Source of the DNA: Selaginella moellendorffii
Taxonomy: Eukaryota > Plantae > Lycopodiophyta
Assembly: GCF_000143415.4 (NCBI RefSeq)
Contig: NW_003314290.1
Location: 1,788,454-1,852,453, forward strand
Length of the DNA: 64,000 bases
Direction: 5' to 3'
Below the pieces are notes generated by a model, which had not been told where the DNA came from, did no database searches, and was given only the letters and a program-made list of their open reading frames with translations. Position 1 is the first letter of the stretch. Every line of letters starts with the position of its first letter. Of the stretch, positions 1 to 64,000 are shown one piece after another. The translations under genes and the position numbers were made by a program.

Positions 1-3000
1 ATCAGCTGAATCGATAGCTCTGTTGAGTTTGGGTCCTGTTACGTGAAGGAATTAGACGCGACAATGCGGACTCCAGAGTGAAAATAGCTTACAAGTTCGA
101 AGCGGTAGATACTCTCGTCGTGGAGGAGAACGCACGTATTAGCATGGTACACGGGATCATAGAATCCACCCGGACCACGAGACTTCTCGTACGCATAAAG
201 CGCAAGAAGCTTAGTTGCGGTTTCATCCGCCGCGACGGCTTGCAGCTGCAACATCCAGAGTAAGGATCGGATGGCATGCAATCAGCAGATTACCTGTTTT
301 ACAAGCTTGTATATCAACTTATCCAGCGTGAATAGAACATATGATTGTGTTCCAATTATTGACCTGCACTCGTCCTCAAACTTCGCGTTGTCGGCCGTGC
401 CATCAAGGAGATCATAAAGGACACGCACAAACCTGGAGAGTTTATCATGAATTAATGCATGACAATTAGAAGGAGAGGTTACTTACTTTGCATATAAGTT
501 TGGAGGTGTGTTGTCCTTCAGCGACTTCCACTTTTGCTCCGCCGCAAGAGAATTTGTCTTCGCGGAGTGCATGCGCTCGTAAAAGGTCTGCGGCTCTGTG
601 TTAGCACAAGCAAGACTATATCAGAGTCTTTACCTGATGAAGTCTGAAGAGAATGTAGAACATGTCGTTCCCATAAAAGACTGTGCTGTCTTTCTGAGCG
701 TCCAGAGAGCCTGCATGAGATGCAAGCGGCTTGCAAAACACGGAAAACCGGTCGGGAGAAGAGATGCCGTCGGCGTCGGTGTTATCTGCATCCGCCATGC
801 CTTCACATTCGCTCTCAACCTTTTGTTCGTGTTCTTCATCTGCGTCCTCTTCTTCATCCTCGTCATGGTCATCCCGTGAACCATCGGGATCACCAGCATC
901 ACTGCCAGAGACTTCTTCACCTGCCTCTGAAGCGTTCTCATTTTCACTATCATCGCTAGACTTTTGTCCACTTTCTTCCCCCTCGTCACCACCATCTCCA
1001 TTGTGATCTACATCAGCGTCTGCATCACCTGAACCGTCTTTTCTCAGAACATTCTTTCCCTCGTTCCTCTCAGGTGATAGCTCCCCTTCCTCCCTCTCAC
1101 CCTTTCCATGAGCACTTGTTCTATGAGAAGATGTTGCATTCCTCGTTGTCTCCAACTCATGCTGCAAAATAATGTCAAATAAAGAAGAAAAAAACTAATT
1201 TATCCGCAGACCTCGTGCCTCGAAGAGCTTTTAGCCTCTGTAGCTGCCAAAAAAGAAAGAAAAAACAAGACAGCCTTAGGAACGGAACTTACCAACAAAA
1301 GCTAAAATTTACCATCTAAGCCGTCTTTCCTTTCAAGACTGGCTTCTCGTTGCATGGCAGCGTTGTCACCATGTCTTCCTTCCTCACCTTTACGTTTTCT
1401 TCTGGAGTCGTGCACAACTGAGTTTGCTACGGGCCGACTAGAAGCCGTTGCGCATTCTTCCTGAGCATTCTTTCCCTCGTTCGCTGGGCTCCCTGTTCCA
1501 CCACTTGCAGCACTTTCACCGGAGCTCGACTGTTCCTCTTTGGAGACACAATTCGCCCTCACCGCCTCCTCTGTATCGTCGGTGCCACGAGGTCGAGGTG
1601 GCACACCAAATAAAAGCTCCAGGGACATGGTCCATACACGCATTATTTTATCGGACTGCTCCATGGTGTTGCATACTTCGTCCGCAGAGTACTTCATGAT
1701 TTGGAACAAATCTTCGTGAATAGACGAGTCGGGATAGCCGAACTTCATATCGGGAGTAGGTAGCCTCTTGTTTCCCATTATCAAATGAAGAACAGACTCG
1801 TCTTCTTTCCTCTTCTTCTCGTGCACATCCTTGATTTCGGCAAGAAGTCCTGAAACCAACCGCAGCATGCTATGAGAAAAAACGAAAACAAGCAAAAAGA
1901 AGAATACCTTTAGAGCTCAAGCTCTTTTTGTCTTGCTGCTTGAAGTAGAAACTTCGATGATCTAGAGACTTGTGATAGTTTTTAGTATATACTTCTGCCC
2001 ACACTTTGTTCATGTCGGCTCGACACTTGGCCCATTCCTCCTCCTTTTGTCTGAGACGACAATGGACAACAGCAAGTACCGAAGATGCGTTCTTTCTCAT
2101 CAAATCGATTATATCAAGCCCATGATCGCCATATATTCTCTCGATACAGCGTAAGTTGATCGCTGCACCATAAATGTTGTAAGCTTTCTGAAACTAGATT
2201 TAAAAAATTGTACCTGACAGGTAATCGTCAATACGAATCGAAGGGTCTAATTGCCCGGAATCTAACTTCTCAACCAGCTCTCCAACACGTTTTGCGGTCA
2301 AGGCGGTTGATTCCAGGAGCATATCGAGCTCAAACCTGAATATCAGTATTAGAGAAGTTCAAAAGCATCTATAGCATGCCATACCGATCGTCTTCACAAC
2401 GAAATAGACTCTCTTCGTATTGGTTCCGTCGCATGTGTTTGAAAGAAGAATCCTCACTTCCAGAAGTTACAGACACCCAAGAGTCGTTTAAAACAGAATT
2501 CGCTAGCTCGTTACGATGGTTCGATGGTAGACGAGGGTACTGAAATGTTGCGTTAAGCACAAAAGGCAACAGGCAAATACAAGACTTACATTCTTTGGTA
2601 GCAGACGATAGCTTGGAGTGCATGTCTCGCAATTGGAAAGATCAAGTTCGGATATTGGTTTGTTCGTAAACTTGTCTTTGCTAGGCAGTAGAGACATTTT
2701 CTGGCCAGTCTTATCGGACGCATACCGCTCCTTATCCTTGTCTCTATCCTTCTCCCAGTCTTTTTCTCTGTCATGATCTTTATCTCGGCCTTTCGAGGCT
2801 ACACCTTCCGACTCCAATCCTGTCAAAGTACACAGATTAGAATGACACTGTCTGTACAAATGCAGCTTACTTCGAGCAAAAACACCACCCAAGCATCCCT
2901 CTGAAAGAGAGACGGAAAAAAAAAAAAAACTGAGTGATTGTGCAAGACACACAAACAAAACAGAAGAAAAAAAAACAAAAACAAAAACAACCGGGAAAGC

Positions 3001-4484
3001 CAACAAATACTTACCGGCGTTTTCACCTTGAAGAAAGTTGTTGAAGCCTTCCAGAAGATCAGGATGCTTTCCTAAAATGTCTGTAGCCTATACAACACAA
3101 GCACAACACCAGGTTAGGCAAATTTGTATGATGGTATAAAGTAACTTACAAATGAATGCAACTCTCCACGATTGATAATCTGCTCGGTATACAGATTAAT
3201 AATCTTAATCAGCTCTTTGTACGAATCACGATTTCGCAGCCTTCCTTTAACCTTTTCAAAAAACGCATAATCTATCTGTGTGCTTGTACCTGAATAGAGA
3301 GTGAATTACTGGCAAAACAAATCGCAAGTTTCTTACCTTCCGCGGTTTGAGATTGCTTTCGGATAAGTTCATCGGCTCTCCGAGCTGATTTTCGTTTGTG
3401 CGGCAAGCGTTGTCCATCTAAATCGTCCCGATCCAAATCCTCTTTGTCCCTGTCTCTCTCGTGCTCATCATTCCGATCTCTCTCTCTCTCAAGTTTTCTT
3501 CGGTGCTCCTTCTCAGCTTTGAGAGATGAACGTTCTGTCTCCTTCTGAACAGAGAAATTTTCAGAAAGAACGAAAGCACACACGCGAGTTTCACCTTAAT
3601 CACAGGATACTGAGATGATCGGCCTGAAGGACCCTTTTCCTCTTTCCGTTGGTTGGATGTTCCTTGTCTAAAGGACGTCTGAACAGCGTTTCCTGTGTCC
3701 GGAAGAAACCGAGTGAACTCGTCCAGCAAATCCGGATGGTCACGAAATAATGAAGCAACCTACACATTGCAATTTATCACATTGCAAGAGATGGAATGAA
3801 CAAGCTTTACCTCGTCATATACTTCATTGATCGATTTCGTGCCCTTGCGGTACTTATTCAAAATTTCCAAAAAAGCTTTGTACACATGTTCATTGTCGTT
3901 GAAGCGGTTCTGCGCCACAGCAGCGAACGAGCTTAAAACACATGGGCCAAAAAAAAAGAGAACAATACCTTGATTTTGTTGACAAAATTAATAGCCTGAT
4001 CGAACTCCACAGGCTGTTTCTTCTCCTCGGGAAGTACTATTTGATAATTCTTAGGCAAGAACGTGTTGAAGCCAAGAATGAGCTTGTTGTGACCCTTAAA
4101 CAGGTCTTTCACCTTGGCGATAACACCAGACGTATCGATCCTTCACAATCAAAGAACCACAAACATCAGATCGCGTCCCAAAACCCATAAATCCACCGAG
4201 AAACCAACCTTTGCGCCTTGAAGTCTTTCATGACCTCAAGAAACTCGGCATACTTCCCATTGTCATCTTTAAACTTCTCCTTGACCGCCTTGAGATAGAG
4301 CATGGCATCCTCGGTTGTGAGGCGTGGCTGCTCCGACCTGAGACGAACAGGGAAAAAAAGTTAAAAAAAACATCCATGAAGAACACCCAAATCTGAAACA
4401 AGAAGAGGGGAGCGGCACTTACGATTCACCAGCCGTGCGCTTGAGCTGTGGCCCGGATGTACTATCTTCCCTAGCACGCTTCAT
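1..4484 (-). CDS. SNL: SIN3-like paired amphipathic helix corepressor, multi-exon, 3' end runs off the left edge
   Basis: ATG at 4484 ([16 protein letters not shown]). PAH exons ([40 protein letters not shown]), HDAC-interacting region ([50 protein letters not shown]) and Sin3 C-terminus ([15 protein letters not shown]). Short GT-AG introns. Confidence 0.95.
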
Positions 4485-5074
4485 GCTTGATACCTTCCTA
4501 GTGACAATGCCTGTGCTTGCGCATGCTTAGGGAGCTGGCGCCCCCCAGCCCCGAGAACCAGAATGCCAAAATTGATCGATTGCGCGGGTCGAAACACAGC
4601 CACAATGAAGGGAGCGCTGCCACTGCAATCACCGGAATCAAATCGGCCAGATGCAAGAAAAGGAGCGCCCAATCCAGGATCTCCCCGCGCCTTTCGAGCC
4701 GAAGCTACGCCCTGGCAGCCGGGGCTCAGCGAGGGCCAAGGAGGAAATTTCCCAACACCAGAAATCTGGCCAGACCTGTGACAGCCGCGCGCCGCGGATT
4801 TAGCTCCAAGCTCCAAGACCGCATCAAGCGCGCCCCGGCGCCGCGAGCGATACTCGGTTCGTCGCGCTCGTCACTGATCCTTGCGTCTCTCCCGTTTTGA
4901 AATACCTAAACCAAAACCACAACAATGAACACGTCGCCCAATGGAGAGGCGGGTTTGCAATTTTATGTTCTTTACATCCAAGGCGAATGGTTTAACCACG
5001 ACTGTGTGGTTTTGGCGATGGGTTAACCCTCTGGGTGGTTAAAGCTGACGTGGACGGGTGACGTGTCACCCCCC

Positions 5075-5218
5075 GTCGCGGGCTCGACTCCGGTCCCTTC
5101 ACGAAAACACCAAACGCGTCGCGGTTCGAATCGCCTTCCCGTGTTTAGCCGGGTCGCGGGTTCGAATCCGGCCCACTCCCAAAAAATCCAGGCGCGTCGC
5201 GGTTCGAATCGCCTTCCC
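5075..5218. repeat. Two-unit tandem repeat (period 78 bp) with four B-box/T-loop-like motifs
   Basis: gtcgcggg...cgcgtcgcggttcgaatcgccttccc at 5075-5140 and 5153-5218. GG(T/C)TCGA(A/C)TC at 5081, 5123, 5159 and 5201. Confidence 0.8.
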
Positions 5219-6219
5219 TGCCAACCGAGTTTAACACCTCGAGCTTATCGTTGTGAGAGTGCGTGAAGCCAATGCGACGTTCTTCCTCCACGGTCTCTTT
5301 GCTGCGAAACGCGATCACCCAAGCTCTCCTCCAGCTATCCGAGCTGACATTGCCACTGGATCCATGGAGCAAGCGTTCGTGGTGGACGGTCACGTCGCCC
5401 CGGCGGATCTCCATGGCTTTTGGAGCATCGGCTGGCGCGAGAGTAGCGAATAGAGTGTGGGATTTCTCGCGATCGCCGTGAGCCGGGCCGTGGTCGCGGA
5501 GCTGCTGCTCGAGGTGTGTTCCTGGGACGAATTGCAAGCAGCCATTCTGGATAGTGGAGTCGTCTATGGCGAGCCAGAAGGAGGCGGTCCTGGTGTCCTT
5601 GGTCACTGGCCAGTAGGCTAGATCTTGGTGCCTGGAAGAAACCATGACGAGCACAGTGATGGAGAACTTGGGCGATCTTACCACTTGAATACGGCGTCCG
5701 GCTTGTTTGGAGGCTTTGCGAGGAGTTGATCGTAGTCGAAGACCATGCCATCGCCCAGGAGTTGCTGTGAAATCGAGGCGGCTCTCCGCTGGTAGATGTT
5801 TCCTTTGAGAGAGGGATTGTATCTGGAAGAGGAGATGGATCACTCATCGATCTATCATCTATCGATAAGAATAAACGAAAGTTCTTACTTGGAAGGAAGC
5901 ATGATGTTGATGATCGAGAAGCTCTCCACTGGCTTGGAGTAATCCGCGGACATGTCGCAGAAATCCCGCCCTTCCACGCGAATCTCACGCCTCAGGAACG
6001 CCATGAATTCACGCTCGAGCTGCGCGATCTCATCCTCCGCCAAGACTCCCTAATCCGGAGAGAGATCAATCCATCGAATCGATCGAATGGAGCTCTTACC
6101 TGGAGATGCACGTAGCCATCGCGGTGAAATGCCGCGATTTCTTCCTCGCTAACGCGGTAAGAATCCCCTTGGCGCCTTTCCCACGCAATGCCATCATTTT
6201 CTTGAGGAACCCTAGCCAT
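5145..6219 (-). CDS. Phytanoyl-CoA dioxygenase (PhyH)-family 2-oxoglutarate/Fe(II) dioxygenase, multi-exon
   Basis: EEIAAFHRDGYVHL; HQD Fe-binding motif (HQDLAYWP); FWLAIDDSTIQNGCLQFVPGTH; GDVTVHHERLLHGS...RRA. Confidence 0.88.
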
Positions 6220-6256
6220 GGAGGTTTAGGGCTCTTCGATTTCCTTGTATTCCAGA

Positions 6257-7320
6257 ATGGAAGCGGGCGTTCCAAGCGCCAAGAAAGCCCGGCGGCTTCC
6301 CGAGGTCCTCCTCCCAACAGTGCCATCGCAATCCATGGTAGGTCTCGTGAAATCCAAGCAGCAGCAGCAGCAGCTACCGATGATCCAGCCCTTCCAATTC
6401 CAGCCGCCGCCGCCGCAAGAACGCAAGCGATCGATGCTCACGCCGGCGCCTCCTCAGGGAGCCCCGATCTATCACTTCTACCAGCACCAAATCCAGCAGC
6501 AGCAGCAGCAGCAGCTCCATCGAATTCCCTCCCAGAATCTCCAGCAGCCTCCCGTTCCAAGACGAATCCACAAAAGAATCGAAGAGTTCCACGACGACAG
6601 AGAGCCGCCCTCGAATCCTCCATGGGCCACCGCCCCCGCCGCGATGCCTCTCCCGGTATCTCTCACCATGCCGCTCCATGCGCTCTCGCCAACGAGCTAC
6701 GCGGCCGCCATAGCTTCCCCGCCACCTCCTCCAAACGCTGGCCCGGTACGACGAGTGGGATCAAAGCGAGCTCCAGCGCCAGCGACGGAAGATTGGAGAT
6801 TTGCCAATGGTGGCGGTATGAATTTCATGGCAGGGCCGCCGCCACCGCCGCCACCTCCGCCAGGAGCTCTCGCTAGCGGTCCTGGAGGATTCTTGGTATC
6901 GCCGGCTAGCTTTGCGGGACCGGTTAGCGTGTCCGTGGCTGGAGGGGCGTCGCAAAGGATGTCTTCCACACCAAGTCCTCGGCTCTCTCCCGTGACTACT
7001 ACGAGCACTGCCAATCCTGCTAGAGGTAAACAATGTGTTCTAGCGCTCCAAAGTTTTATTCCTTGGTGTTCTAACGTTTCTTTTTCCAGCTGCTGCGATT
7101 GAGAAGAGAAGATCCAAGCTCAAACAAGTGTCCGCTGCTTACCACCTGGAGTTGGAGTCTCAGTGCCAAAAACTACTGCTCCTCCAGCGCGAGTGCCGAG
7201 ATGTAAGTTAGTCTCTTTCAAGACTCCATTGTGTTGTTGTGATCTAACTCCAAGATGGCCAGAGCGATTGTACTGCTGCTGCTGCTGCTCGAGATGTTTC
7301 GGGTATCGCAGTGTGAGTGA
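6257..7320 (+). CDS. Gln/Pro-rich protein of unknown function with a C-terminal helical segment
   Basis: ATG at 6257 (MEAGVPSAKKARR); poly-Q and poly-P exon. GT-AG introns at 7026-7089 and 7203-7254 keep the frame (AAAIEKRRSKLKQVSAAYHLELESQCQKLL). Last exon is uncertain. Confidence 0.6.
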
Positions 7321-7348
7321 ACGACGAGCTTCCGGGTTTCTAGATTTT

Positions 7349-10009
7349 CTACTTCCCCCACATCACCGCGTCAATCTCGTCTCGGGCGTTTTTGTACAGC
7401 TCCAAGCGCTTTGCCAGTGCGACTCTCCGCTCCATCAATGCGGGGTCTTCGTCGAGCATTTGGAGGAGCTGCTTCTCCTGTGCCATTAAAGAGGGTGTCA
7501 CGATCGGCCGGCCAATAAAGCGATCTACACGACGTGTTACCTCTTTTTTGCCAACTTGAGTATAGAAAGTATCCAGCAATGTGCGCTTGGCTTCACGCAC
7601 TTGACAGTGTACTACTGCCTTTGGAATGGAATGCCGCAAGGTTTCACATACGATCATAATGTAAGAGGTTACGTGAGACCCTGGAAAGATAGAACTGGTA
7701 AGCTTTTGAGACCAGAGAAAACGGCAAAGAGAACTCTACCAATCTTGCGGAGATGAGCTTCGGTGTAGCGATCAGCAGTCGGGGCGGAGGGATTCCCTCC
7801 CTTTTCCAGCTCTGGTGGAAGCTTGCGAAAGTACTCCACAGTCAAGTAGCTGGCTTCCATGTCCACCAGTCTGAGGACAAACTTTCGGCTCTCGTCCCGG
7901 AATCTTTCTAGTGCCTCGGTCGTGGCAGCAGCTAACTCGGCTTGGAGCGTTGGAAAACGCTTCAGTTCCTGAGATAAAAAAACTGACAGTGATGCAGAGC
8001 TGAAAGAGTACTTACTTGAGTTTCCGCAATTGCTTTCCTTACGAGCTCTTTCAACACGGAATGTACCTGCACGAGATTTATCAGTTAAGATCCAGCATGA
8101 AGTTTTGGCATACCGCATCCACAACCGCCTCTGCTGGCCCTCTGAAAAGGCCCAGTGTCCCTTCGATAAGGCGTCTATATCCTTGTTCCGGAGCGATCAG
8201 GTGTGGCTGGTATCCATCGGCCTCCGTTACAATCTTTCTCACGTTTTGCATGGATAGATGCTTGTCGACTGGTAGTTTCTTGAGAGCGGCAGGAAGTTGA
8301 TTGTCAAACACGACATAGATGCGCTCACCGCCAGGCCTTCTGCAAGGATCTGTAAGAATAACTGACTTTTGTAAAAATAATATTACCCTCCATCCAAGTG
8401 AGCTTTGAAAACGTGATCGAAGGCGCGGCAAAGCTCCAAAATCGTGTACAGTTGCGCCTGAAAGAGATAATAGCCGAGTAAGAACTTACGCATGAGCAAA
8501 CACGGTGGAACCATACTCCGGCATCGTGGGAGATCGGCCGCCCGAGCTGATTCAGTTCCTGTTCTAGTTCATCAATACTCTTGTTTATCAACGCCAGAAT
8601 GCTCGGCAGGCGAGTTTTGATCACAGTTTCAAGGTGCTGCGACAAGTAAAAACAATGTCAGAAGTCAGTTGCACATGACACGAAAACCGCACCTTGGAGA
8701 GCATTTTTGCTAAATACTCCGATCCCATACGGTTTGCCAAGTGTCCATAGTCAGGGCTGCTTGCAAAAAACTCGCGTTCCTTTTTTCGCGCTGCTATCAT
8801 GTCCACGCTTTTGTTAATATCGGCTTGCGAACGATTGACAACGCCAACCCACTGAAACTGTAAACGATACGCACGACCTTCCAGAACCTGCGAGAAGCAC
8901 GATATTCTCCGATTATCCCAAGTAAAGAAAATCGATAACCTCGAGAGCGTTTGTACCCTTGTCCATGAGGTCAAGTTTTGTCAGCACTCCAAAAGTTCGT
9001 TCGCCTGTCTAACAGATTTGTGGCATTCACAACTAAATACGAGAGCATGAACTCATACCTGTTGGATCAACTTCTTTCGCCAGTTTCATGGCATCAGAAG
9101 TAGCAATGTCTTGGTTTGCTGGAGAGATGGCTAGAATGATGCTGTTTTGCTGTACGACTGTCTCAAGTAAACAATTTGGAAAGTCAGTGAACACTAGCAT
9201 ACCTTTTCGACATAAGATCGGACCATATTTTCAATGTCTGCCACTATGCTATCCGGTTGACCCTCTGTAGCGAAAAAACACGTATAAGAAGGCACATCAT
9301 CTTAGAAAAAGAAATGCACTTGCCGACAGCAATTTTAGTCAATCCGGGCAAATCAATGAGAGTCAGGTTGACAACTGAATAGACAAACCACGGCATTGAA
9401 AACTTCACAGGATGAGAAAGACAAGTACCATTTGGAGAGTAGATGCTCAAATGAATAGGTACTGGTGATATTTGCTTCGTATGGCCAGTCATTCTGTCAG
9501 TCTCATCCTCGATCTCCTTCCTCACAAGTGCTGCCAGGGAACTAAAATAAGGAAATAAATTTCCAAAAGCTTGTTTGGAAGATTGGAAACTTACAAAAGT
9601 CCGAGAACTTGGTCTTCGGGTTATGCAGAAACTCCGCATACTCCTGGCCACCCTCTGTTTTGTGGAGCTGGAGCACCAAAGGCCTCCTGGTAACAATGCC
9701 TACGTAGCAAACGCTGATAAGATCCAGATTCTTTGTGGTTCTTTGCTTTTTCTTGTGATTACCTGATCCTCTGGGAAGAAAGTCGCGGCCGACGACGCTT
9801 TCCAGCACAGATGATTTGCCCGAGCTCTGATTGCTGTCAAGATTCAGAAGAAAGAGATAAAAAGAAGCCCTGGCATTTACCTGACCTCCAACAACAGCCA
9901 CGGACGGGAGCGATTCCCACAGCGTCGGCATGGAGTGATCGCCTCCATAATCTCCGAGCACAGTGCACGCCCTCTGGATCTTGTTCACGAGCCCGATCAA
10001 GCTCTCCAT
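7349..10009 (-). CDS. DRP1: Dynamin-related protein 1 (phragmoplastin-type DRP1)
   Basis: [20 protein letters not shown]; G1 GGQSSGKSS; [14 protein letters not shown]; DLPG; TKLD; GED domain ending [18 protein letters not shown]. Confidence 0.97.
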
Positions 10010-10157
10010 CGCGCAAACAAGAATGCCCCAAAAATCACATGAGCCCTAAATTTCAAAAAGCGAGGGAAAAAGTAGCCTTTTAAAAAAGACACCACTGCCA
10101 CGTGGCGCTCTCTCTATCGTTGGAGTTGCCCTCACAACAGGCATTAAAAGTTTGTCA

Positions 10158-11159
10158 ATGGCGTCCCAGGAGATCGCCAGGGAATTCCCCGATGGAGTGT
10201 TCTTCGTGGATCGATCCTTTGCTCGCAAATCGATGCCCAAATTCCTGAGAGTTCCAGCAAATCCCAGCGCCAGTCCAATCGCCTCAAGGGACGCGGTGAT
10301 CGACGAGGAGCACGGCATTTGGGCGAGGATCTTTCTCCCCACCGATCAAGCCCAAGGTAAGGGCGAGGGCGATTCTTCCAAGCTCCCAGTAGTGCTTTTC
10401 TTCCACGGCGGGGGATTCGTGACCTTGTCCGCCGATTTCTGCGTCTTCCATGTCCTCTGCTCGAGCATCGCCGAGAAACTGGGAGCCCTCGTGATTGGCG
10501 TGAACTACAGGCTAGCTCCCGAGAATCGGCTCCCGGCAGCATACGAGGATGGATTCGCGGCGCTCAAGTGGCTCGCGGACGAGCAGGGTGGGCGCAGAGA
10601 TCCATGGCTCGCTTCCCATGCCGATCTGTCCAAGATCCTGGTGATGGGCGATAGCGCCGGGGGAAATCTCGCGCACCATGTCACAGTGCGAGCAGCAGTG
10701 GAGGATTTGGGCGAGATGCGGATCATGGGACAGGTCTTGATCCAGCCATTCTTTGGCGGGATTGCTCGGTTCCCATCCGAGACCAAGCCCCAACCGCCCA
10801 ATTCGACGCTCACGACGGATCTGAGCGATCAATTGTGGGAGCTCGCGCTGCCAATCGGAGCGAGCAGGGATCACCCGTACTGCCATGTCGTTGCGCCGGA
10901 TCTCAAAGCCCAGCTGCGCGAAATCGAAGCTCTGCCCAAGGCCTTGGTCGTCGCTGGCAGCGAGGACGTTCTGTGCGATCGCGTGGTGGAATTCGCGGAG
11001 GTGATGCGAGAGTGTGGAAAGGATCTTGAGCTCCTGGTCGTCGAGAATGCCGGTCACGCCTTCTACATTGTTCCAGAGTCCGAGAAAACCGCCCAGCTTC
11101 TCGAGAAAATATCTGCATTCGTCCATGGTTTAATCCCAAAGATTAATTCCAAGGTTTAG
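10158..11159 (+). CDS. Carboxylesterase (CXE, HSL/GID1-like alpha/beta hydrolase), copy 1
   Basis: Intronless; HGGGF, YRLAPENRLP, GDSAGG, catalytic Asp (EDVL) and His (NAGHAF). Confidence 0.93.
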   Translation: MASQEIAREFPDGVFFVDRSFARKSMPKFLRVPANPSASPIASRDAVIDEEHGIWARIFLPTDQAQGKGEGDSSKLPVVLFFHGGGFVTLSADFCVFHVLCSSIAEKLGALVIGVNYRLAPENRLPAAYEDGFAALKWLADEQGGRRDPWLASHADLSKILVMGDSAGGNLAHHVTVRAAVEDLGEMRIMGQVLIQPFFGGIARFPSETKPQPPNSTLTTDLSDQLWELALPIGASRDHPYCHVVAPDLKAQLREIEALPKALVVAGSEDVLCDRVVEFAEVMRECGKDLELLVVENAGHAFYIVPESEKTAQLLEKISAFVHGLIPKINSKV

Positions 11160-11219
11160 AAATTGGCTGGCATAAGCAATCTCACCGTATTCCATCTCCT
11201 CAAGGTCCACGCGCCATGG

Positions 11220-11292
11220 TATCGCCGTCTTTAAAGAAAAGTATCCCTATAAGTCCGTGATATCGCCGTCTTTAAAAAAAAGTATCCCTATA
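11220..11292. repeat. Short direct repeat (2 x 32 bp) upstream of CXE copy 2
   Basis: tatcgccgtctttaaa(g/a)aaaagtatccctata at 11220-11251 and 11261-11292. Confidence 0.8.
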
Positions 11293-11305
11293 GCATCTTT
11301 TAACA

Positions 11306-12259
11306 ATGGCGCCCAAAGTTGCTATGGAATTCCCGGATGGAGTGTTCTTCGCTGATCGATCCTTTGCTCGTAGATCCATGCCAAAATCTCTCTGCGTCGA
11401 GGCAAATCCCGGCGCCCATCCAATCGCCTCGCGAGACGTGATCATCGACGAGGAGCGCGGCCTCTGGGCGAGGATCTTCCTCCCTGCCGATCAAGTGATC
11501 CACCACTCCAGGCAAGTTCCAGTAGCGTTCTACTTCCATGGCGGCGGATTCGTGTGCTTCACCGCCGATACCATGGAGTACCACGTCCTCTGCGAGCTCC
11601 TCGCCAAGAAAATGGGCGCGATCGTGATCTCGGTCAACTATCGGCTAGCTCCCGAGAATCGGCTCCCCGCGGCGTACCACGATGGATTCGCGGCGCTCAA
11701 GTGGCTCGCTCAAGAGCAAGGAGGGCGCAAGGATCCTTGGCTTGCCGCTCACGCCGATCTCTCCAAGACCTTGCTCGTGGGCGACAGCTCTGGCGCGAAT
11801 CTCGTCCACCATGTGCTCCCGATGCTTGCGGCGGCCGAGGATCCGGCCATGAGCGATATCCAGGTCGTGGGCACCGTCCTGATCCAGCCTTTCTTTGGCG
11901 GCGTCGCTCGGGTTCCATCCGAGACCAAGCACCGGTCGCCCACTCCGCTAATCAGCACGGATATGTGCGATCGATTCTGGGAGCTCGCGTTGCCGATTGG
12001 GGCCGACAGAGATCATCCCTACTGCCGCGTAGCAGCGCCAGATCACCCCCTGCCCAAGACCCTCATCGTCGCGGGCGGCGAGGACGTGCTCTGCGATCGA
12101 GCAAAGGAATTCATGGAGACAATGGGAGGTTCTAGCAAGGATCTCGAGCTCCTGGTGATCGAGAACGCTGCACACGCCTTCTACATCGCTCTGGAATCCC
12201 AGGAAACGGCTCACTTCCTCGACAAGGTAGCTACATTCGCCCAAGGTATATTCGCTTAG
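11306..12259 (+). CDS. Carboxylesterase (CXE), copy 2, tandem paralogue of copy 1
   Basis: HGGGF, GDSSG, EDVL, NAAHAF; collinear with 10158-11159. Confidence 0.93.
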   Translation: MAPKVAMEFPDGVFFADRSFARRSMPKSLCVEANPGAHPIASRDVIIDEERGLWARIFLPADQVIHHSRQVPVAFYFHGGGFVCFTADTMEYHVLCELLAKKMGAIVISVNYRLAPENRLPAAYHDGFAALKWLAQEQGGRKDPWLAAHADLSKTLLVGDSSGANLVHHVLPMLAAAEDPAMSDIQVVGTVLIQPFFGGVARVPSETKHRSPTPLISTDMCDRFWELALPIGADRDHPYCRVAAPDHPLPKTLIVAGGEDVLCDRAKEFMETMGGSSKDLELLVIENAAHAFYIALESQETAHFLDKVATFAQGIFA

Positions 12260-12322
12260 CCCTAAAAGTATTATCTGTCCGTACATAAAATAAAGCTTTA
12301 TCCGTACTGCAAGTTCACGCAT

Positions 12323-13297
12323 CTAGTCGTGTAAGAACGAGGAATCCATGAGTTTGGACGTGCTCTCCGTACTACCGTTCAAGTAGAATGCGTGATCACA
12401 GCTCTCAAACTCAACAAGCTTGACATTTTTGCCACACTCGCGGAGAATCCCGGAGTACTCCACGCCGTGATCGCGAAGAACATCCAGCCCTCCCACAACG
12501 ACAAGCGTCCGGGGCAGGAGGATCCCCGCAAGATCGCCCCTTGCCACCGCGATGTTGCAGAAAGGATGATCTCTGCTCGCCCCAATCGGCAGAGCCAGCT
12601 CCCAGAACCGATCCATCATCAGCGTGCTGGGCGAGACCTTGCTTGGATCGTCGCGCAGCATCCCCGACGGCTTCCTCGCCACGCTCGCGAAAGTGGGCTG
12701 GATCAACACGCGGCCCACGATTCGCACGGGTCCCAGATCGCCCCAGCTCGCAGGAGCGGCCGCCCGGACGCTCAAATGTTGCGCGAGATTGGCACCAGAG
12801 CTATCCCCCACCAAGAACACGCTGGAGAGATCGGCATGGGCCGCGAGCCATGGGTCGCTGAGCCCTCCCTGATCTTGTCCCAGCCACTTGAGCGCCGCAA
12901 ATCCATCCTCGTACGCCACTGGGAGGCGATTCTCGGGCGCTAGTCGGTATTCCACGGAGACGACGAGCACTCCCAGCCACCTGGAAATCTCCTCGCAGAA
13001 GTCATGAAAACCAAAGAAGCTAGCGCTCATCGCGACGAAGCCACCGCCATGGAAGTACATCAGCACTGGGGATTTTAGGGCATTTGGATCCACGCATTCG
13101 CCTTTGAGCCGCTTGGGCAGGAAGATCCTCGCCCACAGGCCGAGGCCATCGTCGATGGTCACATCCCTGGAAACAATCGAACTAGATGAATCCGATCTCG
13201 CTGAAACAGGATGACGGATAGCCTGGCGCGAGAAAGATCCATCCGCGTGAAGTGTCGCGCCTGGAAGAACAAGATCGCGAGCCACATTCTCCGCCAT
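12323..13297 (-). CDS. Carboxylesterase (CXE), copy 3
   Basis: First ATG at 13297 (MAENVARD); HGGGF, GDSSG, LDVL, SCDHAF. Confidence 0.9.
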   Translation of the reverse strand: MAENVARDLVLPGATLHADGSFSRQAIRHPVSARSDSSSSIVSRDVTIDDGLGLWARIFLPKRLKGECVDPNALKSPVLMYFHGGGFVAMSASFFGFHDFCEEISRWLGVLVVSVEYRLAPENRLPVAYEDGFAALKWLGQDQGGLSDPWLAAHADLSSVFLVGDSSGANLAQHLSVRAAAPASWGDLGPVRIVGRVLIQPTFASVARKPSGMLRDDPSKVSPSTLMMDRFWELALPIGASRDHPFCNIAVARGDLAGILLPRTLVVVGGLDVLRDHGVEYSGILRECGKNVKLVEFESCDHAFYLNGSTESTSKLMDSSFLHD

Positions 13298-13421
13298 AGC
13301 CAGAGCTTCAAACCCTAGCCGCCAAAGAGTAGAATTTAAATCTGCCACGTATGATACACACGTGGCATACCACGTCAGCTTTTGAGAGGTTTAAATACAT
13401 GGGGCAGAAGAGAGGAGCACC

Positions 13422-14854
13422 ATGGAATTCCATGCGAGTTTTCTCGTGCTGCTGGCGGCGGGGAGTGGAATCTTTGGGGGATTCTTGGGCGCATCTTCGG
13501 CCTGTGTGTTTCCTGCCATTTTCAACTTTGGAGATTCCACCTCCGATACCGGAGGAATCCAGACGGCATTCCCGACTTTCAGCCAATCCGAGTTCCCACC
13601 CTATGGCATGACGTTTCCCGGGAGGCCATTCCTGAGATACAGCGATGGCCGCCTTGGAATCGATTTCATAAGTGAAGTGTTTCACTATACAAGCTTGAAT
13701 TGCACTGAGTTCTTCTTTGTTGTTTCACTGCAATAGCTGAAGCTCTAGGAATTCCATATCTAAGTTCCTTCTTCCAAGCGGTGGGATCCAACTTCACCAC
13801 TGGCGTCAACTTCGCCACGGCTGGAGCGACGTCCCAAGCCGTGACTTACATCAGCCCTTTCTCGCTGAACGTCCAGCTCAACCAGTTTCGAGAGTTCAAG
13901 CAAAAAGTCCTTGTAACAGGCAAGGATATGAATCCCCGGATCTATTCCATTCCGTTCTCTCCAAGATTGATAGCTACATTGCCCGCTCATACATTCTTGA
14001 TCAATCGTTATGTTCCCAGGGAACTCTCTCAACGCTCTTCCCGCCAGGGATGCCTTCTCTCGAGCGCTCTACATCGTCGACATTGGCGGGAACGACTTCA
14101 GCTATGGATACAACCGAAACATGAACTTCGACCAGCTCAAAGCATATATTTTCCGGGCAGTGGATGGAATCATCGCGCTTGTCAAGGTCGACGACATGGA
14201 AAACCTCTTACATATAGATTTCGCTGAAGATACCTTTTGTGTGTTTGCATTGAATCTACACAGGGCGTGTATGCCGAGGGAGGACGGACATTCCTAGTCT
14301 CGGACGTTGGGCCCCAGGGCTGCATCCCATATTTCCTCACAAACTTCCCAAATCTCCGGGTGAGCTACGATCAAGCTGGGTGCGCTATCGAATTCAACCA
14401 AGTCACCCAGCACTATAATGGCTTGCTCAAGCAGGCTTTGAGCAGCCTCCGTAGCCAGCTCCCAGGCAGCACTATAATCTACACGAACACTTATGACATC
14501 AAATATTCGCTTGCCCTCAAGGCTGCGAGCAATGGTAACACCACAAGAACATAAGCGGTCAACGAATCTCTGACCACGGTTGACTTTACAGGATTCCAGT
14601 TTGCCACCAAGGCCTGCTGTGGGATTGGAGGGAACTACAATTACAACTTTGCGGTGCAATGTGGGGAGAGCAAAGTGATGGCTGGGAAGACGGTGGCGTC
14701 AACGACTTGTAAGAATCCATCCGCGTATCTCAATTGGGATGGAGTTCACTACACCGAAGCAGCAAACCGGATCATCACGAGGCAAATCTTGAGTGGGAGC
14801 TTCTTCGACCCCAGTTTCCCCTTGGGCATGCTGTGCACACTCAAGAACATCTAA
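13422..14854 (+). CDS. GDSL esterase/lipase, 5 exons, with signal peptide
   Basis: Hydrophobic N-terminus; FNFGDSTSDTGG; RYSDGRL; GVNFATAGA; IGGNDF; WDGVHYTEAAN. Confidence 0.94.
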
Positions 14855-15103
14855 TCATCTGTGGATTCATAAACTTTGACGAACATCGATCACTACAACC
14901 ATTGTTCTTTTGGATCCAATCCAGCACCTATCAAGCACTATAGGTTGGAAGGGAATGCGCAGTGGAATGAGAAAAGGCTGCCTGATGACACCGCAAAGAC
15001 AAAAGGAAGAAATGCCATCCTCGTGAATGGCTGCCAAACCTTGTGTACATCCAATCCCGTGAGCTCTGACAGCCAGTCAACTCGTCAGTCAACCAAGTCC
15101 ACC

Positions 15104-16194
15104 TTATTCAACAATGGTCAACAGCGGTACAAAGCTAGCGATTTCGTCCAAGACAAGGACGGATTCCTGGCAGCTAGCGTCCCCCACGAGGTAGAATCCA
15201 TGGGAAGAGTTTTCATACTCGATGAGCTTCACGGCATTGCCAGCGTCTTTCAAGATCTTTGCAAACTCTACCTGGCGATCGCGGAGGAGATCCTTGCCGC
15301 CCACCACCACTAGCGCTCTCGGCAGTCCCCTGGCCCCCAATCTCGCGAGATCTCCAGGCAATTCCAGCGTCGGGTTGCAAAATGGATGGTCGCGGTCGGC
15401 CGCGCCCTCGGGGAGCGTCGCCAGCCAGCAAAACTCGGTGGTGTCGAGCGTGAGCATCGGTTCGGAGGACCCGAGCCTGAGCTCCGAGTCGGTCCTGGAC
15501 GTGCCTCCATAAAAGGGCTGGAGGAGGATCTGGCCGGTGAGTGGGATTCCATCCTGGTCAGCGCGCAATGCCACGCGGGCTGCGAGATTTCCCCCGGTCG
15601 CCCATGACGAAGATCTTGGAGAAATCCGCGTGAGCGAAAGCGTCTTGATCGCTGCTGCTCTTGGCGATCTGTCGGACCCAGTTGAGAACGTCGTAGCCAT
15701 CGTCATAGGCCGCCGGGAGCCTGTGCTGTTGAGATTAGATGCTCAGGTCGATGCTTAGCTAGGCAGTTAGGATGATGTGGCATTAGGCAGTTGCCACAGC
15801 CCATGTATATATAGCTTCATATATACAATATTTTTTTATCATGTGCTCCGGAGCTAGGCGGTAATTCACAGACACGACGATCGCTTCCAGCTTCCTGGAC
15901 ATGGCCTCGCAAAACTGTGAAAGATCGCATTCGCGGCGCTCACGTAGATGAATCCTCCCCCGTGGTAGAAGATCACGATGGGCAGCGTGCTGCGATTCTC
16001 CAGCTCTTCCGGACGGAAAACTCTCACCCAAATTCCCCGATCCTTGTCGAGAATCACGTCGCGGCTCGCCACGCCGTCTTGGCGGGAACCTCCGCAAAGA
16101 ACCCCGCAGGGCCTGTTGGTGGAGGAGCGCGCACGCAAGATCCATCCTCTACAAACACAAAGCCTCCAATTTGCTTGCGCTCCTCGTCGCCCAT
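15104..16194 (-). pseudogene. CXE pseudogene (array unit A)
   Basis: Near-copy of 20626-21612 with a 5-bp deletion in the GDSAGG codons (~15597), other indels and a 115-bp insertion. Confidence 0.88.
15727..15841. mobile_element. 115-bp solo-LTR-like (TRIM-size) insertion
   Basis: Begins TGTTGA and ends TTATCA (TG...CA); 5-bp TSD TGTGC at 15722-15726 and 15842-15846; absent from the sister CXE copies (empty site cctgtgctccgg). Confidence 0.8.
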
Positions 16195-16458
16195 TCTTTC
16201 GGTGCTAGGTGGGTGGCCTTCCGGTCTCATAACGACACATTTAAATCGTTGAAATGGCCAAGAGCCGGTTTGCGGAAATTCTAAACCTTTCCTTTTCGTT
16301 TCTATGCTGGTATAAAAAAATTCAAATTAAAAGCTCTCTAAGCATTTTATAGGTCTCTTTAATTTAATTAATACTACATACATTAATCTTTTTAACTAAA
16401 CTATTTACTGCTTAGGGCTCGATAATTTAAATTAATACCGTAACTATAAAGCTCCGAT

Positions 16459-17352
16459 ATGGTGGCACAACTCAGGAGAAAGCTCTTGGATGAGTCTGTG
16501 ATTTTGGGTCAAGTTCTCGACAATGTGCAGTGGCAGTACTCGGCCTTATACGGCGTTGTGGACGTCGCTCTGTGCAGGTTAGAACACAGGATCCAGCGGG
16601 TGTGGAGCAATGCCTGCAATCAGGCCAATGTGAGTGAATATGCCGCCACCAAAGCCATTGTCCGCGAGAGGCCGTCATACCTAAGCGACGACAACTTGTG
16701 CTACTACGGTATTTGGGACGACGACCTCACGTACACCAACGTTTGCCTTTGCATCGACAGCTAACAAGAGGAGGCCGACATCGATAGAGGCAGTCCAGGA
16801 AGAGCTCCAGCAGCAGCAGCAGCAGGAGATGCCGTTGCTTAGCTCGCCTCTGATCAAGTACATCAGGGCCAAGCCCAGCATACCCCGTGAGATCCGAGGG
16901 CGTGGCCCGGGATCGCGAAAGTTTCGGCAAGAGCTGGTTTCTTGGGTGGAGCGGGACCTGTTCGGTGGTGTTGGGTCGCTGGACATGCAGGCGCGGCTGG
17001 TGTTTGATGAGCGGATGCTGGCGCACGAGTGGCAGGCGCTGTTCGGTTTCAGGTACTGCAAGTATGAACAGCCGGTGGACAAGGACCTGAGCACGCCTGA
17101 TGTTGTTTTCGATGAAACGTGTGGTTCTTTTGATCACGAGAAGTATGACGAACTTGTCGAGCATCTGGAAGCGGGAAAGATTATCGCGGTGTGTGGTGGC
17201 TTCAACAAGCTTTCCGCTTGGCCGGGGAATGCGTGCGTGGATCTCTTCAACTTTCAAGTGGGGGCGTGGAGGAGCTCATCAAGTGGTACGGTGGGCTCAG
17301 ATTCAAGGTGAATCCGAAGAGAAGACGAGCATATGACCGCAACACCGAATGA
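16459..17352 (+). pseudogene. Orphan family X, copy 1 (frameshifted)
   Basis: Homologous to 22140-23045; 1-bp insertion gives a stop at 16762-16764 and there is a second frameshift near 17265. Confidence 0.82.
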
Positions 17353-17504
17353 ACACAAGTCTTGGTTGGATAGATGGACTTTTGGTAATAGAGTTTGTGT
17401 AGCTTACCTCTTCCTATATGAGATTCATGAGTGATCTTGGACGAAAATATACAACACATACACACACACACACATGGAGCATGATGTCAGCCTTGGTTTA
17501 CATT

Positions 17505-18270
17505 CACAAGCAGCGGTTGCTGGCCAGAGAGAAGCTACGAGAAGAAACCTAGGGAGGCGATCGAGCACTCACTATGAAGTAGCTCATTGAAGAAACTTTC
17601 ATGGCTGATGAAGCATCTTCTGGAAAGTCTCTAAGCCTTCTCGACTTCTAGCAAGCCTTGGATCTCTGGGACAGTGGAAATGTTGATCCCGCAAAGACCA
17701 GTAGAACGTTTGCTGGTGATGTGATCGTCACCGCGTGGTTGAGGTTGGTTTGTTACCACGAAAAAACCCCTCTTGTCAGTGAAAAACCCATTGTTGCCTT
17801 TGTTAAAATGCTTACTTTGCCAAGTTGATGGACTCGAGGCTTGTGCTCGTCCAGAAGATCTACAAGTTTTTTGGGCTCACACTATGCTGAGTTTGATTTT
17901 CCACAAAGAGCATTCTATGTTGCCAAATCTTTTATCTTAGCACCATTGTCAAGATCTCTTTTGCTTCACCCTCCAGAGTGCACTTCTCAAATTAGTAAGC
18001 CATTGGTTCTCAACAATGCAAATGCTAGACAGATGTTAAGTATGCTTCCACATTGCACTATTCAAATTTGGTCGAGCTTTGGCTCTCTTAACAAGGCCAA
18101 CTCCTACTTTCTTGCGTGACCAGAAATGTTTTGCTGAACGAGGAACGTCCCCTATGCCACTTAGATCTAGCCCATCATCTTGTCCATGTCAGTGTCAGAG
18201 CTTGGATTACATAACAACAGATTTCTCTAGTCCCTAGCTCCTTTTCCTCTGCCACCATCATCACCACAAC
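17505..18270. other. Gene-fragment segment M: R3HCC1L 3' end + abridged reverse cysteine protease + degenerate PPR N-terminal fragment
   Basis: 17505-17573 matches 43508-43570. gatcgtcaccgcgtggttgaggt is the reverse complement of 55604-55626 (DLNHAVTI). The minus strand of the sister copy at ~28000-28200 reads QCGSMLSARLAFALLRARNL. Copies at 27620-28280 (+) and 30130-30840 (-). Confidence 0.75.
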
Positions 18271-19560
18271 AGTGAGTGCTCAATCGCCTCCCCAGGTTTC
18301 TTCTCGCAGCTTCTCTCTGGCCAGCAACCGCTGCTTGTGCTCCTTCTTCTCCTGGACCGTGAATCTCACCTTGTTCTGTGCTCTGTCACGACGATCATAT
18401 GCGTTGAGCAGCTTGGGCGGATGTCGGAGGCTCCAAGTCTATACGAAGAGTGGCCGATCAGAAAAAGGCTTGAAACCAGAGAAAGAAAACTGGATATCTC
18501 TCTGCCGTGAACTTCGCTTGAATCAAGATGGGCGATAGATGGTTGCTCGCGCTGCGCAAAAAATGATTAGCGTCAGTGAAGATGTTTGCTTTGTCTAGCC
18601 AAACCGATCGTTGGATTGCCATAAACAGACAAGGCAGTGGTACTACCATTTACCCAGCGAATCACCACGCCACATTTGATCATCCAAAGAGAGACGAACT
18701 TACCGGACTTTCCATCGATGTCGTCAGAAGACGTAGTGAGCTCCTCGTGAGTTTCATCGTCCATGGCGGTCGTATGATCACTGTGGAATCCATCTCTTTC
18801 TCTTCCGTATGTAAATGCCCCGCGTCCACGCTGCTTGGGAGCTACGTCTTCGGCCTCCTCCTCTGCGGTTTCTCTCGCGTTTTCTCTGGAGTTGGAGCAA
18901 CGCTTGGGAGTTGAATTGCACAAAGAAAGTTGGGAGAATCGAAGAGGGAGCTGTGGTGGCTTTGATCGTGAGCTGCTTTCTCCCGCAAAGAAAACTTTCA
19001 AAGCTCCGCTATCCTTCCTCTTCGTCATCTTCCTTTTCTACGCTTGGAGCATTGCTTCTTCTTGCTATGTACGCGTTTAATCTGTGCCGGATGACAATGG
19101 CGGAGCTGCGCAGCGAAGCGGCCTTAGCCCTGCCGCTCGTACAGCGGCCCGATTCGCGACCCGATTGCACGTCCAGAGATATTAGGGTTCTTGAGAGAAG
19201 CGCCTAAAAAACATTTCAATGACGCCAAGCAATGGCAGCTCGATTCGATGCCTTCCAAGCGCTCCAAAGCGCACTGGCAAAAACGCCCGACACGAGATTG
19301 ACGCGGTGATGTGGGGGTAGTAGAAAATCTAGAAACCCGTTTTCGTTGGGGCGTGGATCCTTTTGTGGATTCGTCTTGGAACGGGAAGGCGGCGGCTGGA
19401 ATTGGATCATCGGTAGCTGCTGCTTGCGAGCTGGGGGGAGCCTTAAGAGCCCTAAACCTCAAGAAAGTGATGGTTACAAGGCGATTCGAACCGCGACGCG
19501 TTTGGAATTTTCGGGAGTGCGAGCCCGCGACTGGCGGCGACACGTCAACTCTCTCAAACC
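18271..19560 (-). other. Gene-fragment mosaic (unit B): abridged PhyH 3' repeat, PhyH 5', Q-rich gene, DRP1 3' end, PPR 5' end and R3HCC1L
   Basis: Reverse-complement matches to 5060-5220, 6191-6235, 6360-6575, 7334-7420 and 42126-43570. Confidence 0.85.
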
Positions 19561-20338
19561 AGTTTCGCCACGAATCCATTCCATTCCGTTCTCCAAGATT
19601 GATAGCTGCATTGTAGTGATTTTTGCTCTCGCTCGATCAATCGTGACGTCCCCAACCCAGGGGGAACGACTTCAGCTATGAACAGCTAAAGGGATTTTCC
19701 GGGCGGTGATTCGTTACTCTTTTGTGTGTTTGCATTGAATCTACACAGGGCGTGTATGCCGAGGGAGGACGAACATTCCTGCTCTCGGACGTTGGGCCCC
19801 AGGGCTGCATCCCATACTTCCTCACAAATTTCCCAGTTCTCCAAGTGAGCTACGATCAAGCCAGGTGCGCTATCGAATTCAACCAAATCACGCAGCACTA
19901 CGATGAAATGAGATGAGATGTCATTCTGTTTTGCTAGTCTTGATTGTTCAAGTAGGCTTTGAGCAACCTCCGTAACCAGCTCCCAGACAGCACTATAATC
20001 TACATCAACACTTACGACATAAAATACTCCCTCACCCCAAGCAAGAACATAGCCGGTCAACGTGTTTCTGGCCATAGTTGACTTTACAGGATTCCAGTTT
20101 GCCAACAAGGCCTGCTGTGGGATTGGAGGGAACTACAACTACAACTTTGCGGTGCAATGTGGGCAGAGCAAAGTGATGGCTGGGAAGACGGTGGTGTCAA
20201 CGACTTGTAAGAATCCATCTGCGTATCTCAATTGGGATGGAGTTCACAACACCAAAGCAGCAAACCGGATCATCATGAGGGAGCTTCTTTGAGCCCAGTT
20301 TCCCCTTGGGCATCCTGTGCGCACTCAAGAACGTCTAA
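19560..20338 (+). pseudogene. GDSL 3' remnant (unit B)
   Basis: Matches 13880-14854, including intron sequence, with deletions; GVYAEGGRTFL, KACCGIGGNYNYNF. Confidence 0.88.
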
Positions 20339-20625
20339 TAATTTGTTTGGATTCATAAACTTTGATGAACATCAATCCGTTGGTCCATTGTTCCACTACA
20401 ACCATTGTTCTTTTGGATCCAATCCAGCACCCATCACCGGTTGGAAGGGAATGTGCAGTGGAATGAGAAAAGGCTGCCTGATGACACCGCAAAGACAAAA
20501 GGAAGAAATGCAATCCTCGTGAATGGCTGCCAAAGCTTGTGTACCGTGACCTCTGACCGCCAGTCAACCCGTAAGTCAACCGAGTCAGCTTTATTCAACG
20601 CGGGTCCACAGCGGTTAGCCAGGGG

Positions 20626-21612
20626 TCACTCTCGCAAGAAGCTAGCGATTTCGTCCAAGACAAGGACGTATTCCTGGCAGCTAGCGTCCCCCACGGCGTA
20701 GAATCCATGGGAAGCGTTTTCATAGTCGATGAGCTTCACGGCATTGCCAGCGTCTTCCAAGATCCTTGCAAACTCTACCTGGCGATCGTAGAGGAGATCC
20801 TTGCCGCCCACCACCACTAGCGCTCTCGGCAGTTCCCCGGCCCCCAACCTCGCGAGATCTCCCGGAAATTCCAGCGTCGGGTTGCAAAATGGATGATCCC
20901 GGTCGGCCGCGCCCTCGGGGAGCGTCGCCAGCCAGCAGAAATCGGTGGTGTCGAGCGTGATCATCGGATTGGAGGACCCGAGCTTGAGCTCCGACTCGGT
21001 CCTGGACGTGCCTCCATAGAAGGGCTGGAGGAGGATCTGGCCGGCGAGCGGGATTCCATCCTGGGCAGCGCGCAATGCCACTCGGGCTGCGAGATTTCCC
21101 CCGGCGCTGTCGCCCATGACGAAGATCTTGGAGAAATCCGCGTGAGCGAAAGCGTCTTGATCGCTGCTGCTCTTGGCGATCCCTCGGACCCATTTGAGGG
21201 CGTCGTAGCCATCGTCGTAGGCCGCCGGGAGCCTGTGCTCCGGAGCTAGGCGGTAATTCACAGACACCACGATCGCTCCCAGCTTCCTGGACAGGGCCTC
21301 GCAAAATCTGTGAACGATCGCATTCGCGGCGCTCAAGTAGATGAATCCTCCCCCGTGGTAGAAGATCACGATGGGCAGCGTGCTGCGATTCTCCAGCTCT
21401 TCCGGACGGAAAACTCTCACCCACAGTCCCCGATCCTTGTCGAGAATCACGTCGCGGCTCGCCACGCCGTCAATGAACGAGGGATTGGCGGGAACCTCCT
21501 CAAAGAACCCCGCAGGGCCTGTTGGTGGAGGAGTGCGCACGTAAGATCCATCCTCTGCGAACACAAAGCCTTCAATTTGCTTGCCGGAGCTCTTGCGCTC
21601 CTCGTCGCCCAT
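20626..21612 (-). CDS. Carboxylesterase (CXE), intact array copy (unit B)
   Basis: ATG at 21612 (MGDEERKSSG); HGGGF, GDSAGG, KDLL, NASHGF; uninterrupted ORF. Confidence 0.92.
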   Translation of the reverse strand: MGDEERKSSGKQIEGFVFAEDGSYVRTPPPTGPAGFFEEVPANPSFIDGVASRDVILDKDRGLWVRVFRPEELENRSTLPIVIFYHGGGFIYLSAANAIVHRFCEALSRKLGAIVVSVNYRLAPEHRLPAAYDDGYDALKWVRGIAKSSSDQDAFAHADFSKIFVMGDSAGGNLAARVALRAAQDGIPLAGQILLQPFYGGTSRTESELKLGSSNPMITLDTTDFCWLATLPEGAADRDHPFCNPTLEFPGDLARLGAGELPRALVVVGGKDLLYDRQVEFARILEDAGNAVKLIDYENASHGFYAVGDASCQEYVLVLDEIASFLRE

Positions 21613-22139
21613 TCTTTCGGTGCTAGGTGGGCGGCCTTCCGGTCTCACAACCACACATTTAAATCGTTGAAATGGCCAAGAGCGTGACTTGTCGGTTTGC
21701 AGAAATTCTAAAGCTTTCCTTTTCGTTTCTACGCTGGTATGAAAAAAAAATCAAATTAAAATCTCTCTAAGAATGTTTAAGCTTTTCTACTTAGGGCTCT
21801 TTAAGTTAATTAATACTACATAACTAAACATACTTAATCACAACGACTAATCTTTGTAACTGAGCATCGTGCCCTAAAGCTCTCCCAGGATATGGCGGCA
21901 CAGCTCAGGAGAGCGTTGGATGAGTCTGGATCTAGTACTGGACAATCTGGGTCTTTTTTGTGGAAGATCTCACCAATAGCTTTTCCTTTGCTATTCAGCA
22001 GGAAAAGAAAAACAAATGCAAACTAAACATCACATAACACAATGATTTGCTAACTGCCCTGAAAACGGCTTATTTAATCAAATTAAAAGCTCTGATTAAT
22101 CCATTTTAGCTAAACTCACAAAGCATCGTGCCCTAGGAT

Positions 22140-23045
22140 ATGGCGGCACAACTCAGGAGAAAGCTCTGGGATGAGTCTGTGATTTTGGGTCAAGTTCTCG
22201 ACACTCTGGGTCACAGGCAGTGGCAGTACTCGGCCTTCTACAGCGCTGTGGAGTTCGCTCTGTGCAGGTTAGAACACAGGATCCAGCGGGTGTGGAGCAA
22301 TGCCTGCAAGCAGGCCAATGTGAGAGAATACGCCGCCACCAACGCCATCGTCCGGGAGAGGCTGTCGTACCTAAGCGACGATGAGTTGTGCTACTACGGT
22401 ATTTGGAGTGACGACCTCACTTACACCAACGTTCGCCTTTGCGTCGACAGCTACAAGAGGAGGCCGACATCGATAGAGGCAGTCCAGGAAGAGCTCCAGC
22501 AGCAGCAGCAGCAGCAGGAGATGCCGTTGCTTAGTCCACCTCTGATCAAGTACATCAGGGCCAAGCCCAGCATACCCCGTGATATCCGAGGGCGTGGCCC
22601 GGGATTGCAAAAGTTTCGGCAAGAGCTGGTTTCTTGGGTGGAGCGGGACCTGTTCGGTGGTGTTGGGTCGCTGGAGATGCAGGCGCGGCTGGTGTTTGAT
22701 GCGCGGGTGCTGGCGCACGAGTGGGAGGAGTTGTTCGGTTTCAGGTGCTGCGAGTATGAGCTGCTGGTGGACAAGAACCTGAGCACGCCTGATGTTGTTT
22801 TCAATGAAAATTGTGGTCCTTTTGATCAGGAGAAGTATGACAAACTTGTCGTGCAGCTGGAAGCGGGAAAGATGATCGCGGTGTGTTGCGGCTTCAACAA
22901 GCTTTCCACTTGGCCAGGGAATGCATGTGTGGATCTCTTCAACTTTCAAGTGGGGGGTGTGGAGGAGTTGATCAAGCGGTACGGTGAGCTCAGGTTTAAG
23001 GTGAATCCCAAGAGAAGACGAGCATATGACCGCAACTCCGAATGA
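22140..23045 (+). CDS. Orphan family X, intact copy (301 aa, intronless, unknown function)
   Basis: ATG-to-stop ORF with five homologous copies elsewhere in the window; internal poly-Q and C-terminal PKRRR; no domain recognised. Confidence 0.75.
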   Translation: MAAQLRRKLWDESVILGQVLDTLGHRQWQYSAFYSAVEFALCRLEHRIQRVWSNACKQANVREYAATNAIVRERLSYLSDDELCYYGIWSDDLTYTNVRLCVDSYKRRPTSIEAVQEELQQQQQQQEMPLLSPPLIKYIRAKPSIPRDIRGRGPGLQKFRQELVSWVERDLFGGVGSLEMQARLVFDARVLAHEWEELFGFRCCEYELLVDKNLSTPDVVFNENCGPFDQEKYDKLVVQLEAGKMIAVCCGFNKLSTWPGNACVDLFNFQVGGVEELIKRYGELRFKVNPKRRRAYDRNSE

Positions 23046-24250
23046 ACACAAGTCTTGGTTGGATAGATGGACTTTGGTAATAGAGTTTGTGTAGCTTACC
23101 TCTTCCTATATGAGATTCATGATCTTGGACGAAAATTTACAACACACACACACACACGGGGAGCTAGCGCAGTAATGGAGCCGAGGCTACCACAACCAGG
23201 GTGGCCCTCAGGCTTCTTTTCTTGCGAAGAAGAGCCTTCTGTGTCAATTTTTCTGGAGTGAGATGGCCTTGCTCGGCTCTGTCGACATAGAGATGTCCAT
23301 ATGATCTTTTCTGGCATGCTGCCAACCACTGAGTTTTCCTCAGCTCCGATATCCAGCCATCGACCGTTGCATAGCGATGATCCTTCTCGTGCTGGATGCT
23401 GTTATCGACGACTGAGGTCTTGTCCGCCGACAATGTCGTTTGGCCTGCTAAGAGCATGCACTTGAAATGGCCAGCATCGAGTTCCAGTAAACCAAGATCT
23501 TGGTTTCGAAGCTTTATGCTTGGGCACAGGGACAGTGCTCGGTCGATGTTGACGCAGGAGACGATGTTCTTCTCCGAGTGCATGCTCTTGGACGGTAGCA
23601 GGCCAAGCGACATTGTCGGCGGTTGCCTGGACAAGACCTCAGTCGTTGATCACAGCGTCCAGCACGAGAAGGATCATCTCTATGCAATGGTTGATGGCCG
23701 GTTATCGGAGCTGATGAAAACTCAGTGGTTGGCAGCATGCCAGAAAAGATCATATGGACATCTCTACGTCAACAGAGCCGAGCAAGGCCATCTCACTCCA
23801 GAAAAATTGACGCAGAAGGCTCTTCTTCGCAAGAAAAGAAGCCTGAGGGCCACCCCAGTTGTGGTAGCCTTGGCTCCATTACCACGCTAGCTCCGTGTTG
23901 TAAATTTTCGTCCAAGATCACTCATGAATCTCATATAGGAAGAGGTAAGCTACACAAACTCTATTACCAAAGTCCATCTATCCAACCAAGACTTGTGTTC
24001 ATTCGGTGTTGTGGTCATATGCTTGTCTTCTCTTGGGATTCACCTTGAATCTGAGCTCACCGTACCGCTTGATCAGCTCCTCCTCACCCCCCACTTGAAA
24101 GTTGAAGAGATCCATGCATGCATTCCCCAGCCAAGCAGAAAGCCACCACACGCCACGATCATCTTTCCCGCTTCCAGATGCTCGACAAGTTCGTCATACT
24201 TCTCCTGATCAAAAGGACCACACTTTTCGTCAAAAACAACATCCGGCATA
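22786..24250. repeat. Inverted repeat at the B/C junction: arms ~22786-23462 and ~23575-24250 around a PPR-derived spacer
   Basis: Arms are reverse complements, e.g. ggccctcaggcttcttttcttgcgaagaagagcc (23204) vs ggctcttcttcgcaagaaaagaagcctgagggcc (23818). Confidence 0.9.
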
Positions 24251-24259
24251 GGAAGAGCT

Positions 24260-24290
<31 letters not shown>

Positions 24291-24840
24291 CGGCAGGAGA
24301 TGCCGTTGCTTAGCCTGCCTCTGATCAAGTACATCAGGGCCAAGCCCAGCATACACTGTGAGATCCGAGGGCGTGGCCCGGGATCACGAAAGTTTCGGCA
24401 AGAGCTCGTTTTTTGGGTGGAGCTGGACCTGTTTGGTGGTGTTGGGTCGCTGGAGATGCAGGCGTGGCTGGTGTTTGATGCGCGGGTGCTGGCGCATGAG
24501 TGGGAGGAGTTGTTCAGTTTCAGGTGCTGCGAGCATGAGCCACTGGTGGACAAGAACCTGAGCCTCCTCTTGTAGCTGTCGACGCAAAGGCAAACGTTGG
24601 TGTACGTGAGGTCGTCGCTCCAAATACCTTCGTAGCACAAGTCATCACTCAGGTACAAGGGCCTCTCGCAGATGACGGCCTTGGCAACGGTGTATTCACT
24701 CACACTAGCCTACTTGCATGCATTGCGCCACACCCGCTGGATCCTGTGCTCTAACCTGCACAGAGCAAACTCCACAACGCCATAGAAGCCCGCATACTGC
24801 CACTGCCTGTAACCACCCAAAATCGCAGATTCTCCAGAGC
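23998..24840 (-). pseudogene. Orphan family X, scrambled copy (unit C) with an internal re-inversion
   Basis: 3' part at 23998-24250 (-), middle at 24251-24562 (+), 5' part at 24563-24840 (-). Confidence 0.85.
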
Positions 24841-25052
24841 TTTTTAAGTATGTAGTTATTAATTAAATTAAGTATTTAAGTAGACAAGCTAAAACATGCT
24901 TAGAGAGCTTTTAATTAGTTTTTTTTTAATTATGTGTATATTAGAAACGAAAAAGAAAGCTTTAGAATTTCCGCAAACCGACAAGTCGGGCATTTCAATG
25001 ATTTAAATGTGTCGTTGTGAGACCGGAAGGCCCACCCACCTAGCACCGAAAA

Positions 25053-26018
25053 ATGGGCGACGAGGAGCGCAGAGCTCTGGCAATCAAATTGGAGGCTTTG
25101 TGTTTGCAGAGGATGGCTCTCCACCAACAGGCCCTGCGTGGTTCTTTGCGGAGGTTCCCGCCAATCCCGCGTCCATTGACGGCGTGGCGAGCCGCGACGT
25201 GATTCTCGACAAGGATCGGGGACTTTGGGTGAGAGTTTTCCGTCTGGAAGAGCTGGAGAACCGCACGCTGCCCATCGTCATCTTCTACCACGGGGGAGGA
25301 TTCGTCTACATGAGCGCCGCGAATGCGATCTTTCACAGATTTTGCGAGGCCCTGTCCAGGAAGCTGGGAGCGATCGTGGTGTCTGTGAATTACCGCCTAG
25401 CTCCGGAGCACAGGCTCCCGGCGGCCTACGACGATGGCTACGACGCCCTCAACTGGGTCCGAGAGATCGCCAAGAGCAGCAGCGATCAAGACGCTTTCGC
25501 TCACGCGGATTTCTCCAAGATCTTCGTTATGGGCGACAGCGCCGGGGGAAATCTCGCAGCCCGCGTGGCATTGCGCGCTGCCCAGGATGGAATCCCGCTC
25601 GCCGGCCAGATCCTCCTCCAGCCCTTCTATGGAGGCACGTCCAGGACCGAGTCGGAGCTCAGGCTGGGTCCTCCGACCCGATGATCACGCTACGCATCAC
25701 CGATTTTTGCTGGCTGGCGGCGCTCCCCGAGGGAGCGGTCGACCGCGATCATCCATCTTGCAACATGACGCTGGAATTACCTGGAGATCTCGCGAGATTG
25801 GGGGCCAGGGGACTGGCGAGAGCGCTAGTGGTGGTGGGCGGCAAGGATGTCCTCCACGATCACCAGGTAGAGTTTGCAAAGATCTTAGAAGACGCTGGCA
25901 ATGCCGTGAAGCTCATCGAGTATGAAAACGCTTCCCATGGATTCTACCTCGTGGGGACGATAGCTGCCAGGAATCCGTCCTTGTCTTGGACGAAGTCGCT
26001 AGCTTCTTGCGAGAGTGA
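25053..26018 (+). pseudogene. CXE pseudogene (inverted unit C)
   Basis: Reverse-complement homologue of 20626-21612 with frameshifts near 25072, 25665 and 25957. Confidence 0.87.
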
Positions 26019-26300
26019 CCCCTGGCTTGCCGCTATTGACCCGCGTTGAATAATGTTGACTATGTTTACTGACGGGTTGACTGGCGGTCAGAGCTGACGG
26101 GATTGGATGTACACAAGCTTTGGCAGCCATTCACGAAGATGGCATTTCTTCCTTTTGTCTTTGCGGTGTCACCAGGCAGCCTTCTCTCATTCCACTGCGC
26201 ATTCCCTTCCAACCAACAGTGCTTGATGGGTGTTGGATTGGATTCAAAAGAACAATAGTTGTAGTGTTAGATGTTCATCAAAGTTTATGAATCCAAACGA

Positions 26301-27050
26301 TTATATGTTCTTGAGTGTGCACAGCACGCCCAAGGGGAGACTGGGCTCAAAGAAGCTTCCACTCAAGATTTGCCTCGTGATGATCCGGTTTGCTGCTTCG
26401 GTGGATGGATTCTTACAAGTCGTTGACGCCACCGTCTTCCCCACCATCACTTTGCTCTGCCCGCATTGCACCTCAAAGTTGTAGTTGTAGTTCCCTCCAA
26501 TCCCGGTGGCAAACTGGAATCCTGTAAAGTCAACTATGGTCAGAAACACGTTGACAGCCTATGTTCTTGCTTGAGGGTGAGCGAGTATTTTATGTCGTAA
26601 GTGTTGATGTAGATTATAGTGCTGCCTGGGAGCTGGCTATGGAGGTTGCTTTCAAAGCCTGCTTGAACAATTAAGACTAGCGAAACAGAATGACATTTTA
26701 TCTCATTTCATTGTAGTGCTGCATGACTTGATAGCGCACCCGGCTTGATCGTAGCCCACTTGGAGTTTGTGAGGGAGTATGGGATGCAGCCCTGGGGCCC
26801 AACGTACGAGAGCAGGAATGCTCGTCCTCCCTCGCCATTGAATCTGTGTAGATTCAATGCAAACACACAGAAGAATAAAGAATCACTTCCCGGAAAATGT
26901 ATGCCTTTAGCTGTTCATAGCTGAAGTCGTTCCCCCTGCGTTGAGAGAGTTCCCTGGGACATCACGATTGATCGAGCGAGAGCAAAAATCACTACAATAT
27001 AGCTATCAATCTTGGAGAACGGCATGGAATGGATTCGTGGCGAAACTAAT
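26301..27050 (-). pseudogene. GDSL 3' remnant (unit C)
   Basis: GNYNYNFEVQCGQSKVM...RQILSGSFFEPS on the minus strand. Confidence 0.87.
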
Positions 27051-27059
27051 TTGAGAGAG

Positions 27060-28280
27060 AGGTGGTCGTGGACGGGTGACGTGTCACCGCCGGTCGCGGA
27101 CTCGAATCCGGCCCACTCCCGAAAATTCCAAACGCGTCGCGGTTTGAATCGCCTTCCTTGTAACCATCATTTTCTTGAGGCTCTTCAAAGTTCAAATTCC
27201 TCGTGCCGTTCCGCATCAACGAAGAGCAGCGCCATCGCAAGCAGCAGCAGCTACCGATGATCCAATACCGATGATCCAATTCCAGCCGGCGCCTTCCCGT
27301 TCCAAGACGAATCCACAAAAGGATCCACGCCCCAACGAAAACGGGTTTCTAGATTTTCTACTTCCCAGTGCGCTTTATTGCTTGGCGTCATTGAAATGTT
27401 TTTTTAGCGCTTCTCGCAAGAGCCCTAAAATCTCAGCTATGGTGGCACAGTTTTTGCAGGGACGAAGAAGAAGGATACCGGAGCTTTGAGAGTTTTCTTT
27501 GCGGGAGAAAGCCGCTCACGACAACCCTGCATCAAAGCCACCACAGCTCCCTCCTTATAGACTTGGAGCCTCTGACATCCGCCTACAAGGAGATTCACGG
27601 TCCAGGAGAAGGAGGAGCACAACCAGCGGTCGCTGGCCAGAGAGAAGCTGCGAGAAGAAACCTGGGGAGGCAAGTGAGCACTCACAATGAAGTAGTCAAT
27701 TGAAGAAACTTTCGTGGCCAATGAAGAGTCTTCTGGAAAGTCTCTAGGCCTTCTTGACTTCTGGCAAGCCTTGGATCTCTGGGATGGTGGACATGTTGAT
27801 ACTGCAAAGACTAGTAGAACGTTTGCTGGTGATGCAATCGTCACCCCGTGGTTGAGTTTGGTTTGAAAAACCCCTCTTTGTTAGTGAGAAACCCATTGTT
27901 GCCTTTGCTAAAACGCTTACTTTGCCTGCCAAGTTGACACACTTGAGGCATTTGCTTGTCGAGAAGATCTGCAAGTTTTCTGGGCTCACACTATGCAAGA
28001 GCATTCCATGTTGCCGGATCTCTCATCCCAGCACCACCGTCAAGATCTCTCTTGCTCCGCCCTCCAAAGTGTGCTTCTCAAGTTGACAAGTTGCGGGCTC
28101 TTAGCAATGCAAAGGCTAGACGGGCGCTTAGCATGCTTCCACACTGCACTACTCAAGTTTGGATGAGCTTTGTCTCTCTCAGCAAGGCCAACTCCCATCT
28201 TATTTGATGCAATAGGGGGCAGGAGCTTTCTTGGGTGACCGAAGAAGCTTTGCTGGATGAGGAAGCCCCCTGTGCTGTAG
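27060..28280 (+). other. Gene-fragment mosaic plus segment M (unit C)
   Basis: In order: 27068-27160 = 5050-5222; 27165-27185 = 6191-6235; 27230-27325 = 6322-6575; 27342-27366 = 7334-7358; 27377-27444 = 42150-42216; then abridged R3HCC1L, protease and PPR pieces. Confidence 0.85.
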
Positions 28281-28284
28281 ACAT

Positions 28285-29996
28285 TAATTATGCATAGCCA
28301 TACTAAGTATGCATGGGAGCTTTTTTTGGCAATGAAAATAAAAGATCAAACAACATGGAACACAATCATAACTGCATTTGCTCAAGAAGGGCATTTTTGC
28401 GAAACTGCAAAAGTTCAAGACAAAATGCCTAATCTGAGGGGGGCATTTGCTCCATATCAATTCTGGACCAATTGTAAACTTGGGACATGTGCTCTGTGCT
28501 TTTACAGCATTTTAGAGTGGGGAACTAAACACATATTTGAAGTTGTACAGCAAAATCTTGTTACAATGTATTGAGTTTCTCATCCAAATGTGGTGGCCCT
28601 TGCTTCCCAAGACCCCAACTCGTCACTTGAAGAATACTTTGTGAAAACCAGAATGCAAGATGTTAAAGGAGTTCACGAGATTCTCATCAATGGAAATTCT
28701 CCAACAAACCAAAAGGAAGCCGCAAAGGTTTGGAGTTTCTCTATGGCCATTGGTCCACTGCAATTTGTGGGAAGAACCTACGATTTAAACTAATCACGTT
28801 GAAAAGATTACAATTCTATAGACTCTTTTTTGCTCATTGTGTGGAAGCCTTGGAAGGCCGTGGAAACACAAGTTCTTTTTTTTATAAGATCAAACCAAAG
28901 CATGCTAGGGTGGGAAAGGATGTACTTAAAAAGATTGAGCACTGGGAATCCCATGGTAAACTTCCAGACGAAGTTCGGGGATTGGCAAAACCCTATTGCA
29001 AGATCTGTCTAATGATGGGCAAGCTCTTGCTGTAAGCCTGCTTGCTTGACCTTGTGTTTGACAACATCCTGAAATAGCCCAGGCTCCAAGCATCGAGTTC
29101 TAGTAAACCAGGATCTTGGTTTCGAAGCTTTACGCTCGGGCACAGGGACAGTGCTTGGTCGACGTTGACGCAGGAGACAATGTTCTTCTCTGGGATGCTG
29201 TCAAACACAAGGTCAATGATCATCATGTTCCAAGCAAGCAAGCTCATAGCAAGAGCTTGCCCACCACTAAACAAATCTTGCAATAGGCCTCTGCCAATCC
29301 TTGAATTTCGTCTGGAAGTTTACTATAGGATTCCTAATGCTCAATCTCTTTAAATGCATCTTTTCCCACCCTAGCATGCTTTGGTTAATTGTTATAAAAA
29401 AAAGAACTTGTGTTTCCACGGCCTTCCAAGGCTTCCACACAATGAGCAAACAAGAGTCTCTACAATCATAGTCTTCTCAATATCATTAGTTTGAATTGTA
29501 GGTTCTCCCCACAAATTGCAATGGACCAATAGCTATAGAGAAACTCTAAAGCCTTTGCGGCTTTCTCTTGGTTTGCTGGAGAATTTCCATTGATGAGAAT
29601 CTCGTGAACTCCTTTAACATCTTGCATTCTGGTTTTCGCAAAGTATTCTTCAAGTGACCATTTGGGGTGTCGGGAAGCAAAAGCCACCACATTTGGATGA
29701 GAAACTCAATACATTGTAACAAAATCTTGCTGTATGGTTTCAAATATGCACTTAGTTCCCCACTTTAGAATGTTGTAGAAGCATAGAGCACATGTCCCAA
29801 GTTTACAATTGATCTAGAATTGATATAGAGTAAATGCCCCCCTCAGCTTAGGCATTTTGTCTTGAACTTGTGCAACTTTGTAAAAATGCCCTTCCTGGGA
29901 AATGCAGTCATGATTGTGTTCCATGTTGTTTGATCTTTTTTTTTTTTTGCCAAAAAAAGTTTCCATACATACTTAGTATAGCTATGCATAATTAGT
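28285..29996. repeat. Inverted repeat at the C/D junction: ~800-bp arms (28285-29069 and 29191-29996) around a PPR-derived spacer
   Basis: The arms encode matching peptides on opposite strands (DQTTWNTI, KTRMQDVKGVHEILINGNSP, LIVWKPWKAVETQVLFFI). Confidence 0.92.
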
Positions 29997-30129
29997 GTTT
30001 GCAGCACAAAATTCCAAACCCGAATGGGTTTGAAACCGATCATTCTCATGTTTTTCATCACATTTTGCAGATTCCCATTTTGGACATCTGCAAATACATA
30101 AATAATCCATGTCACAAAATTTTGGTCAC

Positions 30130-32170
30130 TCCACCATGTTTGTTGCTACTGCTGCAGTGATGAGAGAGGAAGAGGAGGAAGAAACTTGTTGCTCTAATCT
30201 CGTCTGCAACACCGACATGGATGAGACAGTGGGCTAGATTTGAGCGGCATAGGGGGGCTTCCTTGTCCAACAAAGCATCTCTAGTCACACAAGAAAGCTC
30301 CTGCCCCCTGCTACATCAGATAGAATGGGAGTTGGCTTTGTTAAGAGAAACAAAGCTCATCCAAGCTTGAGTAGTGCAATGTGGAAGCATACTTAACACC
30401 CATCTGGCCTTTGCATTGTTGAGAGCTTGTGACTTGCTAACTTGAGAAGCACACTCTGGAGGGCGGAGCAAAAGAGATCTTGATGCTAGTGCTGGGTTGA
30501 GAAATCCAGCAACATGGAACACTCTTCCATGGCGTGAGCCTAGAAAAGTTGCAGATTTTCTTGACGAGCAAATGCCTTGAGTGCGTAGATTTGGCAAAGT
30601 AGGGGTTTTAGCAAAGGCGACAATGGGTTTCTCAGTGACAAAGAGGGGTTTTTTCGTGGTAACAAACCAACCTCAACCACGCGGTGACAATCGCATCACC
30701 AGCAAACGTTCTACTGGTCTTTGCAGTATCAACATGTCCTCCGTCCCAGAGATCCAAGGCTTGCCAGAAGTCAAGAAGTAGAGACTTTCCAGAAGACGCT
30801 TCATCGGCCACGAAAGTTTCTTCAATCGACTACTTCATAGTGAGTGCTCACTCGCCTCCACAGGTTTCTTCTCGCAGCTTCTCTCTGGCCAGCAACCGCT
30901 GCTTGCGCTCCTCCTTCTCTTGGACCGTGAATCTCACCTTGTTCTGTGCTCTGTCACGACGATCATATGCGTTGAGCAGCTTGGGCGGATGTCGGAGGCT
31001 CCAAGTCTGTACGAAGAGTGGCCGATCAGAAAAAGGGCTTGAAACCAGAGAAAGAAAACTGGATACCTCTCTGCCGTGAACTTCGCTTGAATCAAGATGG
31101 GCGATGGATGGTTGCGAGTGCCCCTCGCGCTGCGCAAAAAATGATTAGCGATCAGTGAAGATGTTTGCTTTGTCTAGCCAAACCGATCGTTGGATTGCCA
31201 TAAACAGCCAAGGCAGTGGTACTATCATTTACCCAGCGAATCACCACGTCACGGCTCGCGCGGATTCAATCAAAAGAATGCTAAGAACTTCCACATTTGA
31301 TCATCCAAAGAGAGACGAACTTACCGGACTTTCCATCGATGTCGTCAGAAGACGTAGTGAGCTCCTCGTGAGTTTCATCATCCATTGCGGTCGTATGGTC
31401 GCTGTGGAATCCATCTCTTTCTCTTCCGTAAGTAAATGCCACGCTGCTTCGGAGCTACGTCCTCGGCCTCCTCCTTTGCGGTTTCTCTGGAGTTGGAGCA
31501 ACGCTTGGGAGTTGGATTGCACAAAGAAAGTTGGGAGATTCGAGGAGGGAGCTGTGGTGGCTTTGATGAACTCCCAGGGATGTCGTGAGCGGCTTTCTCC
31601 CGCAAAGAAAACTTTCAAAGCTCTGCTATCCTTCCTCTTCGTCGCCTTCCTTTTCTACGCTTGGAGCATTGCAAAGAAATTCCTGAGAACACTCATGCGA
31701 CGTACGCGTTTAATCTGTGCCGGATGACAATGGCGGAGCTGCGCAGCCAACCGGCCTTAGCCCTGCCGCTCGTACAGCGGCCCGATTCGCGACCCGATTC
31801 GATTCGCTCTGCATCTCGTCCACACTGTGCCCTTCAGTTCTTCACCATATTATAGCTGAGACTTTAGGGTTCTTGAGAAAAGCGCCAAAAAAACATTTCA
31901 ATGACGCCAAGCAATGGCAGCTCGATTCGATGCCTCCAAAGGGGAAGTAGAAAATCTAGAAACCCGTTCTCGTTGGGGCGTGGATCCTTTTGTGGATTCG
32001 TCTTGGAACGGGAATTGGATCATCGGCTGCTTGCGATGGGGATTGGTGGAATTTGAAGAGCCCTAAACCTCAATAAAATGATGGTTACACGGAAGGCGAC
32101 GCGTTTGGAATTTTCGGGAGTGGGCCGGATTCGAGCCCGCGACCGGCGGTGCGTCCACGGCCACATCTCT
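30130..32170 (-). other. Segment M plus gene-fragment mosaic (unit D)
   Basis: Reverse complement of 27060-28280; 30840-32170 parallels 18271-19560 and keeps R3HCC1L intron sequence. Confidence 0.85.
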
Positions 32171-32764
32171 CTCAAACCAGTTTCGCCACATTCCATTCTC
32201 CAAGATAGCTATATTGCAGTGATTTTTGCTCTCACTCGATCGATCATGATGTCCCAGGGAACTCTCTCAACGCAGGGGGAACGACTTCTCCAAGTGAGCT
32301 ACGATCAAGCCGTCTAATTCAACCAAGTCACGCAGCACTACAATGAAATGAGATGAGATGTCATTCTGTTTTACTAGTCTTGACTGTTCAAGCAGGCTTT
32401 GAGCAAATTTGTAGCAAGCTCCCAGGCAGCACTATAATCTACATCAACACTTACGACATAAAATACTCCCTCACCCTCAAGCAAGAACATAGGCGGTCAA
32501 CGTGTTTCTGACCATAGTTGACTTTACAGGATTCCAGTTTGCCAACAAGGGAACTACAACTACAACTTTGAGGTGCAATGCGGGCAGAGCAAAGTGATGG
32601 CTGGGAAGATGGTGGCATCAACGACTTGTAAGAATCCTCTCAATTGGGATGGAGTTCACTACAACGAAGCAGCAAGCTGGATCATCACGAGGCAAATCTT
32701 GAGTGGGAGCTTCTTTGAGCCCAGTTTCCCCTTGGGCATGCTGTGCACACTCAAGAACATCTAA
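32170..32764 (+). pseudogene. GDSL 3' remnant (unit D)
   Basis: QCGQSKVMAGK...WDGVHYNEAAS...LCTLKNI; upstream exons largely deleted. Confidence 0.87.
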
Positions 32765-33029
32765 TAATCTGTTCATAAACTTTGATGAACATCGATCACT
32801 ACAAACATTGTTCTTTTGCATCCAATCCAGCACCCATCAAGCACTGCTGGTTGGAAGGGAATGTGGAATGAGAAAATGCTGCCTGATGACACCGCAAAGA
32901 CAAAAGGAAGAAATGCCATCCTGGTGAATGGCTGCCACAGCTTGTGTACCGTGAGCTCTGACCGCCAGTAACCCCTAAGTCAACAGAGTCCACTTTATTC
33001 AACGCGGGTTCACAGCGGTCAGCCAGGGG

Positions 33030-34016
33030 TCACTCTCGCAAGAAGCTAGCGATTTCGTCCAAGACAAGGACGGATTCCTGGCAGCTAGCGTCCCCCACGG
33101 CGTAGAATCCATGGGAAGCGTTTTCATACTCGATGAGCTTCACGGTATTGCCAGCGTCTTCTAAGATCTTTGCAAACTCTACCTGGCGATCGTGGAGGAG
33201 ATCCTTGCCGCCCACCACCACTAGCGCTCTCGCCAGTCCCCTGGCCCCCAATCTCGCGAGATCTCCCGGCAATTCCAACGTCGGGTTGCAAAATGGATGA
33301 TCGCGGTCGGCCGCGCCCTCGGGGAGCGTCGCCAGCCAGCAAAAATCGCTGCTGTCGAGCGTGATCATCGGATTGGAGGACCCGAGCCTGAGCTCCGACT
33401 CGGTCCTGGACGTGCCTCCATAGAAGGGCTGGAGGAGGATCTGGCCGGCGAGCGGGATTCCATCCTGGGCAGCGCGCAATGCCACGCGGGCTGCGAGATT
33501 TCCCCCGGCGCTGTCGCCCATGACGAAGATCTTGGAGAAATCCGCGTGAGCGAAAGCGTCTTGATCGCTGCTGCTCTTGGCGATCCCTCGGACCCATTTG
33601 AGGGCGTCGTAGCCATCGTCGTAGGCCGCCGGGAGCCTGTGCTCCGGAGCTAGGCGGTAATTCACAGACACCACGATCGCTCCCAGCTTCCTGGACAGGG
33701 CCTCGCAAAATCTGTGAAAGATCGCATTCGCGGCGCTCATGTAGATGAATCCTCCCCCGTGGTAGAAGATCACGATGGGCAGCGTGCTGCGATTCTCCAG
33801 CTCTTCCGGACGGAAAACTCTCACCCACAGTCCCCGATCCTTGTCGAGAATCACGTCGCGGCTCGCCACGCCGTCAATGAACGAGGGATTGGCTGGAACC
33901 TCCTCAAAGAACCCCGCAGGGCCTGTTGGTGGAGGAGTGCGCACGTAAGATCCATCCTCTGCAAACACAAAGCCTCCAATTTGCTTGCCGGAGCTCTTGC
34001 GCTCCTCGTCGCCCAT
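33030..34016 (-). CDS. Carboxylesterase (CXE), intact array copy (unit D)
   Basis: ATG at 34016; same motifs as 20626-21612, differing at only about a dozen residues. Confidence 0.92.
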   Translation of the reverse strand: MGDEERKSSGKQIGGFVFAEDGSYVRTPPPTGPAGFFEEVPANPSFIDGVASRDVILDKDRGLWVRVFRPEELENRSTLPIVIFYHGGGFIYMSAANAIFHRFCEALSRKLGAIVVSVNYRLAPEHRLPAAYDDGYDALKWVRGIAKSSSDQDAFAHADFSKIFVMGDSAGGNLAARVALRAAQDGIPLAGQILLQPFYGGTSRTESELRLGSSNPMITLDSSDFCWLATLPEGAADRDHPFCNPTLELPGDLARLGARGLARALVVVGGKDLLHDRQVEFAKILEDAGNTVKLIEYENASHGFYAVGDASCQESVLVLDEIASFLRE

Positions 34017-34352
34017 TCTTTCGGTGCTAGGTGGGTGGCCTTCCGGTCTCACAACCACACATTTAAATCGTTGAAATGGCCAAGAGCGTGACTTGTCGGT
34101 TTGCGGAAATTCTAAAGCTTTCCTTTTCGTTTCTAGGCTGGTACATAATTAAAAAAAAATCAAATTAAAAGCTCTCTAAGAATGTTTAAGCTTTTCTACT
34201 TAGGGCTCTGTAAGTTAATTAATACTACATAGATTAATCTTTTTAACTAAGGCTCTTTAATTTAAATAGCACTAAGGAAGAAAAAAAAAAGAGAAAAAAA
34301 GAAAAAGAGAACCCATACTTAATCAAAACGACTAATCTTTGTAACTAAACTC

Positions 34353-35214
34353 GGTGGCACAGCTCAGGAGACAGTTGGATGAGACTGATTTTGGGTCTAG
34401 TACTGGACAATCTAGGTCACAGGCACTATGCGGGCTTCTATAGTGTTGTGGACTTCACTCTGTGCAGGTTAGAACACAGGATCTAGCGGGTGTGGAGCAA
34501 TGTGGCCAATGTGAGTGAACCATTGTCCGCGAGAGGCCGTCGTACCTAAGTGACGACAACTTGTGCTACGAAGGTATTTGGGATGACGACCTCACTTGTG
34601 CTACAAAGGTATTTGGGATGACAACCTCACGTACACCAATGTTCGCCTTTGCGTCGACAGCTACAAGAGGAGGCCGACATCGATAGAGGCAGTCCAGGAA
34701 GAGCTCTAGCAGCAGCAGCAGCAGGAGATGCCGTTGCTTAGTCCGCCTCTGATCAAGTACATCAGGGCCAAGCCCAGCATACCCCGTCCCCGGGATCGTG
34801 AAAGTTTCGGCAAGAGCTGGTTTCTACCTGTTCGGTGGTGTTGGGTCGCTGGACATGCAGGTGCGGCTGGTGTTTGATGCGCGGATGCTGGCGCACGAGT
34901 GGCAGGCGCTGCTCGGTTTCGGGTGCCTCTCGTATGAATCACTGGTGGACAAGGATCCGAGCACACCGGATGTTGTTTTCGACGAACACTATGGCCCTTT
35001 TGTTCAGGAGAAGTACGACGAGCTTGTCAAGGACCTGGAAGCGGAAAAGATGATCGCGGCGTGTGGTGGCTTCAACAAGCTTTCCGCTTGGCTGGGGAAT
35101 GCGTGTGTGGATCTCTTCAACTTTCAGGTGGCGGACGTGGAGGAGCTCATCAAGCGGTATAGTGAGCTCAGATTCAAGGTGAATCCCAAGAGAAGACACC
35201 GCAACACCAAGTGA
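34353..35214 (+). pseudogene. Orphan family X copy (unit D), decayed
   Basis: Start codon lost, in-frame stops, 35-bp tandem duplication at ~34559-34628 and deletions. Confidence 0.83.
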
Positions 35215-35383
35215 ACACAACTTACCACTTTTCATTCATGAGTAGAGTATTACAGAGACTCTATTAAATTATAGTAGTTTAGAGCTTTTAATTTGATTAA
35301 ATAATGTTGAAAGTTTATTGCCACAAAAAAAAAGATCAGACAACAGATTTGGTCGACTGGGTACATGCAATTAGAGACTTTCC

Positions 35384-36135
35384 GGAAGACGCTGCATTTG
35401 AGAGTGACAAAAGTTTCTTCGTCTACTTCAGCAACTCAGGCTTCTTCTCGCAGCTTCTCTGTGGCCAGTTGTTCCAGGGCCGACCTTGGTCTGTGCTCTG
35501 CCAACGATGCTTTGGTTTTTGAGAGCTCCGACGATCATTCGCAGAGACGCTCTACAAAGAGCCGCTCTGTAAACGGAGAAACCTCTCTCGGTGAAAAGGC
35601 CGTGAACTTCGCTTGAATAGTCGTAAGTTTTCAGCAGGCGGGCCTCTCGTGCTGCGCAAGGAAAGAAAAGAAATTATTTGCGTCAGTAAAGATGTTTGCT
35701 TTGTCTAGCAAAACCAATTGTCGGATTGCTGAAAACTGCCTATTCCCAGCGAGTGGTCCGCTCCACCCAAGAAACCAGCTCTTCTCTGTGGCTTTCCAAC
35801 CACTCGAGATTTGAGCCAGCTCTCCAAATCTCGAGTGGTTGGAAAGCCACAGAGAACCAAAACATAGCTAGCTCAAAAGAAAAAAAATACCAAACAAAGA
35901 CTTCCAGCTTTGCAGAGAGAGACGAACTTACCGCACTTTCCATCGAGTCGTAGGGCTTTAGACTCCACAGCGACCATACGGCCGCCATGGACGATGAAAT
36001 TCACGAGGATGGCCACGCTGCTTGGGAGCTAACGTCCTCGTCCTCCTCGCGGCTCTCTGTGAATCAAAGAAACTTTCTTCTTTAGCGAAAAAAAAGAGAT
36101 GGCCGCGCCCTGGAAACTACGCAGCGCCATACGCG
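35384..36135 (-). pseudogene. Abridged, scrambled R3HCC1L remnant
   Basis: caggcttcttctcgcagcttctct, gagagctccgacgatcat and agagagacgaacttac are reverse complements of 42930-43552; cacagcgaccatacggccgccatggacgatgaaa (35967) is in forward orientation. Confidence 0.75.
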
Positions 36136-36164
36136 CTACGAGAAGAGCGCAAAAAAATTAGTTA

Positions 36165-37040
36165 ATGGCGATTCCTTCTGCATGCACTTTAGGGCTCCAG
36201 GGATGGCGACGCAGCTGCTCAAGCAAAAGCTCTTGGGACGGGGATTTGGGGTCAAGTTCTAGACAATTTTGGCAGTATGATGGCTTCTACGGCGTTGCAG
36301 ACTTGGCTCTGCGCAGGCTAGACCACAGGATCCAGCAGGTTTGCAGGTCAGGTGTGAGTGAATATGCAGCCATCAATGCCATTGTCCGCGAGAGGCCATC
36401 GTACCTCAGCCATGACGTTCTACGAAGGTATTTGGAACGACGACCTCACTTTGTTAACGTTCGCCTTTGCGTCGACAGCTACAAGAGGAGACCAACGTCG
36501 ATCGAAGCAGTCCAGGAAGAGGCAAGAACAGCAGGACTGTTTAGCCCGCCTCTGATTAAGTACATCAGGGCCAAGCCCAGCATACCCCGCCAGATTCGAG
36601 GGCGTGGCCCGGGATCGAGAAAGTTTCAGCAAGAGGTGGTCTCTTGGGTGGAGCGGGACTTGTTCGGTGGTGCTGGATCGCTGGAGATGCAGGCGCGGCT
36701 GGTGTTTGATGTGCGGATGCTGACGCACGAGTGGCAGGCGCTGCTCGGTTTCGGGTGCTTCTCGTATGAATCGCTGGTGGACAAGGATCCGAGCACACCG
36801 GATGTTGTTTTCGACAAACACTATGGCCCTTTTGTTCAGGAGAAGTACGACGAGCTGGTCGAGGACCTGGAAGCGGGAAAGATGATCACGGCATGTGGTG
36901 GCTTCAACAAGCTTTCCGCTTTGCTGGGGAATGCATGCGTGGATCTCTTCAACTTTCAGGTGGGGGAGCTCATCAAGCGGTATGGTGAGCTCAGATTCAA
37001 GGTGAATCTCAAGAGAAGACGAGCTCATGATTGCGACTAA
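36165..37040 (+). pseudogene. Orphan family X copy: open 291-aa frame with frameshifted segments
   Basis: The ancestral ATG (~36203) is out of frame; HDVLRRYLERRPHF replaces DDELCYYGIWSDDLTY; the rest aligns with 22140-23045. May still be coding. Confidence 0.65.
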
Positions 37041-37189
37041 GGCGAGAGCAATTCGTCTTGGATGGGGGAATTCTTCAATTTTGTGCCACCCTCGCATACA
37101 AGAGCCCTAATCATGATCTTTAGGGCAATTCAAATTTTCGCGCCAAAACTCAGCTTTTTAGGGCATTTTGATAATTTACACCAGTGTTG

Positions 37190-38812
37190 TTAATTTGGAG
37201 CGTAGTATCCCCCAGTTCCATTCTGGCCGGGCTGTGGAGCGGGGATTCCATACTGTGCGCCAGCGTACTGCGGGGTATACTGCGACGCCATGGTCGCGAT
37301 TCCAGCGTACGCAGCCGAGTAAGCTGGCACGGCGGTGTGCGGACTGAAGCCCAAGATGGTCCCCGGCGGCGGTGGCCTCGCGTAAGCTGGGATGTTTGGA
37401 TTCACTACGTTGTAGCCGGGCTGTGCTTGCGGGCCTTGGCTCGGGGCTGATACCTGTGGAGCTTTCTCTTTTTGGCCCTCGGCCGCGAGCTTGACGATAA
37501 CATGGCGTCCCTGGAGAGAGGAGAGAAAAGTTCGCTCACGCTAGAAAGGAAAAGAAAGCTGTGGCTTACTTCGATCGTCTTGTTGGGATCGTCGATGGCG
37601 TTCCTTGCTGCTTCCACGGTTTTGTAAGTGACGAAGGCGAATCCCCTGGAAAAAAAAGCCGTGCTCGTAAGTTTGGAATGAGGAAATCGACTGGGAAGTA
37701 GTGTTTCACCTTGATTTGTTGGTGTTCTTGTCGTAGGCCACAGCGCCCTCCTCTATCTCGCCGTATTTCGAGAAGATGTTTAACAACGTCTCGTTTGAGG
37801 TCTCGTATGATAAGCCCCCGATGTAGAGTTTCCTTTGCGCTTGATCGTTGGTGCCTCCGCTTCCTGAGGTTCCCACCGAGGCCAAGTTACAAACCGTAAT
37901 CCTTCCCTGCGGAGATCGATCAACGAGTGTAAATGCCTCGGCAAAGAGAATATGAAAACTTACATCGATCGTTTTGCTGGGTTCTTTCAAGGCTCTCTGT
38001 GCCGAGTCCATATGCTTAAACGTGATAAATCCAAATCCTCTCGACTTGCCAGTGGCCTTGTCGATGATCACAGCTCCTTCCTCAATCTCCCCGAATTGCT
38101 CGAAAGCCTGCAAAGCATCCAGCAAGAGCATCAGGCATCCAGCGAGAGAAGCAAAGAAACTTTAAAGACTATGGCACGACCAAGAACACCAAGTTCATGT
38201 TCAAGCCAGCCACCAACCCATGCATGAAAAAACACTCACGTCACGCAGATCCTGTGAAGTAGTCTCCCAAGCCAGCCCACGCACAAAGAGCTTCCGATGA
38301 GCAGGATCTTTGCTCGCAACTTCTCTAATATCATCTGCAACCGCAGAGTATTGAGAACCTCTGCAGATACAAAAACCCACAAGGACAAGCATTCCCAGTC
38401 AATCCATCCAGAAAAATCCAGGATGAAAAAAAGAAGAATGAGGAGCAAATCAAACACAAATACTCCACCAATGTCCTTCGAAACAAGAAAAAACCAGTCC
38501 ACAAGTAAAACCATAACACCATCGCTGCCCTCTCTTTGCGGAATTCGGATCCAAATCGAAGCACAAAGGTGGAGTACCGGTATGATCTGAGAGAAAAGAA
38601 AGAGAAAGAAACGAGCGAGAGAGAGAAGAGAGGCCTTACGCGTCGGTGAGAAGTGCCACAAGTTGCTCCTTGCTCAAGGGCTCCAGCAATCGCTTCAAAT
38701 CGTCCCGAGACAAGCGCAGCGGCACCGGCGCCTCGTATCCCTCCATTGGCGCATCGTGAAGATCCGACTCCTCCTTGATCTTGCGCTTCTTGGAATCCTC
38801 TTGGTGCTCCAT
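37190..38812 (-). CDS. UBA2: UBP1-associated protein 2-like (two RRMs), multi-exon
   Basis: [11 protein letters not shown]; [10 protein letters not shown]; [17 protein letters not shown]; [17 protein letters not shown]; RKLYIGGL. Confidence 0.9.
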
Positions 38813-38902
38813 TGCCCAAGAACCCTAAACCTAAAAACCTAAAACAAAATAACAAATGGAAGGGGATTTAAATTTAGGATAGATCAAGAAGAAAGATTTT
38901 TC

Positions 38903-39832
38903 TCAGCTCGCGTAGTAGATGCTCGATTGCCGCTGCTGCATCTCCTCCACGAAGAAATCCATCTCCCGGGAGTCCGCCATGGATTTCACCGCGTACTGGA
39001 GCATGCTGGAGAGCTCGCTGAGATTATTCTCGGCCCGGGCCACCATCGCCATCCACTGCTGGTACTGGAGCCAGCGCCTCATGTTCCTGGATCCCAGCTC
39101 CTGCTCGCAATCGATCGAGATCTCGTCGTCAGCGCCAAGATTTGCCGAAGAGATCCTTGGATCGCCATCGCCGGTGAGGCCGACGCAAGAGAGCCGCGGC
39201 GGGGGAGATTTTGGCCCGGATTTCTTCGCCGATCTGCGAGCGCTGCTGGAGAGGGACGACGATCTGGACAGGCGGTTCTTCCCAGCTCCGACCAGCTGAC
39301 CGAAGATCTTCTTCATGATCCCGGGGCCGCTGTTCTTGCCCGGCGAGCTGGCAAGATCGATGTCGAGGCTGCGCTGGTCGAAATCCTTGCTGTGCTGCTC
39401 GAAATCCTTGGTGGTGGTGGGGAAATCCGAGAATTCCGAGGGGAGAGGGCTCGTCGCGCGGCTCACTGAGCACGCATTGAGCTGCCGCGCGGTTGCGGAG
39501 CGCTTGAGGTGGGGCTGGCCGTCGAAAAGAGGGGAGATTGTGGAGAACTCGGACGCCATGGGGCTGGTGGCCCTGCTGATCGAGCTTGCGAGATTCCGAG
39601 CGATTCCAGACCTCTTGTAGCGCTGGCTGCCAAAAACCGGGTAGCCAGAGCTCCTGGGAAGCAATCGCCCGCTGTTGTTGAGGATCCGGATGCAGTGCTC
39701 CCACGATAGATCCTCCGGCACTGCGAGGTCGGGGACGAATCCATCGAAGGCCGGCGCTGGGACTGGAGTGGGATTCCAGTGGATCGGCGACGAGCGGCAG
39801 CTGGAAATATTGTCGAGAACCACTGGCGGCAT
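38903..39832 (-). CDS. Ser-rich intronless protein of unknown function
   Basis: 309-aa ORF from ATG 39832; repeated SRATSPxxSEFS; helical C-terminus. Confidence 0.6.
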   Translation of the reverse strand: MPPVVLDNISSCRSSPIHWNPTPVPAPAFDGFVPDLAVPEDLSWEHCIRILNNSGRLLPRSSGYPVFGSQRYKRSGIARNLASSISRATSPMASEFSTISPLFDGQPHLKRSATARQLNACSVSRATSPLPSEFSDFPTTTKDFEQHSKDFDQRSLDIDLASSPGKNSGPGIMKKIFGQLVGAGKNRLSRSSSLSSSARRSAKKSGPKSPPPRLSCVGLTGDGDPRISSANLGADDEISIDCEQELGSRNMRRWLQYQQWMAMVARAENNLSELSSMLQYAVKSMADSREMDFFVEEMQQRQSSIYYAS

Positions 39833-40024
39833 CGCGCGTGATCGATCGACCTTGGCGGACGAGACCGGCCAAGAAGCGAGAGACAAAGAAAACGAATTTT
39901 CCCCCTCCACAGGTCATTCGAAAACGGGGCAAGAAAATCTGATCCGTTGAAATCATCCGCCGCCACGTGTCACAACCGCAAGAAAGGAATATCCAGCGAT
40001 TCCAAATTTTAGGGTTCTTGGAAA

Positions 40025-40432
40025 ATGGCAGTACAATGGATGCTCGTCACTGGCTCGATCTGGGGCACCACGAATGCGCTGATGAAGCGAGGGACCTCCG
40101 CGCTGGATCGCCGAAATCGACAGCTCGGCGCGCGTCCATCGGGTGGTGATTCGTGGCTAGGCGCGGTTGTAAGAGATTGGATCCTCCTCCTGTGCACTTG
40201 GGAGTATAGCTTGCCCCTGGCGATCAATCTCTCGGCCTCTCTCGTGTTCTTCGCCAAGCTCTCCGAGAGTCCTCTCTCCCTGGCAGTGCCCATCACCAAT
40301 GCCACCACATTCGCCGCGACCGCTGTGGCCGGGAGCGCGCTAGGCGAGCGCCTCCGGCTCAAGCAGACCGCGCTGGGATTGCTTCTCATCGTCACAGGGA
40401 TCTGGCTGTGCTGCCACAGCGCTAGAGATTAG
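40025..40432 (+). CDS. TMEM234-like small multi-pass membrane protein
   Basis: WGTTNALMKRG...YSLPLAINLSAS...LSLAVPITNATTF...LGE signature. Confidence 0.85.
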   Translation: MAVQWMLVTGSIWGTTNALMKRGTSALDRRNRQLGARPSGGDSWLGAVVRDWILLLCTWEYSLPLAINLSASLVFFAKLSESPLSLAVPITNATTFAATAVAGSALGERLRLKQTALGLLLIVTGIWLCCHSARD

Positions 40433-42164
40433 CCATCAGCTGGTAAGAAGTAGCGATCTTACTGTCGATCTCCAGGCACTTCTCGAAAGACAGCCTTCCA
40501 AGGCTTGGGTTCTTCCACTTGGAGCACCAAGTCAGTATCGTCGTCCAAGTCACTGCTGTCGGTTTGAAAGGCATCGTTCTTGCGAAGTTCATGGCCTCGT
40601 CCAGATGGTTTGTCCTGCCAAGAAGATCGATCACGGCGTGGTAATGCTCGATCTCGGGAGACACTCCATACCTCCTTTGCATCCCGTGGAAGATTTGCTT
40701 CCCTTGGGTGACCAGCCCGGCATGGCTGGAGGCCGTGAGCAAGCACAAGAGGGTGACACCATCTATGCTCAAGCCATTGTCCAGCATGTCGTGGAAGATC
40801 TGGAAGATCTTTGTGGAGCCATCCTTTCCCTGGCGGCACAGTCCTGCCATGAGCGACGTGTGAGCGACAGCGTCCGGTGAAAGGAGCGACAGGAATACCT
40901 TCTCGGCGTTGTGAGCGCTGCCGCATTTTCCATACACGTCCACCAGCGCGTTTGCTACGAGCTCTCCATGCTCCAAGCCATGCCTGCAAATCTCGCCGTG
41001 AATCACTTTCGCCAGCCGCGAAGCCACAGCCTTACCACAAACTTTGAGAAGAGCGACGTAGGTTCGAGCGTCCGGAGCACAGCCATGGCTACGCATCCGG
41101 ACATAGATCTCCAGAGCCTGTTCTTCGTTGCCGCTGGAGTCCGCGTGGGCGAGGATAAGCGCCGTCCACAGCACCACGTCGTCGAAGAAACGGGCTCTCT
41201 CGAAAACCACGCGAGAATCGTCCAGGCTCCCACACTTCGCATACAAATCGACCAAGGAGCTCGTCACGTACCTGTCTTGGCAGCCACTCTTCACGCAAAG
41301 AGAATGCAAAGCCATAACTTTCTCCAAAGCCACCACCTTGCTCATTCCATCGTCCAGCTCGAGAGGATTTTCCCTTTCTTCCGCGGCAAGAGCAGCGATG
41401 GCTTTCACTGCGGCAAGAAAAGTCCGGGGATTTGGAGAGCATCCCTGGCGCTGCATGAGCTCGAAGAGCTGCAAGGCCATCTCTCCCTGCGAATTCTCTG
41501 CAAATCCCAGTATCAGCGACGTCCAAGAGACCACATCCTTGTAAGCCATGCCGGAGAATACCTTGCTTGCGTCAACCAAGCTTCCACACCGCGCGTAAGC
41601 GTCCAGAAGCGCGTTTGCGACGAAGATGTCCACTCCACAGCCAGTTTGATCGATCACAGCGTGGAGAGCCACGACGCTCTCCAGCGCTTTGATCTTCACG
41701 AGCTCGTCACCGAGAGCTTGCATCGCTTCTTTCGCTGCAAGACGAGAGCAAGCTTTTAGAACAGCGACGAAAGTCCGGCCATTCGGCTGGCAGTCTCCTC
41801 CAGCTCTAGCCATGGCGGCAAACAAATCTAAAGCTAGGAGCTCCTCCTTGTTCTCTACATACCCTTGGATGAGCGCTGTCCAAGAAACCACGCTGTGGCA
41901 CGGCATGGCGTCGAAGATCCGGCGCGCCTCCCTCACGCTGCCACATTTGGCGTACATGCTCACCAGGCTGCTCGCCACGAATGGATTCGCAGCGGCGCCG
42001 CTATCGACAACCTGGCTATGGATGGATCTTCCCCGCTCCAGATCCCTCGCCATGGCGCACAGCTTGAGCGCCGCGAGGAGATTCGACGTCGCCGTCCTTT
42101 GCTGGAAGGGCGGCGCTGCGCCAGCGGCATCGAATCGAGCTGCCAAGGAATTGCCTGGCGCCAT
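40422..42164 (-). CDS. PLS-class pentatricopeptide repeat protein with a truncated E extension
   Basis: Repeated SLVSMYAKCGS..AR.IFD.M....VVSWT; LTASSHAGLV; EHYHAVIDLLGR; MPFKPTAVTW. Confidence 0.93.
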   Translation of the reverse strand: MAPGNSLAARFDAAGAAPPFQQRTATSNLLAALKLCAMARDLERGRSIHSQVVDSGAAANPFVASSLVSMYAKCGSVREARRIFDAMPCHSVVSWTALIQGYVENKEELLALDLFAAMARAGGDCQPNGRTFVAVLKACSRLAAKEAMQALGDELVKIKALESVVALHAVIDQTGCGVDIFVANALLDAYARCGSLVDASKVFSGMAYKDVVSWTSLILGFAENSQGEMALQLFELMQRQGCSPNPRTFLAAVKAIAALAAEERENPLELDDGMSKVVALEKVMALHSLCVKSGCQDRYVTSSLVDLYAKCGSLDDSRVVFERARFFDDVVLWTALILAHADSSGNEEQALEIYVRMRSHGCAPDARTYVALLKVCGKAVASRLAKVIHGEICRHGLEHGELVANALVDVYGKCGSAHNAEKVFLSLLSPDAVAHTSLMAGLCRQGKDGSTKIFQIFHDMLDNGLSIDGVTLLCLLTASSHAGLVTQGKQIFHGMQRRYGVSPEIEHYHAVIDLLGRTNHLDEAMNFARTMPFKPTAVTWTTILTWCSKWKNPSLGRLSFEKCLEIDSKIATSYQLMANL

Positions 42165-42211
42165 TGAAATATTTTTTTGGCGCTTCTCTCAAGAACCCTA
42201 AAATCTCAGCT

Positions 42212-43565
42212 ATGGTGAAGAACTGGTCGGAGCGCGTGGAGGAGCTGCTGGACGAGGGCAACAGCGATGGCGCTGCGCAGTTCTTGCAGGGCGTCGTGGA
42301 CGAGATGCAGAGCTTGCAAGGCGCGGACGCGAATCTCTCACTGGCTGCGGCTATGGAGGATCTGGGGGCGCTGTACGAGCGGCAGGGCTTGTCGATCAAG
42401 GCGGATTCGCTGCGCAGCTCCGCCATTGTCATCCGGCACAAATTAAACGCGTAAGTAGCATGAATTCTCTCTTTTCTCGGATGATTCTAAGAATTTCTCT
42501 GCAGAAGAAGCGATGCTCCAAGCATAGGCAAGGAAGACGACGAAGAAGAAGGTACTAGGTAGACTTCCAAATCAAACTTGGAGAGAATGGCGGAGACCTG
42601 AAAGCTTGCTTTGCGTCACAGAGTGGGAGAAAGCCGTTCACGACATCCCTGGCAGCTCATCAAATCCACCACCATCGCGGAGAGCTCCATCGCCTCCTCG
42701 ATTCTCCCAACTTTCTTTGAGCGATCCAACTCCCAAGCGTCGGTCCAACTCCAGAGAAAACGCGAGAGAAGCCGAGGAAGAGGCCGAGGACGTAGCTCCC
42801 AAGCAGCGTGGACGCGGGGCATTTACTTACGGAAGAGAAAGAGATGGATTCCACAGCGACCATACGACCGCCATGGACGATGAAACTCACGAGGAGCTCA
42901 CTACATCTTCTGACGACATCGATGGAAAGTCCCGTAAGTTCGTCTCTCTTTGGATGATCAAAGGTGGAAGTTCTTAGCATTCTTTTGTTTTTTTGTAGTT
43001 GTTTATGGAGCTAGCCATGTTTTGGTTCTCGGTGGCTTTCCTCCCAAGACAACCACTCGAGATTTGGAGCAGGTTGTCATGCCTTACGCGAGCCGCGGCG
43101 TGGTGATTCGCTGGGTAAATGACACCACTGCCTTGGCTGTTTTTCGCAATCCAACAATCGGTTTGTGTGAGTCATTGTCTAGATCTCTCACTGATTTTCT
43201 TCTTTCCTTGCGCAGCACGAGAGGCACTCGCAACAATCCGCCACCCAAAGTACGTGCTCAAAACTTACGACGATTCAACTGAAGTTCACGGCCTTGTCAC
43301 CGAGAGAGGTATACAGTTTTCTTTCTCTGGTTTCAAGCTTTCTACTCTTTGTGCAGACTTGGAGCCTCCGACGACGAGGCCAGCGACATCCGCCCGAGCT
43401 GCTCAGCGCATGATCGTCGGAGCTCTCACAAACCAAGGCATCGTTCGCGGAGCACAGACCAGGGTGAGATTCACGGCCCAGGAGCTGCAAAAGCAAGAGG
43501 AGGAGCGCAAGCAGCGCTTGCTGGCCAGAGAGAAGCTGCGAGAAGAAGCCTGGGGAGGCGATTGA
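42212..43565 (+). CDS. R3HCC1L-like coiled-coil / RRM-like protein, multi-exon
   Basis: HVLVLGGFPPKTTTRDLE...VIRWVNDTTALAVF; DLEPPTTRPATSARAAQRMIVGAL; REEAWGGD. Confidence 0.8.
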
Positions 43566-43599
43566 TTCACACATACAGCACTAATCTACATCTCTTCAC

Positions 43600-43754
43600 T
43601 TCTCAAGCCTGCTGAGAGTCGAAGGAATAGACCCCAAGTCTTCTCGACTTCCAACGCTGCTAATAACAACGCTGATCTCTGGTAAGCCTTGGATCTCTGG
43701 GACGGCTTGGTTGGATACGTCATGTTGATCCCATAAAGACGAGTAGAAACTCTC
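43600..43754. pseudogene. Scrambled remnant of the cysteine protease 3' end
   Basis: 43644-43682 = 55819-55857 (forward); 43688-43754 = reverse complement of 55732-55807. Confidence 0.75.
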
Positions 43755-44689
43755 CTTTTTTGGACGAGGATCTGGCAATAGAAGGTCCTGTGACGTAACG
43801 ATAGTGTCTACTTTCAGGAGTCTTCTCTACAATCAAGGAGCTCTGCTGGATTGCTTTTTTCTGTTTTGATGGCTTACATGGTGTTGCTGGCGCATACGCT
43901 GCAAAACTCTTTATCCACGAGCTGTCAGCAAACTAGAGCTCCTTCTGTAACTAACTACATCCACAAGGTTTGTGTTCTATGCTGTTCTATGCTCTTAACG
44001 TTTTCTTTTTTCAATTCTTGGTATGATCTCAAGGTAATTTTCTGGCTTGTTTGATTTTTTGGTTTTATTTTGTTAGGATCCTACATGGAAACCTACATAG
44101 CAATGTGGAGACCTACATGGAGGAGGCATGGAAGCTCTCCCAGAAATGAAAGCTTTGGGGGAGCTTCAAAAGAGAGCAAAGTTGACAAGAGAGAGAGAGT
44201 AAAAGGTTTTTGATAAAGTGGAGCATTCCCTGGACATTTATTTCTTCAAAGTGTTGGAGTTTTCCTTACTTTAATATGACAGAGCTAAATTTAAGATCAA
44301 GAAAGATTAAAGTAGCATTGCAGTTTCACAAGCAAAAACTGCTCAAAGCGTCACTAGAAGAAGAAACTTGATTGAAAATCAATTTTTTGGTGGAAGAGGG
44401 ACATGTATGTTTTTTTTGGGGTCATTGGCATTAGACCAGGGTTTCTTGCAAGCATGGAAAGAATCACCCCAATTTAAAGATCACTAAAAAGGAGTGCATT
44501 GGAGAGAGGGAAATGGAACCATTTAATATTATGTGTGATAGAATTGGCACCAAATAATGTAGGTACCATTTGTGCTAAGAGATACAATTATTGAGCTTTG
44601 CATTTGATTTTGCCGTTATTATAGCAATATTTTTTATAATCCTATATAAAATATTAAATTAATTTTTTTAATAGCTACTCATGAAAAGG

Positions 44690-45508
44690 AGGGGCAACTT
44701 CCTGGTGGACTCTGTAGTGTATTGTCTAGGATAGAGGCAATGGCATTACATGGCCTTCTGCACCATTGTGGAAATGGCACTTCAAAGGCTAGACTATAGG
44801 ATCCAGCATGTATTCGGTCATGCATGCGAGCAGGGCAAAGTGTCGGGTATCAGCAGAATCACGATGGAGGCCATCGTCCACGAGAAGCCCACGTCCTATG
44901 AAGAGCAATATGAAGGTATTTGGGACAATGACCTCACTTACACCAATGTTCGCCTTTGTGTCAATGGCTACAAGAGGGCACCAACAACGATCGAAGCAGT
45001 CCAGGAAGAGCTCCAGCAACAGTAGAAACAGCAGCAGCCACAAGAGATGCCATTGTTTAGCCGATGTCTGATCAAGTACATGAGGTTAGGCATGATACCC
45101 CGTGAGATTCGAGGGCATGGCCCGGGATTGAGAAATTTTTAACAGGAGATGGTCTCATGGGTGGAGCGGGACCTGTTCAGCAGTGGATGATCGCTGGAGA
45201 TGCAAGTGCAGTTGGTGTTTGATGCGTGGATGCTAGCGCATGAGTGGGAGTTGGTGATAAGGAGTTTCGACAAGTCTAAGTCATTGGATAGATTGCTGCG
45301 GATGGACACAGACTACTCACTTGATGTTGAATTCAATGACGGGATGAGTCAAGAGGATTTTGATCAAGAGACTTATGATGAACTTGTTGAGGACCTGGAA
45401 GCTGCAAAGATGGTGGCACAGAATGGTGGCTTTGACAAGATTTGGGCCTGGCCAAGGAACACATGCATAGATCTCTTCAACTTTCAAATGGGGGGTGTGG
45501 AGGAGATC
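44690..45508 (+). pseudogene. Orphan family X, diverged copy with stops, 3'-truncated
   Basis: YEGIWDNDLTYTNVRLCV, EAVQEELQQQ, CIDLFNFQMGGVEE; in-frame stops. Confidence 0.8.
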
Positions 45509-46975
45509 TATAAGGAATCGACTCCCCGAGGTGTTGAAGGCTAAAAGACCCCCAAAGGCATAACCAAAATGATAAAGAGTTCATTGGATGAGACTGAGTC
45601 CGAGATCAAGTCCGAGACTAACTCTAAGACCGAGTTCGAAACTAAGTCCGAGAACAAGTTCGAGACTAAGTCCGAGACCAAGTTTGAGACTGAATCTGAG
45701 ATCCAATATCGAGTCTGAGACCAAGTCCAAGATCGAGTACAAAACAAAGTCCGAAGTCGGGTCAGATATCAAGTCCAAAATTAAGTCCAAGACTGAGTCC
45801 AAAGCCAAGTTCGAGATCGAGTCCGAAACCAAGTCTGAATACTAATATAGGTCGTGGGGTGAAAGCCCAAAGCGTGTGTCTCCTGGGGGGGGGGGGGGGG
45901 GCTGCAAGGGGTTCCAAAAGTATAGTAGGGATAGTGAGGTTCAAGAACTAATCTTGAAAGAACTCTCCAATGGTGCTTCCAAACTAACTTGAGGTTGAGA
46001 CTGGGGCTGAGGGGCCTTGGGTGGGAGTGAGCATGGACTCGGGTGGTGCTGAAAGGGCCACCCAAAGAAGTGCTCAAAAGTAACTCCCACTCCCATAAAG
46101 GAAACCGATTGTAGTGCTCTCAACTCATGGGGAGTTGTGCCCCACTTGAGTACCTTGGGGCTCATTAGTCTTCATCTTTTCTAAGGGCTTGGGCCTTTTC
46201 TTTGGGATGGAAATGGGGGGGTAAAGGTACTTATATTAGGCCGTTAGGCCCTAGTGTTTCCCTTTGACGTCCCGAAGTTAGTGTTGCACCCAAGGCTTAG
46301 GAATTAAAGGTCCCATGATTGTACTAAGGGATGTTAGGAACCTAGAGGTTTGGTGTGCTTGATTGCTTGTACATGTAGGGAAGGTAGCCGAATATTAAAT
46401 CTAATCTAACCTGGGGAGGGGGATTGGGAGAGATTTTGGAATCTATGGATGGATAATTAATGCTTCGTTGCTCATGTAGGGAATAGCTGAAACCAAATAA
46501 AACTAAATAGGAGTTGATATAATAAATAGAAACCTTGGCGAGGGAACTTAGTTAAAGCTAAGGCAATATTGGTTGAATAGACGAGGTAAATTGGCAAATT
46601 AGAAAGGAAAAATTTGTGGCTTACAAGATCATCAAATGGTATAATGAGCTCAAATTCAAACCCAACAGAAACGATGAATACAACAACAATATTGAGGATA
46701 ACTTCAAACTGGGTGAGCACTCAAATAGGTAGCAAGTGAAATACAAAATGACCAAAAGAAGTCTGCGACCTCTCAGAAAAAGCTCAAGCTCTGATCCTAG
46801 CAAGGAAGAATAAAAAGTATTGAGATTCTTGTTAAAGTTAAATCCAATGCTGTAAGTCACAACAGTCAATAAGGTCCACTTTATTCAATTCTAGGGTCTC
46901 TCACTAAGCTGGCAAAAGACAAAGACAATTTCCTAGGAGCAAGTGCCACCCTCCATTCTCTTACTTTCTTTACGA
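45509..46975. mobile_element. Possible degenerate LTR-type insertion truncating the X copy
   Basis: Homology to X stops abruptly at tataagg (TGTAAGG-like); tandem array, G18 run and CpG-poor sequence follow. No TSD found. Confidence 0.3.
45588..45840. repeat. Degenerate 12-bp tandem array (~20 units, consensus near AAGTCCGAGACY)
   Basis: gagtccgagatc aagtccgagact aactctaagacc gagttcgaaact aagtccgagaac and so on. Confidence 0.85.
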
Positions 46976-47570
46976 GTGTTGAGGATTTCCTCACTGGAGC
47001 TGGAGCACCTTTTCTATCTAATGTATATGCTGTTTTGATAGAAAGATAGACTAATGATGCAACAATAGTGGTTGATGGATGCTAGAATTGGCCACTCCAG
47101 TTCTCTCCTTTGTTTTGAGGGATTCAGGTCAGCTTCAATGATCATCTCACGAGTCGCTAACATTTGGAATGATGTTAGCACGAATCATTCATTCACTTCT
47201 ATTACTTCCTTCTTTTCTTGTAGATGCAAAAATCCAGTTGCATTCTTCTCAAGTCGTGATGGGTCATATGGCATCGGCTACAAAACGCTTAGAAGACGAA
47301 AAGTTTTGTGACGAACCAGTGAAGTATAAACGCATTGCTCGTCTTAAGTTCCAACTTTCTGAGCTACAGATCCAGAAGGATGTGAGAAATCTTCACAGTA
47401 CAGCGCCAAACGCGAGCGATTCCAGAAAAAAACCTCTGCTCCTTGCTTGGTCTCACCGGCACTTGGCGTGAAACCTTTCGCAACGATGAAAGATTTCAAC
47501 TATGCCCAAACATAAAATGCCACTCAGTTCTTCACCACTTTATTTTTTACTCTATGCATGGGTTTAGGTT

Positions 47571-49056
47571 ATGGCTGGAGTAGCAGCACCGGCATGGAGC
47601 GCGACGCTTTGGCCTCCGCAGCCTCGATGCAGCTCCCAAAAATCTCTGGCCCGGTCTTGCTTCTGTGCCGCCAGCGACGAATCGACATCGACCCTCAAGA
47701 ATGTGAGTCATCCTTTCGATTGTCCGGCAGGCACTGTGAAATGCGATCGATCTTTCTTTGTTTTAGGACTTTCGGCTGAGGACCTCAAGACAGGAGGATG
47801 ACTCCGATGTTCTAATCGAATGCCGCGACGTCTACAAATCCTTTGGCGAGAAGCACATCCTCAAAGGAGCCAGTTTCAAGGTGTGGATTGAGCAGCATAA
47901 CGACTGTCACTCTCTAAATCCTTTTCTTTTTGTGCAGGTCCGCCATGGTGAGGCTGTGGGAATTATTGGACCTTCTGGAACAGGAAAGTCCACGATTTTG
48001 AAGATTATGGCTGGACTTCTTGTTCCTGACAAGGTTTCATCCGTTTTTTTTTTTTTTTGTATTTCTGATTTGCTCTTCCTCGATGTTCTTCAGGGAGAAG
48101 TTTTCATCCGAGGAGTAAGACGGGATGGATTAATCAGTGACCAAGATGTTTCCGGATTGCGAATAGGACTGGTAACATACTGAACTACGTCTTTACCGCC
48201 CGTGTATTATCGGCTTACGAGCTTTGCAGGTTTTTCAAAGCGCAGCGCTGTTTGATTCGCTCACAGTTCGAGAAAATGTCGGATTTATGCTGTAAGAAGC
48301 TGTGGTCGTTCTCTGTTTTCTATCCGAGTACTTGACTTGATTGTTTTGGGCAGCTATGAGCGGCAAAGTCTTCCCAAGGAGAGAATCAACGAGCTAGTAA
48401 GGGACAGTTTGGCGTCAGTCGGGCTCAAGGTGCTAAATCCTTTTTTACGTTATTGCAGTGTTTGATGTGTGTTTGCTTGTTCAGGGAGTTGAAGAAAGGT
48501 TACCAGCCGAGCTCTCTGGAGGAATGAAAAAACGGGTGGCGTTAGCTCGCGCTATAATTTCAGACGAACGCGAGGAAACGAATGAACCCGAGGTTAGTTT
48601 TTTGCTAGCATGATATTCGTAGATCAGAATTCTCCTTCACAGGTTGTCATGTATGACGAACCAACTGCTGGACTCGATCCCATTGCTTCGACTGTTGTCG
48701 AGGATCTTATTCGGTCAGTACACATCAAAGGGCGTGATGCAAGAGGAAAACCTGGACAGATTACGTCTTACGTTGTTGTGACACATCAGCATAGCACGAT
48801 ACGACGCGCTGTGGACAGGTGATTTTTTTCTCGTTTCCACTTAGCTTGGACGATGACTAATGCTCGGTGTTTTAGACTACTTTTCTTGCACGATGGTAAA
48901 ATCGTATGGGAAGGGGAGACTTCCAAGTTCGGTAATACTTCCAATCCTATAGTTCGTCAGGTTCGTGTCGATTATTTTGGTCGTTGATTGAGTGAGATGG
49001 CCTTGTTTGTGTTACAGTTCGCAGAAGGCAGCTTAAATGGCCCAATTCAGTATTGA
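47571..49056 (+). CDS. TGD3: TGD3 / ABCI13 plastid lipid-import ABC ATPase, multi-exon
   Basis: Transit-peptide-like N-terminus; VLIECRDVYKSFGEKHIL; GIIGPSGTGKST; ELSGGMKKRVALARA; YDEPTAGLDPIASTVVEDLIRSVH; FAEGSLNGPIQY. Confidence 0.95.
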
Positions 49057-50050
49057 TTGGTTTCAATCCTTCCAGAAATAAAGTTCTTCGTCACACGTCC
49101 ACGGGCAGGCTCATTCCTGGAGGCTTCCTCACGCCACAAAGCAGCGACTTGTTCTCGGTTACCGCAGCAGTGGAAGATGGTTTCGAAGGAAAGGGAAGAA
49201 AGGAGTGGCTTTGAAAGCCTCGACTGCTGAATGCCAGCAGACTGCCGAGACCATTACGTTGGACGGTAGACGACTTCGTACAGACAGCGCAGAGAAAGGC
49301 ATGGTTTTAATCATCTCCTCGGCCTTGGACAACCGGCCAGCTCGTCCGAATCGCATAGAATGCTTCTTTTTGTGCTGGACGCCGTGATCAACGACCATCG
49401 ACGTGAAGTAGTCCCGGCTCTTGTCCAGGCAGCCGCCATGGCTGCAAGCACCGTGGACAATCGCGATGCTGATCTCGTTTGGCCTGCTACCGTCCAGCAG
49501 CATGCAGTGGAACGTTTCGATGGCTAGCTGAAACTCTCGAGTAAGCACAGGTCCAAGCACAGGACGCTCGGGCATCTCCAGGAAGAGGGACACTGCTCGG
49601 TCGACGTCCATCCCGAGAGCATACGCTTGCAGGAGAGCGGCCCAGGGTCCAGGAGACGATGTTCTTTCCGGCATGCTGTCAAACACTGCTCGAGCCTCGG
49701 ACAAAAGTTTGTGCTGCGATCATGGCTGTCAAGGAACAACGCTGTGCTGCGGCATTCTCGACATCACTGGGTGTTGCCGCCGCCGCTGCTGCTGCGTCGA
49801 TCATCGTGTTCGAGGAAACTACATTCCTCCGCGGCAGACTCAGTGTCAATGGCAGTGGAGGGAACCAGGCCGTGCTCGGGCATCTTGGCGGCTCCGGCCT
49901 GCCCGAGAGCCACCATGGTCGCCGTCCACAACACGACGTTTTCCTCGAGAGTTTTCGAAGGTAAACATGGGTTCCTCCAAGAGCTTTCGTGGAGTGGGGT
50001 CTTCTACCATCGCCAAAGATTCAAACAAGGTACCGTGAATGGGCATATGC
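49057..50050 (-). pseudogene. Abridged tandem duplicate of the adjacent PPR gene
   Basis: Collinear with 50322-51530 but with many internal deletions and frameshifts. Confidence 0.88.
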
Positions 50051-50355
50051 CACCAATCCTTCCAAACCCTTCTTGTTATTTGTTTTACGACCATTGCATG
50101 CATTTGCGTTAAGAAGTTTAGATGCCGCACCGCGCCATCTAGCTGGGAGCACTAAAGGTGTGATCTGAACAAGGTGTTTTGGATGTCGTGCATGGCATCC
50201 AGGTCAACTTTTATAAGAAGAATCTCCACAAAAGAAGTTTTGTACACTGCACCGACTCGCAGGGAATTTTCTCTTGTCACCAGTGAACGCATTCCCGCTG
50301 CTGCTCCTCTCGTGTTCCAATTTGGTTTCAATCCTTCCAGAAATAAAGTTCTGCG

Positions 50356-52149
50356 TCACACATCCACGGGCAGGCTCATTCCTGGAGGCTTTCTCACGCC
50401 CTTGTCCTTCATCGCCTTCCACAAAGCAGCTACTTGTTCTCGGTTACCAGTAGAGGCATGGATATTAGCGAGCAAAACATAAGGTGAACTGTTACCTGGG
50501 TCCAACGCAATTAGCCCCTCAGCTGCTCGGCCTCCGACTTGAGCATTACGTTGGACAGTAGACGCACCGAGAAGAACTTCGTACTGCGCAGACGCAGGCA
50601 CGAAAGGCATGGTTTTGATCAGCTCCTCCGCCTTGGACAGCCGGCCAGCTCGTCCGAGAACGTCAACCATGGCATAGTAATGCTCCTTTTCGTGCTGGAC
50701 GCCGTGATCAATGACCATCGACGTGAAGTAGTCCCGGCTCTTGTCCAGGCAGCCGCCATGGCTGCAAGCACCGAGGACAATCGTGAAGCTGATCTCGTTT
50801 GGCCTGCTTCCGTCCAAGAGCATGCAGTGGAACGTTTCAATGGCCAGCTGAAACTCTCCCGACTGAGCACAGGCTCCAAGCATCGAGTTCCAGGAAACCA
50901 AGTTACGCTCCGGCATCTCCTGGAACAGGGACAGTGCTCGGTCGACGTCCATGCCCAGAGCATACGCTTGCAAGAGAGCGGTCCAGGAGACGATGTTCTT
51001 CTCCGGCATGCTGTCAAACACTGCTCGAGCCTCGGACAAGAGTTTGTGCTGCGACAAGGCGACGATCATGGCTGTCCAGGAGACAACGCTGTGCTGCGGC
51101 ATCCTCGACATCACTTCTCGAGCGTCACTGGGTGTTGCCGCCGCCGCCGCCGCTGCTGCAACGATCATCGTGTTCCAGGAAACTATGTTCCTCCGCGGCA
51201 TTAGATCGAAGACTTCCTTAGCATCGGCGGAGCGGCCGTTCTGGGCGAAGGCAGTGACAATGGCAGTGGAGGGAACGAGGCCGTGCTCGGGCATCTTGCG
51301 GAAGAACTCGGCGGCTCCGTGAGGATCTCCGGACTGCCCGAGAGCCACCATGGTCGCCGTCCACAGCACGACGTTCTTCTCGCGAGAGTTTTCGAAGATA
51401 AACTTGGCTTCCTCCCAAGAGCTTGTCAAGCCGTACGCCGTGATCATTGCGCTCGCTGAAACAACGTCGTGGCTGGGCATCTTTCCGTACAGTTCCTTGG
51501 CTTCTTCAAAGTGCCCACATTGGGCATATGCGTGGATCATAGGACTCCAAGACGTGATATCTCTCTCAGGCATTATATCGAAGAGTATTTTTGCGTTTGT
51601 GGATTGGGCTATTTGGCAGTAGCCAGTGATAATCCCATTCCAGGACACAACGTTATACTGTGGCATCCTTTGAAAGACAGCCTTAGCGAATTGCAAATGC
51701 CCGATTTGGGTATTTGCTTGGATTAGGGTATTCCAAGATACTATGTTTCTGTGGGGCATAGAATCGAAGGTCTCTTTTGCGTCGATCGCGCGGCCGCATT
51801 GCGCGTAGGCCGCAAGAATCGCATTGGTAGCGACTGGATCGCGCGCTGGCGCCAAGCCGTGGATCGATCTTGCTTCTTCCAGGTGCCCACTTTGGGCAAA
51901 TGCCGCAACGAGGATGTTCCAGGAGAAGAGATTGCGACAGGGGATGGAATCGAAGGCCTGACGCGCCGATCCGACGCTGCCGCATTGGGCGTAGCTCGCG
52001 ACGACGAGATTTCGCAGGAATGTGTTGCCGCGGTGGCTGGTGTGGAGGATCTGGGCGTGGAGCTGCCGGATGCGCAGAGTGTTCTTGGCGTTCTTGAGGA
52101 GGTGGGCGAAATAGTCTTGCTCCTTGAGAGCCTGGGCCCTGCAGCTCAT
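50356..52149 (-). CDS. PLS/S-rich PPR protein with E/E+ extension
   Basis: Tandem short motifs (F..MP.RN.VSW); LGACSHGG; EHYYAMVDVLGRAG; SPYVLLANI; KGVRKPPG. Confidence 0.94.
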   Translation of the reverse strand: MSCRAQALKEQDYFAHLLKNAKNTLRIRQLHAQILHTSHRGNTFLRNLVVASYAQCGSVGSARQAFDSIPCRNLFSWNILVAAFAQSGHLEEARSIHGLAPARDPVATNAILAAYAQCGRAIDAKETFDSMPHRNIVSWNTLIQANTQIGHLQFAKAVFQRMPQYNVVSWNGIITGYCQIAQSTNAKILFDIMPERDITSWSPMIHAYAQCGHFEEAKELYGKMPSHDVVSASAMITAYGLTSSWEEAKFIFENSREKNVVLWTATMVALGQSGDPHGAAEFFRKMPEHGLVPSTAIVTAFAQNGRSADAKEVFDLMPRRNIVSWNTMIVAAAAAAAATPSDAREVMSRMPQHSVVSWTAMIVALSQHKLLSEARAVFDSMPEKNIVSWTALLQAYALGMDVDRALSLFQEMPERNLVSWNSMLGACAQSGEFQLAIETFHCMLLDGSRPNEISFTIVLGACSHGGCLDKSRDYFTSMVIDHGVQHEKEHYYAMVDVLGRAGRLSKAEELIKTMPFVPASAQYEVLLGASTVQRNAQVGGRAAEGLIALDPGNSSPYVLLANIHASTGNREQVAALWKAMKDKGVRKPPGMSLPVDV

Positions 52150-52342
52150 CGGCTGACACGTGGCGGTCGTTTGTTGGCTGGCATTCTATCGCTTAAACCC
52201 TATCGCATTTTTGTTTTCAAGGCGATGGAAGCGCGGGAGGTGCACATTGGTGCGATGCTCCGCGCCATGGCGCTGTCGTGCAATCTCTAGCGGGAGATCC
52301 AGGACGGATGGCGCGTCGCCGCCCTCTCCAAGGGATTGCAAG
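52145..52342 (+). pseudogene. Remnant of the AAE14 promoter and exon 1
   Basis: Matches 56409-56660 with deletions (MEAREV..HIGAMLRAMA). Confidence 0.85.
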
Positions 52343-53108
52343 GATTGATCCAATGCGGGAGCATCAAGCCAAGAAAAGCTTGAAACGAGGCGGCCTTACG
52401 AGCAATCTTCCGCGTCTATTCTGTAGCGAGAGGTCTCCTGCATGGTTTTGTCAGATGTTATTGCCGAGGAACAAACAGAATTGGCAAGCGCTTTAATCTC
52501 TCGACAAGCACCTCCCGTAACTTGGTATGATTCTTGTCCAATTTCATTGCATATCGCGAGCTTCACCGCTGCAGCCTGGTCGTTGAACTTCACTCCATAG
52601 CTGCACAGGTAGGTTCCCAGGCGAATCTAAAAGGTCTAGACCATCGACCACCTGCATGGAACGATGTTTGTGCGTATCATTATAGATGAGAATAGACATC
52701 AAAGCTTTACCTTGGTGCAGCTTCACATATTTTGTGTTTCAAGAGCCGATTGATGCTTGCCTACATTCGGAAAACCAACGACTGCTACCCTGGCCTGTTC
52801 CAATTTGGCAGGGGAAAACAAGAGAAAAGAAAGTATGAACGAGCGAGAAAGAAAACCTTTGTCTCTTCGCTTCGAGTTTATGGTAGACAGGCTCACATCC
52901 ATGCTGCGAGACTCAATAGTGTGTGAGATCTAGGAAGATTGAAGTACACATAACATTCTCCATGACAAATTTAAGCAGTAGCCAGGAATCGTTGGAGACA
53001 GTCCAATACCATTATATTAGCATATTCTAGGCATAGTTATGTTAGCTGCTACTTTTTCCCTAAACGGGTTTACAGCAGTATGATCCAAAACAAAAAAAAA
53101 AAGACCAC

Positions 53109-54530
53109 TCATACGCACACCTCCGTGGTGTCGTCAAAATAAGTGCACCGATGGTGGATCGCAGTGTAAGGCGCCTCCGAATCAAACTTGGCCTTCATGC
53201 AGCGCCAGATGACATCACAGCGCCGCGGCACAAACCGGATGGGATGGACCTTGACACGCCCTGAGAACTCCTCGCCGAGCTTGACGATCGCGCGAGGTAT
53301 CTGGGTCCGAAACTTGGGCGGCTTTTTGGTAGCGTACACAACCCCGCTCACGTCCAGGCGTGTCACGCAGCTGCTGCTCTCCACGAGCTCCCGCACAAAG
53401 CTGATCTCGTCGCGCGCCCACCCCGCTATTCCGCAGGCCACCTCAATGCGGACACACAATGGAGCCTCCCTGCTGCTCCACTTGTCGAGGCTCAGGCACT
53501 AGAGGATCATATACCACGTCTTCAATGCAGAGAAGCTGTCAAGAGAATGTAAAGTTACCTTGATGGACGAGTGAGAAAGTGTGAACACCTCGAGGGCGGG
53601 GAATGGCTCCAGAAGCTGCGCAAGGTTGAGGGACCCCGGGTCGAAGATGGACGATTTCACAAACAAGTCAAGCCGCGTGATGCCACTCACGGCCGACGGT
53701 TGGCAAACAAAACGCTTGAGAATTTGCGTGACATCGGCAGCGCTTTGGCAGGTGTTTGTGAACGTTAACTTGTTGAGCTTGGACATGCGCAGGCCCTGGA
53801 TGATCCGCACGCCCGTGTGCGGCTTGATCCACTCGACGTTGCACGTAGACGGCAAGAGCTCCAGGCGCAGCTCCAGGCGCGGCACCGCGCTGACGAACAT
53901 CCACCTGAGCTTGGGCATGTCCAGGGCGAGAGAGAAGTTGGCGACGCTCTTGCCACGCAATGCAAGACAGTCGAGGCTGTGGCTCTTGAGCAAATACGTC
54001 CCGGGCGACTCCACCAGCAGCAGCATGAGCTGGATGTAGACGAGCGAGGGGCACAAGGCGAGGAGCTGCTGCATTGTGCCCACGTCCAAGCCTGTGAGCA
54101 TGACGCAGTAGATGAGACTGGGAAGCATTGGAGCCGCTGCCGTCGTCGTGGTGATCGCGCCGCCAAGCTTGACATCGTTGATGATGTGGAGGCACCGCAG
54201 CTGCTGGCAGGCGACAATGCTGGACCAGAAGCCATCCACATCGACGCTGATCGTAAGGGAGTGAAGAGTTTTTCCGATCGCCGGTAGCCAGCCAAGGGAA
54301 GAGCGTGGAGCGCTGTGAACGGACAAGGAGCGGAGATTGCTGGCGCTGCTGTCAAACCAGGAAAGGAAGCCGTACTGCTCATCCTCCAGGCTGAAATGTG
54401 TGACGAGCTTTGCCAGGCGCGCCCACCTCTTGCTCACCAGACTGCACCAATACAAGTGGCGCGAGGAGACGATTAGAGACAGGATCCGGGCGAGCACATC
54501 GTCGGGAAGATCATCCTCTCCACACGCCAT
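53109..54530 (-). CDS. F-box / LRR-like protein, 2 exons
   Basis: DLPDDVLARILSLI...CSLVSKRWARL; GT-AG intron at ~53500-53558 joins in frame to CLSLDKWSS. Confidence 0.82.
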
Positions 54531-54544
54531 TGACCTAACCCTAG

Positions 54545-54748
54545 GGCTGCAAGCACCGAGGACAATCGTGAATTTGGCCTGCTGGCCAGCTCAAACACTC
54601 CCGACAAAGGAGTGATATATCCTGTGACGTCAACGGGCAAAGTTAAAAAGGACAGGATCCCTTTCTAAGCTATAAAAGGTTTCATCGTCCTTTTTTATTC
54701 TTCTGGTGCTTGTTTATTGTTTTTGTGTCTGTTCGCGTTGACTGTATG
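54545..54748. other. Mini-mosaic: abridged PPR fragment + AAE14 3' end/UTR copy
   Basis: 54545-54605 = 50760-50863 abridged; 54621-54747 = 58472-58598. Confidence 0.8.
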
Positions 54749-55896
54749 CTGCCATAGTAGCATCCATCCGACTTGGGAGCAGGACGAGAGTTATCGCCAC
54801 GAAGAGATAAAGAAGACACACTTAGACAACGTAAAGTTTATCCAGGCGGAAAATCAGAAGCAGAATGACTATGTTCTCGAGGCCAACAAATTCGCATATC
54901 TGACTACTGCAGAGTTTCGACAGAGGTTCTTGACGAACATCACGCTGCAAAAGCCTCGAGAACCGTTTGGCAGCTTCAGTCACTCGGCCACACCGGAGGC
55001 TGTCGACTGGCGGACAAGAGGAGCAGTCTGTCCGGTTCGATCAGGCTCACATGGTATCTTATATCCTTTTCTTTTCTTTTCTATGTTTTCACCACCTGGA
55101 AGTTATGACAGGAAGCTCGGTGGTCTTCTCTGCCGCCGCAGCAGCTGAAGGTGCCAATGCCATTGCGACCGGAGAACTTAAGTGTCTGTTCGAGGAGGCG
55201 TTCTTCAAGTGCAGCAAAAACGATCTCGGTCACTACGATAAGGCCTTCGAGTTCATCATCGAGAATGGTGGCATAGACAGTGAAGGGTTTGGCCTCAACT
55301 TCCGGAACAAAACTTGCTTCTTCCTGGAGGTAGGGGCACTCCCTTTATAGTTCTAAGCTGATCACACTCTCTCTGTTCTGCTGTCTGTTGTAGAGGGACT
55401 TTACTATCGATGGCTACGAGCATGTTCTTCCAAACAACGAGGAGGCCCTGAAGAAGGCCGTCGCTCATCAGCCCGTGAGCGTGATGATCGACGCAGGATG
55501 CCCCGCTTTCAAATTCTACAAATCAGTAAGTTTTTCCTTTCCAGTAACAAAGGTGCAATGATTTTGTCATAACAGGGAATCTTGACAAGCTCTTGTGGAA
55601 CAGACCTCAATCACGCGGTGACGATCGTAGGATATGGCACTACCAGCGACGGAAAGAAGTACTGGATCGTCAAGAACTCATGGGGAACCGAGTGGGGAGA
55701 CGATGGTTACGTTTACATGCAACGAGACACTGGAGTTTCTACTGGTCTTTGCGGGATCAACATGAACCCATCGTATCCAACCAAGCAGGGATTCCCAAAG
55801 ATCCAAGACGAAGGTCTTTCGACTTCCAACGCTGCTAATATCAACGCTGATCTCTGGCCAGTCTCGGGCCTCTACTTCAGCAGGCTAGAGGAGTGA
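54749..55896 (+). pseudogene. Papain-like (C1A) cysteine protease, probably pseudogenised or inactive
   Basis: [34 protein letters not shown] and YWIVKNSWG present. The CGSCWAFS motif reads HGSSVVFS, and no in-frame ATG was found. Confidence 0.78.
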
Positions 55897-55933
55897 AGAG
55901 ACGTAGATTAGTGCCATATGTTTAAATCAATCG

Positions 55934-56170
55934 ACTTCTCTCGCAACTTCTCTCGCGCTGCTTGCTTCCCCCTCTTGCTTTTGCAGCTCCTGGGTCACTT
56001 TGGTCTGTGCTCCGCGAACGATACCTTCGTTTATGAGAGCTCCGACTATCATTGGGTGGATGTCGCTGGCCTCAGCGTCGGAGGCTCCAAGTCAGTGGCC
56101 AATCACTGAAAAAGCTTGAAACCAGAGAGAGAAAGCTCTCTCGGTGACGTGACGTCGTAAGCTTTTAGCA
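55934..56170 (-). pseudogene. Abridged R3HCC1L 3' remnant
   Basis: Reverse complement of 43255-43548 with deletions, including intron sequence. Confidence 0.8.
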
Positions 56171-56491
56171 GCTCTCGTTTTTTTAGGCTTTTCTCGTATT
56201 GTGTTGCTTCTTTCGGTTAGAGCTAAGTTCGTATATGTTTTTCGAAAATCTTCCTTCCCATCATTAGGGGTTAGCTGTGATATAATATTTTGTGATTGTG
56301 ATATATTATGTGTTTCATTATGTCTGCTCAAGAAGAGCAACCAAAAAAAACACTGGAGATTAGAAGCCACTGCAGCGCACAACACACAATATTTAAAAAC
56401 CTACAGAACTCATCGGCTGACGCGTGGCGTGTGTTTATTGGGTGGCATTCTATCGCTTAAACCCTATCGTTCTCTTTTTCTTTCAAGGAGG

Positions 56492-58534
56492 ATGGAAGCG
56501 CGGGAGGTGGAGGAGGACGCGCACATTGGCGCGATGCTGCGCGCGATGGCGTCGTCGCGCAAGATCTTTAGCTTGTCTAGCGGGATATCCAGGGCGGATT
56601 TCTTCCGGCGCGTCGCTGCCCTCTCCAAGGGATTGCGGGGATTGGTCCAATACGGGGAGCGCGTCGCGATTGCAGCCCTTACGAGGTTTGTGATTTCTTC
56701 TTAGAGAATCTTGGGACAGTCGATTTGTTTTTCTCTTGCAGCGAATACTATCTTGAATGGATGCTGGCAGTGCCCTGCGCTGGTGGAATCGTTGCACCTC
56801 TTAACTATAGATGGGTATGAGCTTTCTTTTTTTCTTTTCTCTCTTGGATACTTGTGACGCTGTTCTTTAGAGTTTTGATGAAGCAAATGCCGCAATCCAG
56901 CTTGTCCGGCCTGCGATTCTCGTTTTGGATGAACAATGCCGGCACTGGGGTGAGCCTCTAAGTGAACTATATCCGTGGATGATGCAAGTTTTTTTAGAAG
57001 AAGATTGCGAGAGTAAGTTTTTCTTTTTCCTCTCGTTTTTGAGGATCTCTCCTTCATGGCAGCTCTTCGTGGAGAGTCTATAATGCGTTGCAATGGAGAG
57101 ACCGAAACAAATCTGGATCTGTGTTTCGCTCCTAACAACATTGCTTTGATTTGTTTCACTTCGGGTTTGCTGTTCCCAGCTTTGACATACTTTGTGTAGG
57201 ACGTAACTTTGCATGTTTTGGTTTTAGGAACCACTGGAACACCTAAAGGAGTGTCCCTCACTCACAGGGCTTTGGTTGCGCAGTCCTTGGCAAAGCTTGC
57301 CATTGTTGGTTATTCGAGTATGGATGTATGTTCGAGGTACACTCTCCTCTACAAACGTTATATGTTTCTGGTCTTGATTAAGTGTTTCTATCAGGTCTAT
57401 CTTCATACTGCACCACTTTGCCACATAGGTGGGATTTCTTCTGTGCTGGCCATGGTCATGGCTGGAAGCCAGCAGCTTTTTCTCCCGAAGTTTGAGACTA
57501 GTGCCGTCCGCCAAGCCTTGAAAGACTACAACATTTCTACAATGATTGTGGTGCCGACAATTCTGCGAGACATTTTGGAGCCTGGGTGAGTCCATGTCTA
57601 TCTTCTTAGATCTTCTTTTCTAACAAAGCATTTTCAGAAAGAGTGGAAGTGATCAAGTTTTCCCCAGCATGCTAACAATTCTGAACGGTGGCGGGTCAGT
57701 TCCATCGCGTCTTCTTCCTGCTGTCAAGAAAACTTTCCCAAATGCACGGCTCTTCTCTGCATATGGTAAAACACGTTTGCTTTCTTCAGTAGCTGCTGAA
57801 GCCTTTTTGTTCCACGTCCAGGAATGACCGAAGCGTGTTCTTCCATGACATTTTTACGGCTTGATGGACATGTCCCACTTGGTGTGGGTTCGTGTGTTGG
57901 GAAGCCGCCTCCTCACGTACAAGTCGGGATAAAAGATGGTCGGATATTCACCCGGGGGCCTCATGTTATGCATGGCTACTGGGGACAAACCATAGAAACA
58001 GCAGGTGTTCTGCAGCAGGATGGCTGGCTTGACACTGGAGACATTGGAAAGATAGACAAAGCTGGAAATCTGTGGCTGCTGGGCAGAGCGAAAGATGTAG
58101 TGAAAACCGGTGGCGAGAACGTATACGCTTCAGAGGTGAGTGCGTATTTCCATCGATGAAAAACACTCATGCCTGCCGCAGGTGGAGATGGTTCTTTCTC
58201 AGCATCCATCGGTTTCTTCTGTGGCTGTTGTTGGCGTCCCTGAGTCGCGGTTGAGCGAGATCGTTGCTGCCGTGGTGAGGCTTCACGACGGATGGACATG
58301 GTCAATAAGCGAGCATCCCATGACGGTTTCTGAAAGTGATTTACGACTGCATTGCAGCAAGCAGGGGCTTTCGAGGTAACTCTGGGATTCAAGGCTTGAT
58401 GCATGATTGACCAAAGTGATTGTCACAGATATAAGATCCCAAAACTCATCGTTCAACGGCAAGATCCATTTCCTGTGACGTCCACGGGGAAAGTTAGGAA
58501 GGACATGATTAAGGCTGGCCTTTCTAAGCTATAA
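56492..58534 (+). CDS. AAE14: o-Succinylbenzoate-CoA ligase (MenE-like acyl-activating enzyme 14), multi-exon, C-terminal SKL
   Basis: ICFTSGTTGTPKGV; QSLAKLAIVGY; YLHTAPLCHIGG; AYGMTEACSSMTF; GWLDTGD; KTGGENVY; ends GLSKL. Confidence 0.9.
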
Positions 58535-60470
58535 AAGATTTTTTTATTTTCCTTCTTCTGCTTGTTTATTGTTTTTGTGTATGTTTGCGTTGAGTGTAAG
58601 GGCGGGGACAGAAGGCAAGATCTGGAAGGGCTCAGCGAACGAACGGACGGCTCACTGAAATCATCAAAACAGCTACTATAATCCGTCAATCTCATGCTTC
58701 TTGGTGGGCGCCAATGAATGAATGAATGAATATAACATCAATCCGTGTAGTACGAGAGTTATTTAAGCTTATAATGAGCGGCAACAACACTTTGAGGAAG
58801 AAAAGCGTGCAGCAGGCAGAAGAGCTCGAGAACTGTTGAATCGCAAGCTAGTTAAAGTTTGAAAATCAATTTCCAAAACTATGCCTACGTTGACCCAGCA
58901 CTTCTTAATGTTTCTGCTGATGCTGCATCAAACCAGATGAAATCACTTTAAGTATACATTTAGATAGTTTTAATTGGTGGTGGACACTCTGGTGATGTCC
59001 ATAACACACCCCACTTAATGAACTATGGTTATCATACACTACTATGGCATTTCTATCATCTCAGATTAGCATCAAGTTCCTTTCTTTTTTGAGTGAAGAA
59101 CAAGCAAGCGAATTTTGATTTAAGATTTTTAAAAATTTATATTATTGATATTATTAATTGGTAATTTTATTGTTAAATGTACCAAAGGCACCCTAACAAC
59201 ACAAGATGCAGCAGGGAGAGCATTTGCCATGGATGTAGTGGTATGTATATACTAAGATCATAATGCTCTGAATTAGGCCATTTTCGAGGTGGAATATATT
59301 TTGTTTTGAAATTTTGAAAATTACACTAAGAGCAATTTATGGATAATCCCTCTTCATTTAATGCATTGTAATTATTGTTTAAGCATGGCAAAAACAATGT
59401 TTAAATGCATTGGACCTATAATTTAAAATATAAATATAATTTTTTATTAGCACCATACCCTAACCCTACAAACTGATGCTAATTTTTTTTAATTTTTAGA
59501 GTAAAGAATGTACTTAGAATATTCAAATAAGATTCTCTTTCGTTTTGCAATATATTTTCTTGCAACATGTACAACAAGAAATAGTGGGAAGTTCCTTAAG
59601 TCTACTGTTGCTAGGCAATCATAGTGTTCCTCTTTTCTGGGAATGAAAATGGTGGCATCTGTTTTGGTATCTAGTGCAGAGTGTCTGGTAATCTTGTATA
59701 ATAATAAATATGTGAGAGTTCAAATTATTAAAGCTAATAATAATCAAGGAGGACTTAGCATTGCATTGAACGAGGCCATAGAAAAATGCTATGTTGTGAG
59801 GTCAAAGAGGTTGGAATTGAAAGCAAAAGCAAGCAACAACTACTCATGCAATAGATGAGCTCTTTACTATTTTCAATTGGGTCTGCTTAGAGGAGTTTCA
59901 TTGGTCTTGCAACTACAAGTGTGCCACTGTTTGTGTGTTTTACAACCTGAAAAGCCAAAAAGTTGTCATATATAAACTAGTTGAAAGTCCCCATCCATAG
60001 TGTACTGAGACGACAAACAATCGGAACACTAGAGCAATACTAAATAGCTTAGCCTTGCCAAAATATATAGAATGTTCTTGGTTTTAGCAAACCATAGTGA
60101 AGTCTTGAAGCCAAAACCATTCACTGCAAGAGGTTTCATAATGAAGTGTTGTGTGCAATCAATAGGCTTTATAAACATTAGAAATAGGAGGCAATTTTAT
60201 CTTCTTTCCTTTGGTGCTACTGCACGTGTCTTTGATGTATAGAAGAGTTGGCTTGACTGTGCTGAATCTCAAGTGTTTAGTGTTCTCAAAAGACCAAGGA
60301 TAATAAAGATTTTGACGAGAGCAAGGGATAGGGTTCATTATAAAACTTAAGTGATCTTTTGCTACTTTTACTACTTGATTTGCAATAAGTATAGTTCCTA
60401 CTATATAATAGTTATATTTATAGATATAATATCCTATATTTACATACATATTCTATGTATAAGCTCAAAT

Positions 60471-61099
60471 TCACAGAAGCTTTTCGTGTCTCATTAAATT
60501 TTTGATTCGTTGGTAAGAGGTTTGTAGTTTTATCAATTGCCTTGGAATGATGCCACTGAAAATCCACCTCTCAATATCTTCTAATGAACTTCTTGCTATC
60601 TTAGCTTCTTGCTCAGAAATTTGCCCCTTCTTTTGCCCCTGCTTTTGCCCCTGGAGTGCCTTGTTGAGTACTGCCTAGAGTGCCTAGTTTTGCACCTAGA
60701 GTGTTGCCTGGAGTGCCTGGTTTTGTCTTTGGAGTGCTGCTTGGAGTGCCTGGTTTCACTTTGGAGCGCCTCTGTGCAATGTGCAAAAACATTCCAAAGC
60801 CTTCGTAACTTCATCACCTCTTGGTTGAGCTTTCTGACATCATCACCAAACACGCTTCTAGATGCACCAAGAAATAGTGCATCCAAGAAAATCAACGAGT
60901 GATAAGGATTGTTTAGACGAATCCTGTTGACTAAAAAGTGGCGAAGTTGTTGATGCTAGGCCTTCTTGGTGTTGCTCTTACAACATTGAAAATAATCTTC
61001 AAGGGTTTTAATATTCTTGTTGTGCCCTTTCCCTATTGGGGCTATGGCCTGGACAATCATCCACTCAGGCAACCCCATCACTTTCAGATCTTCTCTCAT
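60471..61099 (-). pseudogene. Degenerate ORF of unknown family Y
   Basis: MREDLKVMGL...LEDYF..(stop)..FLVN...FAHCTEAL, then a 33-bp repeat tract, a frameshift and LEDIERWIFSGIIP...HEKLL. Homologous peptides at 28550-29035. Confidence 0.6.
60622..60770. repeat. 12-bp and 33-bp tandem repeats encoding TRHS(R/K)QHS units
   Basis: Recurring ggagtgcctggtttt / agagtgcctagtttt and ttttgcccct. Confidence 0.75.
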
Positions 61100-61279
61100 G
61101 ATAGGAGCCTAGGTATGTCTTGAGCTCATGAGCTCACGACTTCTCAAACACAAGGAAAACATTGGTTTGTCTTGAACCAACATCTTTTCATTTTTCAAAT
61201 TTTGCTTTAATCTATATTTCTAAATAAATTCAATCAATAAAATACAAATATAAATATAGATCCAAACACCAAAAGTGAT

Positions 61280-62308
61280 CTAGAAACACTTCTCAAGCTC
61301 TGCAATTGTAAGGCTTGCATGATGGATGTGATGGTCGACCTTAGGATCTTGGTTTAGTTTTTACATAAAAATGTAATAAATGTGCTTGCAGGCTAAATAT
61401 ACCTTTCCCTTGTTCTCCCTCTGTGTAAAATCTGGACAGGTACATGATGGATTTTCACAAATTCTGATAGTGTAGCTCATACCCTTTGACGACTCAATCA
61501 CAACAACAAACCCCTTAGCTACAGCACTGATGTAGTTTATTGTTGTGATTGTGCATTTCAACACCTTTGTCAGCTTGATTTTCTTTTGTGCACCTTTTGA
61601 AATGGAACACCTATATTGTACAGCCTTCCCATTTCTACCTAGTCGTGTATGCCAGTCTAGTGTTGACATTGGTGGCATAGCAGTATCAATAGCAACATTT
61701 GAGGAAGTCTTTAGCTTGAAACCAACTCTCTCCAGACTTTCAATCTCTTCTTTTAAAAGATTGTAGCTTTGCTCAACTGGCCACTCCTCTAGCACGGAAT
61801 CTGGCTTCGAGATAATTGAGTTGTGGATCCGGTTTGTATGAGTAACATTAGTCCCACAACAGTAAATCCAACTTGACTGGCAGCCCTTTACCCCTAGATC
61901 TTGACAGCCCCAGAAATATGGTACTGCTGAAGAACTTGAACTTGAGCGCACAAATGCAACACACTGACCTCGACTCCCAATCATTCCAGAGCAATGCACA
62001 TTACTCTTGGCATTGACTCTTCGAATTGCCCAGTTGATACGAGAAACTAGCTTATGAGCAATAATCTTCTCAACCTCTGGCATTGGATTTACTTGTGTAA
62101 CAATTGGCACCTCCTCCACTCCATGTTCCTTAGTTCTTTTTTGGTGTCGTGAAATAGAATGGTAGTCAAACTCTGGACAGTGAGAGCTAGAAGGAGTGAT
62201 GTTGGGCCCATCAAATGTCTGTCGACACTTCAAACAGGTTGTCCTCATATCCCCAAGTGGTTCATAACTTGATTCCATAAGAGTTCTAATAACAACTTCC
62301 CCCACCAT
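61280..62308 (-). pseudogene. SWIM zinc-finger protein with one in-frame stop
   Basis: YTIRICENPSCTCPDF...CKHIYYIFM, stop at 61361-61363, then in-frame KLNQDPKVDHHIHHASLTIAELEKCF. Confidence 0.72.
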
Positions 62309-64000
62309 CTTAGATATTAACCTTATTGTTGGTGTAGTCTTTTTACCAACCTACTTTCGAAGCTTTTCTAAGTTTGGACTTGTACCAACAAACCTTGCTT
62401 CTTGTGCAGCCAAAGCTTTTGATGACTGCTCAAGAGATTTAGTGAGGTCGGAGAATGAATCTTCATAGAGGGACACTTTTCCTTTCTTTGCTTTGGAAGC
62501 TCTCCAACTCCAATGTTTGCTCTTAGAGAGATTAATTGTTGGTGTAAGTGTATTGTCATCAAGTGGTTGATCCTAAGAAAAATGCAATATTTGAATGTGA
62601 CAAAAAAAGAAAATGAGAGAAAACTTATATGAAAAATATAATGGCCCCACTGAAACATTCGAACTTCCCACCATGCAAACCAACACTCCATTTGTGGAAG
62701 GTGTTCAATTGGCACTTTGTTTCCTTCATACCACCATATGCACATCTCATTTGGTTTTGCTTTGTGCTCCTCATTAGTTGGTGCATCCATCCATTCTTGA
62801 CAAAGCTGCTTAAACTCGTAATGGAAGCTAGACTTGATGCATCGGCAATGTTCATTAATGCTCTTTGCCCAATGAAACTCACAACTCTTCTCTCTACCTT
62901 GTAATGGTTGACTTTTATCACCTTGTATGTATCACATTGAGAATACTTGTTGTATAGCCAACCAGTTAGCACCAGTAGCATTTGCCATGAAACCATGAAA
63001 GTTGGGTTTCTTCCTGGTTCATTGTTTAACAACTTTAGACATACATGTCCAAAAGACGGTTTATGCTTGGAAATCTTGAACCTTGAATTCGGTTATAACT
63101 ATAGTCAAATTGCACTACAACTTATACAAAGAATGGTTATAATGTAAATCGGTATGAATCTTTAAAAAATGAATAACCACTTACTTGTGATCATAAACAT
63201 GAGCTCCCATTGTTGATCAGCCTGAAACTCATTCTATATGGTCGAAATGGATTCAGGAATTAGCTAAGTCCCCGTCTCCATCGATATCCATTCGTTGTAC
63301 AAGGTCCACACCAAAAGCAGGACCAAGGGTGGACATTTTAAAGATGAAAGGGCGTTGACTATTTGAAGTCACTTAGCCAATGAACAAACTCCCATAAATA
63401 AATTCATAGGGATATTTTCTTTTTAACTCTAAAATTGCATTCAATCCAGATTGAAACTTTCCATCTCACCCTTCTCACATCCAGTTCTTTATTTTGCTAA
63501 AAAAAAGAGTGTTTCTAGTGATAAAGTAGAGTTAAGTATTAACTTATACCTGTTTAAATTTGTCATAGGTTCTATATTTCGAAGCAAGTCCTTCAAGTTG
63601 TTCTCCATGAACTCTTTTTTGCCACTTACTTGTAGCAATGTGTCCACCACATAGTCCTTTAGTACAAATTGTTGAACATACTTTGGAGTTGCAGCACTTT
63701 TCTTCCTAACCTCTGTAGTAACAGCAGCCTTCAAATTGCGAAAAGAATCACGGCGGATTCCTTCCTCTATTACGTGTTAGTGGTATCTAACATGCACTGC
63801 TGCTCTACCTAAACATCCATCCCGTGGAAGAAAATAATACATTTTTGCATCACAACATGCTTGACAAATAGGTGTTGCCCCGCATTTGTGACATCTAAAC
63901 CTTGTAGCAACCTTATCACATCTAAGGGGATTAATTGCTGAGCCTTCAAAGAAACACATATTCTTGCCATGATTAGAAATGCATTTCTCAGCGACACTTT

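Follow-up and report, generated by a model that had tools for sequence, protein, structure and literature searches.

The 64,000-nucleotide stretch of DNA from the spikemoss Selaginella moellendorffii analysed here (the window) contains an array of repeated cassettes that carries short pieces of the genes flanking it on both sides, and the question that this locus raises is how such pieces came to lie, in the order of their sources, inside the array. An earlier note on this DNA had offered two answers, either that a large stretch was duplicated locally and then pared down by successive deletions, or that templates were switched locally in several steps. Gene content was assigned by Pfam searches of single ORFs or exons, queried one by one and not as joined spliced models (Table 1). 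Each gene of the flanks is today present in exactly one intact copy. The name R3HCC1L, previously proposed for one of them, is backed solely by weak RRM-like matches in this single-ORF search, and the gene is referred to here as R3H-like. Neither ARAGORN nor Rfam detected a tRNA or known RNA in the window. They were likewise blank in the 3′ repeat of the PhyH gene, which holds GGTTCGAATC-like motifs resembling a tRNA T-arm or B box. Downstream of PhyH lies a 78-bp tandem repeat of 1.8 copies (5075-5218), of which the mosaics described below carry a single unit.

Table 1. Positions of the genes, mosaic copies, source pieces and related features within the window.
Feature	Position	Strand	Remark
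PhyH gene	~5145-6223	-	Pfam on ORFs
Q-rich ORF	from ~6106	+	
Dynamin-related gene (DRP1)	stop 7340-7342	-	Pfam on ORFs
Three diverged carboxylesterase genes (Abhydrolase_3), left flank	10152-13348		Pfam
Complex array	~13.9-37.1 kb		
Carboxylesterase genes or remnants	10152-13348, 15104-15706, 20626-21654, 25007-26049, 33030-34058		
RRM gene	~37.7-38.1 kb		Pfam
PPR gene	40422-42164	-	Pfam
R3H-like gene	ATG 42212, stop 43565	+	
Paralogue of the 301-aa ORF	44750-45544		right of the R3H-like gene
Two PPR genes, F-box gene, papain-like protease gene			further right of the R3H-like gene
Older inverted paralogue of 43318-43750	55599-56140	-	~71-76% identity; outgroup to polarise changes
Mosaic v1	18271-19567	-	source 43573 down to 5034; sole copy retaining 7358-7394
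Mosaic v2	27060-27690	+	most eroded full copy; orientation as sources
Collinear continuation of v2 beyond the R3H-like stop	27609-27863	+	source 43497-43750
Mosaic v3	30848-32160 (30665-32160 with downstream continuation)	-	mirror arm of v2
Partial copy v4	35437-36058	-	R3H-like part alone; early branch
Partial fragment X1	17505-17750	+	R3H-like tail and downstream sequence
Divergent 70-85-nt stretch	17574-17650, 27675-27755, 30770-30850		compared with source 43575-43640
Centre of the palindrome uniting v2 and v3	29049-29230		spacer originating from PPR gene sequence, 50866-51021
Source piece: PhyH 3′/downstream region	5033-5144	+	includes first unit of the 78-bp tandem repeat
Source piece: PhyH start-codon region	6185-6243	+	
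Source piece: 5′ part of Q-rich ORF	6322-6330, 6359-6410	+	
Source piece: inside Q-rich ORF	6548-6597	+	96.8% identity in all three copies
Source piece: last ~26 codons of DRP1 (gene on -), stop and 7 nt of 3′ flank	7333-7420	+	34.7-kb jump begins at its right end
Source piece: first ~23 PPR codons (gene on -), shared promoter region, whole R3H-like gene and ~180 nt downstream	42096-43750	+	

Self-BLAST resolved the array into cassettes that each combine a carboxylesterase gene and a 301-aa ORF with a short left module and a tail, and that follow one another in the order forward, forward, inverted, forward. The forward-inverted-forward layout extends over 18271-23450 (forward), 23596-27690 (inverted) and 30840-35197 (forward). 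The pieces of flanking genes form a mosaic that is present in three full copies (v1, v2 and v3) and two partial ones (v4 and X1), drawn as collinear pieces from window positions 5033-7420 and 42096-43750, such that ~38.7 kb of source is shrunk to 0.6-1.3 kb per mosaic. We delineated the pieces by self-BLAST, by word-7 BLAST searches of the window in which the array had been masked, and by a dynamic-programming alignment permitting long gaps in the source. All three recovered the short pieces in the order and on the strand of their sources, in essential agreement with the coordinates first read from the letters alone; the word-7 search had been suggested in the earlier note and was run against the window.

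The pieces match their source at 88-100% identity with E values down to 1e-25 (E of 1e-23 for 5033/5049-5144; 96.8% over 62 nt for 7333-7420), and v1 and v3 are 94.7% identical to each other over 414 nt. The recovered right-hand blocks comprise 42096-42217 and then most of 42275-43573. In v2, the blocks are 5049-5144, 6189-6210, 6363-6410, 6548-6597, 7333-7357, 42149-42217, 42275-42290, 42539-42672, 43336-43371 and 43453-43573. Since each of the three full copies holds at least nine blocks in a single order and on a single strand, for which the probability by chance is ~1/(9! x 2^8), the arrangement is not accidental. The three versions keep different subsets, as had been proposed: 10-12% of the left 2,383 bp is retained per copy (union 16%), and of the right 1,478 bp v1 retains 67%, v3 73% and v2 16%. 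Beyond what the earlier note had described, the analysis revealed the two partial copies, a collinear run that reaches ~43750, and a first array unit (13878-17469) whose left side carries no mosaic. This run also corrects the assignment of the last pieces to a protease gene read in reverse. They are not protease sequence but the collinear continuation 43678-43750, which is better matched by a paralogue beside the protease gene because the source itself has mutated there. Within the continuation of v2, 27760-27784 matches 43678-43702, and the 27 nt at 27837-27863 match 55625-55599, a sequence now found only in this older paralogue.

The mosaic is a DNA-level copy, since introns, promoter and genes of both strands are kept and splice-type junctions are lacking. 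The intron at ~42957-43006 (GTAAGT...TAG) is partially present in v1 and v3 and nearly whole in v4, the last intron (~43310-43352) is whole in v1 and v3, and the divergent promoter region of the PPR and R3H-like genes (intergenic 42165-42211) is retained, which bears out the previous observation that intron bases survive. Short exon-like pieces in one order and on one strand do superficially look like spliced RNA, and a retrocopy could in principle have arisen if a long read-through transcript over the locus had been spliced and then reverse-transcribed. However, when every equivalent placement was scanned, splice dinucleotides (GT..AG, GC..AG and their complements) were found at none of the ~52 junctions (0/~52 with GT..AG or CT..AC ends), the mosaic contains no poly(A) tract, its pieces come from genes on opposite strands, and it still contains promoter and intergenic DNA as well as two introns. 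A spliced-RNA origin is thus ruled out by the lack of splice-type ends at any junction and by the retained introns, and we assign the retrocopy a negligible probability.

Helitrons and Pack-MULEs do bear collinear strings of short gene fragments, and like such elements the mosaic carries fragments of several host genes as one block that has been multiplied. Capture of neighbouring gene fragments by an element of this kind, which then brought them into the array, is nevertheless very improbable. In the surroundings of v1 and v3 no terminal inverted repeats bracket the mosaic, unlike the situation in Pack-MULEs. The only inverted pair near v1, besides a 20-nt, 75%-complementary pair at chance level, is a 69-nt inverted repeat of 96% identity formed by X1 and the end of v1, and X1 is the remnant of a palindrome with a deleted centre. 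Unlike the cargo of Pack-MULEs and Helitrons, the identifiable donors found in the window search are local and keep chromosomal order and strand over 38.7 kb. The right part of the mosaic comprises an almost entire gene, promoter and introns included, and the mosaic has no boundary at either end, grading into the cassette at one and into a palindrome arm at the other. The local origin that had been set against Helitron or Pack-MULE capture is upheld by these findings.

The three full copies v1, v2 and v3 have about 15 gaps in common, including 5145-6184, 6411-6547, 6598-7332, 7421-42095, 42556-42586, 42615-42624, 43485-43496 and a 17-nt gap that takes out the PhyH start codon. About five others occur in v1 and v3 only (42336-42364, 42390-42397, 42677-42689, 43293-43302 and 43422-43447). 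The partial copy v4 keeps 43292-43303 and 43421-43448, which cover the last two of these gaps, as well as most of 42990-43079, stretches that are gone from v1 and v3, and it carries deletions found in no other copy along with a small inversion in its interior (35964-36009 matches 42850-42895). Private gaps number 6-11 per copy, with v2 having lost 42291-42538 and 42673-43335, v1 42210-42309 and 42966-43096, and v3 42990-43079. At 6207-6548 and 7357-7420 the three copies have different, overlapping gaps, and taken together they retain more bases than any one of them does; hence the ancestor held more sequence than any of them. Insertions are few and short, indicating a strong bias to deletion, and, apart from one that today measures 34.7 kb, the deletions are between 8 bp and more than 1 kb long. 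The gaps are nested on the copy tree, and the branching of the mosaics, (v2,(v1,v3)), is in line with how similar the cassettes are to one another (91.9% between unit 1 and unit 3, 86.2% between unit 1 and the inverted unit). The mosaic was therefore co-amplified with the cassette, with ~15 deletions having occurred before amplification and the daughters losing different pieces afterwards.

With moderate confidence, we interpret the mosaic as the deletion-worn relic of one copy that the locus made, at DNA level, of its own flanks. This copy would have extended from ~5033, just downstream of PhyH, through the Q-rich gene, DRP1, the interior and the PPR and R3H-like genes to at least 43750. A fold-back or template-switch rearrangement may have written this inverted copy beside a second cassette as the carboxylesterase array arose, and the copy would have been joined head-to-head to the cassette at ~13878. 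Each gene would then have existed in more than one copy, the redundant ones decaying by many independent deletions, and the relic together with its cassette would later have been duplicated again, in direct and inverted orientation, with each daughter still eroding. The first unit would have undergone an asymmetric deletion of its palindrome centre (17505-18339), the usual fate of palindromes. The relic itself would be non-functional passenger DNA.

The largest gap is the 34.7-kb jump 7420|42096, whose ancestral junction was deduced from v1 and cross-checked against v2 and v3. Position 7420 lies ~26 codons before the DRP1 stop in the last exon, and 42096 falls at PPR codon ~23. As both breakpoints are inside coding sequence and DRP1 and PPR are intact in the flanks, the jump reflects a deletion and not an old adjacency of the two genes, and an ancestral DRP1-PPR neighbourhood was ruled out on these grounds. 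This deletion probably removed far less than the 34.7 kb that the interval measures today, as most of the array would have arisen later. Exact repeats at ~50 junctions, scored for microhomology, average 0.6 nt, which is the chance level. Direct repeats of 4 nt were found at 4 of ~54 junctions (~0.8 expected), all of them small deletions (GAGG at 6207, TCCA at 6383, TTTG at 7394 and CGAC at 43368), which fits slippage or end-joining.

Several observations count against stepwise loss. Every copy has the four large left-part deletions and the 34.7-kb jump, so that these could stem from a single event; at the same node the left part had lost 84% and the adjacent right part less than 25%, which needs a few lucky large deletions; and junction microhomology stays at chance level. 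We also considered whether the patchwork was made in one step, by a nascent strand that repeatedly re-annealed further along the same template in break-induced or microhomology-mediated replication, leaving only the private gaps as later deletions. The large left-part gaps common to every copy would be accounted for in this way, and the forward-inverted-forward array is typical of iterative template switching (PMC11293582, PMC10766183). A patch from the PPR gene at 50.7-51.0 kb sits at both fold-back centres, and fillers of 19-35 nt mark the duplication junctions. The right part, however, began near-complete and eroded stepwise (v4, then v2, then v1 and v3), and the same type of gap keeps appearing privately. 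Moreover, the shared junctions show no microhomology enrichment, none of the at least nine blocks is inverted or out of order, and the stem common to the copies is about as long as the tips in substitutions. A one-step origin of the oldest shared gaps therefore appears unlikely to us, as no observation calls for it, and duplication followed by serial deletion, one of the two readings in the earlier note, is favoured over template switching by the nested deletions and by deletion rates before and after amplification that lie within ~2x of each other.

The older paralogue at 55599-56140 provided the outgroup for this comparison. It sits just after the papain-like protease gene (54717-55350) and contains a micro-inversion of ~45-60 nt (55814-55873, equal to 43638-43698) that is flipped relative to its flanks. 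In ~150 outgroup-polarised coding columns, five substitutions fall on the stem common to the copies and none on the source, and the downstream columns add four to the stem and three to the source. Copies diverge from each other by 4.3% (v1 and v3, 738 columns) and 6.4% (v1 and v2, 171 columns), and from the source by 5.3-7.0%. The common stem, which rests on five or nine sites, would on this reckoning be about as long as the later branches, with deletion counts within about twofold. As an argument of adequacy, this similarity suggests that no burst is needed and that stepwise deletion suffices.

The outgroup also reveals changes on the side of the source. The functional R3H-like gene lacks 14 nt in its last intron (43330-43345) that all array copies and the older paralogue retain, and a downstream piece of ~28 nt is present in the copies and the outgroup and absent from the source (e.g. 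17723-17750, equal to 55626-55599). Hence, the source has lost sequence too. At 17680-17706 the match to 55763-55737 is perfect, the source having since mutated at three sites there. Such source-side loss may, judged from these alignments, account for part of the DNA that has no donor today.

This bears on the previous claim that all identifiable donors lie inside the window. It stands for the identifiable pieces, which are all local, and does not extend to two components without a window donor that also count against stepwise loss, namely the divergent 70-85 nt that follow the stop and ~1.2 kb of each palindrome arm. Directly 3′ of the R3H-like stop, the copies differ by ~45% from the source and from the older paralogue over 70-85 nt, while the flanks on both sides are more than 90% alike, as in a replaced or scrambled segment. 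About 1.2 kb of each arm (27864-29048; mirror 29231-30664) has no counterpart elsewhere in the window, except that the outer edge (~28 nt) matches the older paralogue only, which suggests that the present source has lost that downstream sequence. A donor search across the window for the divergent stretch, 18105-18270, the junction fillers and the hairpin arms returned none for these; its sole match, of 11 nt, shows that the left module of the cassette extends to ~13878 in the first unit.

The array is folded at two centres near 23520 and 29140, each with the PPR-derived patch (23352-23694 and 29076-29208, originating from 50663-51021). The first is a classic fold-back junction, in which the copy runs forward to ~51005 and back on the other strand from ~50826 with a single-copy tip of ~180 nt. 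Around the second, the palindrome spans 24849-34231, its mirror arms 27060-29048 and 29231-32160 are 86-88% identical, and 27590-28270 matches 30935-30253 at 86%. Since the v2 and v3 arms have all old gaps in common, this palindrome is younger than the mosaic. At the head-to-head junction between mosaic and cassette, source ~5033 is joined to ~13878, and where the first cassette meets X1, a (CA)n run is followed by ~30 nt of filler and then by source sequence starting at 43506. At most a few bases are shared at the duplication junctions, and the event is old. In its forward-inverted-forward order of cassette plus mosaic, fold-back junctions with short spacers, head-to-head junction (~5033 minus to ~13878 plus) and junction fillers, the locus resembles inverted triplications (DUP-TRP/INV-DUP), which iterative template switching produces, and the products of origin-dependent inverted-repeat amplification (ODIRA; PMC11293582, PMC4352052, PMC10766183). 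Unlike these, the event here is old, as the modules of the array have diverged by 5-19%, and is overlaid by later duplications and deletions, and the mechanism would be the same only by analogy.

Taken as a whole, the locus is best explained by known, ordinary processes, duplication during array formation followed by deletional decay and co-amplification, and not by a new mechanism. Deletional decay of redundant DNA is reportedly seen in Arabidopsis (Devos et al. 2002). The relic shares with such decay its numerous separate deletions, 8 bp to over 1 kb in size, a few of them with short direct repeats against a chance-level mean over all junctions, the large excess of deletions over insertions, and a progressive, copy-specific loss that is nested on the copy phylogeny. 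Decay by illegitimate recombination or small deletions has been described for plant LTR retrotransposons and pseudogenes in rice (PMC1940013). Unlike in those cases, what decays here is a segmental copy of several genes that lies inside its own source interval and was then co-amplified, and hence five stages of decay can be read beside the intact parent. One multi-gene duplicate at five stages of erosion, with its parent and an internal outgroup at hand, makes the locus a compact, datable record of the rate and step sizes with which redundant DNA is lost in a small-genome lycophyte. It also serves as a warning that collinear short gene fragments inside a repeat unit can mimic transposon capture or exotic template switching, and that mosaic fragments can seed false gene models for PhyH, DRP1, PPR and R3H-like genes.

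Inverted duplications of target genes are said to give rise to young hairpin-RNA and microRNA loci (Allen et al. 2004). The mirror mosaics (27060-29048 and 29231-32160) are gene-derived copies in the same geometry and could form a long hairpin if transcribed. On sequence grounds it is conceivable, and in our view improbable, that they are transcribed, perhaps from the retained copy of the PPR/R3H-like promoter, into a long hairpin RNA whose small RNAs would match five genes of the neighbourhood (PhyH, DRP1, PPR, the Q-rich and the R3H-like gene), which would make the pair a young multi-target locus. If so, the retention of particular pieces would not be purely random. Unlike in young microRNA loci, the arms are kilobases long with pieces of five genes, and the likeness lies in the inverted-repeat geometry alone.

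The cassette genes themselves have relatives on both sides of the array. Seven carboxylesterase (Abhydrolase_3) genes or remnants are found in 24 kb, three of them old flank copies and four array copies, and intact 342-aa esterase ORFs remain in two of the four array copies. The left-flank esterases are just 72-80% identical to those of the array and hence are much older paralogues. The second cassette gene, an ORF of 291-301 aa (22140-23045 and 36165-37040), matched no Pfam family and had no protein-atlas neighbour. Two of its array copies are intact and two are broken, and its paralogue in the right flank is 74-80% identical.
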